IMG/VR virus record: IMGVR_UViG_3300012936_000014
Span: 1-59,089 of that record
Direction: 5' to 3' (one strand)
DNA length: 59,089 nt
DNA from: a virus
Lineage: Duplodnaviria > Caudoviricetes
The position numbers were made by a program, and so were the translations under genes. Positions within the stretch are counted from its first letter, which is position 1, and each line of letters opens with the position of its first letter. Of this stretch, positions 1 through 59,089 are shown piece after piece. The notes under the pieces are model-generated. The model had not been told where the DNA came from. It did not search any database and worked only from the letters and a program-made list of their open reading frames with translations.

Positions 1-1332
1 CGCATCAGTAATACCATATCCACCAAGTGTGGTTGGTTTTCCTGTAAGGTCAGCAAACGCAACGGTTGTTAAATAATCTGTACCTGCCACTGCCGCTGAA
101 ATGTTTCCTGCACCGTCTGCTTTGACTATTCCTGTGATAGCACCAACAATTGGATCTGTTTCTGTAACTGTCAAACCTGTAACAGTTGCACCCGTAAAGT
201 CAACTTGTGTTCCGCTTGGGAAGTCAACACTAGTACCACTACTACCTATTGACACTAATGTTGTTTGTGTTGTACCAATGTTTACATTACCTGGTTGTAA
301 TGCTCCACTACCACCTGTAATATTTGCATCACCACCTATGCTGTTTATTTCAACAGCATCACCACCTGAGATTGCTAAATCATTGCCATCTGCAACACCT
401 GCTCCTACTGCCTCTGCTTCTAAACCAGTACCAGTCAAAGAACCGCCTGTTGTAAGTGCATCTGTTATTCCATAACCTGCAAGTGTAGTCGGTTTTCCTG
501 ATAATGAACCAAATGCTCCATCAAATCCTGTAATAGTAATATTGCCTTCTGCATTACTGGCTGTGGTAATACCTGTGCCGCCAAGTATTAGGAAACTTTC
601 ACCTTCACTAATAGTTCTAATAGTAGAGTCATCAGCACCTACACCAATGTTGGTAAATGCCGCTCCACCACCACCGCCTCCACTGATTGTGATATTGCCT
701 GAACCTAGAAGACTTTCTCCATTTACGGTTTTGATGTTTGTTCCGCTTACCAATGCTGATTGTGCATCAGTAATACCGTACCCTGATATTGTAGTTGGAG
801 TGCTTGTAATATTTGAAAATGCTATTGTAACACCAGTTAGAGCACTACCATCTATTGCTGGTAAAGCACCTGTAAGTGTTGTGGCGTTTAATGTGCCGTT
901 TACACTATCAACCAATACAGTAGAATCTGCGGCTACAACGTCTATTGATTGCGTTGAACCACTTTGTATTACAATACTTGATGTAGCATTTGTAATTGCA
1001 GTGTCAACTTGTGTTTGTGTGTATGCATCTGTAATGCCATATCCTGCAAGTGTAGTTGGGGTGTTTGTTAAATTACTGTAATCAAGGCTTGCACTAATTG
1101 ATCCTGTAGCTGTAATATTACCTGTGATATTTAAATTACCAATACCTGTAATATCATTACCGCTGAGATCTAAATTACCACCAAGAGCGGGAGTTGTATC
1201 TGAACCTAGTGTAGTAGTAGTGCCTGTGTATACTTCATCAAAGTTGTCATTGATTTTGTCAAATGCTGAACGAAGGCTTTCACCGTCTCCTGTTAATTCA
1301 CCTGATCCAATGTTAATTGTTTGCTTTGCCAT
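1..1332 (-). CDS. Tail fibre/virion structural protein, 3' end runs off the window (missing from the ORF track)
   Basis: ATG at 1332 reads MAKQTINIGSGELTGDGESLRSAFDKINDNFDEVY (T4 gp9/gp10-like N-terminus); four (K/T)PTT(L/I)xGYGITDA fibre repeats; Gly/Thr-rich. Confidence 0.85.
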   Translation of the reverse strand, partial: MAKQTINIGSGELTGDGESLRSAFDKINDNFDEVYTGTTTTLGSDTTPALGGNLDLSGNDITGIGNLNITGNITATGSISASLDYSNLTNTPTTLAGYGITDAYTQTQVDTAITNATSSIVIQSGSTQSIDVVAADSTVLVDSVNGTLNATTLTGALPAIDGSALTGVTIAFSNITSTPTTISGYGITDAQSALVSGTNIKTVNGESLLGSGNITISGGGGGGAAFTNIGVGADDSTIRTISEGESFLILGGTGITTASNAEGNITITGFDGAFGSLSGKPTTLAGYGITDALTTGGSLTGTGLEAEAVGAGVADGNDLAISGGDAVEINSIGGDANITGGSGALQPGNVNIGTTQTTLVSIGSSGTSVDFPSGTQVDFTGATVTGLTVTETDPIVGAITGIVKADGAGNISAAVAGTDYLTTVAFADLTGKPTTLGGYGITDA

Positions 1333-1341
1333 TTTTCCACC

Positions 1342-1746
1342 TTAATGATTTAATTTTATACTAGTTACACTACCGTCAGTCCAATTAGAAATATATACTC
1401 GTACCCAAACAAAGTTACCTGTAAAATTATATGATTTACTAGAAGTTTCGTTTGCAGTGTATTCTAGTTTAGTAGAGGTGCTCATAACTAGTTTTCCAGT
1501 AGTATCAATAGTTTGTCCACTACCTAGTGCTATTGGAAAATAATCATCTGCTGTAGGATTAATAGCAAGAGTTCCTTGCAATTCTATATTGCCTAAAAAT
1601 CCATTTAGGTCAATTTGAAGTGTGTGTAATCCGTCACTACGTCCGTAGTATCCGTCACCTTTGAATTTTTCACCTGTATGGGTTTGTACGCTACTATCCC
1701 CTACATGTGTTTGATTTGATATAATTGTTTCACTATTGCTTGGCAT
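1342..1746 (-). CDS. Hypothetical protein, probably virion-associated
   Basis: ORF; start moved to MPSNSET at 1746, which has TAAATA 5 nt upstream. Confidence 0.65.
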   Translation of the reverse strand: MPSNSETIISNQTHVGDSSVQTHTGEKFKGDGYYGRSDGLHTLQIDLNGFLGNIELQGTLAINPTADDYFPIALGSGQTIDTTGKLVMSTSTKLEYTANETSSKSYNFTGNFVWVRVYISNWTDGSVTSIKLNH

Positions 1747-1750
1747 AGTA

Positions 1751-2410
1751 TTATTTATCAGAATTAGCATATGACACTAATTTGTCAATACGCTGAACTT
1801 TTCCGATAAACAAGTTCAATAGTTGTAGTATTTTGTCGTCTCTTACGAAAAAGTAGAATCCTCTACAAAACCCGTTATTTTCTATTGTTTCTAAGCACAC
1901 ACGCCCTGCTTTTGCTTTTCCTGGATTGTTCCTTATCCAACTTGCAAGATTGGCGTCTACTGTGCTATCTAAAGTAACCTTGTACAAATATTCAGGTTCT
2001 TCTTCTAGGACAATTACATTTTTTTCAAGTGTGGGTAAATTTTGGTTAGGTTCCCAAAACTCAAATGTAGATTTTATTTTTTCACTTATGTATTGAAGCC
2101 AATCATAATCATGTGAGTAAACCTGCATGTAAGGATTTTGTATACGAAGTTTATAATCATCTTGTTTTGAAAATTCAATATAAAGATCTCTAGCTTCAAG
2201 AAAGGTTTCAACTTCATATTTGTGTTCTTTTAGATAAGCTACTCTAATTAATGGCAATCCTTGATCATATTTTTGTTGTAGCCTATCTATTTCTTGTTTT
2301 GCAAAAGAAAGATTTTTGTCGCGAAAAATATGTCCTAGATTGTTTTTTAAAGTGACTTTATAAGGATATTGATCATAGAATAGTTTTGTAGTTTCAAACC
2401 TTTTCAACAA
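1751..2410 (-). CDS. Hypothetical protein
   Basis: 219-aa ORF overlapping the end of clpA. Confidence 0.7.
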   Translation of the reverse strand: MLKRFETTKLFYDQYPYKVTLKNNLGHIFRDKNLSFAKQEIDRLQQKYDQGLPLIRVAYLKEHKYEVETFLEARDLYIEFSKQDDYKLRIQNPYMQVYSHDYDWLQYISEKIKSTFEFWEPNQNLPTLEKNVIVLEEEPEYLYKVTLDSTVDANLASWIRNNPGKAKAGRVCLETIENNGFCRGFYFFVRDDKILQLLNLFIGKVQRIDKLVSYANSDK

Positions 2411-4634
2411 CTTTTGTTCCTTTGGTTTCTAAAACAATTTCGCCTTTAGCAATATTTACATTTAATTTGCCACCGTCTTTAAGATCACCAAACAACAGTT
2501 CTCTAGCCAATTTACGTTTTATTTCTCTATCAATCACACGTTGTAAAGGTCTTGCACCCATTTTAGGATCAAATCCTTTTTCAACAAGGTAATCTAATGT
2601 TTCGTCACTTACAGTGATTTTTACATTTTTGTCTTTAACCATATCTTTAAGTTCAACTAGGAACTTGCCAACAATCTTCATCATAGTTTCTTTGCTAAGT
2701 TTTGCAAATGTTACAACACCATCTAGTCTGTTTCTAAATTCTGGAGCAAAGTATTTCTTCAGTGCACCGTCTTCATATTCTTTTTCGAAGTCTTCCATAA
2801 ACCCAATATTATTCTTCTCAGCCTCGGCAGCACCTAAGTTGGTTGTTAGGATAAGGATACAATTACGTGCATCAGCTTCTTTACCGTTTGACCCTGTGAC
2901 CTTACCATTGTCCATAATTTGTAACAATACTTGTGATACGTCTGGATGTGCTTTTTCAATCTCATCAAGTAGTAGAACACAATTAGGATTTTCTTGTAAA
3001 CGTTCAATAAGTAAGCCACCTTTTTCTTCATGTCCGACATAACCTGGAGGTGAACCTAAAAGTTTACTTACACTATGGCGTTCTTGATATTCACTCATAT
3101 CAAAGCGTACAAGTTTGACACCTAAGTTACTTGCAAGAGCTTTTGCAGTTTCTGTCTTACCTGTGCCTGTTGGACCCATAAACACAAATGCACCAATAGG
3201 TTTATCACTTGCTTTCAATCCTGCTTGACTTACAAGAATTTTATCGACAACATCTTCTACTGCTTTATCTTGGCCGTAAACTTGTCCTTTTATGTTGTGT
3301 TCTAGATTCGCAAGATTCTCAGTTTCCTTTTCAGCAACTTGTTCTGTTGGTAGGTTAACTGCTTTTGCTAATTCAAATTGAATATTACTTGCTGTAACAA
3401 CTTTCTTTTTTACTTCAGGCTGTAGATTAAATCTTGAACATGCTTGATCAATCAAATCAATTGCTTTGTCAGGAAGTTTTTTATCTGCTTGATATTTTAC
3501 ACTTAATTTAATTGCTTCATCGATTGCTTCTTGTGTAATTTCTGTCGCATGATAGTCTTCATAATATTTTTTAATACCATTTAGAATATCATTAGTTACT
3601 TCAGGTGACGGCTCATCAACTGTAACACGCTGGAATCGTCTCATTAATGCACGATCCTTTTCAAAATACTTGCGATACTCTTCCCAAGTGGTTGAAGCAA
3701 CAACTTTTAAATCACCTTTGGTAAGAGCAGGTTTCAACATATTTGCAAGGTCATTTGAACTGTTGCCTCCTCCTGCACCAGCACCGTTCATCATATGTGC
3801 TTCATCTACAAACATAATTGTTTTGCCTTGCTTTTTAAGGCCTGCTAATACAAGTTTGAAACGCTCTTCAAAATCACCTCTATATTTTGAACCAGCAAGC
3901 ATAGCACCTATATCAAGATTATATACCTTAAATTCTTTCAAAAATTCTGGAACATTGCCTTGCACTATATTGAAAGCCATACCTTCTGCAATAGCAGTCT
4001 TACCTACACCAGGATCGCCCACCAATAGCACATTATTTTTACTACGTCTACCTAATGCTAATGCAATGCTATCTAGTTCTTCTTCTCTTCCTATTACAGG
4101 ATCAATCTTATTACTTTTAACTTCTTCATTAAGATTTGTAGTGAAAGCTCGTAATGCACGTTGTGAAGCACCAGTCATTTCTTCGTCTTCAAATCCAGTT
4201 TCAAATTCTGCTTGTAGATATTCTGCAAATTTCTCTTTTACAATTCCTGACTTTTCCATAAAGTAATTTGCATGTGTTTTCTTTTCTGATAGAATAGATA
4301 ACGCAACATCGCTTAATTCGATGTTAGGACGCCCTGCAAACAAAACTTGTGTAAATGCTCTGTTCAAACAGCGTTCAACAGTTTGTGTTTTTTTTGGCTT
4401 GTACTTTGGATCTTCTATTTTGATATCATTCATCTCATTTTTTAAATGATGTTCTAAGTTGCTTTTCAAAAAGTCAACGTCTGCTCCGAATCCTTTACAA
4501 AGATTATAAAATGTTTCACTACATGTCATAGCAAACAACAGATGTTCTAGTGTTACGAACTCATGTCCTAACTTTTTTGCATCTTTTATGCTTTTATCAA
4601 ATACCAGTTGTAAATCTTTAGATGGTTCAACCAT
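2394..4634 (-). CDS. clpA: ATP-dependent Clp protease ATPase subunit, ClpA-like
   Basis: Clp N-domain (HEFVTLEHLL); two Walker A motifs (GDPGVGKT, GPTGTGKT); GSKYRGDFEER; GSPPGYVG; IGF loop (NNIGF); GARPL; no ClpB middle domain. Confidence 0.93.
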   Translation of the reverse strand: MVEPSKDLQLVFDKSIKDAKKLGHEFVTLEHLLFAMTCSETFYNLCKGFGADVDFLKSNLEHHLKNEMNDIKIEDPKYKPKKTQTVERCLNRAFTQVLFAGRPNIELSDVALSILSEKKTHANYFMEKSGIVKEKFAEYLQAEFETGFEDEEMTGASQRALRAFTTNLNEEVKSNKIDPVIGREEELDSIALALGRRSKNNVLLVGDPGVGKTAIAEGMAFNIVQGNVPEFLKEFKVYNLDIGAMLAGSKYRGDFEERFKLVLAGLKKQGKTIMFVDEAHMMNGAGAGGGNSSNDLANMLKPALTKGDLKVVASTTWEEYRKYFEKDRALMRRFQRVTVDEPSPEVTNDILNGIKKYYEDYHATEITQEAIDEAIKLSVKYQADKKLPDKAIDLIDQACSRFNLQPEVKKKVVTASNIQFELAKAVNLPTEQVAEKETENLANLEHNIKGQVYGQDKAVEDVVDKILVSQAGLKASDKPIGAFVFMGPTGTGKTETAKALASNLGVKLVRFDMSEYQERHSVSKLLGSPPGYVGHEEKGGLLIERLQENPNCVLLLDEIEKAHPDVSQVLLQIMDNGKVTGSNGKEADARNCILILTTNLGAAEAEKNNIGFMEDFEKEYEDGALKKYFAPEFRNRLDGVVTFAKLSKETMMKIVGKFLVELKDMVKDKNVKITVSDETLDYLVEKGFDPKMGARPLQRVIDREIKRKLARELLFGDLKDGGKLNVNIAKGEIVLETKGTKVVEKV

Positions 4635-5124
4635 TAATTAATTTCCTTTGTTTTTTCTTTGCCATATCTAATTTCAGTCTAGACACTCTATCAGTAAATT
4701 CTATTCCTTGCAGATGATCATACTCATGAGCAAAACATCTTGCATCTATACCTGTAAACTCTAGTATACATTCTTTCTCATCAATGTCAAGAAATTTGGC
4801 AACCAAACTCTTGGGTCTTCTTATATTTAATACTAATCCTATATGACTTAAACACCCTTCTTTTGCAAGAATCGTGTCTTCACTAACTTCTAAAATAACT
4901 GGATTTACAACTGCAAAAGGTTTTGTAATTTCTGGATGTTCTAAAGGACGCATAACAAATATCTGTGCATCTAAACCGACTTGATTTGCAGATAATCCTA
5001 AACCATTTTTTGCCATCATAATTTGACACATTTCTCCTGAGATTGTTTTTACATCCATTTCGGAAAAGAAAAATGGTTTTACTTTTGTTTGTAACCAAGG
5101 ATCTGGGCTTTTAATAAGTTCCAT
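4627..5124 (-). CDS. def: Peptide deformylase
   Basis: Motifs GLGLSANQVG, EGCLS and HEYDHLQG. Confidence 0.95.
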   Translation of the reverse strand: MELIKSPDPWLQTKVKPFFFSEMDVKTISGEMCQIMMAKNGLGLSANQVGLDAQIFVMRPLEHPEITKPFAVVNPVILEVSEDTILAKEGCLSHIGLVLNIRRPKSLVAKFLDIDEKECILEFTGIDARCFAHEYDHLQGIEFTDRVSRLKLDMAKKKQRKLING

Positions 5125-5929
5125 CTTTAATACCTTTTATTTTAATTAGTTGAGCTTCTGTAAGTTCCGGCATCATTGTGTCAAGTTTTACATACACGTT
5201 ACCCTGCCGTCCTGTATTTACATCAGGCACTCCGTGTCCTGATATACTAAAAGTAGTTCCAGGTTTTGTGCCTTGCGGAATATGCAAACTAAATTTTCTT
5301 TCTGCTGGTGTTATAATTTCTAAATTTGTTCCTAGCATTAAATCAAAAATGTTAATCACTTTATTTGTGTATATATTGTTACCGTCTCTACGCCAGTTAC
5401 GATCTGGACGTACTTTTATTTTTACTATCAAATTACCTTTAGGCAATTGACTAATAGAGTCATCTCCTAATCCTGCATATCTAACATTTGCGCCATGATC
5501 GACACCTGGAGGAATATGTGCATCTAAAAATTCTTTTCGTCCGCTTGGAAGATTATACTGTATGCTTATAGGCGCACCAGTAAATACTTGTTTGAAATCT
5601 ATAGTATACACTACAGTCACGTCTTGATTTTTAGGTTGTCTACGGCCCTGTCCTCCGAATCCAAATTGTGCAAATATATCTTCAAAATTTGCGCCCATCC
5701 CTCCTTGGAATGGATTACCAGTGTTGAATTGGAATTGTGGTTGCGGATTATCGTATTGTTGTTTTTTGTTAGGATCTTTTAATGTATCGTATGCCTCATT
5801 TATACCTGCAAAAGTTGCATGATCACCGCCACGGTCAGGATGATGCTTTAATGCAAGTTTTTTATATGCTTTTTTAATTTCATCAGGAGAGGCATTCCGA
5901 GGCACGCCTAGACGTTCATAGTAATCCAT
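5111..5929 (-). CDS. dnaJ: DnaJ/CbpA-type co-chaperone (J domain plus C-terminal domain, no zinc finger)
   Basis: DYYERLGV...HHPDRGG J domain, G/F-rich linker, DnaJ_C-like GNLIVKI/GNVYV. Confidence 0.9.
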   Translation of the reverse strand: MDYYERLGVPRNASPDEIKKAYKKLALKHHPDRGGDHATFAGINEAYDTLKDPNKKQQYDNPQPQFQFNTGNPFQGGMGANFEDIFAQFGFGGQGRRQPKNQDVTVVYTIDFKQVFTGAPISIQYNLPSGRKEFLDAHIPPGVDHGANVRYAGLGDDSISQLPKGNLIVKIKVRPDRNWRRDGNNIYTNKVINIFDLMLGTNLEIITPAERKFSLHIPQGTKPGTTFSISGHGVPDVNTGRQGNVYVKLDTMMPELTEAQLIKIKGIKDGTY

Positions 5930-5946
5930 ACTATTACTTATTGTGT

Positions 5947-6324
5947 TTATTTTCTAGACTTGTCAGTTCCGGTATATAGTCCAAACCATGCCGCACCAGC
6001 ACCAACTACAATACTAATCAAACCTGATTGTTCCATTGTAGGGTCTGCTAAATTCATATACCAAATAACACATTTGTAAAGTAGTATAATGTACACTGTC
6101 AAGAATAGTCTCGGAAAAATTCTCCAAGCATCTACAGCTCGTGCCATGTGAATAACTTTAGCATACGGATTAGGACCTAAGTCTTTAACACTTGTATCAA
6201 CTTCTAAATCTAATTTAACTTTTTTAGTTGCACCTGTACTGCTGGCAGGTACTACAACTTCAGCATCTGCCTTTGGTGTTTCAACCTTTGCAGGTTCTAG
6301 ATCTTCAAGTTTTCTTCTTGGCAT
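5947..6324 (-). CDS. Membrane protein with two TM segments, holin-like
   Basis: Hydrophobic helices (WRIFPRLFLTVYIILL; GLISIVVGAGAAWFGLY); lies in the lysis cassette. Confidence 0.55.
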   Translation of the reverse strand: MPRRKLEDLEPAKVETPKADAEVVVPASSTGATKKVKLDLEVDTSVKDLGPNPYAKVIHMARAVDAWRIFPRLFLTVYIILLYKCVIWYMNLADPTMEQSGLISIVVGAGAAWFGLYTGTDKSRK

Positions 6325-6601
6325 TTTTGCCCTCCAATTTTTCTAAACGTGCTTCAAGCTCGTCTATTTTAGATGTTATTTTGGGATATTTTACACGCCA
6401 AGCATTTGGATCATTTTGAAACCAAGTCCATCCCCAGCGTATGGCTAGATATTCTAATGTTGCGTCAAATTTATTTACTGCCCATATTGCCATTCTAGTA
6501 TCTTTAAACCAGAATAGGAATGCCGCACCAAATAAAGATCCTGCAAGAGCTGTGTATATCCACAGTCTATCAGACGCCATTCTTTCTATCATTTCCCACA
6601 T
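6305..6601 (-). CDS. Small membrane protein (lysis cassette)
   Basis: N-terminal TM helix, C-terminal coiled coil; GAGGGAG SD. Confidence 0.6.
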   Translation of the reverse strand: MWEMIERMASDRLWIYTALAGSLFGAAFLFWFKDTRMAIWAVNKFDATLEYLAIRWGWTWFQNDPNAWRVKYPKITSKIDELEARLEKLEGKNAKKKT

Positions 6602-6628
6602 AGTCTCTCCCTCATTAACTATGTGTAT

Positions 6629-6988
6629 TTATTTAGATTTGGTTTCTTCTTCTGGTTTCAAAGCGTCTTCGTAATATACGATTATTTCGTTTTGCTGTTC
6701 TAAGAATCTACGTAAGTCTGCTATATTTAAAGCAAGATTTTCATAGTCTTTCATTGATAAAACTACATAGGCAAGCTCGCCGTGTTCAGCAGTGAACTCT
6801 TTCACAAAGGCGTCATAGTTGTCTTTTGTAACAACGTATACCCTAGTATCAACTAGATCAACGGGTTTTGGTCGAGCTACTATCGGTACTGTTGTCTTCT
6901 CTATCTGTGTTACTATCTTCACTTCCGGTTCCGGAATCAGACTGCAACCAGTTAGGAAGAGGAGTGTCCCCGTCACCGCCAGTAACAT
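6629..6988 (-). CDS. Outer-membrane spanin (o-spanin, Rz1-like lipoprotein)
   Basis: Signal peptide with lipobox LFLTGC; overlaps the 3' end of the i-spanin gene in another frame. Confidence 0.75.
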   Translation of the reverse strand: MLLAVTGTLLFLTGCSLIPEPEVKIVTQIEKTTVPIVARPKPVDLVDTRVYVVTKDNYDAFVKEFTAEHGELAYVVLSMKDYENLALNIADLRRFLEQQNEIIVYYEDALKPEEETKSK

Positions 6989-7346
6989 CTTCAAGCTCGC
7001 GCCATAGTTTAGCTGTGGCACCATTCATCCTTCCTTCTAAGTTTGCACTATCTCTTATAGCATCTTGAACTAGATCTAGTTCGCGTAATCTGTTACGCAA
7101 ACTATCTCCGTATTGTTCTGCTTTTTGCAAATCATTTTGCAATTTTTTTGTAAGTTCTGCACTTTTTATAGCATCAGCTTGCAATGTTGCAATGCTAGAT
7201 TCAGCTGTATCTACAGCAACTTCTAGTTTTGCATTATTCTCTTGCAAAACAGCAATACGTGCTTGTGTTTGTTTATAGTACCAACTACCAGCACCTGCCA
7301 TTGCAAGCATTAACATAAAAAATACAATTGCTAACTTTGCGCCCAT
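6858..7346 (-). CDS. Inner-membrane spanin (i-spanin, Rz-like)
   Basis: N-terminal TM anchor followed by a long coiled coil; directly downstream of the endolysin. Confidence 0.75.
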   Translation of the reverse strand: MGAKLAIVFFMLMLAMAGAGSWYYKQTQARIAVLQENNAKLEVAVDTAESSIATLQADAIKSAELTKKLQNDLQKAEQYGDSLRNRLRELDLVQDAIRDSANLEGRMNGATAKLWRELEDVTGGDGDTPLPNWLQSDSGTGSEDSNTDREDNSTDSSSTKTR

Positions 7347-7354
7347 GCTACTAT

Positions 7355-8203
7355 TTATCCTAGCAACTTTCCCAATGTTTTAGGACCAACAATACCATCA
7401 GCAGTAAGTCCGTTTGAACTTTGCCACTCTTTTACAATACGTGCAGTGCCAGGTCCAAATATACCATCAGCAGGTGAAATATCAAGTTTTTCTTGTACTT
7501 CGGCTACTAATGGACCACGTGATCCTTGACGGATTGTTTGATTGTAATCTACTTCTGGTTCTTCGTAATCCCCACCTAATACATCCATAGCATGTAGGTA
7601 ATGTTTCTTACGATCATCTAATCCTATAGTTCCGCCATTGATACGTTTTGTTGCACCAACAACGTCCATTGCATCACACCATTTGTTAATATTATTAGTA
7701 TCCCAAAACCAACATGCTGAGTCTAATGCACCTTTCTTAGTGCGTACATAATCTACTGCTTCTTCTGCTGACATGTCCATTTCTTCTGCGAATTTTGTAT
7801 AGTTGTATCTACCGGTGAGTTGAAGAATGCCGCCACCACGGAATGTCCACCCGTCACCGGAATCTGTATCACCGTTGTCCATTCTGTTTGCGTAAATGAC
7901 ATTAGCAATTTTTTCAGGTTGTCTATGATATTCATTAGCATCTCTACCTGCCCTTCTAAAATATTTAGGAAATATAGTGTTTAGTGCTTTGGCGCTATAA
8001 TTTAAGTTTTCACTTAAAACTCTAAAGCCGCCGGACTCATGTCCACACTGTGCGATAAACATTGCAACACGTTCTATTGTATCAACTTCCCATAACGGAA
8101 GTATTTCTAGCATTGCATTATACCAATCTCGCCAGTCGTCTCTATGAATTAATTCTTCAGCCATCCAAGGTTCGAAATCAAATTTAAAATGTTCTTTAGC
8201 CAT
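7355..8203 (-). CDS. Endolysin: GH19 lysozyme/chitinase-like domain plus C-terminal peptidoglycan-binding domain
   Basis: FIAQCGHESGGF, FRGGGILQLTGRYNY, TKRINGG; DGIFGPGT/DGIVGPKT PG-binding motifs; start moved to MAKEHF. Confidence 0.9.
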   Translation of the reverse strand: MAKEHFKFDFEPWMAEELIHRDDWRDWYNAMLEILPLWEVDTIERVAMFIAQCGHESGGFRVLSENLNYSAKALNTIFPKYFRRAGRDANEYHRQPEKIANVIYANRMDNGDTDSGDGWTFRGGGILQLTGRYNYTKFAEEMDMSAEEAVDYVRTKKGALDSACWFWDTNNINKWCDAMDVVGATKRINGGTIGLDDRKKHYLHAMDVLGGDYEEPEVDYNQTIRQGSRGPLVAEVQEKLDISPADGIFGPGTARIVKEWQSSNGLTADGIVGPKTLGKLLG

Positions 8204-8348
8204 TATCAGTGTCCTTTTTTTCACATGCCTTACAGCGACAATGATCACATACCCTTATTTGATATGTGGCGCCATTGTAATCAGTTTCTAAACGATGATA
8301 CGGTCCCCCACAATGTGATTCATGTCCGCAATTTTGACAGTTGTACAT
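8196..8348 (-). CDS. 50-aa Cys/His-rich putative metal-binding protein (not in the ORF track)
   Basis: MYNCQNCGHESHCGG...VCDHCRCKAC; TAAATA 5 nt upstream; its stop overlaps the endolysin start. Confidence 0.7.
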   Translation of the reverse strand: MYNCQNCGHESHCGGPYHRLETDYNGATYQIRVCDHCRCKACEKKDTDNG

Positions 8349-8359
8349 ATAGATATTTA

Positions 8360-9073
8360 TTATATACGTTCTACAACAAGGGTATGACCTGAGTTGTCAA
8401 GAGTGAATTTATTACCATATTTCGTAATATTGTAATCTCCAAGATACTTAGAAAGGAATATTACTTCTGCAAAATCATTTGTGTTAAAAGATTCTGTGAT
8501 TCTATTAAGGACAGGAATAGTTTTTCCAAAGTCAATATATCTAAATTGTATAGCATCAGCATAGGGTTTTTTTACAGTGAGAACATTACCTTCCATCACA
8601 ACTTGATCAACATAACTTTTATTAAAGAAATTTTTGTAATTGTTCATCCTTGTTTCTTCAACCTTAACACCATAGTTATTAGGATCTGTTGGTACATGTT
8701 CTGCGAGGCTATCTAAAGATAAATCATGTCCGTCAAAACTTTTGTAATATCTAAAACGCCAATCATCTATGTCAGTGAGTTTTCCTACTCCGTCCATTAT
8801 TTCCATAATATTTTCATTACTTTGGCGGTTACGCTCTAGCTCTACAAATACTTTGTAAGTACCATCGGCTTGCTCTCCTGCTGTGACATCAGCATCTAGT
8901 ATAAAACTGTAGCCGCCTTCTAAAAACTTTACTAAATCATCTGCAGGTTCTTTGTTAGCAACACTAAAACTAAGAGTGACAATATTTTTATCATCTCCCA
9001 TTTTACTTGCATAAGAATCAATTTCAAAAACATTGTCTACCAGATTAGCAAGATCATTTTGTTGCAATCCCAT
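8360..9073 (-). CDS. Hypothetical protein
   Basis: 237-aa ORF coupled to the upstream gene. Confidence 0.7.
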   Translation of the reverse strand: MGLQQNDLANLVDNVFEIDSYASKMGDDKNIVTLSFSVANKEPADDLVKFLEGGYSFILDADVTAGEQADGTYKVFVELERNRQSNENIMEIMDGVGKLTDIDDWRFRYYKSFDGHDLSLDSLAEHVPTDPNNYGVKVEETRMNNYKNFFNKSYVDQVVMEGNVLTVKKPYADAIQFRYIDFGKTIPVLNRITESFNTNDFAEVIFLSKYLGDYNITKYGNKFTLDNSGHTLVVERI

Positions 9074-9627
9074 TATACTAAACCTCCTGCTTCTGGTCCT
9101 GGTGTTGGCGCCGCCGCAGGTGCTCCTGGATCTGCTGGAGCCATTGCATCCGCCGCACCTTCTGCTGGTTGTCCTTCTGGTGCTACGTTAGGTGTAGGCT
9201 CTTCCATTTGTTCTCTTGTACCACTGTATATATCAGCTATTAGTTTTTTTGGCATTTTTATTTCTACAATCCAAACAGGATGTTTGTCTAATTTGCCTTT
9301 TTTAGTTCCTGGACGGATATCATCAGGCTCGCGTATTTTTCTTGGTTTTACAATATAATCTTTGCTAAAGTAAACTTTGCAATCATAGTCTAATAAACGC
9401 TTGCCACCCATTGGATCTGGCATATCTTTTCTAGGCCACATAAATTTACATGATACCCAATGCCTTTCAATATCAGGACCTTCGGCAAGTTCACCATCTT
9501 CCCAGTTTTTAAAGACATAGATATCAAGTTCGTCCAGAACTCTTTCAAAATCTTTTAGCACTTGGAATGCTGTATTACTATCGTATATACCTTCGATGTT
9601 TTTTACAACGTCATAAATGTCTTGCAT
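9073..9627 (-). CDS. Hypothetical protein with Pro/Ala-rich C-terminal tail
   Basis: 184-aa ORF with AGGAAG SD and upstream TAAATA. Confidence 0.7.
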   Translation of the reverse strand: MQDIYDVVKNIEGIYDSNTAFQVLKDFERVLDELDIYVFKNWEDGELAEGPDIERHWVSCKFMWPRKDMPDPMGGKRLLDYDCKVYFSKDYIVKPRKIREPDDIRPGTKKGKLDKHPVWIVEIKMPKKLIADIYSGTREQMEEPTPNVAPEGQPAEGAADAMAPADPGAPAAAPTPGPEAGGLV

Positions 9628-9780
9628 GTTTACTTCCTATAATACTAAGTTATTTATCCGGATTTGCGCCTTAATAAACATTTCTTACATTCTCTACAAT
9701 TGTATGCTAAATACATTGTAGGGCACTTGCCCAACAGGGCACAGGCTCTACTTACATAATCCATGTAAGGAGGACACTTA

Positions 9781-10497
9781 ATGGGTGCAAAAAAGAGAGC
9801 GGCTCGGTCGCATTCTAACTACAACAACGTTGTAAACATAAACACTTTTCAAAAAAAACAATCAGTCAATATAATTCCAAGAAATAAAAATCAAGAACAA
9901 TATGTAATTAAACTGCTTAACGAATCTAAGGACATAGTCTTTGGAATCGGCCCTGCAGGTACGGGAAAAACTCTGTTAGCGGTTCAAGTAGCAGTAAAGT
10001 TGTTCAAGGAAGGCAAAATTGATAAGATTATTGTAACAAGGCCCGCAGTTAGTGTGGACGAAGATTTAGGTTTTCTACCAGGTACATTAGAACAAAAAAT
10101 GGCACCTTGGACAAGACCTATATTTGATGTACTACGCGAATACTTTAATGCAAGAGAAATAGAAGGCATGATAGAAGAAGGCATTATAGAAATAGCACCA
10201 CTAGCATACATGCGAGGCAGAACATTCAAGCATAGCTTTATACTTGCGGATGAAATGCAAAACGCAACACAAAATCAAATGAAAATGTTATTGACACGTT
10301 TAGGCGAAGGATCAATGATGGCTGTAACAGGCGACCTAGCACAAGCTGATAGGCTCAAGGATAACGGTTTGATTGACTTTACAAAACTGTTAAGAAGCAA
10401 AAATACAAATCATTTGGACGTAGTCCACTTTACTCAAGGAGACATCGAAAGGCACGAGGCAGTAAAAGAAGTCCTCCAAGTCTATGGTGACGAATAA
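9781..10497 (+). CDS. phoH: PhoH family ATPase
   Basis: GPAGTGKT, LGFLPG, YMRGRTF, ADEMQN, TGDLAQAD; AAGGAGG SD. Confidence 0.95.
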   Translation: MGAKKRAARSHSNYNNVVNINTFQKKQSVNIIPRNKNQEQYVIKLLNESKDIVFGIGPAGTGKTLLAVQVAVKLFKEGKIDKIIVTRPAVSVDEDLGFLPGTLEQKMAPWTRPIFDVLREYFNAREIEGMIEEGIIEIAPLAYMRGRTFKHSFILADEMQNATQNQMKMLLTRLGEGSMMAVTGDLAQADRLKDNGLIDFTKLLRSKNTNHLDVVHFTQGDIERHEAVKEVLQVYGDE

Positions 10498-10499
10498 AG

Positions 10500-10520
10500 A
10501 AAGGGGCTTTATGCCCCTTT
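10500..10520. terminator. Hairpin between convergent phoH and thyX, probably a bidirectional terminator
   Basis: AAAGGGGC-TTTAT-GCCCCTTT inverted repeat. Confidence 0.65.
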
Positions 10521-11186
10521 CAATTCTTCTGCTAACGGAAAAATCTTAGCAATAACTTTTGCACATTCATGTGCAATTTCCATATGCTCTTTTTGTGTGC
10601 CATTAGCACCACGTAGTTCAATGTAATGAATCCAGCTACGCAAACTACCATTCATATACAATGTAGTCTTAGTAATACCTTCTGGTAATAATTTACGTGC
10701 CTGTTCTTTGGCAATACCCATTTTGATTGCACGGTCATATTCTTTTTTTGCAAGGTGTGCAATACGCATCTGTGCATGTAACCAATCTATTTGTAATTTT
10801 TTATCTTCTACTTCGATAGAATTTTGTCTATTCTTTTCATCTTGAAGTCTTGCTTCGCTGTAGATAAACATATCGCCTTGATCTTCAGGCTTTGCATATC
10901 TTTGAGAAAATTCTTGGAAAGCAAAACTTCTATGGCGCACAATTTGGTGTGCAATATCTCTTGTGGTAACTATTTCCATACAAGCGTTGACCATTTCTAA
11001 TGGGCTCCAATGAGCATGTTTAATTAAGTATTTCACAAGTTTTTCACTTGTTTCAGAATTCATTTGATTACTAGGATTTGAAACCCTTGCACAAAATGCT
11101 ACAAGATCTAAGAGATTTTTATCTCCCATTCCTTCGTTTATAAATTCTTCTGTTGGTGTAGTATAACTTACTAATCTAACGGCCAT
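10509..11186 (-). CDS. thyX: Flavin-dependent thymidylate synthase
   Basis: HWSPLE; RHRSFAFQEFSQRY (RHRx7S motif); KEQARKLLP. Confidence 0.95.
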   Translation of the reverse strand: MAVRLVSYTTPTEEFINEGMGDKNLLDLVAFCARVSNPSNQMNSETSEKLVKYLIKHAHWSPLEMVNACMEIVTTRDIAHQIVRHRSFAFQEFSQRYAKPEDQGDMFIYSEARLQDEKNRQNSIEVEDKKLQIDWLHAQMRIAHLAKKEYDRAIKMGIAKEQARKLLPEGITKTTLYMNGSLRSWIHYIELRGANGTQKEHMEIAHECAKVIAKIFPLAEELKGA

Positions 11187-11347
11187 GGTGCTTCTCCTTT
11201 AAGTTCCTCTATTCGTCTTTTTAAGAATCCGATTGTTGTGTGTATGTGTCCTGTGTCATGTGGTTGCAACAGGGTTTTATAGTATTCAATTTCTTCTTGC
11301 AATACATCTATTCTTACAATATCATTTATTAATTTTTTGTTTTTCAT
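11171..11347 (-). CDS. 58-aa hypothetical protein (not in the ORF track)
   Basis: MKNKKLINDIVRIDVLQEEIEYYKTLLQPHDTGHIHTTIGFLKRRIEELKGEAPWPLD; ATGA overlap with the upstream gene. Confidence 0.65.
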   Translation of the reverse strand: MKNKKLINDIVRIDVLQEEIEYYKTLLQPHDTGHIHTTIGFLKRRIEELKGEAPWPLD

Positions 11348-11871
11348 ATCAAATTATAGTTCACTATACATCTAGGGTTATCAGTTGGAATGCCTGCGGC
11401 ATGAGGAATCAATCCATCAAAAATTACAGCCCTTCCTTTTTTAGGAGAGACTTTATCAATAATAGTTTCATAATCTTTTTCAAAAAATACTGTGTCGCCT
11501 TCGCTATTGTTAACATAGTAAATTAGGCTCTTGTGTGGAAAGTCTAAATCTACATGCGGAGAGTGATGTGTTTGTTTTGTACGATAAGGTAGTGTTAAAA
11601 ATATTCTTGCAAACAATATGTTTTGTAAACTTGGCATGACTGTTGTTGCAACTTTACTAAAATTTACAAGATGATTACTAGACTCTGCACTGCTTTTTAA
11701 AACATGTTTGAAACTTAATGGCTTTGAAGTTTCTGTAAATGCAGTTGGCTCATATTTGCATTTAAATTCTACGCTAGGTTCTACTTCAATATTATTTGTA
11801 TTACCTAGTGTAATTATTTCAAAATAATCCTGCAATTCCTTAGGTACACAATCATCTATTACTTCTATCAT
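11344..11871 (-). CDS. 2OG-Fe(II) oxygenase-like protein
   Basis: HxD (PHVD), YYVNNSEGDT, distal His (FDGLIPHA) and Arg (RCIVN). Confidence 0.7.
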   Translation of the reverse strand: MIEVIDDCVPKELQDYFEIITLGNTNNIEVEPSVEFKCKYEPTAFTETSKPLSFKHVLKSSAESSNHLVNFSKVATTVMPSLQNILFARIFLTLPYRTKQTHHSPHVDLDFPHKSLIYYVNNSEGDTVFFEKDYETIIDKVSPKKGRAVIFDGLIPHAAGIPTDNPRCIVNYNLI

Positions 11872-12200
11872 TAACCTGTCCTATGGATAATATGTAGTCC
11901 GTATGGACTTTGTATAGGCTCATCTAGCAAATCTCCTACTTCATGTATTAGACACGCATTATACAATTCTGGAGTAACACCATCATTGAGATCAAACCAT
12001 CCTAGGTCTCCATCTCTGTACCAGCTATGCTCACAAGCACTGTGCTCCTTAACTGCTTTTTCCCAACTTATTCTACCGTTTTTCAATTCTTTTATAATTT
12101 CTTTTGCTTCAAAAACTGCAAAAAACAATCCTCTACTATGAGTGCTGTTAATTGCTTCATCATAACTAAGCAAAATATGACTACATCGAACCTTTTTCAT
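11871..12200 (-). CDS. ppiC: Parvulin-type peptidyl-prolyl isomerase
   Basis: VRCSHILL, DGDLGWF, PIQSPYGLHII; start could be 12233. Confidence 0.85.
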   Translation of the reverse strand: MKKVRCSHILLSYDEAINSTHSRGLFFAVFEAKEIIKELKNGRISWEKAVKEHSACEHSWYRDGDLGWFDLNDGVTPELYNACLIHEVGDLLDEPIQSPYGLHIIHRTG

Positions 12201-12855
12201 GTGGTTGAGATTGAAGGTTTTCTCCAACACCATGCTCGTGATGCTCCTTTGATAAAATTATTGTGTCTTGATAGGTTCTACTATTAAATGCAAGTTGATC
12301 AATCATTGTACGATTTATATCTTTGTAACTGTGTACAGTAATTCCTATAGTAATTCTATCTTGTTCTTCCTCTACTGGAGGAACCATGTGAAACAACTCG
12401 CATGGAAATACATGTATGTGGCCTTTTTTGTTTTCTCTAACAATGCCTTTTTCGTTAAATGGTTTGTATGTTATACCAGGTTCGGTAGGTCCGTCAACAA
12501 ATATATTCGCACTAAAACTTTTACCCATACTGCCTTGGTGATTATGCCATTTTATACCTTGGCCTTTTCTATAAATGTTGACCCAACTTTGTACAGCAAT
12601 AGGCCATTCAAGTTGTTTATTCGTTTGCCACATAAAATCTGCAAACCTATCTGCAAAATGTGGGTGTGCCGCAAAAAAATTATATCTAAAATAATTGTTG
12701 GTTGTAACTACATCACCAAGTGCATGATTTTCTCTATGTTTATCGAATCCAAATTTTATTAATTCTTTCTCGACTTCATAGCAATAAGGTTTAATACTAT
12801 CACATTCTTCTTCTGTAAAGAAAGGTAATTCTAAAACGTTATCTTCAAATGGCAT
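12181..12855 (-). CDS. 2OG-Fe(II) oxygenase-like protein
   Basis: SWVNIYRKGQGIKWHNH, FPCELFHMV, RITIG. Confidence 0.7.
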   Translation of the reverse strand: MPFEDNVLELPFFTEEECDSIKPYCYEVEKELIKFGFDKHRENHALGDVVTTNNYFRYNFFAAHPHFADRFADFMWQTNKQLEWPIAVQSWVNIYRKGQGIKWHNHQGSMGKSFSANIFVDGPTEPGITYKPFNEKGIVRENKKGHIHVFPCELFHMVPPVEEEQDRITIGITVHSYKDINRTMIDQLAFNSRTYQDTIILSKEHHEHGVGENLQSQPHEKGSM

Positions 12856-13208
12856 TAGTCACCCTTTCCAGGCTTTTCACTAAAATGTTCTTCGTATTTA
12901 TTGGGCACTCCGTTCCATTCTTCTGCATCTGGAGGGACATCTTCTGGCCTTGCTTCTGTAATGTTAGGCCAAATTTCAGAATACTTTCTGTTTATTTCTT
13001 CCCACTTTATTTCTTCCTCAGGTGAAAACATATTTCCTGGTAATATAGCATCTGCAGGACATTCGGGCTCGCACACTCCACAGTCAATACATTCGTCTGG
13101 ATTGATGACAAGCATATTTTCACCTTCGTAAAAACAATCAACTGGGCAAACTTCAACACAATCCATGTGTTTGCATTTTATGCAATTATCATTTACTAGA
13201 TATGTCAT
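12855..13208 (-). CDS. fdxA: 7Fe ferredoxin (FdxA family)
   Basis: [43 protein letters not shown]. Confidence 0.93.
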
Positions 13209-13211
13209 ATT

Positions 13212-13937
13212 CTACTCCATATATTGTTTTATTATTTTTTCTGCTAAAATTTTAGCATTTTCTTGTTGGCATACGGTGCTTAAATGCACACCATCTACAC
13301 AGACATGTTTTCTTAATCCATACTTCTCAATAAAGTAATCTCTTGCCCATTGATGTTTGTCAAACATTACCCAACAATCTCTGTCTTTCCATTGTTCTCG
13401 AATAAGATTTATTGTTTCACTTTGCACTTCATTAATGTTTTTATTTGCAGGATCTTTATAATTATGCATTTTCCACATGATCATATTTATATTCAGTGCA
13501 TTACATAATTGCACAGCCTGTAACATATTATGTCTAGTCCACCATTCAAGTCTAGGTGTATTATCAAGTTTTTCATTAATTTTTTTCTGCCATTTGTTTT
13601 GACTCATTAGAGTATGAGTATCTTTTGCTTTATTTCTCTCCCATGCAGTATCTATCTTATTTAATTTTCTATACCATTCATCATTTCTATATCGACCACT
13701 CTTCAAACTACGGTCTTCAATATATTCTATCAGACAATGGGTAATTTTATAATTATGCCATAGATATAAAATTGTGTTTAAATATTTCTCACTTCCGTGT
13801 CCGCCTTGTGCCGCATTGTATACAGGAATATCTGGCAAACATTCTTTGACATCTTCTTCAAAGAAGCGAGTCTTAGCTCCATATGGCATTGGATGATCGC
13901 CTGTGCTATAACTACTCCCAACAATGCCTAAAATCAT
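13212..13937 (-). CDS. Hypothetical protein, possibly SGNH-hydrolase-like
   Basis: N-terminal GSSYS, NAAQGG and C-terminal DGVH resemble SGNH blocks. Confidence 0.45.
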   Translation of the reverse strand: MILGIVGSSYSTGDHPMPYGAKTRFFEEDVKECLPDIPVYNAAQGGHGSEKYLNTILYLWHNYKITHCLIEYIEDRSLKSGRYRNDEWYRKLNKIDTAWERNKAKDTHTLMSQNKWQKKINEKLDNTPRLEWWTRHNMLQAVQLCNALNINMIMWKMHNYKDPANKNINEVQSETINLIREQWKDRDCWVMFDKHQWARDYFIEKYGLRKHVCVDGVHLSTVCQQENAKILAEKIIKQYME

Positions 13938-14848
13938 AGTCTGGCTAACCTAATAAGTGTTGCCGCAAGATTAATTTCTGCATCAGCTACTAATGCGTGA
14001 TCTACTAGTCCTTGTTTAATAATAAGAACTGCTTGATCTTGTTTTTCTTCGTCACCAAACAATTCTATGTTGTCATAGAGCCAGCGATAAATTTCTTCCA
14101 TTTCTTCTGGACGGACTGCACCACACAAAAGTTTACGTGCATCATTTATTTTTCCTGCTTTGAACAACTCGACCATATCAAGTTTCCAGTCGCTTTCGCC
14201 TGTGTCACCTTCATTTGGTCTTAGTAAACTGTTGTCTTGTACATTCATTTGTACAGTATTGATACATTTACGTAAGTCTGGATATGTTGCTTTTACATAT
14301 GTATCTAGTATGTCAAGATCTGGAGTGACACCTTCATTGATAAGAATTTCAGCGACACGAGCAGTAAACTCTGTTTGATCGATCTTGGCAATATGAAAGC
14401 CTTGGCACCTACTATGCAAAGCTGGAATAATCCTGTTAGGATAATTACAAGTAAGAATAAAACGGGCCGTTGTATGATATTCTTCCATAACACCACGAAG
14501 TGCGGCCTGTGCATTTGGGGATAAGTAATCTGCCTCATCTAGTAATACAACCTTAAATTCTCCAAAAGGAATCATTTGTACAAAATTTACAATTTTGTCT
14601 CGTACATCATCAACACTGTTTGTTCTACTTGCGTTGATTTCTAAAATATCTAAGTCGCTGACTTCTAGCTCGTTGAACAACAGTTTTGCTAAAGTCGTCT
14701 TTCCAATGCCAGCATTTCCAGAGAATAACAAGTGTGGAATAGTTTTGTCTTTTATCCATGTCTTTACCTGCTTGCGTTGTGCTTCGTCTCTAAATACATA
14801 TCCATCTACTGTCTTAGGACGATACTTTTCTACCCATAACTCTTTCAT
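13934..14848 (-). CDS. Sliding-clamp loader ATPase subunit (RFC small subunit/T4 gp44-like)
   Basis: LWVEKYRP, GNAGIGKT, EINAS, LDEADYL, SRC motif. Confidence 0.93.
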   Translation of the reverse strand: MKELWVEKYRPKTVDGYVFRDEAQRKQVKTWIKDKTIPHLLFSGNAGIGKTTLAKLLFNELEVSDLDILEINASRTNSVDDVRDKIVNFVQMIPFGEFKVVLLDEADYLSPNAQAALRGVMEEYHTTARFILTCNYPNRIIPALHSRCQGFHIAKIDQTEFTARVAEILINEGVTPDLDILDTYVKATYPDLRKCINTVQMNVQDNSLLRPNEGDTGESDWKLDMVELFKAGKINDARKLLCGAVRPEEMEEIYRWLYDNIELFGDEEKQDQAVLIIKQGLVDHALVADAEINLAATLIRLARL

Positions 14849-14889
14849 TCTATAACTCCTGCCAAAAGAAAACTCCTATCATGTTATAC

Positions 14890-14918
14890 ATTATAACGCA
14901 TAACCTAATAGGAGTCAA
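14890..14918 (-). promoter_or_regulatory. Sigma70-type promoter for the clamp loader operon
   Basis: TTGACT-N17-TATAAT. Confidence 0.75.
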
Positions 14919-14927
14919 GTAGTTTTT

Positions 14928-15599
14928 TTATTCTCTGTTGCCTAATAGATGTAAAAGCATTTGGAATAAATTGATAAAGTTTAAGTATAAACTTATTGCA
15001 AATTGGATTCCGTAACGTGGATCTCCGCCATGGCTGTTATAGATATTTTTTGCATTTTGTGTGTCCCACGCAGTCAACCCTGTAAAGATAAAAACACCTA
15101 AAATACTAATTGTGAACATTAGAGCTGAACTTGCCATAAACAAATTTACTATACTTGCAATGATAATACCAATCAAGCCCATAAACAAGAAATGTCCAAA
15201 ACCAGTCAAGTCACGCTTCGTGGTATAACCCCATATACTTGCACCAGCAAATGTAGCCGATGTGATAAAAAATACTTGTGTTATGCTGTATGCTGTATAT
15301 ACAGCAAATATAGGTGCAAGTCCTACTCCCATAACAGCAGTAAATGCATAATAAAATGTTCTTAATTTATCATATGACCAATTTCGTCCTGCAAACGAAT
15401 ACCAAAGGATCATTCCTAGAGGAGCTAAAGCAAAAAGCCAATGTGCGCCTGCTATTGCAAAAAACATTCCTGTTGAATATACCAACCATGCAACAATACC
15501 ACTTACAGCTAATCCTGCCGCAGTGTGATTGTACATGTTAAGCATAAATTCACGCAAACCTAAATCATATTGTTCACGTGCTTCTGTTATAGTACTCAT
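14928..15599 (-). CDS. Bax inhibitor-1/YccA family membrane protein
   Basis: About 7 TM segments; GYTTKRDL, GLTAWDTQ, AISLYLNFINLF. Confidence 0.9.
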   Translation of the reverse strand: MSTITEAREQYDLGLREFMLNMYNHTAAGLAVSGIVAWLVYSTGMFFAIAGAHWLFALAPLGMILWYSFAGRNWSYDKLRTFYYAFTAVMGVGLAPIFAVYTAYSITQVFFITSATFAGASIWGYTTKRDLTGFGHFLFMGLIGIIIASIVNLFMASSALMFTISILGVFIFTGLTAWDTQNAKNIYNSHGGDPRYGIQFAISLYLNFINLFQMLLHLLGNRE

Positions 15600-16003
15600 T
15601 ATAAATCTCCTTCTTTTCTATTTTCACTGTAAAATACATCAAATTCGCCACCCGGATAACGTGCCTTCAATTTATTTACATTTTCCGCAACTACATCGTT
15701 AGGGTCCAAACCAAGAGCACGGCAACTATTAATCCAATACCACATAATATCACCAAGTTCTCGTTTGCAATGAAATACAGTTTCATCGTCCATTGGTTTA
15801 CCTTGGAAGATACACTTCTTAACAATTTCTGCAAATTCTCCTCCTTCACTTGCAATACCAATTGCACCTGTCATTAGTAGTGCAGGGTTACATTTTTCAC
15901 TCATCTCAACCATACGGTGATGCATATGTGCAACAGTATTACTTTGGTCAGATGTTACTTCTTGTACAAAATCCATGTACGAATTTAGATCTACTTTACT
16001 CAA
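15599..16003 (-). CDS. mazG: MazG-like nucleotide pyrophosphohydrolase
   Basis: EGGEFAEIVKK, ELGDIMWY, NVNKLKARYP. Confidence 0.85.
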   Translation of the reverse strand: MSKVDLNSYMDFVQEVTSDQSNTVAHMHHRMVEMSEKCNPALLMTGAIGIASEGGEFAEIVKKCIFQGKPMDDETVFHCKRELGDIMWYWINSCRALGLDPNDVVAENVNKLKARYPGGEFDVFYSENRKEGDL

Positions 16004-16011
16004 TTTATCCT

Positions 16012-16419
16012 CTATACATTTACAAATGATGATGGATCAACAGTTGCATGTTCACCATCGCTATATTCAGCACCAATACGTAGTCCTGTTTCAGGTTGTT
16101 CATCACTCCAAGCAAGAATACTTTCTGTTTCAACCATTCTAACTTCAAGGTCCTCATTTTCTTGTTCTAAAAGAACACTTCTTGTCCATCTTCCGTGCTC
16201 TATTAACACCCAATCTCCTACATCGTATGGATCGTTGTTCTGCGGACCTTTAGCATAAATTTTACCCCAACGAGGGTATATGCCTCTTGTCTGTCCGTCA
16301 TCGCTTGAAATAATTAAACCTCCAGCTGTTTTCTGTTCTCCAAAATCCATGTGTGTAACTAATACACGGTTTCCGATTGCAGAAATACTGCCTTGCAATT
16401 TTTTATAATGTACGCTCAT
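16012..16419 (-). CDS. groES: GroES-like co-chaperonin
   Basis: NRVLV, EQKTAGGLII mobile loop, VGDWVL, ESILA. Confidence 0.8.
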   Translation of the reverse strand: MSVHYKKLQGSISAIGNRVLVTHMDFGEQKTAGGLIISSDDGQTRGIYPRWGKIYAKGPQNNDPYDVGDWVLIEHGRWTRSVLLEQENEDLEVRMVETESILAWSDEQPETGLRIGAEYSDGEHATVDPSSFVNV

Positions 16420-16420
16420 A

Positions 16421-16720
16421 TTATCCTCGTTTTACAAAATTACCGTCTGCATCTTCTACCCAGTCGTCGGTCAAATCTTTTTCATGCTGACCAACTGGCT
16501 TTTCTTCTTTTACACCTGGATTAGAAGCATAATACTCTTTCATAATATCTTCACGTTTACGAATAATTTGTCCTCCAGGACCTAGTTCGTCTCCGCGAGC
16601 ATTTACTCGAGCATTTCCTACTGCGACAGTAAGTTCATTTTTTTGACGTAACATGTCCATATCTACAATTTTTCCGTTTGCACTTTTATAGACTTTACGT
16701 CCTGTCTGTTTCATTGGCAT
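16421..16720 (-). CDS. Hypothetical protein
   Basis: 99-aa ORF with AGGAGG SD and upstream TAAGTA. Confidence 0.7.
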   Translation of the reverse strand: MPMKQTGRKVYKSANGKIVDMDMLRQKNELTVAVGNARVNARGDELGPGGQIIRKREDIMKEYYASNPGVKEEKPVGQHEKDLTDDWVEDADGNFVKRG

Positions 16721-16744
16721 AATTATACCTCCTGTTTATGTTAC

Positions 16745-17269
16745 TTATCTTAAGAACTCTCTCCAATCCAGGCCATATTGGATTGAATTTATTTTGTGTA
16801 CGCCGATCAAATACAATACATAACTTGCTACACTTGATCCTCTTCCTACACCCCATACAATTTTGTTTTCTCGCATGAAATCTACAAGATAGATCATATA
16901 ACGCAATAGATCAAACATTCCTCTGCGTTGAAACTCTGCTAGTTCTTCATTCACTCTGTGAAAGGGTTCGTCATCACCTTCGCATAAACTATACAAATGT
17001 GCAACAACATCTAGTTCTTTGTATTCATCAGGCATAAACCATTCGCTTTGGCAAACACCGTCAAATGTCTTTTGATCTACATCTAGTGGAACATATTTTT
17101 GCAATGGATCCATACCTTGTTCTTTCATTGCACTATTGAATTTATCTACATCATCACTTGGATCGCACAGAACTATATGGCACTTGTCTGCATGACCACT
17201 GTAAATCATATCAATCAAGTCCTGATTAGAAAATCTGGGTATACCTAAAGAGTCTGTTTTCATAAGCAT
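16745..17269 (-). CDS. dnaE: Stand-alone fragment of DNA polymerase III alpha (DnaE)
   Basis: RVNEEL...WGVGRGSSVASYVLYLIGVHKINSIQYGL; only 174 aa and ends before the catalytic Asp-x-Asp. Confidence 0.75.
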   Translation of the reverse strand: MLMKTDSLGIPRFSNQDLIDMIYSGHADKCHIVLCDPSDDVDKFNSAMKEQGMDPLQKYVPLDVDQKTFDGVCQSEWFMPDEYKELDVVAHLYSLCEGDDEPFHRVNEELAEFQRRGMFDLLRYMIYLVDFMRENKIVWGVGRGSSVASYVLYLIGVHKINSIQYGLDWREFLR

Positions 17270-17275
17270 ATGTGT

Positions 17276-17304
17276 ATATTAACTGATGTTAATAAGATTG
17301 TCAA
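17276..17304 (-). promoter_or_regulatory. Sigma70-type promoter, 6 nt from the ATG of the dnaE fragment (leaderless)
   Basis: TTGACA-N17-TAATAT-N6-ATG. Confidence 0.6.
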
Positions 17305-17515
17305 GAGAATTATTATCGTCGTTGTTATTATTTTGCACCAAACTTTTGGCTCTTCTTGCTTTTGCTTCTTCTCTAAACATTTGTAATACAGCGCCAACCT
17401 GTTGTTGTAACGCAGGATTTTTTGCAAGAAAGTATTTTCGAGAAAGTTCTTGCACTTTATCTTCTACTTCATTATCTGAAAGGTCTTCAAAACTATCCAC
17501 TAAAGGATTAAACAT
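17279..17515 (-). CDS. Hypothetical protein
   Basis: 78-aa ORF coupled to the upstream gene. Confidence 0.65.
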   Translation of the reverse strand: MFNPLVDSFEDLSDNEVEDKVQELSRKYFLAKNPALQQQVGAVLQMFREEAKARRAKSLVQNNNNDDNNSLDNLINIS

Positions 17516-18072
17516 TAGTCAAACACACCGTGATATTGAGCAAAAACAGTAATGCCATCATTAATTGTCCAAAAATCTACAATAGTAGGATTGGTTTGAC
17601 TCTCTACTGTAAAAGTTGAAGGCCAATTTGCATCAGTTTTAAACGATCCGCCGCCAGCTGAAGCCCAAACAATTGTTCTAGCAGTACCATCACTAGTAAT
17701 TTGCAATCTCATTTTTCCTAACTTAGCACTTGCAGGAAAGTCTGCTAAAGTAAGAGTTACGTTTGCACCAACTTGAATAGTTTGGTAATGGCCAAATTCC
17801 CAACTGATGTTTTGGTTTGCAGTAACGTTTCCATATGCATAAACTGTTTCAGTATTTTTTTGAAATTCTGCTTCTTTAATTATGCTTCCGTTAAAATCAT
17901 TCTCAGCATTAAGTTTTGCTGTGTCATTTTGTAGTGTTGTGATTTCATCTCTAGCCGCTTCTAAGGCTGTTTTAGTAACACTAAAATTAGTGCGAAAGCC
18001 TTGGCTATCATTATCTTGTCCTGCAACAGGGTATTCAGCGTTGAAACCTGTTGTTGTAATTGTACTGGCCAT
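17515..18072 (-). CDS. Virion structural protein
   Basis: YPVAGQDNDSQGFRTNF N-terminus, coiled coil, beta-rich C-terminus; TAAATA and AGGAG upstream. Confidence 0.65.
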   Translation of the reverse strand: MASTITTTGFNAEYPVAGQDNDSQGFRTNFSVTKTALEAARDEITTLQNDTAKLNAENDFNGSIIKEAEFQKNTETVYAYGNVTANQNISWEFGHYQTIQVGANVTLTLADFPASAKLGKMRLQITSDGTARTIVWASAGGGSFKTDANWPSTFTVESQTNPTIVDFWTINDGITVFAQYHGVFD

Positions 18073-18104
18073 ATTTTATTTCTCCTGCATTATATTTATC
18101 TTTG

Positions 18105-20936
18105 TTACACGTTGTATTCGTAGTTTGCGAATAGTATGTATTGATCCTGAGACACACCAGTTGTAGCATCAATAGTCATTCTATCAATGTCTAAGTCATA
18201 TACACTAAAATCTATATTTCTTAGTTTTAGTGTGTTAGAAATAATAGCACTTGTTCCTGGCTTGCAATAACACAAAGGAATAGCGTTTACTATTCCTAGT
18301 TCTGCTATCTGACCTGGTTGACTACTACGCATCCATAGGGGCATAAAATTCTTTTCAGTCTCGCCTACGCTTCTAATATTATCTCTAAGGTGTGTAAGAT
18401 TACTGTTATATCTTGTTCTATCATAATCTCCGTCGACTGTAATTGCACTAAGATCTACAGTTATTGTATTTTCAGGATCTGGTCTAAGTTTCCTGCTCTT
18501 AAGTAAACCAGGAGTAAACGGCACATCATATGTTAATCCGTCTCTATTTTCAACCAATAATTTATTTGATATATTTTGTGGTATCTCATTTGTAGTTACA
18601 TTTATTTTTTTTAAGAAAACACTTTCTCTTGTAGTAATCTTCAAATCATCTGCAAATTTTATTTGTTTTAGCCCGTCTTCTCTAGTACCTAAAGGAAGTT
18701 TGTAAAATTCACTATCATAAAATTCGTCATCACTTGTGTACTTAGTGCTATTGACTAAAACTTTTTCCATGTTTGCAATTTTAATTTGTTTTTTTGTTTT
18801 CTTTTGTTTTTTACTTTGTGCTGGATCTAAAACTTCTAAATATACAACTTCATAGACTATATCTCTTGTGCCTGGTGTAAGAGCAACAGCAGTTTTGATT
18901 TCTCCAAATACATATTGCTTACGCTTAATGTTTTGCGAAATAGCCGCAACATAATTATTAATTGCTTTTGTTTCTATACCAGGATACAATAACATTTTCA
19001 TTGTAGTTTGCAAACCAAAGTTAGGATCGTTTGGTCTATACAAATAAGAAGGTGGAAAAATATTACTATCATTAATTAAGTCTGCAAACATTCTGCGCTT
19101 TTCAGTAGTCATTAATGGATTCATATAGATATTACTATATTGTTTATCATCTGGATCACTAAGAGTAATACTAAATTCTCTATCAATCGCACTAAAGCCA
19201 AACTTATCTTGTGCTGTAATTGTAAACTTATAAGTTCTATCTAATCTTGTTTCATTCTGATCAAATTTTGTTGTTTGTGAATCAAATACTGTCAGTCCAG
19301 GACTTTCTGTATTGCCAAAACTTCTAACTTTACCAATTATTTCGCCTTCAAGAGATAAAACAAGCCCAGGCGGTAAATTACCAGTTTTTACTGTGTAAAA
19401 TAATGTACCACTAGGTATTGTAGTTGTTGCTTTTACGCTCAATGTGCTTATATAGTTTGCACTAAATTCACCTAAATTACTAGGTGTTATCCAAGCAATA
19501 GTGCTATCAACTTCGCCTAATAAATTAATTGTAAATGTTTTTTCGCTTGTTGCTATCTCTTTTTCAACTAATGTTATTGTTCCTAAATCAATACTAGTTG
19601 CTTTGGGAATCGAATCAAGTAAAGGTGTGGCTAAATTTAAAACATCGTATTCAGTGCTTTGCGATGTTTGAACATTAAGTACTTGATAGGTCCTACCAAG
19701 AAATGTAAACTCTCTACCAGGAACCTTTGACACATACGTGGTATCAAATTTATTAACTTTAAGTTGGCTTAGTCCTGAGGCTGTGCCTTCATATGCATAT
19801 TTTAATAATTGTATTCTATCTGCGTCATATCCTATACGTTGTGCCGCTACTGTAAATTTATATTCTTTTGTTACTGCTGGTTGATAAGGAACTCTACCTG
19901 CAATTTCTCCTGTGGTGACATCTAAACTTAAACCAGGTGGTAGTATACTAGGAGTGCCATCACTATTTGTTGCTTTAAGATAGTAACTTAAGACGCCGCT
20001 TAGTGTGTTAGGATCTATAACATCTAATACTAGTGTAACGTAATTATTTGCTCTTCTAAAACCAAAGTTAGCAGGAGTTAGCCAAATCGGCACTCTGATA
20101 TGTGTTATATCAGCTGTGAATATACCTGTGCCTATTTGCATAATTGTATTATCAGCTCTAAGGAAATCGTCTCCTACAACATACAATCTAAATGTACGAG
20201 TAGTAGTTGTATCTCCGTCACTTGCTGTAACTCTAAATTGGTAATAACGATTTAGTTTTTTAGGTGATTTAGTAGGAGTGCTGAGATCATATATAGTTGT
20301 ATCATAAAAGAAACTATCAAAACCGTTGTTATCCGGTACACTCCAATCGTAACCAGTCTGTAAATCTTTATCATAACCTACGCCTGTTTCATCGTACTTT
20401 CCTGTACTACTTGCAAGCTCTATTGCCCGTATTGGATCAACTATTCCAACCAGTCTACCATCAGTAGTTAATTTTATACCTGGAGGAAGTTCTCCTCCTT
20501 GACTTCCTATAAAATACTCAATCTGTTGTCCTGCTTCTACATCACTATCTAAAACTTCTAATTGAAAATCTACAGGCGCACTATCTAATATAAAGTAGGT
20601 ATTATTGTTACCAGCCGCAAGTAAGTCTTCAGGAGTAACCCATACAGGATTATCTGGACCTTGAACTGCTATTTTAAAAGTTCTATCATTGATGCGATTG
20701 TTTAGTGCCGCACGTAAAACAAATGTGAATTCAGTATCTCTTGCAACTTCTCTTGGTGTGCCTCTAAGTTGTATTCCGTCTAAATAAATTCCCGGAGGTA
20801 ATTTTCCACTTATTAGAGAAACAGTTGCACTTGTCTCACTTAACGGTAAAGTAAAAGGGGATATAGTTACTTGCTCTTGCAAAGTAAGAAGTGTTTCACC
20901 TGAATTCTTTGTCCAGTAATTTACTGCCTCGAACAT
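18105..20936 (-). CDS. Large virion protein with repeated Ig-like (putative Ig/cadherin-like) domains
   Basis: Repeated LPPG(I/L)xL...GxIxGxP...YxFTxxA motifs. Confidence 0.75.
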   Translation of the reverse strand: MFEAVNYWTKNSGETLLTLQEQVTISPFTLPLSETSATVSLISGKLPPGIYLDGIQLRGTPREVARDTEFTFVLRAALNNRINDRTFKIAVQGPDNPVWVTPEDLLAAGNNNTYFILDSAPVDFQLEVLDSDVEAGQQIEYFIGSQGGELPPGIKLTTDGRLVGIVDPIRAIELASSTGKYDETGVGYDKDLQTGYDWSVPDNNGFDSFFYDTTIYDLSTPTKSPKKLNRYYQFRVTASDGDTTTTRTFRLYVVGDDFLRADNTIMQIGTGIFTADITHIRVPIWLTPANFGFRRANNYVTLVLDVIDPNTLSGVLSYYLKATNSDGTPSILPPGLSLDVTTGEIAGRVPYQPAVTKEYKFTVAAQRIGYDADRIQLLKYAYEGTASGLSQLKVNKFDTTYVSKVPGREFTFLGRTYQVLNVQTSQSTEYDVLNLATPLLDSIPKATSIDLGTITLVEKEIATSEKTFTINLLGEVDSTIAWITPSNLGEFSANYISTLSVKATTTIPSGTLFYTVKTGNLPPGLVLSLEGEIIGKVRSFGNTESPGLTVFDSQTTKFDQNETRLDRTYKFTITAQDKFGFSAIDREFSITLSDPDDKQYSNIYMNPLMTTEKRRMFADLINDSNIFPPSYLYRPNDPNFGLQTTMKMLLYPGIETKAINNYVAAISQNIKRKQYVFGEIKTAVALTPGTRDIVYEVVYLEVLDPAQSKKQKKTKKQIKIANMEKVLVNSTKYTSDDEFYDSEFYKLPLGTREDGLKQIKFADDLKITTRESVFLKKINVTTNEIPQNISNKLLVENRDGLTYDVPFTPGLLKSRKLRPDPENTITVDLSAITVDGDYDRTRYNSNLTHLRDNIRSVGETEKNFMPLWMRSSQPGQIAELGIVNAIPLCYCKPGTSAIISNTLKLRNIDFSVYDLDIDRMTIDATTGVSQDQYILFANYEYNV

Positions 20937-20955
20937 AGCTACTCCTTAAATATCA

Positions 20956-21654
20956 TTATACAATTGATCCAAAATCAGATGAAAACGAACCAGGTGCTGT
21001 AACTGTGCCATAATTAAGATTAATTGTTGCAACTAGATAATTTAATCCTGATGTTGTATTGATGATAATATCTCCAAAATCAAAACCTAAGACATTTGCA
21101 AGTTGCGAATACAGTGTTGTGATACTAATACCATCAACAGTGCCTGTCAATGGACCTTGGAATGAACTTGCAACAACAGTTCCTAAGTTTGTTGCGTTAA
21201 ATCCGCCACCGTCAAGGTTGCCTCCTAGCTGTGGGGATGTATCGCTTTGCACAAGTCCATTTGAATCTACAGAAACAGTAATAGTATTGCTTAGTGCAGT
21301 TGTGTTTATGTTTTGTCCACCTTGTACAATAAGCGTTCTATTTGCTCCAGCTATTGCTCCATTACCACTTGTTCCTTGTAGATTTATTGTTCCTGGATTG
21401 CTAATAGTTATTGTATTTGAATCTGCTGTAAGTGTAACGTTATCACCTGCAACTAGGCTTTTTAATCCTAGTACACCATTTTCTTTTGAATAAAATATTC
21501 CCTCTCCGCCACCTAGGTTTTGTGCGGTTGCTTGGCTTTGCACTCTTGCATCAAGGTTATCAAAGTTATTATTTACTTTTACAAATGCCTGGCGAAGATC
21601 ATCACCAGTGCCATCGTTTGCAAGTGTTCCTACATTAATTCTTGTTATTGCCAT
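20956..21654 (-). CDS. Baseplate/fibre protein with gp9/gp10-like N-terminus
   Basis: INVGTLANDGTGDDLRQAFVKVNNNF; DTSPQLGGNLD. Confidence 0.75.
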   Translation of the reverse strand: MAITRINVGTLANDGTGDDLRQAFVKVNNNFDNLDARVQSQATAQNLGGGEGIFYSKENGVLGLKSLVAGDNVTLTADSNTITISNPGTINLQGTSGNGAIAGANRTLIVQGGQNINTTALSNTITVSVDSNGLVQSDTSPQLGGNLDGGGFNATNLGTVVASSFQGPLTGTVDGISITTLYSQLANVLGFDFGDIIINTTSGLNYLVATINLNYGTVTAPGSFSSDFGSIV

Positions 21655-21656
21655 GA

Positions 21657-23228
21657 CTATTTCCTTATATTGTATTTACCAGATAAATTATTTACAAAAG
21701 GTGTAGCTTTTGCATATCTCTGCACCAACACTCTTCTAGGACCGCCCATTGCATTATCTGTACTACCATAACCTGTCAATGTGCCTGCAGGCATTGTGGC
21801 TACTGAATCGTTGTGTATCATTGTTCTTAATTCTACAGGTGATATCCCCGGATTTGCTTGTAAATATAAAGCACCTACTCCACAAACTTGTGGGCTTGCC
21901 ATACTAGTTCCGTTTATATTGCATTGCCTAAAATTACTGTCTCCCCAGTAGGGTGCATCTCCTTTATTATTTGTGTTACTTGTGCAACTAGTAATTTCAT
22001 CTCCTGCGGCGTAAATGTCTACTCCTGGTCCTGTACTGCTGAAGCCGACTTTTCGATCACCTGTTGCATTCTCACTTAAAAGACAGCCTACCATAAATGC
22101 TTCTGTGCTAAATGGTGAACTTCCCCTATGATAGTTAACATCTACACCTGCTCTATTGAAACTGTTATTATAGTCATCTCCGCCACTAATGTCAACTTTA
22201 AAACTATTATTACCAGCGGCTATACAAACATGCACACCTTCATCAATTAATTCTTCCACATCAGTATCAACGCTTGCAACACGATAAGGAGCTCTGTATC
22301 CATTTATTGTAAGGTAAGGATATAATCCGTATGTATTTCTCATATGTGCATTTGGACTTGTACTAAAACTAGAGTCATTACCGCTGTTATAAGTTACTCC
22401 TCTATAGGTTATACTAGCAAGACTGCTTGCCGGATAACTATATCCCCAACTTGCATTTATAATAGTTGGTCGCTTTCTGCCAGTTATAGGATCTATTGGT
22501 TTGTTTCTATGCCATAGTTTAATAACATCAAATACATCGTTAATTGAAATACCAGTGCCACTATCACCTGTTCCTTCTAATCCATTTACCTTCACTGCAT
22601 ATATTTGTGCATTCCTAGCCCAGCCAAATGTTTTTCCAACCGCTGTGCCTGCAACATGTGTTCCGTGGCCATCTGTATCTCGATAATGATTTACATTTTG
22701 TGTACCCGACAATCCACTAGCTGTGTACCAGTCTATTTGTTTTACACGACTAACACCATTTGCATCTTGAAACTCAGGATGGTCAACTTGTAATCCGCTA
22801 TCTTGTATAACTACATCAACACCTGTTCCATCTAAAATATAATTGTATGTTCCAGATAAACTAGGATACCAGGCCACTGTTTCTTCTGTGATATTATGTC
22901 TATGTTTACCCCAGTCATAGTATTGTCCGCTATCGGATGTGCCTTTGTAAAAGGTGACATTCTCACTTGCGTTATATCCAATTTCTAGATTGCTATCTTG
23001 ATCTGGAGGAATTGCAACGTCTAAAACTCTTGAATCGTTTTTTAAAATATCTGCTTCTGCATCTGTAATAGCATAGTGTGTATTCCGTTGTGATCCTGGT
23101 CTAGCGTTTGCAACATCTACAGTTCTGTTAGGAATATTACCTGCACCTGTCGATGCAATCATTTCTTGATTAAATTGTGTGTAGTCTACACCTTTGTTTA
23201 GAGTAACAATATATTCTCTTTCACTCAT
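21657..23228 (-). CDS. Subtilisin-like S8 serine protease, probably virion-associated
   Basis: Catalytic triad VIQDSG / HGTHVAG / GTSMASP; oxyanion AAGN; lies inside the structural module. Confidence 0.9.
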   Translation of the reverse strand: MSEREYIVTLNKGVDYTQFNQEMIASTGAGNIPNRTVDVANARPGSQRNTHYAITDAEADILKNDSRVLDVAIPPDQDSNLEIGYNASENVTFYKGTSDSGQYYDWGKHRHNITEETVAWYPSLSGTYNYILDGTGVDVVIQDSGLQVDHPEFQDANGVSRVKQIDWYTASGLSGTQNVNHYRDTDGHGTHVAGTAVGKTFGWARNAQIYAVKVNGLEGTGDSGTGISINDVFDVIKLWHRNKPIDPITGRKRPTIINASWGYSYPASSLASITYRGVTYNSGNDSSFSTSPNAHMRNTYGLYPYLTINGYRAPYRVASVDTDVEELIDEGVHVCIAAGNNSFKVDISGGDDYNNSFNRAGVDVNYHRGSSPFSTEAFMVGCLLSENATGDRKVGFSSTGPGVDIYAAGDEITSCTSNTNNKGDAPYWGDSNFRQCNINGTSMASPQVCGVGALYLQANPGISPVELRTMIHNDSVATMPAGTLTGYGSTDNAMGGPRRVLVQRYAKATPFVNNLSGKYNIRK

Positions 23229-23237
23229 AGTCACTCC

Positions 23238-24356
23238 TTAGTGTAAATCTACCCATGCACCGTTTGCATATCCTTGAAATTTATTTGTTGTAGTATTGTA
23301 TATCATATCACCATTTACTGACGATAATGCATCTCTTTCTGTTGTTGTAAAACTTGCTTGATTAATTGGACCCCTGGCAATGTTTATTCTATCAACAGCA
23401 CTTAATGTAATAGTGCTATTACTGGTTAGCGTTGGTGAACCAGTAGCTGATGTAGATTGGAAGTTATCAGCATACACTGTATTTGTACATCTAATATCAT
23501 TCTCTACAACTAAATCACTATTTATTGTGACAGCAGGTGTTATTGTAATTGTAGAACTATCATTAGTATCAATAGTACTACCTGTAAATGTCACTGCTCC
23601 TGTACTACTTGCTACTCCTGTAAGATTACTTCCGTCTCCGTATATAGCTCCTGCAAAATACGCATCCTTAAATCTTACAGCATTACTACCTAGGTCCCAA
23701 GTATTATGTTGATTCGCATTAGGAACAATGTTACCTCTTACAGTTCCGTCTAAATTGACAGCATTCAATATACCATCAATCATTACAGTTGAATCTTGGG
23801 CAAACACACTTCCTACTAAGTCACCGCTATTGTTTACATCAACAGTGATGGCACCACTCTGTAACTGTGTTAGTGTAACATATCCTGCATCATTTACAAG
23901 ACCTGATACATTTCCTCCTGGTTGCAATGCTGTAGTTGCAAGTGTTCCTTGAGCGGAAGTCGCCGCATCTGTAATACCATATCCTACAAGTGTGGTTGGT
24001 TTGTTAGTTACATCCGATGCAAAGTCAACAGTTGTCAGATAGCCTGCATTGTTATTAAGTAGACTAACGTTATCTCCGGGAACTAACACATTCAAGTCGT
24101 CAGTAAATTCACTTAATGCTGTAGGCTTACTTACTAAATCACTGTATAAGCCACTTGTGGCGACAGCGGCAAGACTTGTACCGCCTACAGTTGCACCTGA
24201 GATATTAAGTTGCCCTGCTGTAATAGTACCTGTTGCTGTTATATCTACTACACCAGTTATACTGTTTCCAGTTAATTTTAAATTATCACCGTTTGGTATT
24301 TCTTTAATTTTGTTGTTGTCGGTAGTATCTACTACTAAGGGAAATCTATCAGCCAT
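23238..24356 (-). CDS. Tail fibre-like protein
   Basis: KPTTLVGYGITDA repeat, WDLGSNAVRFKD, C-terminal GDMIYNTTTNKFQGY. Confidence 0.75.
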   Translation of the reverse strand: MADRFPLVVDTTDNNKIKEIPNGDNLKLTGNSITGVVDITATGTITAGQLNISGATVGGTSLAAVATSGLYSDLVSKPTALSEFTDDLNVLVPGDNVSLLNNNAGYLTTVDFASDVTNKPTTLVGYGITDAATSAQGTLATTALQPGGNVSGLVNDAGYVTLTQLQSGAITVDVNNSGDLVGSVFAQDSTVMIDGILNAVNLDGTVRGNIVPNANQHNTWDLGSNAVRFKDAYFAGAIYGDGSNLTGVASSTGAVTFTGSTIDTNDSSTITITPAVTINSDLVVENDIRCTNTVYADNFQSTSATGSPTLTSNSTITLSAVDRINIARGPINQASFTTTERDALSSVNGDMIYNTTTNKFQGYANGAWVDLH

Positions 24357-24498
24357 TTCTGTCCTCGCTACTTGTATTTATTTGCTTTGGTTCTATCACT
24401 ATCATTGTGTTCTTTCCGTTAGGGTAAACAACGACTCGTTTAGTTTTATCTTCCTGCACAATCGGCTTAAGGTCTTTTGCATTTTTTATTTCAGCCAT
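24349..24498 (-). CDS. 49-aa hypothetical protein (not in the ORF track)
   Basis: MAEIKNAKDLKPIVQEDK...; ATGA overlap with the giant gene; its stop overlaps the next start. Confidence 0.45.
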   Translation of the reverse strand: MAEIKNAKDLKPIVQEDKTKRVVVYPNGKNTMIVIEPKQINTSSEDRNG

Positions 24499-27400
24499 CA
24501 TACTCTTCCTACCACAACTTCAACTATGCCGCGTTCAGTATCTTCCTTTGTACCTACAGCTTTACCAATTACTTGTCCTACTCCAGGATTGTTGTCTACC
24601 ATACCGTAGCCTGGTATTGCACTTGCTACAATCATATCACCTTTTGCAACAGCACCAATTACATTTACAGGTACTCTTCCTTGTAGTGCAACCAGTGTTT
24701 TAATTCCTGGACAATCTTGATTCATTGTATAAGCACTTTGATCACTTACTACACCTGCAACTCTAGTATCACCTTTTGTATTAGTTGTAGTAACTTCTTT
24801 ATCACCACCAAACACTAATACAGTGCCTACTTCGTATTCAACATCACCTTCATAATATTCTGCTAAGTCAGCGTATGTTGCTTCAAAACGTGAGTTCGTT
24901 GCTAGGCTCCATCTACCTGTAATAGTACCTGTGGTTGTTGCATCGCCTGTACTCAATCCTCTTACACCACTTAGTGTTTGTGTACTAGGATTGTATGTGA
25001 AGTGTGCATTATCAGTATCTATATATTGTCTTTGGTAACCTGTACCATTTGCTGTACTAAATGTAACCTGGTATGCGACATTATCGTTCTTTTCATCAAT
25101 ATTGATATTATCACTGTTATCAATAGTTCCAGTTATTTGACCAGTTACAGTCATTGTATCATTAACATTCACTGTACCTGAGCCTTGAGCACTAATTGTT
25201 AAATCAGTATTTGCGGTTAAACTTCTTAGATCATCTGTTTCCATACCAGTAGATGTTACTCTACCTTTTACACCGTCTGAAACAAAAGTTACTACACCTG
25301 CACCACCGAATGTGTTAAATCCTGTGTTGCTACCTAAACCAATACCTGTGCTTGCGGCACCTAGTTCATTTGCCGCTTCAATAAATGAAGTTTGTATCCA
25401 ACGTGATCGTACAGCAGATGTTTCTTCGGTAGTGCCTGCTCCACCAGTTGATCCGTATGGTGAGTTCTTTTGGTATTCGCTTTCTGTGTAGTCGCTTATA
25501 TCACCAACTTTAACAACACCGCCTGTTTTGAGAGTTGGTTTTGTTGTACCTTGGGCAGTTAGTATGTTTCCACCTTCTGGTGTTGTAAACAATAAATTGT
25601 TTGAGTTTTCAGCAAGAACAGTATTAGTAGCACTACCACCAATTATTAGACTGGTCATTTGTAGACTACCGTCGTCTCTACGTTTTGCTATACTTGTATT
25701 TTCATTATTGTAGGCAATTTCACTTGAACTATAGACGCCTGCTCCTGTTTTGATTAGAGCTTGGCCAGGATCATTTACAGGATTACCATATGGCAATACT
25801 GCTCCAAAGTCTCCGTCTGCAAGACCTAATCCTTTATCAACTATATTTGCATATGTGTCAATTTCAGGACTTCCTGTTCCTGCTGTGGTTCTACCGAATG
25901 CTTGGTATTGTGCCAACTGTGGTAAGTCATCTAAATCAACATCATTACCTTTCAGTGTGACCCAGCCATCTGTAACTGTAAAGTCATCTGAGTCAAATGC
26001 CGCAACACCTAGTGTGGCTTGTTTTGCTTGTTCGTCACCTGTTGGCGCCGCAGCCGCTGAAGTTGCCTTGTTCATGTTCAGCTTACTTTGTGATATTGCA
26101 AGAGTCGTAAATTCTGTATTATCAACTGGAGCATGAACGTCAGCATTAATAATACTATCTGCTTTTATTTGCAGATCCCATTCAGTATTTGTAGTACCTC
26201 TTGTTACTGTAAGTTCAATATCACTTGCTGTGCTTTCTACTGCATTTACAATCTCATCAATTGGTGGCTCAAGTATTAAACTTGAAACACTTGGACTTGT
26301 TTGTTGTACGCTTCCTGTACTTGTAAAATCCGTTGCGCCTGGTGTATATGTTAGTATGGTTACGTTTGAATCTCTGACTTTATCAAATCTTGATTCTCTT
26401 GCAATAAGTGTACCTGTAGCACCACCAACACCAGTTATCTCTTTGTTTGCACTTGCAGGATCAAATAGTGTTCCTGATTCTGTTTCTACAACAATTTTTC
26501 TTACACCGGAGTAGGTCAATAATTGTTTAGTTAAGTTTGCCTGTGAAGGTGTACTCTTAGTAGTATTTCTAAGATCTTCAAATTCATCATATGCTGATAC
26601 TGCTTCATCCATAAAGATTTTTGAAACTGCATCTTGGTCATCAGTAGGATCTTGAAGGTTCCTAATTTGGTTTGAACCTAGGTCCATGTTTGATTCCATT
26701 CCAGTTGAACCATTAAGTGCCATAAATCCTGGATTAAATCTGTTTGAACCTGTCAATTGTGCTGTGCCGTTATGTCCTAAACGTCTGCTTACATAGTTTG
26801 CAATAGCTTTTTCTGTAGGAACTGCTGTATCTGATAAGTCTGTGAATAATTCATCGTTTGAGAATTCATCAATTGTAACACCATCTTTAAATCCTAATGA
26901 TGCCGCACGTGAAATACCAACTTCACCAGCAAATGTAATACTTCCTGTAGACTGGTCAACAACAAAATACTTACCTACACGGAAGAATCCGTCATTGTCA
27001 GAGCTAATAAAGAACACTCTACCTTTTCGTCTTTCCCAAACCTGTGATTTAGTTGCTGTGTCCGCGTCAGTGTATGCACCAGCTTTGGCTTCTGCTCCGC
27101 CTATAGGTTCACCTAGTAGAACATTAGGATAGTTACTTGTGTTAAATCCGCCAGTACCTATTTCTGTAAAGTCGTGTCCTGTCGCTCTAAGCAACGAAAT
27201 AGCAATTGTAATTTCAGCTGTTGTACCATTTATAAGACCAGCATATACATTTCTTGAAGTGTCGTTTATAGCACCAATATCATTGTTAGTGTTGCCAGTA
27301 ACATCATTTGCTGTAATTGCAGATACTCTTATAAAATACACACTATCTGATTTTATCCATGTACCACTTGGTCCTGTGTAAGCTGTGAAAGTTGAACTAT

Positions 27401-30400
27401 TTGTAGGAGTTGTTAGTGCTTGATCTTCAAATAGTTCATAGGTATTAGCAGTAACATTACCAACAAATTTTGTAGTCCCGTTTAGCTCTGTTGTTCCTAA
27501 AATGTCTTTGAATATTACACTTTGTCCATTTATTAATGGGTGTCCATTTGATGTTACAGTTGTTGTAACACCAATTGTAATATCTTGAATATTGCCTTTT
27601 GTCAGTGCATCATATTCTAAAACTCTCAATGTTCTAGAACCGTATGTGAATATCATACCTCCTGTCCAACCAGGATCACTTGGATTTAACACTGTTTGAT
27701 TGCTTGCATCAGTTGCATCTTGTTGTATTCTGATTGCATCTTTATCACTTAGTGCTACTACTGACAGATATGTATCAGTTGTGTTTGCACCCATTTGACC
27801 GCCACCTAGTGGAGCGGATGTAGTTCTCGAAGCAGGATCTAGTTCAATTTCTACATAATCAAAGTCAGTATCAAACACTGCTTTAATTTGGTTTGAAGGC
27901 AGTGCAAAATTTTGATCATCTTGAATACTAAATGATGTGCTTCTATAGGTTACTGTATCACTTTCATCAAAGTTTACAGCCGTGCTTGGGCGTTCTGTAA
28001 TATCTTGAGAGTTTACTCCTGTGAAAATTAAATTTTCACCATGTCTATATTCTATAATACTGTCGTGTGCAAGATTTTCTTGAATGTCTGGGAAGAAATC
28101 GTTATTTGATCCTGCCTCCTGGATAGTCATTCTATATATTTCGTTGTTGAATGTACCAGCTGTATTTTGCCAGACAGCACTTACTTTTACTGTAAGGTCA
28201 TTGGTGCCATCAGCACCACCTATATCTGCACCACTTATAGTAATTTCATCATTTACAGCATGACCTTGACCACTATTCCCAATTGTTATTGTTGGTACAC
28301 CCGAAGCCATAGTGACACTTAATTGGAAACCGGTACCTGATCCTGTTGTGCTTTTTTGATCAACGTATTTAAATATACCACTGCCAGCCGGAGGAGTTCC
28401 TGTGAATCCGTTACCTCCGCCAAATGTGCTATCTAGTGTATTAACCCCAGTTGCGACTGGAGCACCATCTACACCTACTACACCGTCATTGTTTGGTGTA
28501 GATAAATTTTGGATATTACTGATTTGATAATTCAAAGGTCCTGCTGTCGGATGTGTAATATATATCCTTGCATTTTTCAAAGGTCTTTCTCTGAAATCGT
28601 ATGCTGTAATGCTAGTATCACCAAGAGCATTTGTAAATGTGTTGTAAGTAAAGGCTTTAATACTTTGTACAGTATCTCTTGTAAGAGTAACCTGATCTGG
28701 AATTTCGTTTGGATCCGCACCTTCAGCAACTAGACCAAAGTTACCATAACCGTTCGAACCGTTAAGTGATCTAATCTCTGAACCGTTAGCCGCATAGTAT
28801 GCCGCATGTGTGTAGTATGTAAACATACTAACCATCTCAGAGAACGCACCATTGTTAGTTACAAGCCCGTATCCTAAATCGTTAATTTGTGTAAAGTCGT
28901 TACCTAGTATACTTCTGTTACCTGCTGTCTGAAGATAAATGTCTTGAATAACATCGTTTACATCGTGGTTTACATCTCCAGGAGCATCTGTTCCAACTTT
29001 ATTGTAGCCATTTGTAAAATTAGATTTTGGATCAAGGTATAAAACTGCTTTACCTGTGCCACTATCATAATTTGAAATTGCGTTTATCTGATAACGTATG
29101 CCTTCAAAATAGAAAGGTGCTGGTAATTGTGGTATACGTAATTTTAATCCTTGTGGTTCGCCGGCGACATCCAAACTTTCAACAGCAATAGTAAATGCAT
29201 CAAGAGTAACAGAACCACCACTGACTCCAACTGCTGTTGAATTACCACTGTTTGCAAGTATTCGCATAGGTATGTTACCAGTATATGCATCAACATACAT
29301 ACCACCTCTAAATGCTTTTTTATTTAAGGACTGTGAAAAACTTGTTGCTGTTTGAATATATGGTGATTTAGTTAACACTTGTCCTTCTGGGTCAAGCACA
29401 CACATAAATCCACCGTGACCTTGTACAGTTACGTTACGCACAATAGTAGCATCGTCCATCAAAAACACATCCATTTGATCGTTTCTTAAAGGTGGGTTCC
29501 AAGTGCTAGGATTTTCTAAAGGATATTGTACAATATCAATCAATTGGCCTACAAGTGCAACAGCACTAACTACTTCTACCCATTTTGTAGGTGTTAATAT
29601 AGTGTTGTTTGTTCCTGGTTCCGGTACTTCATCTGTCGCTGAACTAGTGTGCGTGTTCAAAGCTCTATAATATCTTGCGGACCCACCAGTTCCTCTTACA
29701 ACAAAGTCGCCTTGCCTATATGTTCTGTTAGCAGACCATGTCGGCTCAACATCTCCTACTGTGACATCAGGATCAAAATTAGTGCCTACATTCTTTGTAG
29801 GAGCAGTACCTCTAAGCAATGATGAAATTAATGTACTGATATGGCCAATTGCATCAGCTGTCTGAGTCTCTTGACCTGCGACTGCGCCGCTATAATACTC
29901 TCCCTGATTTTCTAGAGCAAATTCTTTACCGCCTGCTAAAAGGTCTTTTATAAGACCATCTACAATAATTCCTGTATCACGTCTACATTTTTGCTCATTG
30001 TATGTGAATCCTGGTGAAGGATAATTTGTGTTGACATAAAAAATAACTTCGTCTTGTATAAATTCTTTATTGCTTTTAATAACATTAGCGGCTGATTTGT
30101 ACAAACCTAAATTATTTACATCACCACCTATTTGTATTCTCTTGGTATTATCGGTTAGGTAATGGAATCCAAAGTATCCTGTCAATGTGCCTTCTTGATT
30201 AAAAAACGGTGTACCAGTGGTGTGCAGAGTGATGCCGTCAAATTCTGTATCTCTATAGAAGTATGTTTGCGCCCATTTACTTTGAGACACACGTTGCTTA
30301 GGCTTGACTAATACTCTTCTAAATTCATCACCTTTTAATGATACGTTATTAGGTAATCTTATAGGATAATCTTCTTCATAAATACCTGTCTCGACACGTA

Positions 30401-32744
30401 TTAGAACTTGTTTTGCTTTTACAAAGTTACCCATTTCTAGTTCTTCGCCAGGAGCCTGTGTTGAATTATCTTGTGTTGCATCAAATTCTTTTGGCTCAAG
30501 TAATTGCATAAAGAAAGTCGTAGCATTTGTATTTTGTGTGAAAGTTATGATTCTGCCTAATGCACCTGAACGTTTACCACGTATTACTTTACCTGGTAGT
30601 GCATCAACGTTGTCTGGATTGGTCTGATCAATAAACCCGCTAGTGTTGTTATCTACAGTCAAGAAGTACCTGCTTCCAAACACTATGTCTGCACCTGACT
30701 CAATTCCATTTTCGATAATGTTGTTAATAAGGTTTATATTGTTGGTAATTGAACTAGGTGCATTAGGTTCTGCTCCTCCAATATTTCCGTCCCATACTTG
30801 TGTGCCAGTTCTATCAGGTTGAAACTTAGTTTGATATCTTAACCCTATTTTACCTGCTGAAGCATATATTCCAAATGTAGAGTTATCAAAAGGAGTTGTC
30901 AAGTCTTCATCTGCAAAGAGTTCTGCTGTTGTTGCATCGATAACTTTTACAAATGCAAATTGCCCATTTATTTGAGTTTGTCCTAGCACATCAAAAAATT
31001 CAATAATATTTTTATCTGCCAATCCGTGTGCAGTTTGTGTTTGTACTTGTGCCGGATTAGTTCCATCAAATTGTGTAAGACCATTGTTATTTGCAAGCAG
31101 ATCTTTTTGGCGATATCTTGTGTTCTGCAAGATTGATTCTGTTATTAATTCTCCAAGGAATGTAAATGAAGCCTTACTTTGTGTGAGCTGAGTAGTAATT
31201 GCAATTCTACCACTAACACTAGAATAATATCTTTCACCGGCTGTTCTTGACATACTGTTTGCAGTTGTGCCTCTGTTTACATCAATACGTAGACTATCAA
31301 TAATTAATCCTAAGTCTCTCCTACAAGTTGCATCGTTGTATACAAAATCTGGAAAACTGTACTGTATAAATGCACTAGTCTCTGCTATCAAATAGTCTTT
31401 GTTTAATTGCAATGTTGCATTTGTAATAGGTGAAGCTGGGTTTTCTACACCTTGAGTATCTACTATACAATCTGTAGTTACTCCTCCAGATGTATGAGCT
31501 AAGGTCTGCATGTAAGGTCCTGGCTCTTCAGGTGCAGTTTTAATTAATTCTTCTGCTCTACGTGCCGCGGCATTGATTGTTCTAAAAGCATATGTAGGAG
31601 ATGTACCTTCTTTACCGTTAGGCACACCTTGCATTGTGTCGTCACCTATTGTGCTTACATGTAAAACTTCAGGTGAACTATACGCAGTGTTATCAACGTA
31701 GTATTTTGTTGCCGCTTGTAAATCTTCTTCTCCATTAGGTGCACCGTCTCCTGACAAGTCTCCTGGATGATCGTGAAGGAATAGAGCACCTTCCATTGTG
31801 TCGCCTTGTCTGCGAGTTATGCTTTCACGAGGCATACCAACATCAGCTAGGAAGTTACCAGCTAGTGTACTATCAAATCCTGCATCAGTGATTTTGTGTG
31901 TATCATTAGCGCCAATAGTATGAGTTACTGCTATTTTGTTGTTATTTGCTTCGTCTTTATTTTCAGTTCTTGCTTGTTCTGCTGTTGCGTAAAGTGCTAA
32001 TTTGTCTTCACTTACAAATCTAATGAAATAAGTAGTTCCAGATGTAAGTGCGGCTGGATCAGTATCCTCAGCTTGGAAGATAAAAGCTGTGCCGTTTACA
32101 CCGCTGTCATATCCATGTCCTGCTATAAACAAATCCCCATCTATATATTGGGTGATAGTTTTTTCATATTGACTAGTATTGTCAGGCTCTGGTGCAATTC
32201 GTATAGGTAATCCACTTGTGATATATCTTCTATCTGCATATCCTCTTGTAATCACAAGATCGTCAATAGTATATGATGTATCTCTGTTAGGTTGTGAATT
32301 CAGTGCAGTAGCTGCCGATTCTGATATAGCAACGCCTGCAATAGCAAAGTTACCAGCATTTAAGTGTGAACCTAATGTTGGAGAAGTTTTATCATCAACA
32401 ATAGCACTAAAAGATGTTGTAAGAATAATCTTACCTGGAATACTTACAGCGTCTACTTTAACACTTCCGTCTAGTTTATAATCAGGATCTGAAGGAGCAA
32501 GATCGTTATTACTTCCGATGTCACTGTAAATAATAGCAGTTCCGGTGCTATTTGTAGTAATTAGTTTACCAGCTTCAATTTCGTCTGGAGTATCACCTAA
32601 TGTTGTAAATCCAATTTGGCCACCTTGACCAAATACTGCGTAAAGTTCTTGGAAATTTTCATTTACTTTACGAAACGATTCTCTAATACTATCGCCGGTG
32701 CCGTCATTACCTTCAACACCAATGTTTACGTCTTGTTTTGCCAT
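24498..32744 (-). CDS. Giant (2748 aa) tail fibre/baseplate structural protein
   Basis: gp10-like N-terminus (NIGVEGNDGTGDSIRESFRKVNENF); AATKYYVD; internal YNxxxCRRDxGxIxD repeats; C-terminal YADLAEYY...VALQGRVPV autocleavage-chaperone-like domain. Confidence 0.85.
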   Translation of the reverse strand: MAKQDVNIGVEGNDGTGDSIRESFRKVNENFQELYAVFGQGGQIGFTTLGDTPDEIEAGKLITTNSTGTAIIYSDIGSNNDLAPSDPDYKLDGSVKVDAVSIPGKIILTTSFSAIVDDKTSPTLGSHLNAGNFAIAGVAISESAATALNSQPNRDTSYTIDDLVITRGYADRRYITSGLPIRIAPEPDNTSQYEKTITQYIDGDLFIAGHGYDSGVNGTAFIFQAEDTDPAALTSGTTYFIRFVSEDKLALYATAEQARTENKDEANNNKIAVTHTIGANDTHKITDAGFDSTLAGNFLADVGMPRESITRRQGDTMEGALFLHDHPGDLSGDGAPNGEEDLQAATKYYVDNTAYSSPEVLHVSTIGDDTMQGVPNGKEGTSPTYAFRTINAAARRAEELIKTAPEEPGPYMQTLAHTSGGVTTDCIVDTQGVENPASPITNATLQLNKDYLIAETSAFIQYSFPDFVYNDATCRRDLGLIIDSLRIDVNRGTTANSMSRTAGERYYSSVSGRIAITTQLTQSKASFTFLGELITESILQNTRYRQKDLLANNNGLTQFDGTNPAQVQTQTAHGLADKNIIEFFDVLGQTQINGQFAFVKVIDATTAELFADEDLTTPFDNSTFGIYASAGKIGLRYQTKFQPDRTGTQVWDGNIGGAEPNAPSSITNNINLINNIIENGIESGADIVFGSRYFLTVDNNTSGFIDQTNPDNVDALPGKVIRGKRSGALGRIITFTQNTNATTFFMQLLEPKEFDATQDNSTQAPGEELEMGNFVKAKQVLIRVETGIYEEDYPIRLPNNVSLKGDEFRRVLVKPKQRVSQSKWAQTYFYRDTEFDGITLHTTGTPFFNQEGTLTGYFGFHYLTDNTKRIQIGGDVNNLGLYKSAANVIKSNKEFIQDEVIFYVNTNYPSPGFTYNEQKCRRDTGIIVDGLIKDLLAGGKEFALENQGEYYSGAVAGQETQTADAIGHISTLISSLLRGTAPTKNVGTNFDPDVTVGDVEPTWSANRTYRQGDFVVRGTGGSARYYRALNTHTSSATDEVPEPGTNNTILTPTKWVEVVSAVALVGQLIDIVQYPLENPSTWNPPLRNDQMDVFLMDDATIVRNVTVQGHGGFMCVLDPEGQVLTKSPYIQTATSFSQSLNKKAFRGGMYVDAYTGNIPMRILANSGNSTAVGVSGGSVTLDAFTIAVESLDVAGEPQGLKLRIPQLPAPFYFEGIRYQINAISNYDSGTGKAVLYLDPKSNFTNGYNKVGTDAPGDVNHDVNDVIQDIYLQTAGNRSILGNDFTQINDLGYGLVTNNGAFSEMVSMFTYYTHAAYYAANGSEIRSLNGSNGYGNFGLVAEGADPNEIPDQVTLTRDTVQSIKAFTYNTFTNALGDTSITAYDFRERPLKNARIYITHPTAGPLNYQISNIQNLSTPNNDGVVGVDGAPVATGVNTLDSTFGGGNGFTGTPPAGSGIFKYVDQKSTTGSGTGFQLSVTMASGVPTITIGNSGQGHAVNDEITISGADIGGADGTNDLTVKVSAVWQNTAGTFNNEIYRMTIQEAGSNNDFFPDIQENLAHDSIIEYRHGENLIFTGVNSQDITERPSTAVNFDESDTVTYRSTSFSIQDDQNFALPSNQIKAVFDTDFDYVEIELDPASRTTSAPLGGGQMGANTTDTYLSVVALSDKDAIRIQQDATDASNQTVLNPSDPGWTGGMIFTYGSRTLRVLEYDALTKGNIQDITIGVTTTVTSNGHPLINGQSVIFKDILGTTELNGTTKFVGNVTANTYELFEDQALTTPTNSSTFTAYTGPSGTWIKSDSVYFIRVSAITANDVTGNTNNDIGAINDTSRNVYAGLINGTTAEITIAISLLRATGHDFTEIGTGGFNTSNYPNVLLGEPIGGAEAKAGAYTDADTATKSQVWERRKGRVFFISSDNDGFFRVGKYFVVDQSTGSITFAGEVGISRAASLGFKDGVTIDEFSNDELFTDLSDTAVPTEKAIANYVSRRLGHNGTAQLTGSNRFNPGFMALNGSTGMESNMDLGSNQIRNLQDPTDDQDAVSKIFMDEAVSAYDEFEDLRNTTKSTPSQANLTKQLLTYSGVRKIVVETESGTLFDPASANKEITGVGGATGTLIARESRFDKVRDSNVTILTYTPGATDFTSTGSVQQTSPSVSSLILEPPIDEIVNAVESTASDIELTVTRGTTNTEWDLQIKADSIINADVHAPVDNTEFTTLAISQSKLNMNKATSAAAAPTGDEQAKQATLGVAAFDSDDFTVTDGWVTLKGNDVDLDDLPQLAQYQAFGRTTAGTGSPEIDTYANIVDKGLGLADGDFGAVLPYGNPVNDPGQALIKTGAGVYSSSEIAYNNENTSIAKRRDDGSLQMTSLIIGGSATNTVLAENSNNLLFTTPEGGNILTAQGTTKPTLKTGGVVKVGDISDYTESEYQKNSPYGSTGGAGTTEETSAVRSRWIQTSFIEAANELGAASTGIGLGSNTGFNTFGGAGVVTFVSDGVKGRVTSTGMETDDLRSLTANTDLTISAQGSGTVNVNDTMTVTGQITGTIDNSDNINIDEKNDNVAYQVTFSTANGTGYQRQYIDTDNAHFTYNPSTQTLSGVRGLSTGDATTTGTITGRWSLATNSRFEATYADLAEYYEGDVEYEVGTVLVFGGDKEVTTTNTKGDTRVAGVVSDQSAYTMNQDCPGIKTLVALQGRVPVNVIGAVAKGDMIVASAIPGYGMVDNNPGVGQVIGKAVGTKEDTERGIVEVVVGRV

Positions 32745-32824
32745 ATTATTTGCTCCAAAATAGGTAGATTACCATTGCTAAACATATTTATCAATTGATT
32801 TTATAATCTTAATGTAAATACAGT

Positions 32825-33112
32825 ATGTTTTTAAAAGAATATACTTTGAAAAAGATACATAAGCGGTTAAGCAAAAACGGAAAGGTTCACAAATATTATA
32901 GAGATAGCACGATCGTTGTGCTTAGATGTGATGCTTGTGATACAGAGTTCGAAAGGTCCCGCGGATCAATGGATCCTAAAAGACTTAATAACAATTATTT
33001 CCATGTATGTGGTAATTGTGATGCTAAAGTATTTGCACAAAAGAAGGGTGTCGAAAAGAAACAAATATGGGATATGCCTGCTAGTTTAGATATTCCTATT
33101 GGAAAGCTCTAA
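32825..33112 (+). CDS. Hypothetical zinc-binding protein
   Basis: CDAC and CGNC motifs; TAAATA 4 nt upstream. Confidence 0.7.
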   Translation: MFLKEYTLKKIHKRLSKNGKVHKYYRDSTIVVLRCDACDTEFERSRGSMDPKRLNNNYFHVCGNCDAKVFAQKKGVEKKQIWDMPASLDIPIGKL

Positions 33113-33393
33113 ACAGCAAAACTTTCTCCACATCCGCAACTTGCAGTTGCATTAGGATTTACAACTTTAAGGTAGGAACCACCTAGTTCTTCTACGTAAT
33201 CTACAGTACAGCCAAACACAAACATTTCAGCCATTGGATCTAACCATAGATTCTCTACAGTAGGATCTTTGTCTGTTACACCCCATTCGTATTGAAAGCC
33301 TGAACAACCACCACCCTTTACAGATAATGATACATTAGGCTTTCCTACTTTTGCTAGATAATCTTTAGCACGTTCTGTAACAGTGAGAACCAT
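33109..33393 (-). CDS. iscA: HesB/IscA A-type Fe-S cluster carrier
   Basis: GGGCSGFQY and NPNATASCGCGESF. Confidence 0.92.
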   Translation of the reverse strand: MVLTVTERAKDYLAKVGKPNVSLSVKGGGCSGFQYEWGVTDKDPTVENLWLDPMAEMFVFGCTVDYVEELGGSYLKVVNPNATASCGCGESFAV

Positions 33394-33395
33394 TA

Positions 33396-33560
33396 TTAAT
33401 CTTTCTTCCAGATAGTCCAGGCACCATATGCTATTGCAAGTCCTGCCGCAATTTTAGCAAGAGGTGCTAAAAATAAAACCATTAATCCTAAAGCAATTAA
33501 AGCCGCTCCATCCCAAGATGTGCGTTCTTTTACTCTTGAGTTAATCCATTTTTTAAGCAT
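33396..33560 (-). CDS. 54-aa membrane protein (not in the ORF track)
   Basis: MLKKWINSRVKERTSWDGAALIALGLMVLFLAPLAKIAAGLAIAYGAWTIWKKD; AAGGAG SD. Confidence 0.7.
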   Translation of the reverse strand: MLKKWINSRVKERTSWDGAALIALGLMVLFLAPLAKIAAGLAIAYGAWTIWKKD

Positions 33561-33738
33561 ATTTTTCTCCTTTTCCTGTCACAGCGCCTTGTGTTTTCAT
33601 AGACTTTGTTTGAACCTTGACTGACGGAGATGGTTTTATAGGAACTTGCGTTCTTTTATTTGCGCCATAACCAATTTTGTCAGGTCTTGGGCTTGTAATA
33701 ATATCTATTTTTAAATCTTTGCCGCTATCAATGTACAT
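33553..33738 (-). CDS. Hypothetical protein
   Basis: 61-aa basic ORF coupled to its neighbours. Confidence 0.55.
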   Translation of the reverse strand: MYIDSGKDLKIDIITSPRPDKIGYGANKRTQVPIKPSPSVKVQTKSMKTQGAVTGKGEKYA

Positions 33739-34031
33739 TACTTACTCCTTACAAAAGTATTTAAACTTTCTAGTGTTTTGCTTTGTCTGGAGACTGTTCT
33801 TTCAAGAACGTTTATAGCCGCTCTTTGTTTTCTAATCTGGTCTTCTAAACTTTGCACATATCGGAAGCTAGGCAATTGCTGTTCTGCACCGTCTTCGCTT
33901 ACCATAACTATGTGATCAACTCCTTGTCCTTTTAATCCACCAGTAACTCTGTTAGGATTTTTATCAGATGATGATTGGGTCTGGTCCGGTTGCGTAGGCT
34001 TTCTGCCGTACATTTTGTTTAGATAACTCAT
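33738..34031 (-). CDS. Hypothetical coiled-coil protein
   Basis: Start moved to MSYLNK; GGAG SD and TAAATA upstream. Confidence 0.65.
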   Translation of the reverse strand: MSYLNKMYGRKPTQPDQTQSSSDKNPNRVTGGLKGQGVDHIVMVSEDGAEQQLPSFRYVQSLEDQIRKQRAAINVLERTVSRQSKTLESLNTFVRSK

Positions 34032-35094
34032 AATTGTTCTCCGTATAGTATTTATGCAGGGCAATACTTGCTAGATTTTTTGCTTTGCTTTCTACCATTA
34101 TATCTGCATAGTCTAAGAATGACAATGCCCAGTCATTCACAGCTGAATTCCACATGTAATCGCTGTGCGCTCGCAGTTTTGCTTTCTTGTATTCACCTGC
34201 AAGCAATATGTCCATGTCAGGCTGTACATCTGTAGGGTGTCCTACAAGTAAATCTTCACGTGAAACGCTGTAGTGTATGACAGGACGTACACCACGCCAA
34301 CTATCTATTATACGAAGAAACCTATCGTCATCTGGTTGTATGTATTCGCCTGAGTTGACCCAATGATGATGTATGTCTAGCACCAAAGCGAGATCGTCTG
34401 CAAGTTCGAGACTCGCTTCGATTCCCCATTTGTTTTCGTCGTTTTCGATAGTAATACAGTTTCTTGCTTCTGGCGAGAGACGTTTAAGTGCGTCTTTGAT
34501 ACCGGCTGGACCTTTACGGCCTGATATGTGGACATTGCACTTGAAATCCTGAAACTCTTTACCATATCCCATCCACCTCGCTACATCTATGTGATATTCA
34601 AATTCTTCGATTGATCTTTCGACAATCTCGGGGTTGTCGCTTGCAAGTACAGTAAATTGGCCGGGGTGCATCGATAATCGGACATCGAGGGCTCTTGCCG
34701 TTTCGCCGACTGGTGCGAATTGTTTTTCGCAGTAGTCACGTACATGAGGCAAGCGCCAGTAATAACTCCAAGTAGGCTCGGTATAAACAGGAAGCACATC
34801 GCTACCCAATCGGACCATTCTAAGCTCTGGAGGAAGACTTCCCACATACTCAATCAACCTTTTGTATGACGCAATGTTGTGAGTCATAATATCCCACAAG
34901 CGTTCTTCAGCAACATCTCGTGTCTGTCTGTTTAGCCACGCTACTGTTGTGCTACGAGTATTTAGCGGCCTCTGTATTTCTTCTAATAATTTCTTCTTTT
35001 GCGTTTGATCAGGGTGCATATACTTACATGCAAAACCTATACGCTTTTGTTGTGATTTCAAATAATCACCTGCTGTTGTAAATTTCAAATCCAT
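33964..35094 (-). CDS. uvsE: UV damage endonuclease UvsE (UVDE)
   Basis: RIGFACK, RLSMHPGQF, IENDE, LDIHHH, HYS, RAHSD, MVESKAK; second ATG chosen from promoter spacing. Confidence 0.92.
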   Translation of the reverse strand: MDLKFTTAGDYLKSQQKRIGFACKYMHPDQTQKKKLLEEIQRPLNTRSTTVAWLNRQTRDVAEERLWDIMTHNIASYKRLIEYVGSLPPELRMVRLGSDVLPVYTEPTWSYYWRLPHVRDYCEKQFAPVGETARALDVRLSMHPGQFTVLASDNPEIVERSIEEFEYHIDVARWMGYGKEFQDFKCNVHISGRKGPAGIKDALKRLSPEARNCITIENDENKWGIEASLELADDLALVLDIHHHWVNSGEYIQPDDDRFLRIIDSWRGVRPVIHYSVSREDLLVGHPTDVQPDMDILLAGEYKKAKLRAHSDYMWNSAVNDWALSFLDYADIMVESKAKNLASIALHKYYTENNYELSKQNVRQKAYATGPDPIII

Positions 35095-35100
35095 ACTCAT

Positions 35101-35129
35101 AATATACTATCTTTATAACCAGTTGTCAA
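35101..35129 (-). promoter_or_regulatory. Sigma70-type promoter for uvsE (leaderless geometry)
   Basis: TTGACA-N17-TATATT-N6-ATG. Confidence 0.65.
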
Positions 35130-35931
35130 CCACCCATGGATCTTCACAGTTGGCAGGATTAGGATCACCATGGAATACACATACACAGGTTTCTGGTCTA
35201 GGAATGACATCTTCAATATTTTGCATCCTTCTATTGCCTTTGGTTCCACCAGGTGCAAATTGCCTATCTTTTCGTATTTCCCATTTCCAACTCATAATCC
35301 ATTCGTCTGGAAACAGCCTCGCAGGCTTTCCTTGCCTCACTGCTTCATCATACAAATAGTCTTGATCGCCAAAAAACTGTCCTTGAATTGCTTTAGGATC
35401 TGCAGAATATTTACTCCATAAAAAATCTAATTGACCAGTATAAAATTTTATAATACTGCTATTATATTTTTGCCAACCAGGACGAAAAACTCTAGTGAAG
35501 TCTCTTATTGTGCACCAATGTCCGGGTTGGAATACAAAGAGTCTATCAATATTACCTGCTATTACAACATCCAAGTCCATATAAACTATTGTACCTTTTA
35601 TAGGCAAATCTTTAGAATACATATAAGGTTTGCACCACCAACCTTGAAGATTACTAGGTATAGGAATTACAATTATATTATCATTTAAACCTGTAGCATC
35701 TTCAGTCATACAAGCAAATTTAAAATTAAGTGTGCAATTACGTTTACACATCCTGTAAAGACGATTTACATATTCTGATGAATATTTTGTGCCATGTTTC
35801 AAACACAACACAAAATATTCGTTTTCAGTCTCAGGAATATGTAGACGTTTTGTTTCTTTTTCTCTACGTCTTTGCTCTCTTATGCGATGCCATTCAGCTT
35901 TAGTGTATATTTCTTTTTCAATCTTTGCCAT
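35113..35931 (-). CDS. Glycosyltransferase-like protein (GT-A fold)
   Basis: CLKHGTKY, YMDLDVVI (DxD), YNSS, GDQD, VFHGDPNP. Confidence 0.7.
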   Translation of the reverse strand: MAKIEKEIYTKAEWHRIREQRRREKETKRLHIPETENEYFVLCLKHGTKYSSEYVNRLYRMCKRNCTLNFKFACMTEDATGLNDNIIVIPIPSNLQGWWCKPYMYSKDLPIKGTIVYMDLDVVIAGNIDRLFVFQPGHWCTIRDFTRVFRPGWQKYNSSIIKFYTGQLDFLWSKYSADPKAIQGQFFGDQDYLYDEAVRQGKPARLFPDEWIMSWKWEIRKDRQFAPGGTKGNRRMQNIEDVIPRPETCVCVFHGDPNPANCEDPWVVDNWL

Positions 35932-36403
35932 CTGCAAAAGACACCTTCTGAATTTCAAATGGTGTATAAATTGCACTGTTAGCACCATGCTCAGCACATT
36001 CTGCTGATTCGCACCAACAACGATTATCAGTAGCTTCACGTACTAAATTATCTGCAAATCGCCAGGCATGTTCCGCAAATTTTTCTGCACCTACACCATC
36101 AAATTGTCGTATCTCTGCAAGACCTTTTGACTCAAGTAATAACAAATCATCTTTCATAGGATCATCTTTGTCTATACAAAGTTTATGATCAAATGAATCT
36201 TCAAGCCAGGCTTTGAGTGGTTTCAAACCGCCAAAGTCTACTGCCCAGTTTTTATTATCTAAAGTAGAACAACCAAATGTAAATTTAAATTGCAAACTAT
36301 ATCCATGTAGTAGATGACAGTGTGAATGATCTGCGTTAGGTTGACGGAACACCGCTGATAGTCCGATGTTGTGTCCGTATGTTTTTGTACTGTAATAAGC
36401 CAT
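35918..36403 (-). CDS. queD: 6-pyruvoyl/6-carboxy-tetrahydropterin synthase
   Basis: HSHCHLLHGYS, VDFGGLK, FDHK. Confidence 0.85.
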   Translation of the reverse strand: MAYYSTKTYGHNIGLSAVFRQPNADHSHCHLLHGYSLQFKFTFGCSTLDNKNWAVDFGGLKPLKAWLEDSFDHKLCIDKDDPMKDDLLLLESKGLAEIRQFDGVGAEKFAEHAWRFADNLVREATDNRCWCESAECAEHGANSAIYTPFEIQKVSFADGKD

Positions 36404-36465
36404 ATTATCTCCTATATAATAATGGCGGCAGAATTAGAAGGGTTGACGCCAAGTCCTATTGTGTT

Positions 36466-36494
36466 ATATTACATGAAATTACTTATCTTGTCAA
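36466..36494 (-). promoter_or_regulatory. Sigma70-type promoter upstream of the queD leader
   Basis: TTGACA-N17-TAATAT. Confidence 0.6.
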
Positions 36495-37035
36495 GTGAAA
36501 CATTTGGATAATTCCAGGATTCTGGTAAAATCCATTCATCATTATATATTGTAAATTTGTGTGTAGGAAAACATTTGAATACCATTCCTATTTGATGTAT
36601 CCAATATCTTGGATCAACAGCATGTTTATTTTCTGCATCATACCCTTTTGTGCCTTTATAAATGTTATTGACTGTTTTAGTTTTGCTATGTAAATCAAAA
36701 CCAAGCATTTGTATATCATATGACAACGTACATCCTAATAATACTGCATAAGGTCCGCTACCCCACTGAAAAGGTTCATCCCATCTTTGGGTACCATGAT
36801 AAGGTAGATCAGGTACAATTTCTACATCCTGAAATTGTCCAACCCAATCTTTCCTTGTATATATTATTCCCTTGAAATTATTTTCTTGTGCGTCTTTAAC
36901 CATGCGCCTATCAACACACACTAAATAATCTACAGCAAAATCTCTGTGTATGGCATTACATCCTACCACCACATCTCGGCATTGACTTATGTCAACTCCG
37001 ATTCTACTTTCACCGTTACCAATTATCCTTGTCAT
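36469..37035 (-). CDS. Hypothetical protein (GNGxSR...GCNA...GFD, sialyltransferase-like fold possible)
   Basis: IIGNGESR, GCNAIHRDF, MLGFDL. Confidence 0.55.
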   Translation of the reverse strand: MTRIIGNGESRIGVDISQCRDVVVGCNAIHRDFAVDYLVCVDRRMVKDAQENNFKGIIYTRKDWVGQFQDVEIVPDLPYHGTQRWDEPFQWGSGPYAVLLGCTLSYDIQMLGFDLHSKTKTVNNIYKGTKGYDAENKHAVDPRYWIHQIGMVFKCFPTHKFTIYNDEWILPESWNYPNVSLDKISNFM

Positions 37036-37315
37036 TTTTAAACATCTTTTTTGTTTCGCGGATTTCTTTAAGTACTTCTTTGAATGTTAGTTCATTTGCT
37101 TTCTGGTAGGCGAAAATCACTTTAATTTTATCAACACACCACCACCACCAAAATACACTTACTAATAAGAATACGGTAATTATACCACATATTACATCAG
37201 CTTTCCAGTCAGTACCTAATATTTCTGAACTAATTAAAAGGAAAACCGCTACGAACGGTAATGTCCATGCGGCATATTTCCACCATTTTACTTGCCTTTT
37301 TATTTTTTCCCACAT
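37016..37315 (-). CDS. Membrane protein with two TM segments
   Basis: GGAGG SD before MWEKIK; two hydrophobic helices. Confidence 0.65.
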   Translation of the reverse strand: MWEKIKRQVKWWKYAAWTLPFVAVFLLISSEILGTDWKADVICGIITVFLLVSVFWWWWCVDKIKVIFAYQKANELTFKEVLKEIRETKKMFKNDKDNW

Positions 37316-37370
37316 ATGTTTGCCTCCTTGCCTTTTAGCAAGAGTATTTACTCTCTGTCTTTTCATTATT

Positions 37371-38483
37371 TTATGATGCTATTTGGCCGAAAGGTTTCCA
37401 TTCACCTGGCGTTCCTTCTCGGACACATATCCAACCAACATAGCCTGTTGGTTTAGGTGAGGTGTTCCAAACAATATCACCAACTCTGTAAGATCCTTCT
37501 GTTGGTGTGTTTGATCCTACTTGCATTTTTTTGCCTTGCATTTTTATAGGACCGGCTGTGGTAATATCAGCATCTTCGCTAAAGTTACTAACATTTATAC
37601 CTAGTTTTCCTTGCACACTTACTTTGTTGTGCATTGTGATTGAGCCACTGTCTTCAATATGTATTCTTGTGGCATTATCTGTGATAATTTTTAATTCACT
37701 AGTTGTCCAAGTACCAAGTTTGAAAGTACCAACATCATTATGATCTACAACAAACTCGTGTTCTAACGATCCTATGCTTAATGCGCCATTTGGATTGTCG
37801 TGACCTATACCAAAACGCATTGTCTCACTATCATAATAAATGAAGTTGTCTAATGTAACATCACCTTCTACTGATAGATTTTGTAGTGTTCCTACTGTTG
37901 TCAAAGAACTTTCAGTAACTTCTTGTCCTAGTGATGTGCTTGAAAGCACAGGTCTATTAGCAATTCTAAAACTTTGATTTTTATGTAGGTCAATGCTGTT
38001 GCTACTAAACAACCTATCGCCTTGCATAGTAAATTGTCTTGTATTACCTTCTCCTGACCAAATTAATCCCTTGTTACTTACACTACCGCCTTCTGCACGG
38101 AATTCTAAATTGCTAGTTGTTTCGTTTCTTATATCAGCAACTACTTCATCTACATGTAATTTTGTAGCATGTACTTCTCCGGCAACAGTCAAATCACCAC
38201 CAACTGAAAGTGCATTAGGTATATTGCTAACATGAGCTGTGTTTACAGTAATACCTTCGTTTGTAACTTGTAGTACAAAATCACTTGCAGTGTCTTTAAT
38301 TCCAGCACTGCTGAATTGTGCTATTCTACCACCTTGTATTTTATTTCCAGATAGACTCCTATCAAGAATGTTGTTTACATCCGGTGCTTTCAAAGGGTTA
38401 TTCGCAATGGCTTCTATTGCTGAAGATACAGCAGTAAATCCATTTCGCATTTCTAATAGTTTTTGATCGATTGGTTTGCTCAT
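37371..38483 (-). CDS. Virion/fibre-like structural protein
   Basis: Beta-rich repeats, SSLTTVGTL; C-terminal GDIVWNTSP...GWICVREGTPGEW. Confidence 0.7.
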   Translation of the reverse strand: MSKPIDQKLLEMRNGFTAVSSAIEAIANNPLKAPDVNNILDRSLSGNKIQGGRIAQFSSAGIKDTASDFVLQVTNEGITVNTAHVSNIPNALSVGGDLTVAGEVHATKLHVDEVVADIRNETTSNLEFRAEGGSVSNKGLIWSGEGNTRQFTMQGDRLFSSNSIDLHKNQSFRIANRPVLSSTSLGQEVTESSLTTVGTLQNLSVEGDVTLDNFIYYDSETMRFGIGHDNPNGALSIGSLEHEFVVDHNDVGTFKLGTWTTSELKIITDNATRIHIEDSGSITMHNKVSVQGKLGINVSNFSEDADITTAGPIKMQGKKMQVGSNTPTEGSYRVGDIVWNTSPKPTGYVGWICVREGTPGEWKPFGQIAS

Positions 38484-38494
38484 GTAAGTATTTA

Positions 38495-39787
38495 TCAAGA
38501 AACCTTGAGTAGGATGGTTTCAGGATTTATTCTTCCATTTAGCTTTGTATCTGTAGTAGGTATCTCTTCGATAAATTTACGTAATTTTACCTTGCCTGCA
38601 TCTTTGAACTGTTTAAGTTGTTCAGGTGGTTTCCTAAGTGTTTTCTGTATACTAAGTTTTTCGTCAAATCCTTGTATAGTTGTGCCTTTTACACTTAGTC
38701 CACTTCCGTCTCTTTGCATACCTTTAGGATCTATATTGCTTGCAACATATTTGCCAATTTTTCTATTTTTTACATTGAATACCCAAAGCTCACTTGCACC
38801 AATTATTTGTGCAGGATCAATACTTGCAAGTTTGTATTTGTCGTCTACTTTTAGATATTTTAATTTTGCTACTAGTTTATCAGCACTATAAACTTTTGGC
38901 TTACGAGGTTTACGTGTTGCTTTTGCACTATCAATAACAAAGTCTAGTGCGGCAATAAGTTCACCTATAGCAATCCTGTAGTTTTTAATATCTGCTTTTT
39001 TAATATGTGCATAACCTTCTTTTAATTGTGCCCATTGATCAGCTTCAAACTCGCTCATTTTTTTTAGTTGTCCTGCTGTTGGCATTCGTTCTAATTCATT
39101 ATAGTCTACTAAAGCATCTACATAAAACGTTTTCAATTTGCGAGCATGGGCTTGAGTTACACCTTTGTCTGCAAAGTGTTTTTTGAAGTCGAACCCTTTC
39201 GGGTCAAATGACTTTGGGTCAACTAACCAACCTTCTAACCAATCTTCAATTGCTTCGCTTTGTATGTATGCTTGGTCACGTATACGCTCTTGTATAGTAG
39301 GTACATATACATCTTTCTTTGCCTTTTCTTCTTTTTGTTTGACTTCTACAACTTTGCTACCAACTTGAATTGCACGTTCAATGCGTTCTTTAAGAAACTT
39401 TGTGGCGGGTTGTGTAGTACCCATTGTGCCTGGAAGACTTTCCCAGTATTCTGCTTCTTTAGGATTGTAGTCTGGCATACCGTCTAACAGTTGCTTTGCA
39501 ACAATAGCGGCAGTTATACTTAATTCATAAGTAGGTGCGGCCTTAGCATGTTTAATTTGTTCTTTTGTATAGCCGTTGTCAGCCATCCATTTGTATGTGT
39601 GTGGATACAAATCTGTTGCTTTATAGTTTTCATAATAAAAAGAACGACTTGCATCACGAAATCTATGATACTTTTGACCATCCCAATCTTGCCAACCGTC
39701 CCAACTAGGTGCTTTAAGTTTATCACCTCGCCTTACTCTTGGCGCTCCTCTGACAACTTTCTTCTTTGTTCGTTTTGGTAATGCCAT
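38495..39787 (-). CDS. Hypothetical protein
   Basis: 430-aa Lys-rich ORF with AGGAG SD and its own promoter. Confidence 0.75.
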   Translation of the reverse strand: MALPKRTKKKVVRGAPRVRRGDKLKAPSWDGWQDWDGQKYHRFRDASRSFYYENYKATDLYPHTYKWMADNGYTKEQIKHAKAAPTYELSITAAIVAKQLLDGMPDYNPKEAEYWESLPGTMGTTQPATKFLKERIERAIQVGSKVVEVKQKEEKAKKDVYVPTIQERIRDQAYIQSEAIEDWLEGWLVDPKSFDPKGFDFKKHFADKGVTQAHARKLKTFYVDALVDYNELERMPTAGQLKKMSEFEADQWAQLKEGYAHIKKADIKNYRIAIGELIAALDFVIDSAKATRKPRKPKVYSADKLVAKLKYLKVDDKYKLASIDPAQIIGASELWVFNVKNRKIGKYVASNIDPKGMQRDGSGLSVKGTTIQGFDEKLSIQKTLRKPPEQLKQFKDAGKVKLRKFIEEIPTTDTKLNGRINPETILLKVS

Positions 39788-39811
39788 TGTACTCTCCTGA
39801 TTGTTTATAGC

Positions 39812-39840
39812 AGTATATAGCAAAGGTTGTATTGTGTCAA
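39812..39840 (-). promoter_or_regulatory. Sigma70-type promoter
   Basis: TTGACA-N17-TATACT. Confidence 0.7.
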
Positions 39841-39850
39841 GAAAAAATGA

Positions 39851-39937
39851 CTAGATAATGCCTATCCAGTGTGTGCAATCATCGCATGGATCGTCAACGT
39901 GGGTTGCTTGCCACATCAATATTTCCTCTCTAGTCAT
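39851..39937 (-). CDS. 28-aa microprotein (not in the ORF track)
   Basis: MTREEILMWQATHVDDPCDDCTHWIGII; TAATG coupling to the upstream gene. Confidence 0.4.
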   Translation of the reverse strand: MTREEILMWQATHVDDPCDDCTHWIGII

Positions 39938-40125
39938 TAGTGAAGGTCAGGATCTCTACCAAGACCTTTTACTGTATAAATTCGTTCTTCTTGAATTTCG
40001 TATGTCTCGGTAGGATTTTGCTCTTTGAGAAAGCCAACTACAGTTTTTGCATGTTCTTCGTCTGGTAGATTGCTTTCAATAACGTTATTGCGAGAATCCA
40101 CAATATGATATTTAAATGTAGCCAT
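39937..40125 (-). CDS. Hypothetical protein
   Basis: 62-aa ORF; TAAATA 4 nt upstream. Confidence 0.65.
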   Translation of the reverse strand: MATFKYHIVDSRNNVIESNLPDEEHAKTVVGFLKEQNPTETYEIQEERIYTVKGLGRDPDLH

Positions 40126-40171
40126 CAGTTATTTAATAGACTAAACATTACAATAAACTATGCTGATAATA

Positions 40172-40447
40172 CTAACCTTCTTTTTCGAGGTCCCAATACA
40201 CTTTATTAGGTGGTGACGCAGGGCTATGCTTACGAACATTAGAAAAAACCTTCCAAGTTGCAAACACCATTGTGATCAAAAGTATATGACCAATAATGCT
40301 ATATCCTATAAACAACAATTCAGCTGTATATATTCCAAACGCAACACACCAGAAAGATGCTAGTATAATACTAATCATAAATTTATATTCTGGTGGCGAT
40401 TCTCTTAATCCATTTTTATTAGGATTTAAAATATCAAATAGTATCAT
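40172..40447 (-). CDS. Small membrane protein
   Basis: Two hydrophobic segments; AAGGAG SD. Confidence 0.65.
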   Translation of the reverse strand: MILFDILNPNKNGLRESPPEYKFMISIILASFWCVAFGIYTAELLFIGYSIIGHILLITMVFATWKVFSNVRKHSPASPPNKVYWDLEKEG

Positions 40448-40553
40448 TTAGAAATCTCCTTCAATACCATTAATGGTGTAAGTTTTTCCTTTGAACCCAC
40501 TATCCATTTTTTCTTTGTCAGACATTCCTTCGCCATCAATTCTTTGTTTGTGA

Positions 40554-41876
40554 TTAAATTTTTTCTCCTGCTTCAAATCCTCGGAAGGTTTTGAATCTTG
40601 GGAACCTGAGACTATACGTTTCAGAATCTTGAGACTTCGTTCTAGCATCTGCTCTTATCTCAACTAGCTGACCAACGAGACTATCACGTTCAGTCCAGTA
40701 CTCATCACGTTGAGCATCAGTGAAGCCGCTCCCACAGTTAAGGCGATAATTGTATCCATCGTCTTCTCCTTCTACAATAATGGCACCTAATCTTCCTTCA
40801 TTACGGCCTGTGCCTTCTTCAACCGCAACAACACTTAATGTAATCTCAATAAACGGTTTTGCCTTTAACCAACTATGCGTTCTTTTGCACTCATAAGGTG
40901 CATCTACATCTTTGATCATTACACCTTCGTAACCACCGTCTACAGCCGCTTTATTAAGCTCTATAAAGCGTTCTTGACCTTCAGCAGTACTTAGATCTAC
41001 ATCTTCCCATTCAAGTGCTTGTACGTGCTGTAAAACGCTTTCATTCTGTTCTACCCAAGCCTTAACTGCCTGACTTCTAAATGACTGTGGTTTGTCCCAA
41101 ATACCTTTTTGGAAGTCTGCTAGTGGACACATATCAAACAAGTGTAAGACTGCGTCATCTGACTGCTTGCCATCCTTACGATGCACCTGCTTCATAAGGT
41201 CTTGGAAGTTAGCACTCATTACTTCGCCATCTAATACAAGATCATATGGCGCAGGCTTTTGTGCAATCACTTCTTCAATCTCTGCAATAATGTGGCCAAA
41301 GTTATGAAACTGCTTACCGTTACGTGAAAACATTTCTACTTTGTCGCCACGGATGATTGTAATAACACGAACACCATCAAGTTTAATTTCAATCTGTTTC
41401 TTACCTACCATTTTCTTTTCATGGTTAGCACTATCATGTGCAAGTGGACAAGTAAACACAGGAATAGCATATTGCGGAAACTTTTTAGCAATCTTATTCA
41501 CTGTCTTTTCTGATACACCACAACGTAGATCTTTAATTAAAATACGTCTGTAAAACATATTCCATTGTTCTGTAGTTGCCACACTCATTGCAAGTTCAAT
41601 TGCATCACGTGCCGCATGTCCTGTAAGCTCTCTATTTATAAGCTGATTTGCTAGTGTTTTAAAATTATCCCAGGATAGTCCTTGTCCTGTCAGTACATCT
41701 GTACGTTCTGGTACTTGCTTTACACCAAATGTTACAAGCGGATCCAGTGCCATCTTGACACCTTCAAAAAATTCATCTAAGCCCTCAGTCATAGCTTCTT
41801 CTATCACTGCTTCTTTTGCAAGTCTAGAATTATCTGCCTCTAGTTTTTCAATTATTGTTTGTGGTTGTGTTCTCAT
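40554..41876 (-). CDS. ATP-dependent DNA ligase
   Basis: KLDGVR (motif I), LDGEV, FD, EGVMIK, WLKAK, CGSGFT, LRFPRF. Confidence 0.95.
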   Translation of the reverse strand: MRTQPQTIIEKLEADNSRLAKEAVIEEAMTEGLDEFFEGVKMALDPLVTFGVKQVPERTDVLTGQGLSWDNFKTLANQLINRELTGHAARDAIELAMSVATTEQWNMFYRRILIKDLRCGVSEKTVNKIAKKFPQYAIPVFTCPLAHDSANHEKKMVGKKQIEIKLDGVRVITIIRGDKVEMFSRNGKQFHNFGHIIAEIEEVIAQKPAPYDLVLDGEVMSANFQDLMKQVHRKDGKQSDDAVLHLFDMCPLADFQKGIWDKPQSFRSQAVKAWVEQNESVLQHVQALEWEDVDLSTAEGQERFIELNKAAVDGGYEGVMIKDVDAPYECKRTHSWLKAKPFIEITLSVVAVEEGTGRNEGRLGAIIVEGEDDGYNYRLNCGSGFTDAQRDEYWTERDSLVGQLVEIRADARTKSQDSETYSLRFPRFKTFRGFEAGEKI

Positions 41877-41907
41877 AGTTGCCTCTCTTCATTGCCTAAT
41901 TTTATAC

Positions 41908-41935
41908 ATTATAACACAATATACTTATATGTCAA
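41908..41935 (-). promoter_or_regulatory. Sigma70-type promoter for DNA ligase
   Basis: TTGACA-N16-TATAAT. Confidence 0.7.
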
Positions 41936-41942
41936 CCGAAAT

Positions 41943-42016
41943 TGGACACCTAGGAGGGAATCGAACCCCCATACACGGAGTTGCAGTCCGTTGCATAGCC
42001 ATTCTGCCACTAGGTG
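41943..42016 (-). tRNA. tRNA-Cys (GCA)
   Basis: Acceptor CACCTAG/CTAGGTG; anticodon arm ACGGA-CTGCAAC-TCCGT; TTCGA loop; U73; encoded CCA. Confidence 0.95.
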
Positions 42017-42017
42017 T

Positions 42018-42091
42018 TGGCATCGGTGCAGGGAGTCGAACCCCGGCTTTCAGTTTTGGAGACTGACGTGCTACCGTAACACTTCACCGAC
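42018..42091 (-). tRNA. tRNA-Trp (CCA)
   Basis: Acceptor GTCGGTG/CACCGAT; anticodon arm TCAGT-CTCCAAA-ACTGA; G73; encoded CCA. Confidence 0.95.
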
Positions 42092-42126
42092 AAAAAAAGC
42101 CCCTAACAAATTAATGCTAGGGGCTT
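42092..42126 (-). terminator. Intrinsic terminator (attenuator 3:4 hairpin) immediately upstream of tRNA-Trp
   Basis: AAGCCCCTAGCA-TTAATT-TGTTAGGGGCTT with a 7-T run ending at the first base of the tRNA. Confidence 0.9.
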
Positions 42127-42168
42127 GTTGACGTCTTTTTAAAATTCACGTCAAGACATACCCCTAAC
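42116..42168 (-). promoter_or_regulatory. Antiterminator (2:3) hairpin of the attenuator
   Basis: GTTAGGGG...TTGACGT (42168-42148) pairs with ACGTCAA...CCCCTAGC (42134-42116), which sequesters the terminator 5' arm. Confidence 0.8.
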
Positions 42169-42211
42169 TCGGAGGCCAACAAGTAATGTTTGTTGTGTTA
42201 GTCTTGATCAT
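42164..42211 (-). CDS. 15-aa leader peptide MIKTNTTNITCWPPS with adjacent Cys-Trp codons
   Basis: ATG ATC AAG ACT AAC ACA ACA AAC ATT ACT TGT TGG CCT CCG AGT TAG; AAGGA SD 8 nt upstream; the stop codon lies inside the antiterminator 5' arm. Confidence 0.8.
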   Translation of the reverse strand: MIKTNTTNITCWPPS

Positions 42212-42240
42212 GTAAATATTCCTTCTTTGTTTATAATACT

Positions 42241-42269
42241 AATATAGTACATCTATTTATGAAAGTCAA
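42241..42269 (-). promoter_or_regulatory. Sigma70-type promoter driving leader peptide, tRNA-Trp and tRNA-Cys
   Basis: TTGACT-N17-TATATT. Confidence 0.7.
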
Positions 42270-42287
42270 CCTTTTTTGGCAAAAAAT

Positions 42288-42388
42288 TGGCTCTGGGGGA
42301 AGGACTCGAACCTCCACGCTAAATATATTGCAGTACATTTGGCACACGAGAAACAATCGTGCGTGTCTACCATTTCCACCACCCCAGA
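42288..42388 (-). tRNA. Atypical 101-nt tRNA: GUU (Asn) anticodon on a Leu-like class II body with a long variable arm
   Basis: TCTGGGG/CCCCAGA acceptor, G73, CCA; D arm GTGGAAATGGTAGACAC; CACGA-TTGTTTC-TCGTG; 29-nt variable region; GGAGG-TTCGAGT-CCTTC. Confidence 0.85.
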
Positions 42389-42392
42389 TCGG

Positions 42393-43238
42393 TTATGCCG
42401 CTATCTTTTTACTTTGTTCTAAAAGATCTAAAGCGGCAATCATTCTTGTCATTCCTATTCCGCCGCCAACTCTTTCAAAGAAGTCGAACTCTAAAAACTT
42501 TTCAAGTTCTGCTTCAACTCTATCTTTGCCAAATAGTTCGTATAATAGATTACTGTAAGCACCATTAGTAATAGTATGAAATGTGTTTCTCATTTGATCT
42601 ACATCAGTTGAACGCTCTGCAGATCCTATTGTTTCCATTCCACCTAGTATCACATCTATTTTCTTACTGCTATCGCCATCGTCATTTCTGCTCATATTCC
42701 AAAAAGGTGATGTCATTTCAGGAAAGTCTGTGATCATTGCAGTATCAAATTGTTCATACATTTTAGTTTCATGCTCTGCTTCTAGTTCGTCACTTGCACT
42801 CAATTCAAAATGTGTTTGCCATTGTCTGTAAGTTTTTTCTGTAGGTTTTGTAAAACCTAGGTATTCAACTAATTCATACTCCATCTTTTTAAGATCGTTT
42901 ATGTCACCTGGCATTTCAAATTCAAACATTGGAAATATTATATCGTGTCTGCCTGGTATAGCATTAGGCTCTTGTCTGTAAGATGTGCTGACACAAAAAA
43001 AGCCCTTTGCATCGGGCTGTGAAAGTAATTCATGTTCTAACCACATTTGGCCTGTTTGCGGCAACGGCCACACTTGGCCTGCGTAATTGTATGTTGCTAC
43101 ATTGAATGGGTCTTCACATGCGGCAAGTATACTTAATCTATTTTGTGTATGTACTTCTTGGAAACCTTTGTCCAAAAAAAATGACCTTAAAAGGCCAACT
43201 GTTTTAGTAAATTTACTTGGGTTTATGAGTTGTGTCAT
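42393..43238 (-). CDS. Class IIb (Asn/Asp) aminoacyl-tRNA synthetase catalytic-core paralog lacking the anticodon-binding domain (AsnRS-like/asparagine synthetase-like)
   Basis: Motif 1 FFLDKGFQEVHT near the N-terminus; motif 2 YRQE...GRH...FPMFEFE; ETIGSAER; motif 3 GGGIGMTR; 281 aa. Confidence 0.85.
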   Translation of the reverse strand: MTQLINPSKFTKTVGLLRSFFLDKGFQEVHTQNRLSILAACEDPFNVATYNYAGQVWPLPQTGQMWLEHELLSQPDAKGFFCVSTSYRQEPNAIPGRHDIIFPMFEFEMPGDINDLKKMEYELVEYLGFTKPTEKTYRQWQTHFELSASDELEAEHETKMYEQFDTAMITDFPEMTSPFWNMSRNDDGDSSKKIDVILGGMETIGSAERSTDVDQMRNTFHTITNGAYSNLLYELFGKDRVEAELEKFLEFDFFERVGGGIGMTRMIAALDLLEQSKKIAA

Positions 43239-43312
43239 TTCTTTTTCCTTTTCTGAATTTCAACCTAAAAAAAATTTGCTCAAAAAAAATTTGAGCTTAT
43301 TCTTAAATCAGT

Positions 43313-43477
43313 TTATTTATCATTTTCCTTGTCCGCCCTGCCTTTTTCTCCACAGTGCGGACAATGGAAGGTAAATCTTTCTATGCACATCCGGTCCTCC
43401 ATAGTTGCGTATGTAAACCAGTTGCTACACTTTTTGCATGTTAGGTGCCATATGATTTCTTTTACGGCTTTGAACAT
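43313..43477 (-). CDS. 54-aa zinc-ribbon protein (not in the ORF track)
   Basis: MFKAVKEIIWHLTCKKCSNWF...FHCPHCG; TAAATA upstream. Confidence 0.7.
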   Translation of the reverse strand: MFKAVKEIIWHLTCKKCSNWFTYATMEDRMCIERFTFHCPHCGEKGRADKENDK

Positions 43478-43492
43478 CTTGTGAGTATTTAT

Positions 43493-43852
43493 CTACTCGT
43501 GTTCTCCACCTGGATCTTCTTTAGGTAACTTTACTCTTTTCCCATCAATCCACATGTAGCCTCTGTTTCGACTAGGAGTGCTTGTGGGAAATTCTGTAAA
43601 AAATGTAGGCTTATTTTTCGCTAGTTCAAATGTACCTACTGTTATTGCAATAGCACCAAGTAATGCTACGTGAGCAACAGCACTTATACCAAAAACCCAA
43701 AAACTACCTACGTAAAAACTGAACACGATACACCACATCCAAGCAAGTACCTGCAATACCATGTGTCTGGCTTGAAGATCTGGAATATGCCTTAGCGGAT
43801 TTACTTCTGCATTCATTACACTGTTCCAACTAGTATAAACAAATTCTCTCAT
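43493..43852 (-). CDS. Membrane protein
   Basis: Two TM segments (LQVLAWMWCIVFS..., HVALLGAIAITVGTF). Confidence 0.7.
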   Translation of the reverse strand: MREFVYTSWNSVMNAEVNPLRHIPDLQARHMVLQVLAWMWCIVFSFYVGSFWVFGISAVAHVALLGAIAITVGTFELAKNKPTFFTEFPTSTPSRNRGYMWIDGKRVKLPKEDPGGEHE

Positions 43853-43854
43853 TT

Positions 43855-44028
43855 TTATCTCCCAAAAAATTTTCTTGCAGTATTGATAGGATTTTTTAAA
43901 CCTTCATAAGTTTCATCAATAAATCCTATATGTTTACTTAGTTTAACATCAAGTCTATCAATTGTCGACTGTAATTTGTCTACTTTATCAATCAATTTTT
44001 TCAATTTCTTTTCTAACTCTTTATCCAT
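43855..44028 (-). CDS. Small coiled-coil protein
   Basis: Start moved to MDKELEKK, downstream of tRNA-Leu. Confidence 0.6.
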   Translation of the reverse strand: MDKELEKKLKKLIDKVDKLQSTIDRLDVKLSKHIGFIDETYEGLKNPINTARKFFGR

Positions 44029-44043
44029 TGTCTCGCTCTGTGT

Positions 44044-44127
44044 TGGTGCCCATGGAGGGACTCGAACCCCCACGCCGTAAGCACAGGTACCTAAAACCTG
44101 CGTGTCTACCAATTTCACCACATGGGC
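44044..44127 (-). tRNA. tRNA-Leu (TAG)
   Basis: GCCCATG/CATGGGC acceptor; CAGGT-TTTAGGT-ACCTG; variable arm; A73; CCA. Confidence 0.95.
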
Positions 44128-44315
44128 TATGTAGAAGTTGAACCAATTGGTTTACATTCATATCTTACAGTATCCCAATCACCGTCTGTTGGAAGTTCAG
44201 TGTAAACTTTTAGCATCTTATCACATTCTGTTTTAGAATCAAACCATTGTATGTCTTGATCAAGACAAGTTGATCCTAAACATACGGTTAACAAAATGTG
44301 CCAAATCACTTCCAT
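44127..44315 (-). CDS. Small Cys-containing hypothetical protein
   Basis: 62-aa ORF with a hydrophobic N-terminus, SD and its own promoter. Confidence 0.65.
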   Translation of the reverse strand: MEVIWHILLTVCLGSTCLDQDIQWFDSKTECDKMLKVYTELPTDGDWDTVRYECKPIGSTST

Positions 44316-44336
44316 ATTACTTCCTATTATTTACGT

Positions 44337-44365
44337 ACTATAACACCTTTTTATTATTGTGTCAA
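44337..44365 (-). promoter_or_regulatory. Sigma70-type promoter
   Basis: TTGACA-N17-TATAGT. Confidence 0.7.
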
Positions 44366-44875
44366 GTATTTTTTTTTGGTCATCCTATATGTCATAAAAG
44401 TTCTTTCTTTTCCATGTTCATGTAATTTAAGTGTTTCATCATACACATGGGTGAATCCAAGTTTTTCAGTTGCACGTTGATTACGTTTGTTATCATGCGT
44501 CATATGAATATGCACGTTGTCATAATATTTAAATGCATGGTCTATTAATAAAAAACGGAAACTGTGATTGTATGTTCCTCCCCAATATTGTCTACCTAAA
44601 AAAGTACTGCCCATATAAAGTCTATCCTGCACAGTATAATATCTTGTTGTGCCTATCTGCGTGTTATTATTATTTTCAAGTATACAAAAACTTTTTCCTG
44701 TACTAAGTAAATGATTAAAAAATCTAGTAAACGGTTTTAATTCATACCTGTTTTTGGCAGGCATGCCTTCCCATATAAGCGGGTCTTTGGCTACAGCATA
44801 GAGAGGCCAATAATCGTCTTGCACCAATGGCCTTACTGTTACTAAATCATTTTTAAGTGTTGGTTGAAAATTCAT
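44354..44875 (-). CDS. GNAT (RimJ/RimL-type) acetyltransferase-like protein
   Basis: IGTTRYY, GSTFLGRQYWGGTYN, NKRNQRATEKLG. Confidence 0.8.
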   Translation of the reverse strand: MNFQPTLKNDLVTVRPLVQDDYWPLYAVAKDPLIWEGMPAKNRYELKPFTRFFNHLLSTGKSFCILENNNNTQIGTTRYYTVQDRLYMGSTFLGRQYWGGTYNHSFRFLLIDHAFKYYDNVHIHMTHDNKRNQRATEKLGFTHVYDETLKLHEHGKERTFMTYRMTKKKYLTQ

Positions 44876-46532
44876 TTATTGCCCATTCACGTTCTTCGCA
44901 CCACCAACATTTACCACATGCGGGGTCACTTACTTCGCAACTAAAACTAACATCTAAGAGTTCTTCTATACACATACTGTGATACAATGCTATAACAACA
45001 CTTTTATCTATGTTGTAAAATGGTCTTAGGGTTTTTTTATCTCCCCCTTTAGTTAAATCTTTATCACGTCTAGTATCACGTTCATTGTCACTGTCAAACT
45101 TTACTGGAGGATTTGAAGTCATACCATTTAACCATGTGTCTATATCATGTTTTCTTTCTATTTCTTTTTTAATCTGTCTGCGTTCTGCTTCTATATTATC
45201 TTCACTAACAGTTCTAATATAATGAGTGTTAATTTGATCAGGATAGTATTGTTGTATCCAATCTACTACTGCTTTAGCATAAGGTAATTGATGCCTTCTG
45301 CTAGTCCTATCTATTGTTAAAAGAACACACTCGTGCCCTGCCTGACACAGCATGTATAGTAATAACGCACTATCGGCACCTCCACTTATTGACACACCTA
45401 CCTTTTTAGGCACCTGTAACAGTATTTTCTGTATGTAATCATTTTTCCATAATCTATCTCTACTGTTTTCGCTTGCTACTTCCTTTAACACTTCAGAGGC
45501 AGATATACCATTGTATTGTTGTAAACAATGATCACCTCCATAACAAATAGTATCACCAGGTATACTGCTAATAAACTGCTTGGCATTTTTCCAACTAGCA
45601 TTGCTGTCTTTTAGCAAGTTTCCCGGCATACGTTTTAGGGCACCGTTCCACCATATCACTCCATTGCCTGTTGTGTTTTTGAAAATAGGCTTCATATCAT
45701 CTGGATCAGTAATGTTTACTCTATGAAAGTGATGTTGTAGTTTTTGATATGAACGCCAATGATCTAACCATCCATCGCCAAATTCATTTTGAAGTGCGTC
45801 CCACACTATCCTCTTGGTTTTTCCTTTGCTAGAAAATTGACTACGATTAAAAAGACCTATAGTAGGAAATTTTTCATTTACATGATCTATCCAAGCACCT
45901 AATTTTTTACCATCCCAATTTTCAATAGTATATTTTCTAACCTGTAAACTTGGTTTACTAATATCTATGTGATGCACTACAGTATCTTTATGATAACCAT
46001 GATATTGTAGCAAACTGTTAATAAAAAATCCACTACTTACTGTCATTGCCCAGTCAACAGGACCTGTTTTATTGCCATGCACTGGCAACTCATTGTGTAC
46101 TAGATATGACATATTGCTGTCGTCTATCAAATTTTTTACAACAGCAGTGTGACCTGTTAAGAAATTTTGTTCGGTATCGCTTGGGATATAATCAACTGTT
46201 CTATCGAGAGTTAAATTTTGCTCTCCTGTGCCTTTAGGTTGCCATACTCGAACAGTGGGTAGAATATATGTCCATTCATAGTTTTCTAAATTTGGAGCAA
46301 CGTGTCTTTCGTATGTTCCCCATAGAAAAAGTGTACCTGCTTCTATAAGGAGTACACTGCTATAGTGTTCAAAGTGACTTTGTACAAATTTATCAACTAC
46401 ATAGTAGTCCATAGAATCTGAACTATATCTACTAGATACACTGAAATCTATGCTTAGTTGACTGTAATTATTCGCTATCAGGTTATACCATTTATTTCCT
46501 GTACTAATAATAATTACTGCCTTAGAAGCCAT
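44853..46532 (-). CDS. Unknown N-terminal domain fused to a QueC-like PP-loop ATPase
   Basis: C-terminal part: VSISGGADS, RPF..DK, SFSCE...CGKCWWCEER. Confidence 0.65.
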   Translation of the reverse strand: MASKAVIIISTGNKWYNLIANNYSQLSIDFSVSSRYSSDSMDYYVVDKFVQSHFEHYSSVLLIEAGTLFLWGTYERHVAPNLENYEWTYILPTVRVWQPKGTGEQNLTLDRTVDYIPSDTEQNFLTGHTAVVKNLIDDSNMSYLVHNELPVHGNKTGPVDWAMTVSSGFFINSLLQYHGYHKDTVVHHIDISKPSLQVRKYTIENWDGKKLGAWIDHVNEKFPTIGLFNRSQFSSKGKTKRIVWDALQNEFGDGWLDHWRSYQKLQHHFHRVNITDPDDMKPIFKNTTGNGVIWWNGALKRMPGNLLKDSNASWKNAKQFISSIPGDTICYGGDHCLQQYNGISASEVLKEVASENSRDRLWKNDYIQKILLQVPKKVGVSISGGADSALLLYMLCQAGHECVLLTIDRTSRRHQLPYAKAVVDWIQQYYPDQINTHYIRTVSEDNIEAERRQIKKEIERKHDIDTWLNGMTSNPPVKFDSDNERDTRRDKDLTKGGDKKTLRPFYNIDKSVVIALYHSMCIEELLDVSFSCEVSDPACGKCWWCEEREWAINEFSTNT

Positions 46533-46550
46533 ACATTTTTCCTTGTAAAA

Positions 46551-46626
<76 letters not shown>

Positions 46627-46648
46627 ATTATCTATTTACTCCAAAAAA

Positions 46649-46722
46649 TGGAGCGGCATATCGGATTCGAACCGATGACAAGAGCTTGGAAGGCTCGCAT
46701 GTTACCACTACACCAATGCCGC
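46649..46722 (-). tRNA. tRNA-Gly (TCC)
   Basis: GCGGCAT/ATGCCGC acceptor; CT-TCC-AA loop; U73; CCA. Confidence 0.95.
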
Positions 46723-46723
46723 T

Positions 46724-46812
46724 TGGCGGAGGATGTGGGAGTCGAACCCACTCAACGCTATAAACGTTGTACGGATTAGCAATCCGCTGCCTTACCGTCC
46801 GGCCCATCCTCC
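46724..46812 (-). tRNA. tRNA-Ser (GCT)
   Basis: GGAGGAT/ATCCTCC acceptor; TT-GCT-AA loop; long variable arm; G73; CCA. Confidence 0.95.
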
Positions 46813-46818
46813 TAAGAT

Positions 46819-47247
46819 TTATTTTACAAAGTTAACTTTGTATTGCTTGCCGTCTAAGTAAAATGTAATAGTGCTATGACTATAAACAGTTTCTTGTGAT
46901 TCTTCATATCTAGTTTCAGTTTGGCAAACTCTTTTTGTACCACCTGTTGCCTTACTATTATTATGGCCTATGATACCTCCAAGTAGAGCGCCAACAGCAC
47001 CGCCATTATCAACATTCTTGGTAACATTGTTTCCAATAATTCCGCCGATAATTGCACCTTTAAGTGCATCGCCTGTTTTATCTCCGCTTACAGAAACATC
47101 TCTACAAATTTCTACTGAGTAAGGCTGTTGATTAATAACAGTCTTATAACTATCAGTAACATTACCAGAGACACTATCCATAGCTAGTGCAGGATGGCAA
47201 CCTACTAAGATGGCACCAACTAGAGTACCTAAAATTTTAGTCTTCAT
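46819..47247 (-). CDS. Glycine-zipper (2TM) secreted/envelope protein
   Basis: Signal peptide; GAIIGGIIGN and GAVGALLGGIIG. Confidence 0.75.
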   Translation of the reverse strand: MKTKILGTLVGAILVGCHPALAMDSVSGNVTDSYKTVINQQPYSVEICRDVSVSGDKTGDALKGAIIGGIIGNNVTKNVDNGGAVGALLGGIIGHNNSKATGGTKRVCQTETRYEESQETVYSHSTITFYLDGKQYKVNFVK

Positions 47248-47566
47248 TTCCTTCATCTCCTCCGTTCCCATAAGGAACAATTCTTATTGACTTTACTCTA
47301 TCATATCTAAAGCTACGAAAGCCTTTTGATTCAAGAGCCCATACTGCAATAACCTTGTCATTTTTTTGCGTAGTTTCTTTTTTAGGATCTGGAAAGAAAC
47401 TTTCAATTAATGTACAAGGCATTACACGTTCATCACCATCCAACTTTGTGAATGTGACTTCGACTACTTCTTTACGAAGTAATTCAATTAAATCCTGTCT
47501 TGTAGGAATACCTTTAAGAGCCGCTACTGTATCAGCGACTGGTGACGACTTTGTCTGCAAGTCCAT
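47237..47566 (-). CDS. WYL-like SH3/Sm beta-barrel phage protein
   Basis: [17 protein letters not shown]...[13 protein letters not shown]. Confidence 0.65.
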
Positions 47567-48119
47567 ATTCTACTGCCTCCTCTGCACTCATAAATGTATC
47601 TCGGTCCATGTCTTTTTCAAAGTCCTCAAAAGTTTTACCTGCTGAGTTATGTTTTACATAAAGCTCGGTCAACATAGTTTTCATTTTAGTTATTTCTTTG
47701 TATTGAATTTCAATATCACTTTGCTTGCCACCTGCACCACCACTTGGCTGGTGGATCATTGTTCTACTATACGGAAGGACAACTCGCTTACCAGGAGCAC
47801 CTGCTTGGGCTAAGAAACTGCCCATTGAACATGCTTGTCCTAGTACAATAGTTCTTACGGCTGGTTTAATAAACTGCATAGTATCGTATATAGCCATTCC
47901 GGCAGTAATTACGCCGCCAGGTGAATTTATATAAAGGTTAATATCCTTTTCAGGATTTTCACTTTCTAAAAACAACATCTGTGCAACAATTAAATTTGCT
48001 GTTACATCTTCAACTGGACCGTTAAGCATTACTATTCTATCTTTCAACAAACGTGAATAGATATCGTATGAACGCTCTCCACGTGATTCCTGCTCAACTA
48101 CCATAGGTACTAAAGGCAT
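47532..48119 (-). CDS. clpP: ATP-dependent Clp protease proteolytic subunit
   Basis: [35 protein letters not shown]. Confidence 0.96.
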
Positions 48120-48283
48120 TATAACTCCTCCGCAATTCCAAGGAATTCAGCAACAAGGAATCCGCTTGCTAACCAGAATACATGTCCTGTGTATAATGTT
48201 AATACACAGCCTGCGATACGAACTGCACTTTTTACCATGCTAATGTAAAAATGTTTCTTTGAAACATCTACTGGCTCAGCCAT
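48119..48283 (-). CDS. 54-aa membrane protein (not in the ORF track)
   Basis: [26 protein letters not shown]...[10 protein letters not shown]; GGAGG SD; TAATG coupling to clpP. Confidence 0.7.
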
Positions 48284-48476
48284 TCTTCACCTCCGCTAAC
48301 GGTTCAACAGAACTAGTATCAATCCAATCACTGCCGTTTCCTTGAAAAGTTCTTGTTGTTGTTTCTTTACGCAACATACCGTTTTTTACACGATATGTAA
48401 TAAACTCTTGTTTCACAACACCTGTAGTGTCTGCTTCAAACGCACCTATAAGTGGTCCATCTAACTTACTGTTCAT
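48276..48476 (-). CDS. Hypothetical protein
   Basis: 66-aa coupled ORF. Confidence 0.65.
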   Translation of the reverse strand: MNSKLDGPLIGAFEADTTGVVKQEFITYRVKNGMLRKETTTRTFQGNGSDWIDTSSVEPLAEVKNG

Positions 48477-48700
48477 TTTCTTCCTTCCTTTAATACAAAA
48501 CTGTCTGGCCCTGGCGTTGTAAATTCCATTCCAAATGCACTACCTACATATACACGACCATTAAATTTCATATGTATTTTGTTTGTAGCCATGTAAATGT
48601 CCATAGATTGTTTTACTTTAAAATTATCAACTTCAGCTTCAACAATTTTATCGTTATTTGTGCATGTAACCATACACACTTTATCAAATATTTCTTTCAT
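48473..48700 (-). CDS. Hypothetical protein
   Basis: 75-aa coupled ORF. Confidence 0.65.
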   Translation of the reverse strand: MKEIFDKVCMVTCTNNDKIVEAEVDNFKVKQSMDIYMATNKIHMKFNGRVYVGSAFGMEFTTPGPDSFVLKEGRK

Positions 48701-48915
48701 TTCGCTCCTAACAGTTTTAAATTTAATACAAAGTTCTCTACCATTAGTTTAACACATATTGCTTTCAGTGTCAATACATTATCGTCCATTTCTGCAACAT
48801 GCATTGCCATCAAACGAAATGCTTCTTTTTCGCTTATGTTTAGTTGACCCCAATCAATAGGGTCAACTGTTTCACAATCTTCTGCAAGTTCTGCAAGTAG
48901 TTTCCAGTCCTGCAT
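48697..48915 (-). CDS. Hypothetical protein
   Basis: 72-aa coupled ORF. Confidence 0.65.
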   Translation of the reverse strand: MQDWKLLAELAEDCETVDPIDWGQLNISEKEAFRLMAMHVAEMDDNVLTLKAICVKLMVENFVLNLKLLGAK

Positions 48916-49424
48916 TACAACTCCTCAATGTTTAAAGGAGTGTAATTGATCTGTTCTACACATACACACTTGTATGGGCCTTCTGGAGAAGGATTACTAT
49001 GGATGTGTCCATGTACGTTTAACAAATCTTCTGCGTCAAACCTATGCGTTTCAGCAAGTGTAGTTGAATGCAAAGGCGTATGCGAAAAGATAAAGTTGTC
49101 CATTTGAATCCATAACTGCATGTCCTTGAAGAACGGTGCAAGAAATTTTGGATTATCATGGTTACCTAAAACAAGTCTTTTCTTACCAGGTAATTTTGAA
49201 AAGTTCGCAGTCAACCAATCAACCTTGTTCTCTCCGAAAAGAACATCTCCGCAGTGTATCACCGTGTCGTTTGGTTTCACAGTGCTTACCCAGTTATCCA
49301 TCATACATTCGTTCATTTGATCTACACTATCAAATGTTCTAGGAGGTTTTCCAGCATAATCTTTGAAGGTAAGGATAGCCGCATGATTGAAATGCGTATC
49401 GCTAATTACGAATGTATCTGCCAT
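48915..49424 (-). CDS. Calcineurin-like metallophosphoesterase
   Basis: SDTHF, HCGD, GNHD, SHTP, VHGHIH. Confidence 0.9.
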   Translation of the reverse strand: MADTFVISDTHFNHAAILTFKDYAGKPPRTFDSVDQMNECMMDNWVSTVKPNDTVIHCGDVLFGENKVDWLTANFSKLPGKKRLVLGNHDNPKFLAPFFKDMQLWIQMDNFIFSHTPLHSTTLAETHRFDAEDLLNVHGHIHSNPSPEGPYKCVCVEQINYTPLNIEEL

Positions 49425-49490
49425 GGTATTACCTATGAGTGTGTTAATTATGTGTATAATTATTACATATATGTGTTAGAAAGTCAACCT

Positions 49491-49724
49491 TTATTGGTTA
49501 ACAAATTTAGGCCATTGTGCGGCAAAACTATCTGCGTCAAGTTTATATTCAAACAAGAAAGTATCTTCATAAACATCTGTATATTCTGATATATTCCATT
49601 GATGCTTAAACATTTGCACTTTGCAGTATTCTTTGCCCTGTGTTCTTAAATCGCTATGTAATCTTACTCTGTATGCATTAGGTTCCCAACGCTTTTTATA
49701 CTCAAAAATTTCAATAGGTGTCAA
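49491..49724 (-). CDS. Hypothetical protein
   Basis: TTG start after an AGGAGG SD. Confidence 0.6.
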   Translation of the reverse strand: MTPIEIFEYKKRWEPNAYRVRLHSDLRTQGKEYCKVQMFKHQWNISEYTDVYEDTFLFEYKLDADSFAAQWPKFVNQ

Positions 49725-49912
49725 TGTATAGTTTCCTCCTCTGTAACATTGATCCCAAAATATTGAATACACATTTCAACTATTGCATCAGGAACTTCGT
49801 CTTCATCTTTGCCATCAGGAATAAACAATCCTTTTAATTCTCCTTTAGCACTTATAATAAGTCCCCAATCATCGTCTTCTAGTGATTCGTCGAATGTAAT
49901 CTTTGTCGTCAT
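49721..49912 (-). CDS. Acidic hypothetical protein
   Basis: 63-aa ORF with GAGGAG SD. Confidence 0.65.
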   Translation of the reverse strand: MTTKITFDESLEDDDWGLIISAKGELKGLFIPDGKDEDEVPDAIVEMCIQYFGINVTEEETIH

Positions 49913-49927
49913 AGATTTGCTCCTCTT

Positions 49928-50533
49928 CTATGATGTTACTTCGTCTTCTGCTACTTTTTTACTTATCATCTTATGGATTCCTGGATTTACTTCAAGAGCA
50001 TGAGGCATCATCTCATGTCTGATATAGTTACGTCTAAATCCAGTATCGTCATTGCTAGGGTCAATTAGATAAGGAACATTATGCACATGAGCCCAAAGCT
50101 CAAAGTCACGTTTCCTTGTCTTCCTAAAAGGACGAACAATGTGATTACGTCTGTATGGAATAATTTTTGGATTACCATGCAGACTGCTAAACAACCAAGT
50201 TTCTACACAATCATCTAAATGATGACAAGTAACAACAGGAAAGTCTTTTACCTTTTCTAAAAAACTGTATCTTTTTTCTCTCCACCAATCTTCTCTGCTA
50301 CGTCCCGGAGGAGTAGTACCTTTTACTGCGTGGGTGAGGTACTCAAGATCATTTTGTCTACAATATTTTACAACAAAGGCATGTGCTTCTTCGGCATGAC
50401 CTGTACCATGATTAACATGCAGGACCACTACTTCGTGATTCCTTTTAAGAAAATCCAGTGCGGCCATACTATCCACACCACCACTTACAGCCACACCGAT
50501 CTTACGTGGCAATTTGCCTTGCAACTTAATCAT
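49928..50533 (-). CDS. tilS: tRNA(Ile)-lysidine synthetase, catalytic domain only
   Basis: AVSGGVDS, HVNHG, RY, HHLDDCVET, RPF, DPSN, RNYIRH. Confidence 0.85.
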   Translation of the reverse strand: MIKLQGKLPRKIGVAVSGGVDSMAALDFLKRNHEVVVLHVNHGTGHAEEAHAFVVKYCRQNDLEYLTHAVKGTTPPGRSREDWWREKRYSFLEKVKDFPVVTCHHLDDCVETWLFSSLHGNPKIIPYRRNHIVRPFRKTRKRDFELWAHVHNVPYLIDPSNDDTGFRRNYIRHEMMPHALEVNPGIHKMISKKVAEDEVTS

Positions 50534-51243
50534 TAAACTTTAAACAACTTTACGTAGTTAAGACGTGTTTCGTTCGCACTAAACAACTTGTTCTTTGTTT
50601 GTGATTTGACTTTGGCTTGGACACGTTTCATAGCACCTACTTCGTGTTCAAACTTGTTCATAAAACTCACTAGGTTACCATCCATGACAGCGACATAGTT
50701 GTATGATTCCCATTGTGAACTGTAACGCTTATCTAGGATTTTAATTACGCCTTCTACTTTGTCTTTTTCCTTACCTAAATATTGGCTGTCTCTGTATTCT
50801 ACACGAATCTCTTTCTTCAGTCCTGTTTCGTGTTTATCACGCACAACAAACTCAGGAAGAAATGCAACACGCCCTAAATTATTAACTGGCACAGTATCAT
50901 TCGCAACACTTTCAATCATGTCTTTTTTGAATTCGTCCAAGTCACCCAATCCAAGCATTACATAACGCTTCATCCATTTGTTAATCTCAGATGCTTGTTC
51001 ATAATCTTGCTCTGTAGGCATAAACATGACAAAGTCAGCATCAACATATTGTTGTGCTTTGGTAGCAAAATGAAACTTTACCATTTCCTTGTTAGAATGT
51101 TCTGTGGCTTTATCTTCTGAGTACCTTTGTGTATGCTTTTGGTATCCGTTACGAATACGATGCGCGGCACATGCTACTGCAAGTGCTTCTTGGGTAGGTA
51201 CAGTCTTAAGTGGAAGTGTATCTTTTGAAGTAAATGTCATCAT
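50533..51243 (-). CDS. Hypothetical protein
   Basis: 236-aa ORF with its own promoter and conserved leader. Confidence 0.7.
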   Translation of the reverse strand: MMTFTSKDTLPLKTVPTQEALAVACAAHRIRNGYQKHTQRYSEDKATEHSNKEMVKFHFATKAQQYVDADFVMFMPTEQDYEQASEINKWMKRYVMLGLGDLDEFKKDMIESVANDTVPVNNLGRVAFLPEFVVRDKHETGLKKEIRVEYRDSQYLGKEKDKVEGVIKILDKRYSSQWESYNYVAVMDGNLVSFMNKFEHEVGAMKRVQAKVKSQTKNKLFSANETRLNYVKLFKV

Positions 51244-51276
51244 CGTGTTGCCTCTCTATGCCTAATTATTAAAATA

Positions 51277-51305
51277 ACTATAACATCAACTATAATAGAT
51301 GTCAA
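51277..51305 (-). promoter_or_regulatory. Sigma70-type promoter
   Basis: TTGACA-N17-TATAGT. Confidence 0.7.
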
Positions 51306-51747
51306 TCATTCCTTTGTAAAAAGTATCCAATTCTTCTTTTGAACCCATATCGCTTTTAAATTGGTTTGCTTTTCTACACACAATAACATAATTTGAAATT
51401 TCATCTTTGCCGCCCATAGACCTAGCAATCTTATGATCTACTGTCGGTTGAAAGAATCCATCATAGTTATCAATGTTAGGATTTGTAACTTTGTTACGTC
51501 CTCGTCCATAGTCTAACGGTGTGCCAAAAATAGGACAAACATCCGGAGCAATTTTTGCAAGCTCAAATGGATCGCCTTCCCATTTTACAGTATGAGCCCA
51601 AATTAATTTTAAGAATTGATCTTGCTTGGTAGATTTCTTAAACATTTCAAAAAATGTGCCGTATGTGCTTGCATCATCTTGAGGATGAAATCTACGTGAG
51701 GAGAGAGCCCTAAGGCCCTCTTCTCTAATTTTTACTAAGTCTGCCAT
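51286..51747 (-). CDS. HNH endonuclease-like protein
   Basis: CPIFG...TVDHKIARSMGGKDEISNYVIVCRKANQFK. Confidence 0.75.
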   Translation of the reverse strand: MADLVKIREEGLRALSSRRFHPQDDASTYGTFFEMFKKSTKQDQFLKLIWAHTVKWEGDPFELAKIAPDVCPIFGTPLDYGRGRNKVTNPNIDNYDGFFQPTVDHKIARSMGGKDEISNYVIVCRKANQFKSDMGSKEELDTFYKGMIDIYYS

Positions 51748-53202
51748 TTACATAAACTCCGCAAACTTATCTTCTTCATGCTTCTGTGCTTTGTTGTTGA
51801 AAGCATCTACATCAATGATACTAGTATACTCAGCAACTTTACCATTTGTATCTGTATACACATAGGGCATATCGATAGTAAAATCTAAGCCACCTTTTTC
51901 AACCACAGGCAACATAATGTCGTAACCTTTTTGTTTGCCTGGTTGTGCTTGAATATGAGCTTCTCTATTATCCACAAGCGATTTGATAGCGGCCGCAATC
52001 ATAAGTCCTCGATTGCTACCAGAAGTAAAGCGATGATCTTTCCACTCTGTGTATTTGCCTGATTTGGTCTTTTCAGGATATTGAGCTCTAATACCTTTGA
52101 GTACATCTGACCATACCTTACTACTTGAACTCCAACGTTCACTCATTACTTGACCAATCTTAATTAGCAAGTCATCAGTAACAGCCTTCTTGGGCATTTG
52201 TGAAAACAATTCTGTCAGTCCCCAAACAGGTGCATGATCAACTGCGGAAAAGTGCCAAGCATTGCGTACACATTTAAGAGCCATTTCAAATGCAAATCTA
52301 TTTGAGTAGTTGTCTTTGCAAAATTCTTTGAAATGTTTTTGCATATGAGCAGTGTGTTTTGTCTCTCCTGCACCTGGCGTTGCACTTTCTGGCACAGGAG
52401 TAATGTTTACATTATCAAACACACGCATAAGATTGTATGCAGGTTGATCTTCTAATTTTACATCAAGTCCTGCTTGAAGCATTGCTCTTGCACGATTATT
52501 ACGAACTTTTACAAAGTCGTAATCTGTAATCGGCACAACATCTGCATTACATGCCAAGAACTGATTGAAGTCAATGTAGGGCATGTCTTTCATACTAAAG
52601 CCTACAATAAGTGTTTTTACTCCGTGTAGTGCTAGAGCCATAGAACCTTGCATACCGTCATTTAGGAACACACGTTCTTCGTCTGATGCATAACGTCCTT
52701 TTGCACCAAACACTAGACTGCTGTCAAAGTTCATTGCAATCTCAAACATACGCCACAAGTAAATAACTCGTTGTGCTTTCATATTCATAGCAACAAGTGT
52801 TTGGTCTACAGCCAACCCATTCATAACTGCTTCATCTAAATTGTATGATTGCAGTTGTACACCGTAAAGTACAGGCTTACCTGTTTCTGGATCGATAATT
52901 GCATGTAGTGCATCTAAGGCCATTTTAAATGCAGTAACAAAGTCTACTGTACCCATTGACTCTAAGTTAAGGGCACCTTTGCTAACATTTAGATTAGGCA
53001 CATTTGCACGTTTGATTAATGAAAGTTTTCTTTGATAATCTTCAGGTTCAAGAAATTTAATAGGTGTCCTTTGTTCTTCCGGACCAAAGAAGATTGAAAG
53101 GTCTTCTCCATAAGCGGATTTAATGCTATCAGCATATCCGAAGTTAATTGATTTTTTCCAGTTGTCTACATAGTTGAATAGACTTACATATGGTTCACGC
53201 AT
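51748..53202 (-). CDS. Hypothetical protein (weak ParB/Srx-like motif)
   Basis: 484-aa ORF with AAGGAG SD; AQR...VFLNDGMQGS. Confidence 0.6.
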   Translation of the reverse strand: MREPYVSLFNYVDNWKKSINFGYADSIKSAYGEDLSIFFGPEEQRTPIKFLEPEDYQRKLSLIKRANVPNLNVSKGALNLESMGTVDFVTAFKMALDALHAIIDPETGKPVLYGVQLQSYNLDEAVMNGLAVDQTLVAMNMKAQRVIYLWRMFEIAMNFDSSLVFGAKGRYASDEERVFLNDGMQGSMALALHGVKTLIVGFSMKDMPYIDFNQFLACNADVVPITDYDFVKVRNNRARAMLQAGLDVKLEDQPAYNLMRVFDNVNITPVPESATPGAGETKHTAHMQKHFKEFCKDNYSNRFAFEMALKCVRNAWHFSAVDHAPVWGLTELFSQMPKKAVTDDLLIKIGQVMSERWSSSSKVWSDVLKGIRAQYPEKTKSGKYTEWKDHRFTSGSNRGLMIAAAIKSLVDNREAHIQAQPGKQKGYDIMLPVVEKGGLDFTIDMPYVYTDTNGKVAEYTSIIDVDAFNNKAQKHEEDKFAEFM

Positions 53203-53298
53203 TTGTATACTCCTTTAGCGTTTCAAATTATAGGAACGTTTCTATGTTCCATATACAACAGGCTCATCACTATTGACTTTTTGCCTCATTGTAGTTGT

Positions 53299-53327
53299 AG
53301 TATATAATCTTTGAATCTAAATGTCAA
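53299..53327 (-). promoter_or_regulatory. Sigma70-type promoter
   Basis: TTGACA-N17-TATACT. Confidence 0.7.
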
Positions 53328-54370
53328 CTAAAAAGTTGTTCGAAAGTATTGTTTGCTTGTTCCATCGCACCGTAATCTGTTGCTTCGTGTACTTCTCGTG
53401 GTACAAACAAACGATCCATATACTTTTTAATCTGCTTGTGTTTCATTCCAATATCTTGTCCAAACCACATACCTCTTTGATCTGCATTTGCGGCACGTCT
53501 TACTGCACTTACACAAACATAATCATATTTTGCCATGTAATCATACAAGTCCTGCGGATCATATCCAAACAATTGACATTGCTTAGGAACTATTTCAACT
53601 TGCACACTAGGACGACAACGTTCGATTGTGTCTTTTGCACCTTGCATTACAAGTAGTTCACTTCCTTCAACATCAATTTTTATACAATCTACATCTTGAA
53701 AATTATAACTATCAATTGTTCTTGCAGGTACAGGAACTAAATTTTGACTTTCTCTTAATTTAATATTTTCACTGTCTAATACAACATGATTATGACCGCC
53801 ATGATCCGTATGATCTAAAATATCAATTGTACCTTCGTTACGATTAGTTGCGGCAACTTCGTGTACAGTTATATCAGCAACTACATTCATAGGTTGTTGC
53901 ACACCTTTGTATGTGTACCAGCCTGATGTTGCCGATTCATCTCTGTATAGATCACCTTCAACATCTGTGCCTTTCCAATACACACCTTTTAATTGTTGTT
54001 GCTTTGCAATGTCAATATTTGCTTTCAACATTTTTAGTGTAGTCGGCGTTGGCTCAAAAGATTCAACATTCTCTGCCCACTCACTATACGCAATTGTGTT
54101 GTTGCCTACATTTGCGCCAACATCTACAATACGTTTTGCATTAGGATATATTGTACGGATCAATCTTGAGTTGTTGCCTTGATAGTATACGTTATTGCCA
54201 CTGAAACGTGGTCCTTGTAAATTATCATGTGCTAACAGCCAGTAGCATCTACCGAACTTGTTAACAACAAGTCTAAACAAAGGATCATCATATAATCCAC
54301 TTGTTTCGTTAAATCCAAAATTTTCTAAGAATTGTTCTGCTGATATTTCAGCTGTGATTTTTTGCGGCAT
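53324..54370 (-). CDS. FkbM family SAM-dependent methyltransferase
   Basis: VDVGANVG, FEP, IKIDVEGSE. Confidence 0.88.
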   Translation of the reverse strand: MPQKITAEISAEQFLENFGFNETSGLYDDPLFRLVVNKFGRCYWLLAHDNLQGPRFSGNNVYYQGNNSRLIRTIYPNAKRIVDVGANVGNNTIAYSEWAENVESFEPTPTTLKMLKANIDIAKQQQLKGVYWKGTDVEGDLYRDESATSGWYTYKGVQQPMNVVADITVHEVAATNRNEGTIDILDHTDHGGHNHVVLDSENIKLRESQNLVPVPARTIDSYNFQDVDCIKIDVEGSELLVMQGAKDTIERCRPSVQVEIVPKQCQLFGYDPQDLYDYMAKYDYVCVSAVRRAANADQRGMWFGQDIGMKHKQIKKYMDRLFVPREVHEATDYGAMEQANNTFEQLFS

Positions 54371-54405
54371 GTTATTTCTCCTATAACCAATTTTCGCTTA
54401 TATTT

Positions 54406-54843
54406 TTACTTATCTTGTGTCCAGGCTTTGTCGCCTAGTTTGTGGTGTTCAGCCCATCTGATAAACAAACCTACTTCTCTACCATGAGCTTCAATTTCCC
54501 AAGGCTGATCCCAGTATGAAACTTTGTCTGGGGAATAGGTTTTGCCTAACCAATCATAATCCTCTTTAAGTTCTTTTCGAGCATATTGTTTGACATGTAC
54601 CATTTCATGGGCTACAGTTGTAAGAAGCTTTCTTAATGATAAATTTTTATCTATTTCTAGTTCAAAGAATCTAGTTGAATCACTCAGGCAATAACCATAA
54701 GCATCATCTTTAATATCTTTAAGGGTTACTGTAATATCTAGAGTAGACATACGTGGCATAAGCATGTCGATACAATAGTTAACCATTGACTCAACATACT
54801 CTCTTTGACGTGGCTTTCCGCCTATAACTTCTACATAGTTCAT
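54406..54843 (-). CDS. Zinc metallopeptidase-like protein (HExxH)
   Basis: AHEMVHVKQY and PWEIEA. Confidence 0.75.
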   Translation of the reverse strand: MNYVEVIGGKPRQREYVESMVNYCIDMLMPRMSTLDITVTLKDIKDDAYGYCLSDSTRFFELEIDKNLSLRKLLTTVAHEMVHVKQYARKELKEDYDWLGKTYSPDKVSYWDQPWEIEAHGREVGLFIRWAEHHKLGDKAWTQDK

Positions 54844-54849
54844 AATACT

Positions 54850-54878
54850 ATAATAGTATCATTGCATAAAGTTGTCAA
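54850..54878 (-). promoter_or_regulatory. Sigma70-type promoter (leaderless geometry)
   Basis: TTGACA-N17-TATTAT-N6-ATG. Confidence 0.65.
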
Positions 54879-54895
54879 CTAAAATGGTAAAATTG

Positions 54896-55069
54896 TTATT
54901 CTTTGACTTCTTCTATGATTATTGTACCTTGATCGCCCCATTTTACTCTGATTTTGGTGCCTTCTTTCCAGCCCTGAGCTTCCATTATTTCTTCTGGAAT
55001 CTTCATTAAAACCTGCTTTTCATCACCAGGAATGTCCTCAAAAATGTCTTCAACCTTGTATTCGATCAT
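54896..55069 (-). CDS. 57-aa AbrB/MazE-like DNA-binding protein (not in the ORF track)
   Basis: VLMKIPEEIMEAQGWKEGTKIRV...GTIII; AGGAG SD. Confidence 0.65.
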   Translation of the reverse strand: MIEYKVEDIFEDIPGDEKQVLMKIPEEIMEAQGWKEGTKIRVKWGDQGTIIIEEVKE

Positions 55070-55094
55070 GTTTACTCCTATGCTAAATATTTAT

Positions 55095-55502
55095 ATGCAG
55101 GACGCTTATACCAGTGCCTTTTACGGTATAATACGCGATACTCAAGATAAGCATGGATATGAATTACCAGAACATCTTGAGGCATATATCGTTATGCTTC
55201 TTGCACACCATGTTGATCGTCCTAATTTTGAACCTACCACAAGTTTTGCTGAACAATACCTACAACTCAGTTCCCGTATGAATGCAAAAACACTAGGTGA
55301 CACTTGTCTTTTTGTAACAGGTGTGTTTCCAAATTATAGAAAGATGAAAAGATCATATTATCAATCTATCGGAATAGGGTCTTACAATAGTATGAGCGGC
55401 GAACTATTTGAACAGCTCGCCACGCATTTTAATTTTCTAGGTGATTTTATAGATCTTAGTCTACGTTCTTCCAAACGTGAACTGAATAACCTTTTCCGTT
55501 AG
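55095..55502 (+). CDS. Hypothetical protein
   Basis: Start moved to MQDAYT, 5 nt after TAAATA; LGDTCLFVTGVFP. Confidence 0.65.
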   Translation: MQDAYTSAFYGIIRDTQDKHGYELPEHLEAYIVMLLAHHVDRPNFEPTTSFAEQYLQLSSRMNAKTLGDTCLFVTGVFPNYRKMKRSYYQSIGIGSYNSMSGELFEQLATHFNFLGDFIDLSLRSSKRELNNLFR

Positions 55503-56154
55503 TGTCGCCACCACTATTATCAATTTCAACTCCGTCATATTCAATCGAAGAAATTGTATCGTCTCCATTTAGATATTCCGAAGTATAAATTTTTAGTTTC
55601 TTAGGATCGAATTCTCCTACAGTCTCTATTACACCGTCAAAGAACCCTCCTTTTTCTGCACTCCAAAATTGTAGCACATACTCGGGCTCATCAACTTCAT
55701 CAACACCCATATCTAAATCAACTTCGTTGTCATCTACCCATTCTGATAAATCTTCGCTACCAACTACCTCTGCAACATAAGATGAGTTATAATCATAGCT
55801 GTCTACCTCATCAATAGAAATATTTGCACTAGAATAATCAACACCCCATTGGTGTGTAAATCCTGTAGGTGATTCAAACCAAGGTCGAGGACCATCTTCA
55901 TCGTTAAGAAATTTCATAGATTCATCCAGTTCAGATATATGTTCGAAATCAAAATCTTCGTCTTCTGCACTTACGCAATAGTTTACTACATCACCATCGC
56001 CATTTTCTTCAATTTGATTATTCCAAAATTCATATTGATCTTTTGTAAGACTTAGGTATTCTGCTTCACCACCGTATCCGCTGATTGAAATACGATAAAA
56101 CCTTGGTCCTTTGATAGTTTCTACTAGCTCTTGTTTTTCTTCTGAAGTTGCCAT
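55456..56154 (-). CDS. Highly acidic hypothetical protein
   Basis: 232-aa Asp/Glu-rich ORF with GGAG SD. Confidence 0.7.
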   Translation of the reverse strand: MATSEEKQELVETIKGPRFYRISISGYGGEAEYLSLTKDQYEFWNNQIEENGDGDVVNYCVSAEDEDFDFEHISELDESMKFLNDEDGPRPWFESPTGFTHQWGVDYSSANISIDEVDSYDYNSSYVAEVVGSEDLSEWVDDNEVDLDMGVDEVDEPEYVLQFWSAEKGGFFDGVIETVGEFDPKKLKIYTSEYLNGDDTISSIEYDGVEIDNSGGDTNGKGYSVHVWKNVD

Positions 56155-56697
56155 TTATATCTCCATATCGGCTGCCACAATAAAACGATCTTTTTTACTT
56201 GACAGTATTCCTGGCCTATGCCACGTTTTACCCGGAAAGATTATCCAATTGCCTACTCGCATTTCAGCAAAATACTTTCCACCATTATCTACTCCGCCCG
56301 GAGCAAATTCTGTACCTGATGTGCTTACATCTACTGTATCATCAGGCTTATTCAAATAATAGACACCACTGACAACTAAGTTTTGTTCTCTTACATGTTG
56401 ATGCCAGTAAGTGTCTCTATTTTCTTGAGTATCTAGATTGGTCATATATCCCCAACTCTTAATACTTTTGATCTGAGCTTCCTTGCCCATAAATGCAAAG
56501 CACGACCAAATAAAACTCATTTTTAAATTGATCCAATGATCTGAATTCAAACCAAATATGTTTATATTAGTTTGATAGGGAGGACTGTTATGCCAAAACT
56601 TTCCTGCTTTGACAGTGTTTTCAATATCTCGAATCATACATTGCCGAGATTGCTCGGGAATCAAACTTGTCCAATCATAACACTCGTGTATCTGCAT
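56155..56697 (-). CDS. 2OG-Fe(II) oxygenase-like protein
   Basis: YWHQH, SGVYYL, IFPGKTWHRP, RFIVA. Confidence 0.7.
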   Translation of the reverse strand: MQIHECYDWTSLIPEQSRQCMIRDIENTVKAGKFWHNSPPYQTNINIFGLNSDHWINLKMSFIWSCFAFMGKEAQIKSIKSWGYMTNLDTQENRDTYWHQHVREQNLVVSGVYYLNKPDDTVDVSTSGTEFAPGGVDNGGKYFAEMRVGNWIIFPGKTWHRPGILSSKKDRFIVAADMEI

Positions 56698-57230
56698 TAC
56701 GCACCGTTTAGATATGCAACACAGTTTTCAGGGGTAGTTTGCTCATAAGGATCATCATCTGATCCTTCATTGTTGATTCCTGGCTCCTGCCACCATTTTT
56801 CAACAACACCGTCATTTAAGATACACATGTATCTCCATGAACGCATACCAAATCCTAAATGGTTCTTGCCAATTAGCATACCCATAAAACGTGTAAAGTT
56901 TCCTGATCCATCTGGAATTACTTTTACGTTTTTGATATCTTGGGCTTTTGCCCATGCATTCATTACAAATGCATCGTTTACAGAAATACAGTAAACTTCG
57001 TCGATATCTTGATTACGGATTGCATCATAATTTTTTTCAAATCCTGGTAGTTGATATGTAGAGCAAGTAGGTGTAAATGCACCCGGCAAACTAAACAACA
57101 CTACACGTTTACCTTTGAATAAACTATCGCTAGTTACATCCTGCCAGCGAAATGGGTTAGGACCATCTATACTTTCGTCTCTAACCCTTGTGCGAAAAGT
57201 CACACATGGAGGTCTTAAACCTTCAATCAT
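56697..57230 (-). CDS. Peroxiredoxin (Prx5/redoxin family)
   Basis: LPGAFTPTCS, SVNDAFVMNAW, DGSGNFT, RSWRY. Confidence 0.93.
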   Translation of the reverse strand: MIEGLRPPCVTFRTRVRDESIDGPNPFRWQDVTSDSLFKGKRVVLFSLPGAFTPTCSTYQLPGFEKNYDAIRNQDIDEVYCISVNDAFVMNAWAKAQDIKNVKVIPDGSGNFTRFMGMLIGKNHLGFGMRSWRYMCILNDGVVEKWWQEPGINNEGSDDDPYEQTTPENCVAYLNGA

Positions 57231-57256
57231 AATATTAGTCTCCTAAGTTATTTTTT

Positions 57257-57285
57257 ATATTAGCAAATTTTTGTGAGAAAGTCAA
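57257..57285 (-). promoter_or_regulatory. Sigma70-type promoter for peroxiredoxin
   Basis: TTGACT-N17-TAATAT. Confidence 0.6.
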
Positions 57286-57346
57286 CCTAAATATACCAAG
57301 TTAATTGCTAAATACTTATAAGCAGAGCGTGAGGGCGTTTTGAAAT

Positions 57347-57625
57347 ATGGACTTTTTATCTTTTATAGGAGAAGTGGGCTTTCCTATTGCGGGGGCGATA
57401 GCCGCAGGCTTCTTCGTATTTACAACACTTAAATTTATCCTAAGCAGTGTCACGGGTTCAGTGAACGGTTTAAAAAACATTATAGGTGCTTTAGATAATA
57501 GAGTCCAAACAATGAATAATGATCTAGTTAAAATAGATGCATTACTTAGTTATGTCCTCAACACAAGACCAAACATAGATCGACTAGCTGCCAATGAAGG
57601 CAAGGAGGATGCACGACGTGACTAG
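57347..57625 (+). CDS. Single-TM coiled-coil protein (paralog A)
   Basis: GFPIAGAIAAGFFVF TM segment; LDNRVQTMNNDL. Confidence 0.75.
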   Translation: MDFLSFIGEVGFPIAGAIAAGFFVFTTLKFILSSVTGSVNGLKNIIGALDNRVQTMNNDLVKIDALLSYVLNTRPNIDRLAANEGKEDARRD

Positions 57626-57950
57626 TGAATTAGCTACAGCTATCAAAGACTTTGGATTTCCAATAGTCGCGGCATGTGGATTAGGCTATTTTGTTTTTTA
57701 TGTTTGGAAATGGGTAACCACAGAAATACAACCTGTCATTGGTGAAGCAAGCTCTACACTAATTAAATTAGTTGATAGAGTACGAATGCTTGACAACGAT
57801 ATGATTAGATTAAATATGAAGTTGTCAATGGTGTTAGAATATAGAGCTAAACTGAATCCCCAAAGACAAAATGAATTACAAAGATTAGTTGACGAATATA
57901 AGTCACAAAACGAGCAATTTAATAGTACAGGGGAAAAAGATGCAAAATAA
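57618..57950 (+). CDS. Single-TM coiled-coil protein (paralog B)
   Basis: GTG start after AAGGAGG; GFPIVAACGLGYFVF; LVDRVRMLDNDM. Confidence 0.75.
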   Translation: MTSELATAIKDFGFPIVAACGLGYFVFYVWKWVTTEIQPVIGEASSTLIKLVDRVRMLDNDMIRLNMKLSMVLEYRAKLNPQRQNELQRLVDEYKSQNEQFNSTGEKDAK

Positions 57951-58119
57951 AAACTTTGTTAAATCCTATGCTGGCATCATTAAGGATCCAAAAGGGCAAA
58001 AAATATTAGAAAGAAATTTTCATTTTTTTAAGTTGAAATCTTCAGAGGAAAAAATGCGTGTAATCAAACGTAATTTTGGCGTCAATGTTTACATACCGGA
58101 GAATGAAGATGCAGGGTGA
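57940..58119 (+). CDS. Small basic hypothetical protein
   Basis: MQNKNFVKSY...; overlaps the end of paralog B. Confidence 0.5.
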   Translation: MQNKNFVKSYAGIIKDPKGQKILERNFHFFKLKSSEEKMRVIKRNFGVNVYIPENEDAG

Positions 58120-58234
58120 AGAAAGAACATGTAAAAAATGTGGACACGGTTGCCACTGCTATCAACCAACTTGTGAGGAGTGTGTAAATGACGTCTGCAC
58201 AGGATGTGACTGCGAAAAGCCCAATTCCAATTGA
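58109..58234 (+). CDS. 41-aa metallothionein-like Cys-rich peptide (not in the ORF track)
   Basis: MQGEERTCKKCGHGCHCYQPTCEECVNDVCTGCDCEKPNSN (9 Cys, 2 His); GGAG SD. Confidence 0.65.
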   Translation: MQGEERTCKKCGHGCHCYQPTCEECVNDVCTGCDCEKPNSN

Positions 58235-58352
58235 GCATTACGTAGAAAAAATTAAGGAGCACGAAGCTCGTCGTGCAAGTTGGAACGAGCGCATGGAATA
58301 TTGGAGAAATTATCGTGAACAAATGGAGTTCATGGCTAGACAGCCAAAATGA
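58206..58352 (+). CDS. 48-aa hypothetical protein (not in the ORF track)
   Basis: GTG start; MTAKSPIPIEHYVEKIKEHEARRASW... Confidence 0.4.
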   Translation: MTAKSPIPIEHYVEKIKEHEARRASWNERMEYWRNYREQMEFMARQPK

Positions 58353-58438
58353 TGCAACTAGGGCGTACTTTGAAACGCAAATGAAAAATGATAATCCGAT
58401 TATCTATATGAGTATGGGTATTGGTTTCTTGTTTGGGT

Positions 58439-58639
58439 TTATTGTCGGCGCATTAGTTTTGCTTTAATATCACTAAGTCCAGGTTCTTCTTTTTTAATGT
58501 TAGGTGCCGGCGGAGCCTTATGACCTAACTTCATTTGCATTGCACTGATCCGTAGACGTATATTTTGCACACGTTCTTCTATAGTTGTACAAGCCGCATA
58601 TCCTTTAGCTAAACTGTCTAATCTTTCTTCTAGTGTCAT
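58439..58639 (-). CDS. Hypothetical protein
   Basis: MTLEERLDSL; ATGA overlap with the cyclase gene. Confidence 0.6.
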   Translation of the reverse strand: MTLEERLDSLAKGYAACTTIEERVQNIRLRISAMQMKLGHKAPPAPNIKKEEPGLSDIKAKLMRRQ

Positions 58640-59089
58640 TTTGTTGCCGCCACAAATACACCATTCCAATCTTTGGGTAGATCTTGTGTCTTCATATATT
58701 CACAACGTTCAATCCACATATTATAATAACCTTCTAACTTGTGATCAAAGTGTCCTTTAAGCATATTGCATTTTACAATAGCGTCATCAAATCGTTGAGC
58801 TTGATAATCTTCATGCATTTGTGTATGTTTCTTTTGTGCAGATGCCCACGCAGGACCTACATCGTCTAGCACAGTATAAATTGCAAGACCTACACTCTTT
58901 CCTTTTACTTGCAAATCATCAACTTTTAAATAAAAGAAATCATCTTTGGTTGCTTCATAAGTGTTTTCGCCTACTAACAGTAAGCAACCATATTCCTTAC
59001 ATTTAGATTCAATACGTGCCGCTGTACTTACAGCATCCCCGAGAACATCATAACTATGTCTGGCTGTTGACCCCATTTCACCAAGATAG
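58636..59089 (-). CDS. Class III adenylate/guanylate cyclase, C-terminal part (5' end outside the window)
   Basis: GEMGS...SYDVLGDAVSTAARIES, VKGK, followed by a TPR-like helical tail and WNGVF. Confidence 0.85.
   Translation of the reverse strand, partial: YLGEMGSTARHSYDVLGDAVSTAARIESKCKEYGCLLLVGENTYEATKDDFFYLKVDDLQVKGKSVGLAIYTVLDDVGPAWASAQKKHTQMHEDYQAQRFDDAIVKCNMLKGHFDHKLEGYYNMWIERCEYMKTQDLPKDWNGVFVAATK

What the first reader, a model, noticed from the sequence alone, without database searches (positions are those of the whole stretch)
41943..42269. Leader-peptide attenuator that appears to control tRNA genes: Cys-Trp codons gating phage tRNA-Trp and tRNA-Cys
Seen on the minus strand, in order: a TTGACT-N17-TATATT promoter; an SD (AAGGA); a 15-codon ORF MIKTNTTNIT-C-W-PPS-stop (42211-42164); a strong intrinsic terminator (42126-42092) whose T-run abuts the first base of tRNA-Trp; then tRNA-Cys 1 nt after tRNA-Trp. 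The octamer GTTAGGGG occurs twice, once spanning the leader stop codon (segment 2) and once as the terminator 3' arm (segment 4). Both copies can pair with the same CCCCTAGC (segment 3). The 2:3 helix is extended by TTGACGT/ACGTCAA, and TCAAGACTAAC in the leader (segment 1) can pair with segment 2. Established: this is the 1:2/2:3/3:4 logic of E. coli trpL, which also has three sense codons between its last control codon and the stop. Inference: if charged tRNA-Cys or tRNA-Trp is scarce (starvation, or host anticodon-nuclease defence), the ribosome stalls at TGT-TGG, the antiterminator forms, and the phage transcribes exactly the two tRNAs that read those codons. The classical leader-peptide attenuators I know control biosynthesis or synthetase genes; I do not know of one controlling tRNA genes in a phage.
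Basis: partly seen in the sequence, partly recalled or inferred. Interest (0 to 1): 0.93.

Follow-up and report, generated by a model that had tools for sequence, protein, structure and literature searches.

The report
Leader-peptide attenuator controlling phage tRNA genes
A family of uncultured marine phages places a tiny translated reading frame and a transcription stop signal in front of a tRNA gene cluster, and the codons in that frame track which tRNA genes follow, so the phage probably makes these tRNAs only when they run short.

Summary

The module is promoter, SD, short ORF, terminator and tRNA-Trp. It recurs in 74 distinct upstream regions from related IMG/VR phage contigs.

- **ORF.** When the frame is set by the conserved stop codon alone, TGG is in frame in 60 of 60 leaders.
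- **Helix 1:2.** It pairs the start-codon region with the stop-codon region. It covaries only in ways that keep a start codon (ATG/GTG) and a stop codon (TGA/TAA).
- **Energies.** The 1:2, 2:3 and 3:4 structures are about equally stable, near -20 kcal/mol each.
- **Codon match.** Across 61 distinct leader and tRNA-set combinations, 90 of 92 tRNAs contiguous with tRNA-Trp have a cognate codon in the leader. Shuffled sets give 64.0 +/- 3.1. Without Cys and Pro the figures are 32 of 34 against 12.4 +/- 2.6.
- **Position.** The enrichment sits only at codons where a stalled ribosome would leave the antiterminator free.
- **Internal control.** tRNAs lying behind a further promoter match no better than chance.
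- **Phylogenetic control.** Independent pairs give 16.7 concordant against 0.5 discordant.

Weak points: the antiterminator helix shows no covariation, Cys and Pro codons persist where those tRNA genes are absent, and there is no usable transcript data. I found no published precedent. I rate it a new variant of ribosome-mediated attenuation.

The parts
42241..42269 (-). Sigma-70-type promoter, TTGACT-N17-TATATT, of the leader and tRNA transcription unit.
   Evidence: Read. One search scores it 10 of 12. An equivalent TTGAC-type promoter sits at the same place in the relatives.
42220..42224 (-). Shine-Dalgarno AAGGA, 8 nt upstream of the ATG.
   Evidence: Read. AAGGA/AGGA is aligned in most of the 53 rows of A1.
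42164..42211 (-). Leader ORF, 15 codons plus TAG: MIKTNTTNITCWPPS*. The proposed sensing codons are TGT (42181-42179) and TGG (42178-42176).
   Evidence: TGG is in frame in 60 of 60 canonical relatives. Codons co-vary with the downstream tRNAs.
42201..42212 (-). Segment 1: CAUGAUCAAGAC, which contains the start codon. It is the 5' strand of helix 1:2.
   Evidence: MFE structures. Covariation: pair 55-135 is AU in 41 rows and GC in 11.
42147..42168 (-). Segment 2: GUUAGGGGUAUGUCUUGACGUG. It pairs either with segment 1 (GUCUUGACGUG) or with segment 3 (GUUAGGGGUAUG plus UUGACGU). It overlaps the stop codon.
   Evidence: the 1:2 region folds to -21.5 kcal/mol and the 2:3 region to -25.0. It is nearly invariant across 53 relatives.
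42116..42134 (-). Segment 3: ACGUCAACAAGCCCCUAGC. It pairs with segment 2 (antiterminator) or with segment 4 (terminator).
   Evidence: Pairing potential is 80% of cells over the family, without covariation.
42092..42126 (-). Intrinsic terminator (segments 3:4). The stem AAGCCCCUAGCA/UGUUAGGGGCUU is followed by a U-run that abuts tRNA-Trp.
   Evidence: 12 pairs. (-20.8 kcal/mol, z -6.8). In one search, 97% of cells are paired, and pair 174-185 is CG in 29 rows and UA in 18.
42018..42091 (-). tRNA-Trp (anticodon CCA), the first gene of the controlled unit.
   Evidence: ARAGORN and Rfam at 58.0 bits.
41943..42016 (-). tRNA-Cys (anticodon GCA), 1 nt after tRNA-Trp and the last gene of the unit. 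A 12-of-12 promoter for the ligase gene follows at 41935-41908.
   Evidence: ARAGORN, Rfam at 58.7 bits, and for the following promoter.

Best explanation
This is a ribosome-mediated (leader-peptide) transcription attenuator that gates a phage tRNA operon.

Shown by sequence: transcription starts at the 42269 promoter, and the RNA carries an SD and a 15-codon ORF.

Inferred mechanism:

- **No ribosome loads.** The start-codon region (segment 1) pairs with segment 2. Segments 3:4 then form the terminator, and RNA polymerase stops one base before tRNA-Trp.
- **The ribosome translates smoothly to the stop codon.** The stop codon lies in or next to segment 2, so the ribosome covers segment 2. The terminator forms again.
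- **The ribosome waits at TGT-TGG.** In relatives the waiting codon can be any codon in the sensing stretch upstream of the GGGG of segment 2. This happens when the cognate charged tRNA is scarce. Segment 1 is unwound or held apart and segment 2 is free. Segment 2 then pairs with segment 3 as soon as segment 3 emerges. The terminator cannot form, and tRNA-Trp and the tRNAs contiguous with it are transcribed.

The leader's codon set mirrors the tRNA genes of its own unit. The operon would therefore be feedback-controlled by the supply of its own products.

Shown here: the anatomy, its conservation, covariation of 1:2 and 3:4, balanced energies, the codon-tRNA match and its positional restriction.

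Inferred: translation in vivo, stalling, the direction of control, and the physiological trigger. Possible triggers are host tRNA decay, tRNA-targeting defence, or a poor host tRNA pool.
For: **(1) Conservation.** fetched 350 related IMG/VR loci; the pool also held L001, the window's own stretch. They hold 153 tRNA-Trp genes and 94 distinct upstream regions, 74 of which carry the terminator.

**(2) The ORF is real.**
- When the frame is set only by the conserved stop inside GTCTT[G/A]A, 60 of 60 leaders have an SD-preceded ATG or GTG and an in-frame TGG 7-11 codons before the stop.
- ORF lengths of 17-22 codons differ by in-frame indels. 49 of 55 leaders end at the canonical stop.
- Pro and Cys codons vary at the third position (CCA/CCG/CCT, TGT/TGC).

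**(3) Helix 1:2 covaries.** Pair 55-135 is A-U in 41 rows, G-C in 11 and unpaired in 1. That is ATG to GTG with a compensating T to C. The TGA-to-TAA stop change is compensated by C to T in segment 1. Only pair types that keep a start and a stop codon occur. Cells with a change on both sides number 37, against 11.1 +/- 2.2 shuffled (0 of 500).

**(4) Balanced alternative structures.** In the window, 1:2 is -21.5, 2:3 is -25.0 and 3:4 is -20.8 kcal/mol. Family medians are -19.9, -20.5 and -19.7.

**(5) Simulated ribosome masks on RNA truncated before segment 4.** The CCCC of segment 3 pairs with the GGGG of segment 2 in:
- 52 of 53 rows with the A site at TGG,
- 32 of 53 at W+1,
- 14 of 53 at W+2,
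- 0 of 53 at the stop codon.

**(6) Codon-tRNA match (61 distinct combinations).**
- 90 of 92 contiguous non-Trp tRNAs are matched, against 64.0 +/- 3.1 for shuffled sets (maximum 76 in 10,000 shuffles).
- Without Cys and Pro, 32 of 34 are matched, against 12.4 +/- 2.6 (maximum 23).
- All 9 leaders that lack a Cys codon also lack a contiguous tRNA-Cys (32/0/20/9).
- An earlier, narrower window (W-2 to W+4) gave 88 of 101 against 59.6 +/- 2.9.

**(7) Position.** I predicted the boundary from the ribosome footprint before computing it. Enrichment is seen at codons -7 to -9 and -11 to -14 from the stop (z 2.8-6.5), weakly at -10 (z 0.8), and not at -4 to -6.

**(8) Internal control.** tRNAs after a gap of more than 40 nt match no better than chance: 6 of 17 against 3.9 +/- 1.2. 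All six gaps of 45-50 nt examined, and both 134-nt gaps, hold a near-consensus TTGACA-N16/17-TATACT or TATAAT promoter.

**(9) Phylogenetic control.** Independent pairs pooled over tRNA types give 16.7 concordant, 0.5 discordant and 16.7 ties. The sign test has median p 6e-5 and maximum 0.012. An earlier version gave 19.0 / 1.8 / 17.2.

**(10) Specificity and alternatives.**
- A terminator abutting the gene is specific to tRNA-Trp: 43 of 78 against 4 of 389.
- Nine distinct relatives without the leader have a promoter directly before tRNA-Trp.
- No promoter-like site lies downstream of the leader promoter in the window.
Against: **(a) No covariation in the antiterminator (2:3).** 80.1% of cells are paired against 80.3% shuffled. 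The GGGG:CCCC core is invariant and therefore uninformative.

**(b) Thermodynamic folds do not by themselves give the switch.**
- With no ribosome, truncated RNA still pairs GGGG with CCCC in 46 of 53 rows.
- Full-length MFE keeps the terminator in 52 of 53 rows with or without the mask.
- The model therefore rests on co-transcriptional kinetics that I could not simulate.

**(c) The match is one-directional.** Cys codons are present in 20 leaders and Pro codons in 31 leaders whose unit lacks those tRNAs, including 10 Trp-only units. The near-universal W-P(-P) could instead be a pausing or arrest motif, or could pair with GGGG as in the MFE. In L155 the Pro-Pro to Arg-Arg change coincides with a change in segment 2 that could be structural compensation.

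**(d) Sensing codons are mostly single, not runs.** Sensitivity to any one tRNA may therefore be low.

**(e) Two contiguous tRNAs are unmatched.** These are Ser(gct) in L163 and Lys(ttt) in L072, whose AAA sits one codon outside the window I defined.

**(f) The backbone tree is weak and mosaic.** 13 of 52 inner branches are starred. Pooling characters in the sign test also ignores their shared tree.

**(g) No evidence of transcription, translation or termination in vivo.** The host is unknown.
Confidence: 0.72

Rival explanations
1. A nascent-peptide or proline-dependent arrest leader. The conserved C-W-P-P core would stall the ribosome in response to some other signal, such as free tryptophan as with TnaC, EF-P status, or general translation stress. 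That stall would set terminator read-through. The codon-tRNA match would be secondary.
For: - A Pro codon follows W (or W-C) in 57 of 61 leaders whether or not tRNA-Pro is in the unit.
- Cys at W-1 persists in Trp-only units.
- Recalled, not checked here: W-P-P-containing peptides were reported as stalling motifs in E. coli.
Against: - It does not predict that Ser(tga), Ile(tat), tRNA(cat), Gln, Tyr, Gly and Arg(acg) tRNAs bring their codons into the leader (32 of 34 against 12.4 expected).
- It does not predict that tRNAs behind a separate promoter fail to do so.
- The residues around W vary widely.
- A stall with Pro in the A site at W+1 or W+2 progressively buries segment 2 (32 and then 14 of 53 rows keep the pairing).
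Confidence: 0.12
2. A stand-alone small gene, either a micropeptide or a small RNA, with its own promoter and terminator. The tRNAs would be made by constitutive leaky read-through or by transcription coming from upstream.
For: - Promoter, SD, ORF and a strong terminator form a complete unit.
- The peptide ends (M-x-K-T... and ...G-M-S) are conserved.
Against: - The conserved peptide ends coincide with the two strands of helix 1:2, so RNA pairing explains them.
- The middle of the peptide is the most variable part, and it varies in step with the tRNA genes.
- The terminator abuts the tRNA, leaving no room for another promoter.
- Relatives without the cassette put a promoter in exactly that place.
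- The 2:3 alternative structure is balanced against the terminator.
Confidence: 0.07
3. Translation-dependent control of opposite sign, or of a different step. For example, efficient leader translation could promote read-through. Alternatively the leader could govern processing or stability of the tRNA precursor rather than termination.
For: - Thermodynamic folds do not settle the direction of control.
- Read-through transcripts would carry the whole leader as a 5' extension that must be removed from the tRNA.
Against: - The ORF stops about 35 nt before segment 3 and about 70 nt before the U-run. A terminating ribosome therefore cannot block the terminator directly.
- At the stop codon the ribosome masks segment 2 in 53 of 53 rows, which favours termination.
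- Positive feedback on tRNA supply has no obvious use.
Confidence: 0.05
4. An RNA-only switch, T-box-like, in which uncharged tRNA or another ligand binds the leader directly and translation plays no part.
For: The leader is highly structured (z -5.1) and it controls a terminator.
Against: - No Rfam family other than tRNA matches the region at E <= 1.
- SD, start, frame and stop are all maintained through compensatory changes and in-frame indels. An RNA-only element has no need for this.
Confidence: 0.02

Closest known systems
E. coli trp operon attenuator (trpL leader peptide). Details are recalled from textbook knowledge.
   Same: - A short SD-led ORF with the Trp control codon three to four codons before the stop.
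- Four segments giving 1:2, 2:3 and 3:4 pairings.
- An intrinsic terminator about 70 nt after the stop.
- A ribosome at the stop codon covers segment 2.
   Different: - The regulated genes are tRNA genes, not biosynthetic enzymes.
- It sits in a phage.
- Segment 1 contains the start codon, not the control codons.
- There is one Trp codon rather than two.
- Several amino acids are represented.
- There is no sequence similarity: Rfam's leader families give no match.
Multivalent attenuators (thr leader with Thr and Ile codons; ilvGMEDA and ilvBN leaders with Ile, Leu and Val codons). Recalled.
   Same: One leader carries codons for several amino acids, so several charged tRNAs are sampled at once.
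   Different: - In those leaders the codon set reflects the pathway's end products and occurs in runs.
- Here the set tracks the tRNA genes in the unit and is mostly single codons.
- Here it changes between close relatives as tRNA genes are gained or lost.
pheST (pheM leader) and other aminoacyl-tRNA synthetase attenuators, and T-box riboswitches. Recalled.
   Same: They control components of the translation apparatus according to tRNA charging status through a terminator/antiterminator choice.
   Different: - T-boxes bind tRNA directly and are not translated.
- pheM controls a synthetase.
- None of them controls tRNA genes.
- No T-box match was found here.
Phage tRNA arrays described as codon compensation or as counter-defence. 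Sources: PMC10264068, read only through a term search; PMC11464382, PMC11555353 and PMC11726456, seen only in the search listing and abstracts.
   Same: Phage-encoded tRNAs that keep translation going when host tRNAs are unsuitable, depleted or cleaved.
   Different: Those papers concern what the tRNAs do. In PMC10264068 the words attenuat-, leader, terminator and promoter do not occur. A sensor that controls tRNA expression is not described there.

Membership tests
Ribosome-mediated (leader-peptide) transcription attenuators | A short ORF with a ribosome-binding site and start codon in the 5' leader of the regulated unit. | tested here: met
   AAGGA-N8-ATG and a 15-codon ORF. 60 of 60 canonical relatives have an SD-preceded ATG or GTG in the frame fixed by the stop codon.
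Ribosome-mediated (leader-peptide) transcription attenuators | An intrinsic terminator between the leader ORF and the regulated genes, with no promoter in between. | tested here: met
   - Terminator at 42126-42092, -20.8 kcal/mol.
- The U-run abuts tRNA-Trp.
- There is no promoter-like site downstream of 42241 before the tRNAs.
Ribosome-mediated (leader-peptide) transcription attenuators | Mutually exclusive 1:2, 2:3 and 3:4 pairings of comparable stability. | tested here: inconclusive
   - Energies are balanced.
- 1:2 and 3:4 are supported by covariation.
- 2:3 has conserved pairing potential but no covariation.
- Equilibrium folds do not reproduce the switch on full-length RNA.
Ribosome-mediated (leader-peptide) transcription attenuators | Control codons that are cognate to the regulated function and placed so that a stalled ribosome frees the antiterminator. 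| tested here: met
   - TGT-TGG lies before tRNA-Trp and tRNA-Cys.
- 90 of 92 contiguous tRNAs are matched, against 64.0 expected.
- Enrichment is only at codons -7 and further from the stop.
- The masks agree with this.
Ribosome-mediated (leader-peptide) transcription attenuators | Read-through rises when the cognate charged tRNA is limiting. | not testable with these tools
   No experiment was possible. The RNA-library contigs cannot show RNA ends or levels.
Ribosome-mediated (leader-peptide) transcription attenuators | The regulated genes encode amino-acid biosynthesis, transport or aminoacyl-tRNA synthetases (the classical targets). | tested here: not met
   The regulated genes are tRNA genes. 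This is the point of departure from the known kind.
Rfam leader families (Trp, His, Leu, Thr and Phe leaders) and T-box | A match to the curated covariance model. | tested here: not met
   cmscan of 40000-48000 at E <= 1 lists only tRNA hits and weak hits unrelated to the leader. Nothing overlaps 42092-42240.

The most novel reading that the evidence does not exclude
Phage tRNA operons can be feedback-controlled by a translated 'codon barcode'. This is a leader peptide whose sensing codons are kept in step with the tRNA genes behind it as those genes are gained and lost.

The phage would then switch its tRNA genes on only when the pool of exactly those charged tRNAs falls. Possible causes are host tRNA decay, tRNA-cleaving defence, or a mismatched host pool.

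If so, this would be the first ribosome-mediated attenuator of tRNA genes, and a natural, reprogrammable sensor of individual tRNA species.
Probability: 0.65. Interest if true: 0.92.

Novelty: new variant of a known kind. Interest (0 to 1): 0.88.

Why it matters
How phages regulate their tRNA genes is largely unknown, and the debate has been about what those tRNAs are for. A leader that samples the supply of the very tRNAs it controls would give several things.

- A mechanism of tRNA homeostasis during infection.
- A directly testable link between host tRNA depletion or cleavage and phage tRNA expression.
- A natural series of variants in which changing a codon should change which tRNA is sensed. 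Such variants could serve as codon-specific tRNA sensors.
- An annotation aid. The leader predicts operon boundaries, because tRNAs behind a further promoter are not represented.
- A second annotation aid on decoding identity. All 7 units with a CAT-anticodon tRNA have ATA codons in the leader, which suggests tRNA-Ile2. The window also encodes a PP-loop protein of the family that includes TilS.

It also extends classical attenuation, known for biosynthetic and synthetase genes, to RNA genes.

Tried and rejected
- **Close cultured relatives.** blastn of the locus against 50,697 phage records matched only tRNA pieces, at most 13% of the query. tblastn of the ligase gave at best 34% identity, to Bacillus and Lysinibacillus phages. 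The lineage is uncultured and the host unknown.

- **Bacterial and archaeal genomes.** The 23-nt segment-2 motif has 0 matches in genome contigs.

- **Transcript evidence.** The look-up of sequencing runs gave only small shares (at most 0.11 of words), and all runs are kept as contigs. I laid four RNA-library runs at 85% likeness. Contigs of relatives cover the tRNAs. One 440-nt contig (X6, record 21) lies on the leader, the terminator and tRNA-Cys, with 65 unlike letters in between. Contigs cannot show a single transcript, its ends or its strand, and DNA may be present in these libraries. I draw nothing from this.

- **Recalled precedent.** I half-remembered an attenuator-like leader before E. 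coli pheV. The K-12 sequence shows a promoter directly before pheV and no leader ORF, so I dropped the lead. The 1985 paper could not be fetched.

- **Internal promoter.** In most relatives, though not in the window, TTGACG-N17-TATTTT can be read inside the leader; I read this by eye from the consensus. I rejected it for three reasons. Its -35 covaries with segment 1 (TTGAC to TTAAC). Seven rows, the window among them, have a different sequence where the -10 would lie. Transcripts from it would begin at the terminator stem.

- **ORF finder bias.** The finder required a TGG and picked wrong upstream ORFs in five loci. I corrected this by setting the frame from the stop codon only and by checking L176, L179, L188, L226 and L235 by hand.

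- **Other tRNA genes of the window.** tRNA-Leu at 44127 has a different arrangement. No other tRNA type in the loci has the attenuator.

- **Literature.** Searches (listings and abstracts), plus a term search in PMC10264068, found no description of leader-peptide attenuation of tRNA genes. Subscription journals and supplements are not covered.

- **Rows dropped.**
  - L313: its tRNA cluster is cut by the contig end.
  - L210 and L026: the upstream region is cut.
  - Nine near-duplicate segments were left out of alignment A1, so 53 of 62 were aligned. They are L133, L135, L190, L203, L206, L244, L043, L077 and L080.
Full report
**What is in the window.** The window is a whole IMG/VR virus record of 59,089 bases, with a CheckV completeness estimate of 17%. 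It is therefore a fragment of a large phage genome.

- TTGACT-N17-TATATT at 42269-42241, scored 10 of 12.
- AAGGA at 42224-42220.
- A 15-codon ORF, MIKTNTTNITCWPPS*, at 42211-42164.
- A 12-pair hairpin plus U-run at 42126-42092, with -20.8 kcal/mol and z -6.8.
- tRNA-Trp(cca) at 42091-42018 and tRNA-Cys(gca) at 42016-41943 (Rfam 58.0 and 58.7 bits).

The leader as a whole folds far better than shuffles: -46.1 against -27.9 +/- 3.6 kcal/mol, with 0 of 200 shuffles as stable. No other promoter-like site lies between the leader promoter and the tRNAs. A 12-of-12 promoter for the DNA ligase gene follows tRNA-Cys.

**Relatives.** No cultured phage is close. blastn matched only tRNA pieces, and the ligase is at most 34% identical to any record. 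IMG/VR, in contrast, holds hundreds of relatives. 597 of 599 and 595 of 598 candidate stretches encode homologs of the two flanking proteins, and the best 80 of each were kept.

The pool was 351 loci, 350 of them related contigs and one (L001) the window's own stretch. ARAGORN found 153 tRNA-Trp genes with 94 distinct upstream regions, and 74 of these carry the terminator. A hairpin plus T-run abutting the gene occurs at 43 of 78 distinct tRNA-Trp upstreams. It occurs at 4 of 389 upstreams of all other tRNAs, and at least two of those four are simply the end of a preceding tRNA.

Nine distinct relatives lack the leader altogether and have a sigma-70-type promoter directly before tRNA-Trp. The leader-terminator is therefore a cassette inserted between promoter and tRNA.

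**The ORF is maintained as an ORF.** My first ORF finder required a TGG, which is circular. I therefore fixed the frame only by the conserved stop codon inside GTCTT[G/A]A. Under that rule, 60 of 60 leaders have an SD-preceded ATG or GTG and an in-frame TGG 7-11 codons before the stop.

Lengths range from 17 to 22 codons through in-frame indels, and 49 of 55 leaders end at the canonical stop. The window and one relative type end one frame earlier at TAG, which still touches the GGGG of segment 2. Pro and Cys codons vary at the third position. This points to constraint on codon family rather than on nucleotides.

**RNA structure.** I aligned 53 of 62 distinct leader segments (A1).
- Helix 1:2 pairs the start-codon region (CAUG.UCAAGAC) with GUCUUGAC(A/G)UG, which contains the stop codon. 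It covaries. Pair 55-135 is A-U in 41 rows, G-C in 11 and unpaired in 1. The terminator pair 174-185 is C-G in 29 and U-A in 18. Over the whole structure, 37 cells have changes on both sides against 11.1 +/- 2.2 shuffled, 0 of 500.
- Only the pair types that keep a start codon (ATG/GTG) and a stop codon (TGA/TAA) are seen. That is what a double constraint of pairing plus translation predicts.
- The antiterminator is GGGGUAUGUCU paired with AGA(C/U)AAGCCCC, with a small hairpin at its tip. In the window it is GUUAGGGGUAUG plus UUGACGU paired with ACGUCAA plus CAAGCCCCUAGC. It has pairing potential in 80% of cells but no covariation. Its core is invariant, as expected for a segment that must pair with two partners, but that is not positive evidence.
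- Energies are balanced. In the window, 1:2 is -21.5, 2:3 is -25.0 and 3:4 is -20.8 kcal/mol. Family medians are -19.9, -20.5 and -19.7.

**Ribosome geometry.** I folded RNA truncated before segment 4 and masked a footprint. The CCCC of segment 3 pairs with the GGGG of segment 2 as follows.
- A site at TGG: 52 of 53 rows.
- A site at W+1: 32 of 53.
- A site at W+2: 14 of 53.
- A site at the stop codon: 0 of 53.

Two results go against a simple equilibrium switch. The same pairing forms in 46 of 53 rows with no ribosome at all. Full-length MFE keeps the terminator in 52 of 53 rows either way. The decision must therefore be kinetic, as in classical attenuators, and I could not simulate that.

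**The decisive comparison: leader codons against downstream tRNAs.** The tRNA set behind tRNA-Trp varies widely; one search counted 25 distinct contiguous sets. The final data set has 61 distinct leader and tRNA-set combinations. L313 was dropped because its cluster is cut.
- 90 of 92 non-Trp tRNAs contiguous with tRNA-Trp (all gaps 40 nt or less) have a cognate codon in the leader's sensing stretch. That stretch runs from codon 2 to the seventh codon before the stop.
- Shuffling tRNA sets among leaders gives 64.0 +/- 3.1, with a maximum of 76 in 10,000 shuffles.
- Cys and Pro codons are nearly universal. Leaving them out gives 32 of 34 against 12.4 +/- 2.6, with a maximum of 23.

Examples:

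| Locus | tRNA unit | Leader residues (codons) |
|---|---|---|
| L155 | Trp-Arg(acg)-Cys | C-W-R-R (CGC CGC) |
| L159 | Trp-Pro-Ser(tga)-Cys | W-C-S-P-S (TCA) |
| L285 | Trp-Ile(tat)-Tyr-Pro | I-Y-W-Y-P-I (ATA) |
| L167 | has tRNA-Gly | G-W (GGT) |
| L237 | sister of L167, has tRNA-Cys | C-W (TGT) |

L167 and L237 are sister rows and differ at this point by GGT against TGT.

All 9 leaders without a Cys codon lack a contiguous tRNA-Cys (32/0/20/9).

From the footprint I had predicted that only codons at -7 or further from the stop could act. The observed enrichment is at -7 to -9 and -11 to -14 (z 2.8 to 6.5). It is weak at -10 (z 0.8) and absent at -4 to -6.

There is also an internal control. 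tRNAs after a gap of more than 40 nt match no better than chance: 6 of 17 against 3.9 +/- 1.2. All six gaps of 45-50 nt examined, and both 134-nt gaps, contain a near-consensus promoter. Those tRNAs therefore belong to other transcription units.

**Relatedness.** Related leaders share codons and tRNA sets by descent. I built a tree from the backbone without the ORF body. It is weakly resolved and visibly mosaic. Counting phylogenetically independent pairs pooled over tRNA types gives 16.7 concordant, 0.5 discordant and 16.7 ties. The sign test has median p 6e-5 and maximum 0.012. An earlier version with a narrower codon window gave 19.0 / 1.8 / 17.2. Pooling characters on one tree is not fully independent, so this is support and not proof.

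**What speaks against the model, and what remains open.**
- The match is one-directional. Cys codons occur in 20 leaders and Pro codons in 31 leaders whose unit lacks those tRNAs, including Trp-only units.
- The near-constant W-P(-P) may have a second role. It could slow the ribosome, or pair with GGGG inside the 1:2 conformer as in the MFE. In L155 the Pro-Pro to Arg-Arg change could also be read as structural compensation.
- Sensing codons are mostly single.
- Nothing shows transcription, translation or termination in vivo. The RNA-library data available are contigs of relatives and cannot show ends or single transcripts.
- The host is unknown, and the motif is absent from 185,579 species' genomes.

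**Comparison with what is known.** The logic is that of trpL-type attenuation. With several amino acids represented, it also resembles multivalent leaders such as thr and ilv. Both comparisons rest on recalled textbook knowledge. It is not a member of any Rfam leader family or of T-box.

The difference of kind is the target, which is tRNA genes in a phage. A second difference is that the codon set follows the operon's own gene content, which makes this product feedback rather than end-product sensing through a proxy.

Six full-text searches and a term search in a key paper on phage tRNAs found no description of such control. Subscription journals and supplements were not searchable.

**Verdict.** I put the attenuator model at about 0.7. 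The main rivals are an arrest-peptide reading and a stand-alone small gene. I rate it a new variant of a known kind, of high interest, and directly testable in vitro.

Noticed in passing
window 42291-42388 (-) and 42393-43238 (-): A 98-nt tRNA-like gene scores 42.8 bits with the Rfam tRNA model but is missed by ARAGORN. It has an apparent GTT (Asn) anticodon, a long extra region and an encoded CCA end. It directly follows a 281-aa ORF that matches only the catalytic core of class II Asp/Lys/Asn tRNA synthetases (PF00152, E 8e-17). In relatives ARAGORN calls the same position Asn(gtt), Asn(att), Glu(ctc) or 'Stop(tta)', at 85-100 nt. This may be a dedicated enzyme and tRNA pair.
   Followed up: partly
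window 44127-44365 (-): A TTGACA-N17-TATAGT promoter (11 of 12) and an SD precede a 62-aa ORF with no Pfam match. The ORF's TAG stop codon directly abuts the first base of tRNA-Leu(tag). Here an mRNA and a tRNA appear to sit in one transcript without a terminator.
   Followed up: partly
L032, L069, L080, L070, L081, L179, L226 and others, between the terminator and tRNA-Trp: A conserved insert of about 76-95 nt separates the attenuator terminator from tRNA-Trp in a subset of relatives. It has a long terminal stem (ACTACACTAC...GTAGTGTAGT). No promoter was noticed in it by eye. Its nature is unknown; it could be a processing hairpin, a small mobile element or a small RNA.
   Followed up: no
L039 3147-3280 and L007 704-837 (gap before tRNA-Arg(gcg)): tRNA-Arg(gcg) has its own TTGACA-N17-TATACT promoter. 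This is followed by a strongly structured leader of about 90 nt (-27.4 and -24.1 kcal/mol for the 134-nt gap) with no evident ORF. It may be a different kind of leader.
   Followed up: no
loci with a CAT-anticodon tRNA (L331, L334, L167, L183, L195, L039, L045); window 49928-50533 (-): All 7 units that contain a tRNA called 'Met(cat)' have two or more ATA codons in the leader. This suggests that the tRNA decodes ATA as Ile after lysidine modification. The window encodes a 201-aa PP-loop protein (PF01171, E 2e-31), the family to which TilS belongs.
   Followed up: partly
window 35918-50533: The neighbourhood is rich in translation and RNA-modification functions.
- 6-pyruvoyl-tetrahydropterin synthase / QueD-like (PF01242).
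- A 559-aa protein with a weak QueC / PP-loop region.
- A GNAT acetyltransferase.
- ClpP (PF00574, E 4e-80).
- Six ARAGORN tRNAs.
Sources.
   Followed up: partly

Follow-up and report, generated by a model that had tools for sequence, protein, structure and literature searches.

The window analysed here is a stretch of 59,089 nucleotides from a virus of the Caudoviricetes (IMG/VR record IMGVR_UViG_3300012936_000014), and the features of interest lie on its minus strand. A gene for a protein of 281 amino acids (positions 42393 to 43238; PHROG 29758) encodes, according to Pfam, AF2 and Foldseek, the class IIb catalytic core of an AsnRS-like enzyme; an anticodon-binding domain is absent. Its stop codon (TAA, 42395-42393) is followed by a spacer of 4 nt (42389 to 42392), in which scans restricted to consensus sites gave no promoter- or terminator-like site. 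Position 1 of a tRNA comes next. This tRNA (42288 to 42388; 98 nt plus an encoded CCA) has a class II shape, the anticodon GUU, U1-A72 and G73, as established by Rfam, covariation and R1, a covariance model made from the family of this tRNA(GUU). On the same strand, the phage carries a tRNA-Leu(UAG) (44044 to 44127), and alignment revealed a body common to the two tRNAs.

Architecture of the enzyme and of tRNA(GUU)

The preliminary description of the locus took the protein for a class II core of the Asn/Asp type devoid of an OB-fold, and both profile and model bear this out. Pfam PF00152 (tRNA-synt_2; D/K/N) matched residues 12-270 with 61.6 bits, covering profile positions 27-292 of 308. Since the match begins at profile position 27, the protein starts at the catalytic core. 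The OB-fold is absent from the 281-residue AF2 model (pLDDT 96.4), which comprises the core only. The best Foldseek match was the AsnRS of P. horikoshii (1x54; E = 1.7e-17, TMq 0.76). The top matches were AsnRS, and the matched targets were 420-500 aa long with a TMt of about 0.5. Overall, the closest folds were AsnRS and the archaeal/eukaryotic-type AspRS.

Within the enzyme-family alignment A3, motif 2 (R88, E90, R97, H98) and motif 3 (G258..R265) are fully conserved, and the motif-1 region of the window enzyme reads E-V-H-T-Q, with Gln as its final residue. Two stretches of the pocket read Q-M-x-L-E and F-E-F-E for the enzyme family in the printed alignments. At the equivalent places, Brugia AsnRS has Q-L-Y-L-E and V-E-A-E, and archaeal AspRS has Q-L-Y-K-Q and I-D-S-E, the Lys and Asp of AspRS being the residues that contact the side-chain carboxylate. 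The NCBIfam score for the AsnRS equivalog NF003037 was below the cut-off (35.1 bits; cut-off 414), as was that for the archaeal Asn synthetase NF005055 (22.7 bits; cut-off 389). Among PDB profile matches, true AsnRS reached 59.4 bits versus 32.6 bits for 3p8t (E = 4.3e-07), and the EpmA profile matched weakly (25.9 bits). ESM Atlas returned clusters named 'tRNA ligase family protein' and nothing else, and NCBI labels the relatives of the enzyme 'amino acid--tRNA ligase-related protein'.

A 4-nt gap followed by a 101-nt cloverleaf with U1-A72, G73 and GUU had also been described. The coordinates (U1 at 42388, G73 at 42291, CCA at 42290-42288) agree with this, and so does the Rfam tRNA model, which scored 42.8 bits on 42291-42388 of the minus strand (gathering threshold 29, E = 7.6e-07). 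ARAGORN gave no call for this tRNA. The anticodon loop (42350 to 42356) reads UUGUUUC, with G34, U35 and U36 at 42354-42352 and, as noted earlier, U at position 37 (42351); in natural tRNA-Asn, position 37 is a modified A. The variable region of 29 nt (42316 to 42344) forms a hairpin of 10 positions with one C.A mismatch. The family alignment places it in the long-arm class, whose loop (YGCAA) and 3' strand (AUAUUUA) are conserved. With a D stem of 3 bp and a long paired variable arm, tRNA(GUU) has the features of class II. Its resemblance to the body of tRNA-Leu(UAG), claimed before, holds for 20 of the 22 positions in the D-arm and T-arm stretches, and the best other matches of R1 were tRNA-Leu genes in every genome searched. 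The anticodon GUU and the discriminator G73 are not those of Leu, Ser or Tyr tRNAs; LeuRS requires A73, and U1-A72 is no feature of tRNA-Ser.

Conservation of tRNA(GUU) and its link to the enzyme

Covariation was evaluated over 49 distinct relatives of the tRNA. Overall, 98% of the cells were paired, and changes on both sides occurred in 20 of the 29 pairs. None of 500 shuffles attained the observed values, so the fold is not a product of chance. In view of the covariation, the tRNA is also not a decaying pseudo-tRNA, a possibility that the preliminary description had entertained. The base helix of the variable arm was 98% paired, with compensatory changes in all three of its pairs, and the inner helix was 88% paired.

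The anticodon GUU was kept in every member of two sets of distinct relatives (49/49 and 59/59), and U1-A72 together with G73 in 49/49. In A4, 80 of the 84 rows start with U and finish with A-G; the four deviant rows are likely two with non-GUU anticodon loops and two 3'-cut matches (L253, L032). These invariant elements, combined with compensatory changes elsewhere, demonstrate selection on the identity elements and not merely on the fold. Position 37 was mostly U, as in the window (36/49 and 59/59), with A in 8 relatives and C in 5. Position 33 was C or G instead of U in 3/49 and 8/59, about 10%.

The 29-nt arm with its hairpin of roughly 10 bp was correctly described for the window, but it is not universal. 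Among relatives the variable arm measured about 12-37 nt and fell into two size classes, the short one having 12-17 nt (82-88-nt tRNAs). The full range from about 12 to 37 nt was present even among phages whose enzymes are >80% identical. These phages have further long-arm tRNAs, such as a 94-nt tRNA-Ile(UAU). Recognition of the tRNA through its arm, proposed earlier for an orthogonal pair, is weakened by the variation in arm length and by the other long-arm tRNAs.

When two sets of IMG/VR loci were combined, the tRNA lay directly behind the enzyme gene in 153 of 155 evaluable loci. The first set contributed 78 of 80 (77 plus one 3'-cut match, L032) and the second 75 of 80, its five misses being contigs that end at most 34 nt past the gene. 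Loci found through the tRNA pattern had the enzyme upstream in all 76 evaluable cases; the tRNA was never seen without the gene. The pair is present in P-SSM2, P-SSM5 and P-SSM7. Its genomic context in P-SSM2 and P-SSM5 differs from that in P-SSM7, and the window has yet another. In the P-SSM2 clade the CCA is not encoded. Two enzyme clades with about 65% identity to each other have both maintained the adjacency. Gene and tRNA are a mobile two-gene cassette conserved in marine cyanomyoviruses, and a functional tie between the core-only AsnRS-like enzyme and the chimeric long-arm tRNA(GUU) in these viruses is strongly supported. To this extent, the dedicated pair of the preliminary description stands.

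All tRNA-linked enzymes group in one clade, within which the tRNA was lost once (L028). One phage lineage, represented by L028 and L029, has the enzyme but not the tRNA, and a 187-kb record likewise had none. The family is large, with at least 8000 protein clusters and at least about 600 viral contigs that carry it. The huge phages LR756501 and LR756508 contain homologs at 44-48% identity. No tRNA was found within 3 kb of these homologs, and the best R1 matches in these phages were tRNA-Leu genes. One of the two records has an ordinary 74-nt tRNA-Asn. In the RNA runs searched, all shares were small (0.05-0.10). Assembled contigs of relatives included pieces 85-95% alike to the gene in three of four RNA libraries and also to the tRNA region in one, with DNA carry-over possible, and no listed record from these libraries bridged the gene-tRNA junction.

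The tRNA could conceivably be unrelated to the function of the enzyme, acting as a hot spot of recombination or mobility, as a 3' processing or stabilising element, as a decoy for anticodon nucleases, or as a substrate mischarged by SerRS or LeuRS. The other oddly long tRNAs in the same phages would fit, as would the non-syntenic tRNA regions of cyanophage genomes described by Sullivan 2010 (PMC3037559). Nevertheless, the invariant GUU, G73 and U1-A72 with compensatory changes reveal selection on identity elements, and the adjacency held over both enzyme clades in differing contexts. Moreover, nothing indicates nucleases or a Ser or Leu identity, G73 standing in place of A73. We consider the absence of a functional link the least probable of all the readings, and the decoy and SerRS mischarging options raised previously found no support.

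Another explanation is an orthogonal translational pair, in which the minimal AsnRS would charge the class II tRNA(GUU) with Asn via U1-A72 and G73, the tRNA would decode AAY, and the long arm would keep the full-length AsnRS or ND-AspRS of the host off the tRNA. The AsnRS-like pocket with intact motifs 2 and 3 is consistent with this, as are the 76/76 loci in which the tRNA accompanies the enzyme and the invariant U1-A72, G73 and GUU in an intact cloverleaf with encoded CCA. Furthermore, tRNA(GUU) is the sole tRNA-Asn in each phage record examined, none of which had a second, canonical one. It is even the sole tRNA of any kind in P-SSM2 (252 kb) and in one complete 179-kb record, so it does not belong to a group of tRNAs that tunes codon usage. 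On the other hand, U1-A72 and G73 alone are insufficient to tell tRNA-Asn from tRNA-Gln, and decoding is poorly served by the pyrimidine that nearly all copies have at position 37 and by the base other than U that about 10% have at position 33. The enzyme also does without the tRNA in the L028/L029 lineage and in hundreds of cellular genomes with ordinary tRNA-Asn alone, and it is sporadic (6/121) in a class that mostly lacks AsnRS. An orthogonal pair would also leave unexplained the pyrD/E/F neighbourhoods and the absence of PyrB and PyrC described below. On balance, we regard such a pair as unlikely, though a serious contender.

Cellular relatives and pyrimidine genes

The enzyme family is widespread and extends beyond phages. 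Patescibacteria, Rickettsiales, Bacteroidota and others have relatives at 55-61% identity, none with such a tRNA, which counts in part against the dedicated pair of the preliminary description. Among the R1 matches in five cellular carrier genomes there was no class II tRNA-Asn, and the long tRNAs in these genomes were Leu, Ser and Tyr. Homologs without the adjacent RNA, which had been named as one part of a case against the pair, are thus found in cells, next to the covariation (20/29 pairs) found in the phage tRNA. Likewise, surveying gene neighbourhoods gave the tRNA at the phage loci and pyrD/E/F neighbours instead at the cellular homologs.

Canonical AsnRS was absent from six and present in four of ten carrier genomes tested, and GatB was present in all five tested (G001-G005). 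AsnB was found in three of ten carriers and was missing, at the threshold used, in three of the four that have canonical AsnRS. Several of the carrier genomes are MAGs whose completeness is not stated, and some of the 'cellular' contigs may be phage-derived. An essential replacement of AsnRS in Saccharimonadia-like genomes was also considered and was rejected as too sporadic, with the family in 6/121 genomes, AsnRS-like proteins in 15/121, and no overlap.

These counts bear on whether the enzyme is an Asn synthetase, which would convert Asp, ammonia and ATP to free Asn next to an independent tRNA that boosts Asn decoding without any interaction between the two. Like the archaeal enzyme (3p8t), the protein is core-only, and the three of four AsnRS-containing carriers without AsnB fit the archaeal pattern. 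Its score with the archaeal-synthetase model, however, is 22.7 bits against a cut-off of 389, and since six of the ten carriers have no canonical AsnRS, free Asn could not enter translation there. This would account neither for the pyr clusters nor for a tRNA that is always found together with the enzyme and has a class II body and U37. We judge this reading very improbable.

We examined the genes next to the enzyme. A DHO-dehydrogenase-family gene adjoined it in 14 of 80 genome_contigs loci (Bacteroidota, Alpha- and Gammaproteobacteria, and phage-like contigs), and neighbours of the PRT/OMP-decarboxylase families were found at 9 of 80 loci. The Aureispira locus has as neighbours a bona fide PyrD (482.8 bits; cut-off 301) and, beside it, a PyrE-PyrF fusion. 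The order enzyme, PyrF-like gene, small PRT gene recurred in Midichloriaceae, Rhodospirillaceae and an Actinobacillus MAG. In Midichloriaceae and Rhodospirillaceae these are followed by a DHOdh-like gene with the same orientation; in the MAG such a gene lies just beyond on the opposite strand. Among the phage loci, a DHOdh-like gene was located upstream in L010 and L012 and nearby in L103 and L111, and a small PRT-like gene immediately followed the tRNA in L010, L012 and L052. Of 15 cyanophage records, three had a DHOdh-like gene and none had an OMP decarboxylase.

We also scored the presence of the pathway genes in carrier genomes. PyrB exceeded the cut-off in none of 13 carrier genomes versus all 14 controls, PyrC of both types in none of the 13, and CarB was found in two. 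The late enzymes were present more often: PyrD (PF01180) in 6/13 and PyrF in 7/13. Among 81 Weeksellaceae genomes, the two that carry the enzyme are both within the 20 without PyrB. Taken together, the pyrD/pyrE/pyrF clusters and the missing PyrB and PyrC, and mostly CarB, suggest that the role is metabolic, either instead of tRNA charging or in addition to it. The link to pyrimidine synthesis does not extend to every carrier, since neither PyrD nor PyrF was found in the complete Patescibacteria genomes G001 and G002, both of them carriers.

A proposed role and its comparison with known systems

From the anatomy, conservation, covariation, gene neighbourhoods and presence/absence patterns, all observed directly, we infer a reaction, a substrate and the direction of any Asn transfer. 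The reading that we favour, tentatively and at slightly less than an even chance, is that the enzyme is an AsnRS-derived, adenylate-forming protein that serves late pyrimidine synthesis, and that the tRNA depends on it as an Asn carrier or acceptor. The AsnRS-derived core with its Asn-type pocket would form an adenylate. Cellular members of the family may cooperate with PyrD, PyrE and PyrF and thereby replace the steps of CarAB, PyrB and PyrC. The simplest chemistry would be an ATP-dependent closure of L-asparagine with CO2 or bicarbonate to L-dihydroorotate, and it is proposed because dihydroorotate formally equals Asn plus CO2 minus H2O. During infection, the phage enzyme might supply the late pyrimidine enzymes of the host. 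The tRNA(GUU) would have been derived once from a phage tRNA-Leu, gaining the Asn identity set (GUU, G73 and U1-A72). The dependence appears to be one-way, of the tRNA on the enzyme and not the reverse. Most likely the tRNA gives Asn to the enzyme or takes Asn from it, and it would be no ordinary decoder.

Several points weigh against this reading. The proposed reaction is a guess that draws on gene context and formal chemistry, and to our knowledge there is no precedent for a class II synthetase fold that activates carbamate or closes the dihydroorotate ring. A role in pyrimidine synthesis by itself leaves the link to the tRNA unexplained. Carriers G001 and G002 lack PyrD and PyrF, and a pyr-like gene is absent from most cyanophage records. 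As for the tRNA, its encoded CCA, its unvarying anticodon and tertiary-contact nucleotides that are all intact would also be compatible with real decoding, and no other tRNA-Asn was found in the phage records examined.

A more specific proposal is a tRNA-dependent pyrimidine shortcut, in which tRNA(GUU) would be a non-decoding scaffold loaded with Asn by the ND-AspRS and GatCAB of the host, and the enzyme would close this Asn with CO2 to dihydroorotate. ND-AspRS would read GUU and G73, GatCAB would read U1-A72, and the core would still bind the acceptor end. In infection, CarAB, PyrB, PyrC and their regulation would be bypassed. In cells, the enzyme might use ordinary Asn-tRNA or free Asn, and in symbionts the enzyme plus miniature PyrD, PRT and PyrF could constitute a four-gene UMP pathway. 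We find this shortcut rather improbable.

In the main text of freely accessible literature, we found no paper that treats this family of enzymes, a tRNA-Asn with a long arm, or a pyrimidine enzyme resembling AsnRS. A 'tRNA ligase' (T4-GC 194) is merely listed for two phages in Sullivan 2010, and the term appears in the reference list alone in the available text of Iyer 2021 (PMC7824862). The available part of Sullivan 2005 (PMC1079782) does not discuss tRNA(GUU). GenBank has carried the labels 'tRNA ligase' and 'tRNA-Asn' since the P-SSM2 deposit, and no analysis of either gene was found.

If dihydroorotate or another ring precursor is made from asparagine as the favoured reading supposes, pyrimidine nucleotide synthesis would have an entry that has so far gone unrecognised. 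Such an entry would explain why PyrD, PyrE and PyrF occur without CarAB, PyrB and PyrC in large free-living Bacteroidota and several symbionts, and marine cyanophages would gain one more auxiliary metabolic gene, a very abundant one. Under any reading, a natural tRNA-Leu body has been refitted with the identity elements of Asn and linked to an enzyme without an anticodon domain, which bears on the origin of new tRNA identities and of orthogonal pairs.

Among known systems, the enzyme resembles the catalytic domain of AsnRS (class IIb) in fold, in motifs 2 and 3 and in the Asn-type residues at two places of the pocket. It differs in its length (281 aa versus about 430-450), the lack of an OB-fold, a score below the equivalog cut-off and its metabolic gene contexts. 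PylRS-tRNAPyl and the staphylococcal cell-wall tRNA-Gly represent a dedicated pair and a non-proteinogenic tRNA, respectively. With these, the cassette shares a non-standard tRNA, a gene-linked enzyme and relaxed decoding features. Unlike them, the phage enzyme has no domain that binds the tRNA body, and its close relatives work without the tRNA.

The tRNA invites comparison with tRNA-dependent Asn formation by ND-AspRS and GatCAB. AspRS and AsnRS read G73 and the GUU anticodon, and we know of no system with a phage-supplied carrier tRNA. The phage tRNA retains exactly the elements read by this route, U1-A72 being the GatCAB element (Bailly 2006, PMC1635274), whereas natural tRNA-Asn is of class I with a short variable loop. 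The canonical de novo pyrimidine pathway (CarAB, PyrB, PyrC, then PyrD-F) is matched in that the neighbours of the family are PyrD, PyrE, PyrF or miniature versions of them. It is not matched in its early steps, PyrB and PyrC being absent from the carriers and CarB present in 2/13.

Truncated synthetase cores that retained amino-acid activation and changed the acceptor are known in EpmA (PoxA/GenX) and GluQRS (YadB). EpmA modifies EF-P, and GluQRS modifies the anticodon-loop queuosine of tRNA-Asp. Unlike the enzyme described here, GluQRS is of class I, and neither EpmA nor GluQRS is accompanied by pyr genes or by a dedicated tRNA gene. The archaeal AsnRS-like asparagine synthetase (3p8t, 1nnh) and AsnA are likewise core-only paralogs of Asp/Asn synthetases that turned metabolic. 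By score, the enzyme is not a member of the archaeal family; it often occurs in genomes without AsnRS, and it is tied to pyrD/E/F and, in phages, to a tRNA. By analogy, the adenylate chemistry that the archaeal synthetase and AsnA perform on an Asp/Asn-like substrate offers the best model for how this enzyme may act.

Gene surroundings of the enzyme and the tRNA

The enzyme gene, an AsnRS-like ORF of 281 aa (42393-43238), lies on the minus strand, as does every gene around the cassette that it forms with the long-arm tRNA(GUU). Its stop codon occupies 42395-42393 and the tRNA starts four bases on, at 42388; a consensus scan found no promoter-like or terminator-like consensus between the two. 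The Rfam tRNA model recognised the tRNA on the minus strand (U1 at 42388, G73 at 42291, CCA at 42290-42288) with 42.8 bits against a gathering score of 29 (E 7.6e-07), and ARAGORN made no call for it in the window. U1-A72, G73, GUU and U37, which the preliminary description had listed, were all there, the anticodon loop being UUGUUUC, and the 29-nt variable region did form a hairpin. The likeness of the body to tRNA-Leu(UAG) at 44044-44127 also held, the D-arm and T-arm stretches each being 20/22 identical. Two genes upstream of the cassette, a 559-aa ORF (44853-46532, minus strand) gives a weak PP-loop/QueC-like hit towards its C-terminus (29.6 bits over residues 380-462), its first 370 residues being without explanation; a GNAT acetyltransferase (44354-44875) follows it. 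Downstream of the cassette, an ATP-dependent DNA ligase (40554-41876, minus strand; PF01068 and an OB domain) lies just past a tRNA-Trp/tRNA-Cys pair.

Proteins 64.5-67% identical to the enzyme, labelled 'tRNA ligase', are found in the Prochlorococcus phages P-SSM7, P-SSM2 and P-SSM5. At most about 10 nt behind each gene stands a tRNA-Asn(GUU) of 85-88 nt that likewise has the long variable arm, U1-A72, G73 and U37. The cassette sits between gp23 and gp3 in P-SSM7 and between hypothetical genes and a lipase in P-SSM2/P-SSM5, and its flanks in the window differ from both. Since the two genes are paired in such differing surroundings, they travel together. IMG/VR holds at least about 600 contigs with enzyme relatives. 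Using R1, a covariance model built from 49 distinct tRNAs, we found the tRNA directly behind the enzyme gene in 77/80 loci nearest the window, a 3'-truncated match in one more (L032) making 78, and in 75/80 loci nearest P-SSM7, where the five contigs lacking a match stop at most 34 nt past the gene. A similar tRNA beside homologous genes, for which the preliminary description had suggested a survey, is thus present in the cyanophage relatives. In the two genuine exceptions, L028 and L029, a terminator-like hairpin takes the place of the tRNA, and no long-arm tRNA(GUU) occurs anywhere in a 187-kb record of their lineage. Conversely, when the tRNA pattern was searched, 4 of the 80 matches listed had too short an upstream stretch, and the enzyme gene lay upstream in the remaining 76/76, about 1-42 nt from the alignment end in 71 and about 70-225 nt from it in 5. 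Among the matches listed, then, the tRNA never occurs without the enzyme, whereas the enzyme occurs without the tRNA. tRNA(GUU) is the sole tRNA of P-SSM2 (252 kb) and of a complete 179-kb IMG/VR phage, and no phage record examined had a second, ordinary tRNA-Asn.

In the P-SSM2 record AY939844.2 (locus L002, 5825-5910), the tRNA-Asn feature PSSM2_199 is placed about 2 kb off; Rfam puts the tRNA at 162083-162168, directly behind the ligase, and the annotated coordinates appear to suit the other P-SSM2 record, GU071092.1. The long-arm forms (96-106 nt, L006-L085) are missed by ARAGORN or called falsely as intron-bearing tRNA-Asp(atc), tRNA-Ile(aat), tRNA-Glu(ctc) or tRNAs with four-base anticodons. 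Automatic annotation will therefore mislabel or under-report the long-arm tRNA(GUU).

Selection on the tRNA and its origin

Judged from its aligned sequences, the tRNA is under selection, yet unlike a normal decoder. Across the 49 distinct tRNAs, standard pairs filled 98% of cells, the four cloverleaf stems were 100% paired and 20/29 pairs had changed on both sides; 0/500 shuffles came close to the observed value, and likewise no slid register. U1-A72 and G73 were invariant, with both-sided changes in 5/6 remaining acceptor pairs. G34, U35 and U36 were invariant as well, in 49/49 of this set and in 59/59 distinct sequences of a second. Position 37 is a near-universal purine in ordinary tRNAs; among the 49 it was U 36 times, A 8 times and C 5 times, and in the second set it was always U (59/59). 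Position 33 was C or G in 3/49 and 8/59. The dependence of the tRNA on the enzyme is one-sided, the Asn identity set is invariant and the decoding positions are relaxed, which shows that enzyme and tRNA work together.

This joint function could take two forms. In one, the two would be a translational orthogonal pair, with the enzyme charging the tRNA; we consider this less likely than the metabolic reading given below. Alternatively, the tRNA could carry Asn made on it by the host's ND-AspRS and GatCAB, for which U1-A72 is the known identity element (PMC1635274).

The variable arm comes in two classes, short (in tRNAs of 82-88 nt) and long (96-106 nt), the latter with a conserved YGCAA loop and a covarying base helix. 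That the enzyme uses the arm as a sequence-specific handle is unlikely, because the length class of the arm differs even among phages with >80% identical enzymes and the same phages have further over-long tRNAs, for example a 94-nt tRNA-Ile(UAU) with a long variable region (L008:1319-1412, L014:2864-2957, L024:1407-1500, L416:1664-1757). The latter is a second class-II-shaped tRNA with a normally class I identity. A long arm is also seen on the 82-nt tRNA-like sequence L080:155-236, and these phages may put such arms on unusual tRNAs more generally. Descent of tRNA(GUU) from tRNA-Leu is supported, as tRNA-Leu genes were the next-best matches of R1 everywhere searched. In a midpoint-rooted FastTree phylogeny of 69 enzyme sequences hand-chosen from about 260 loci, the tRNA-linked genes formed a single clade with L028 nested within, which indicates, within this sample, one gain and one loss of the tRNA.

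Cellular relatives and pyrimidine genes

In 1.84 billion representatives, scanned in full, the family makes up 690 clusters at 50% identity, most of about 270-300 aa. Species genomes encode relatives at 418 loci, of which 80 were analysed, 54-85% identical to the window enzyme and named 'amino acid--tRNA ligase-related protein' at NCBI. They come from Patescibacteria (many Saccharibacteria, complete chromosomes among them), Rickettsiales, Dependentiae, Weeksellaceae, Aureispira, Chitinophagales, other Proteobacteria and some mis-binned phage contigs. Of these 80, only the phage-like contigs (L101-L105 and L111) had the tRNA. An R1 search of five carrier genomes, that is, cellular genomes encoding a family member, found no long-arm tRNA-Asn: their long-arm tRNAs were Leu, Ser and Tyr, and their tRNA-Asn was ordinary. 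The preliminary description had taken homologs lacking the adjacent RNA, together with an enzyme making free asparagine without tRNA, as a case against a pair; the lack of the RNA applies to the cellular relatives, but not to most of those in cyanophages. Within one Patescibacteria class the family is sporadic, occurring in 6/121 genomes. At many Patescibacteria loci (L112-L179) a DusB-like tRNA-dihydrouridine synthase and dnaX flank the enzyme gene, often with tRNA-Gln(UUG) 0.1-2 kb downstream; pyr genes are absent there, so the family may have a different role in these bacteria. The uncultured huge phages LR756501.1 (735 kb) and LR756508.1 (484 kb) encode homologs 44-48% identical, with no tRNA nearby; they have 66 and 28 tRNA-model matches, several of 97-118 nt and read oddly by ARAGORN.

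Elsewhere the enzyme gene adjoins pyrimidine genes. In Midichloriaceae three genes come after it, for an OMP-decarboxylase-family protein, a 137-aa phosphoribosyltransferase (PRT) and a 246-aa dihydroorotate-dehydrogenase (DHOdh)-family protein, and in a Rhodospirillaceae MAG the same three come after it in like order and direction; an Actinobacillus MAG has the first two in that order and the DHOdh-family gene just past, on the opposite strand. Aureispira and Chitinophagales have a bona fide PyrD upstream (NF002702, 482.8 bits, cut-off 301), adjoined by a PyrE-PyrF fusion. When neighbours of the best 80 of the 418 loci were clustered, the DHOdh family was the commonest (14/80, from several phyla and two phage-like contigs). 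In cyanophage loci L010, L012 and L052 a small PRT-like gene directly follows the tRNA, and the first two of these also have a DHOdh-like gene upstream. Pyr-linked members are scattered across the entire enzyme tree, the tRNA-bearing clade included. As for the phages' own pyr-like genes, DHOdh-like genes occurred in 3/15 phage records and OMP decarboxylase in 0/15. The PRT-like protein beside the enzyme (133-137 aa, in phages and Proteobacteria; L010:2420-2818, L012, L052, L158:3916-4329, L150:3969-4373, L155:4465-4872) is much shorter than PyrE. Its companions are shortened DHOdh-like (226-246 aa) and OMP-decarboxylase-like (212-216 aa) proteins, and together the three look like a miniature gene set.

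We searched for pathway enzymes in 13 carrier genomes, several of them MAGs of unstated completeness. Above cut-off, PyrB was found in 0/13 (controls 14/14) and PyrC of either type in 0/13; CarB was present in 2/13, PyrD (PF01180) in 6/13 and PyrF in 7/13. Five carriers, including a complete 1.3-Mb Rickettsiales chromosome and MAGs of 6.7 and 6.9 Mb, had late enzymes without any of these three early ones; in two complete Patescibacteria carriers neither PyrD nor PyrF was found. In Weeksellaceae the family occurred in 2/81 genomes, both within the 20 without PyrB. A plain AsnRS would leave both the pyr clusters and the absence of the early steps unexplained. Canonical AsnRS was present in 4/10 and absent from 6/10 carriers tested, GatB was found in 5/5 tested and AsnB in 3/10. 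An Asn synthetase would be pointless in carriers where no AsnRS could use free Asn, and we consider this role more doubtful still than the orthogonal pair. Read most economically, the evidence has the enzyme family supplying the substrate of PyrD.

The catalytic core and its candidate substrate

The enzyme is, by its Pfam match, the catalytic core alone: tRNA-synt_2 (class II D/K/N synthetases, 61.6 bits) spans residues 12-270 and profile positions 27-292 of 308. NCBIfam models matched weakly, with 35.1 bits for AsnRS (cut-off 414), 32.8 for non-discriminating AspRS (353) and 22.7 for the archaeal AsnRS-like asparagine synthetase (389), and PHROGs assigned family 29758, function not given. A confident AF2 model (52-sequence alignment; pLDDT 96.4, pTM 0.92) matched Pyrococcus horikoshii AsnRS best (1x54, E 1.7e-17, TMq 0.76), its other top matches being human, Brugia and Thermus AsnRS and archaeal/eukaryotic-type AspRS. 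A PDB-sequence profile search ranked AsnRS 2xti (59.4 bits) and archaeal AspRS 3nel (56.3 bits) above both the archaeal asparagine synthetase 3p8t, at 32.6 bits, and EpmA, at 25.9 bits. ATP use and adenylate formation are expected of the family, since the residues of motifs 2 and 3 do not vary across its alignment.

In formal terms, asparagine and CO2 give dihydroorotate on loss of water. We propose from context that the enzyme would close Asn with CO2 or bicarbonate into the dihydroorotate ring in an ATP-dependent reaction, because the formula fits, the pocket appears to be of the Asn type and most carriers searched lack carbamoyl-phosphate synthetase; aspartate and urea could undergo the same kind of closure. 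We know of no biochemical precedent for it. The phage enzyme would then be an auxiliary metabolic gene feeding the host's PyrD, PyrE and PyrF. The whole reading, in which the family feeds pyrimidine synthesis and the phage tRNA is tied to the enzyme, may well be right, with doubt slightly prevailing.

The Asn-type appearance of the pocket comes from comparison with known synthetases, in which the Lys and Asp of AspRS at two places hold the side-chain carboxylate. The family differs from AspRS at both: it has Q-M-x-L-E where Brugia AsnRS has Q-L-Y-L-E and archaeal AspRS Q-L-Y-K-Q, and after motif 2 it has F-E-F-E, compared with V-E-A-E in AsnRS and I-D-S-E in AspRS.
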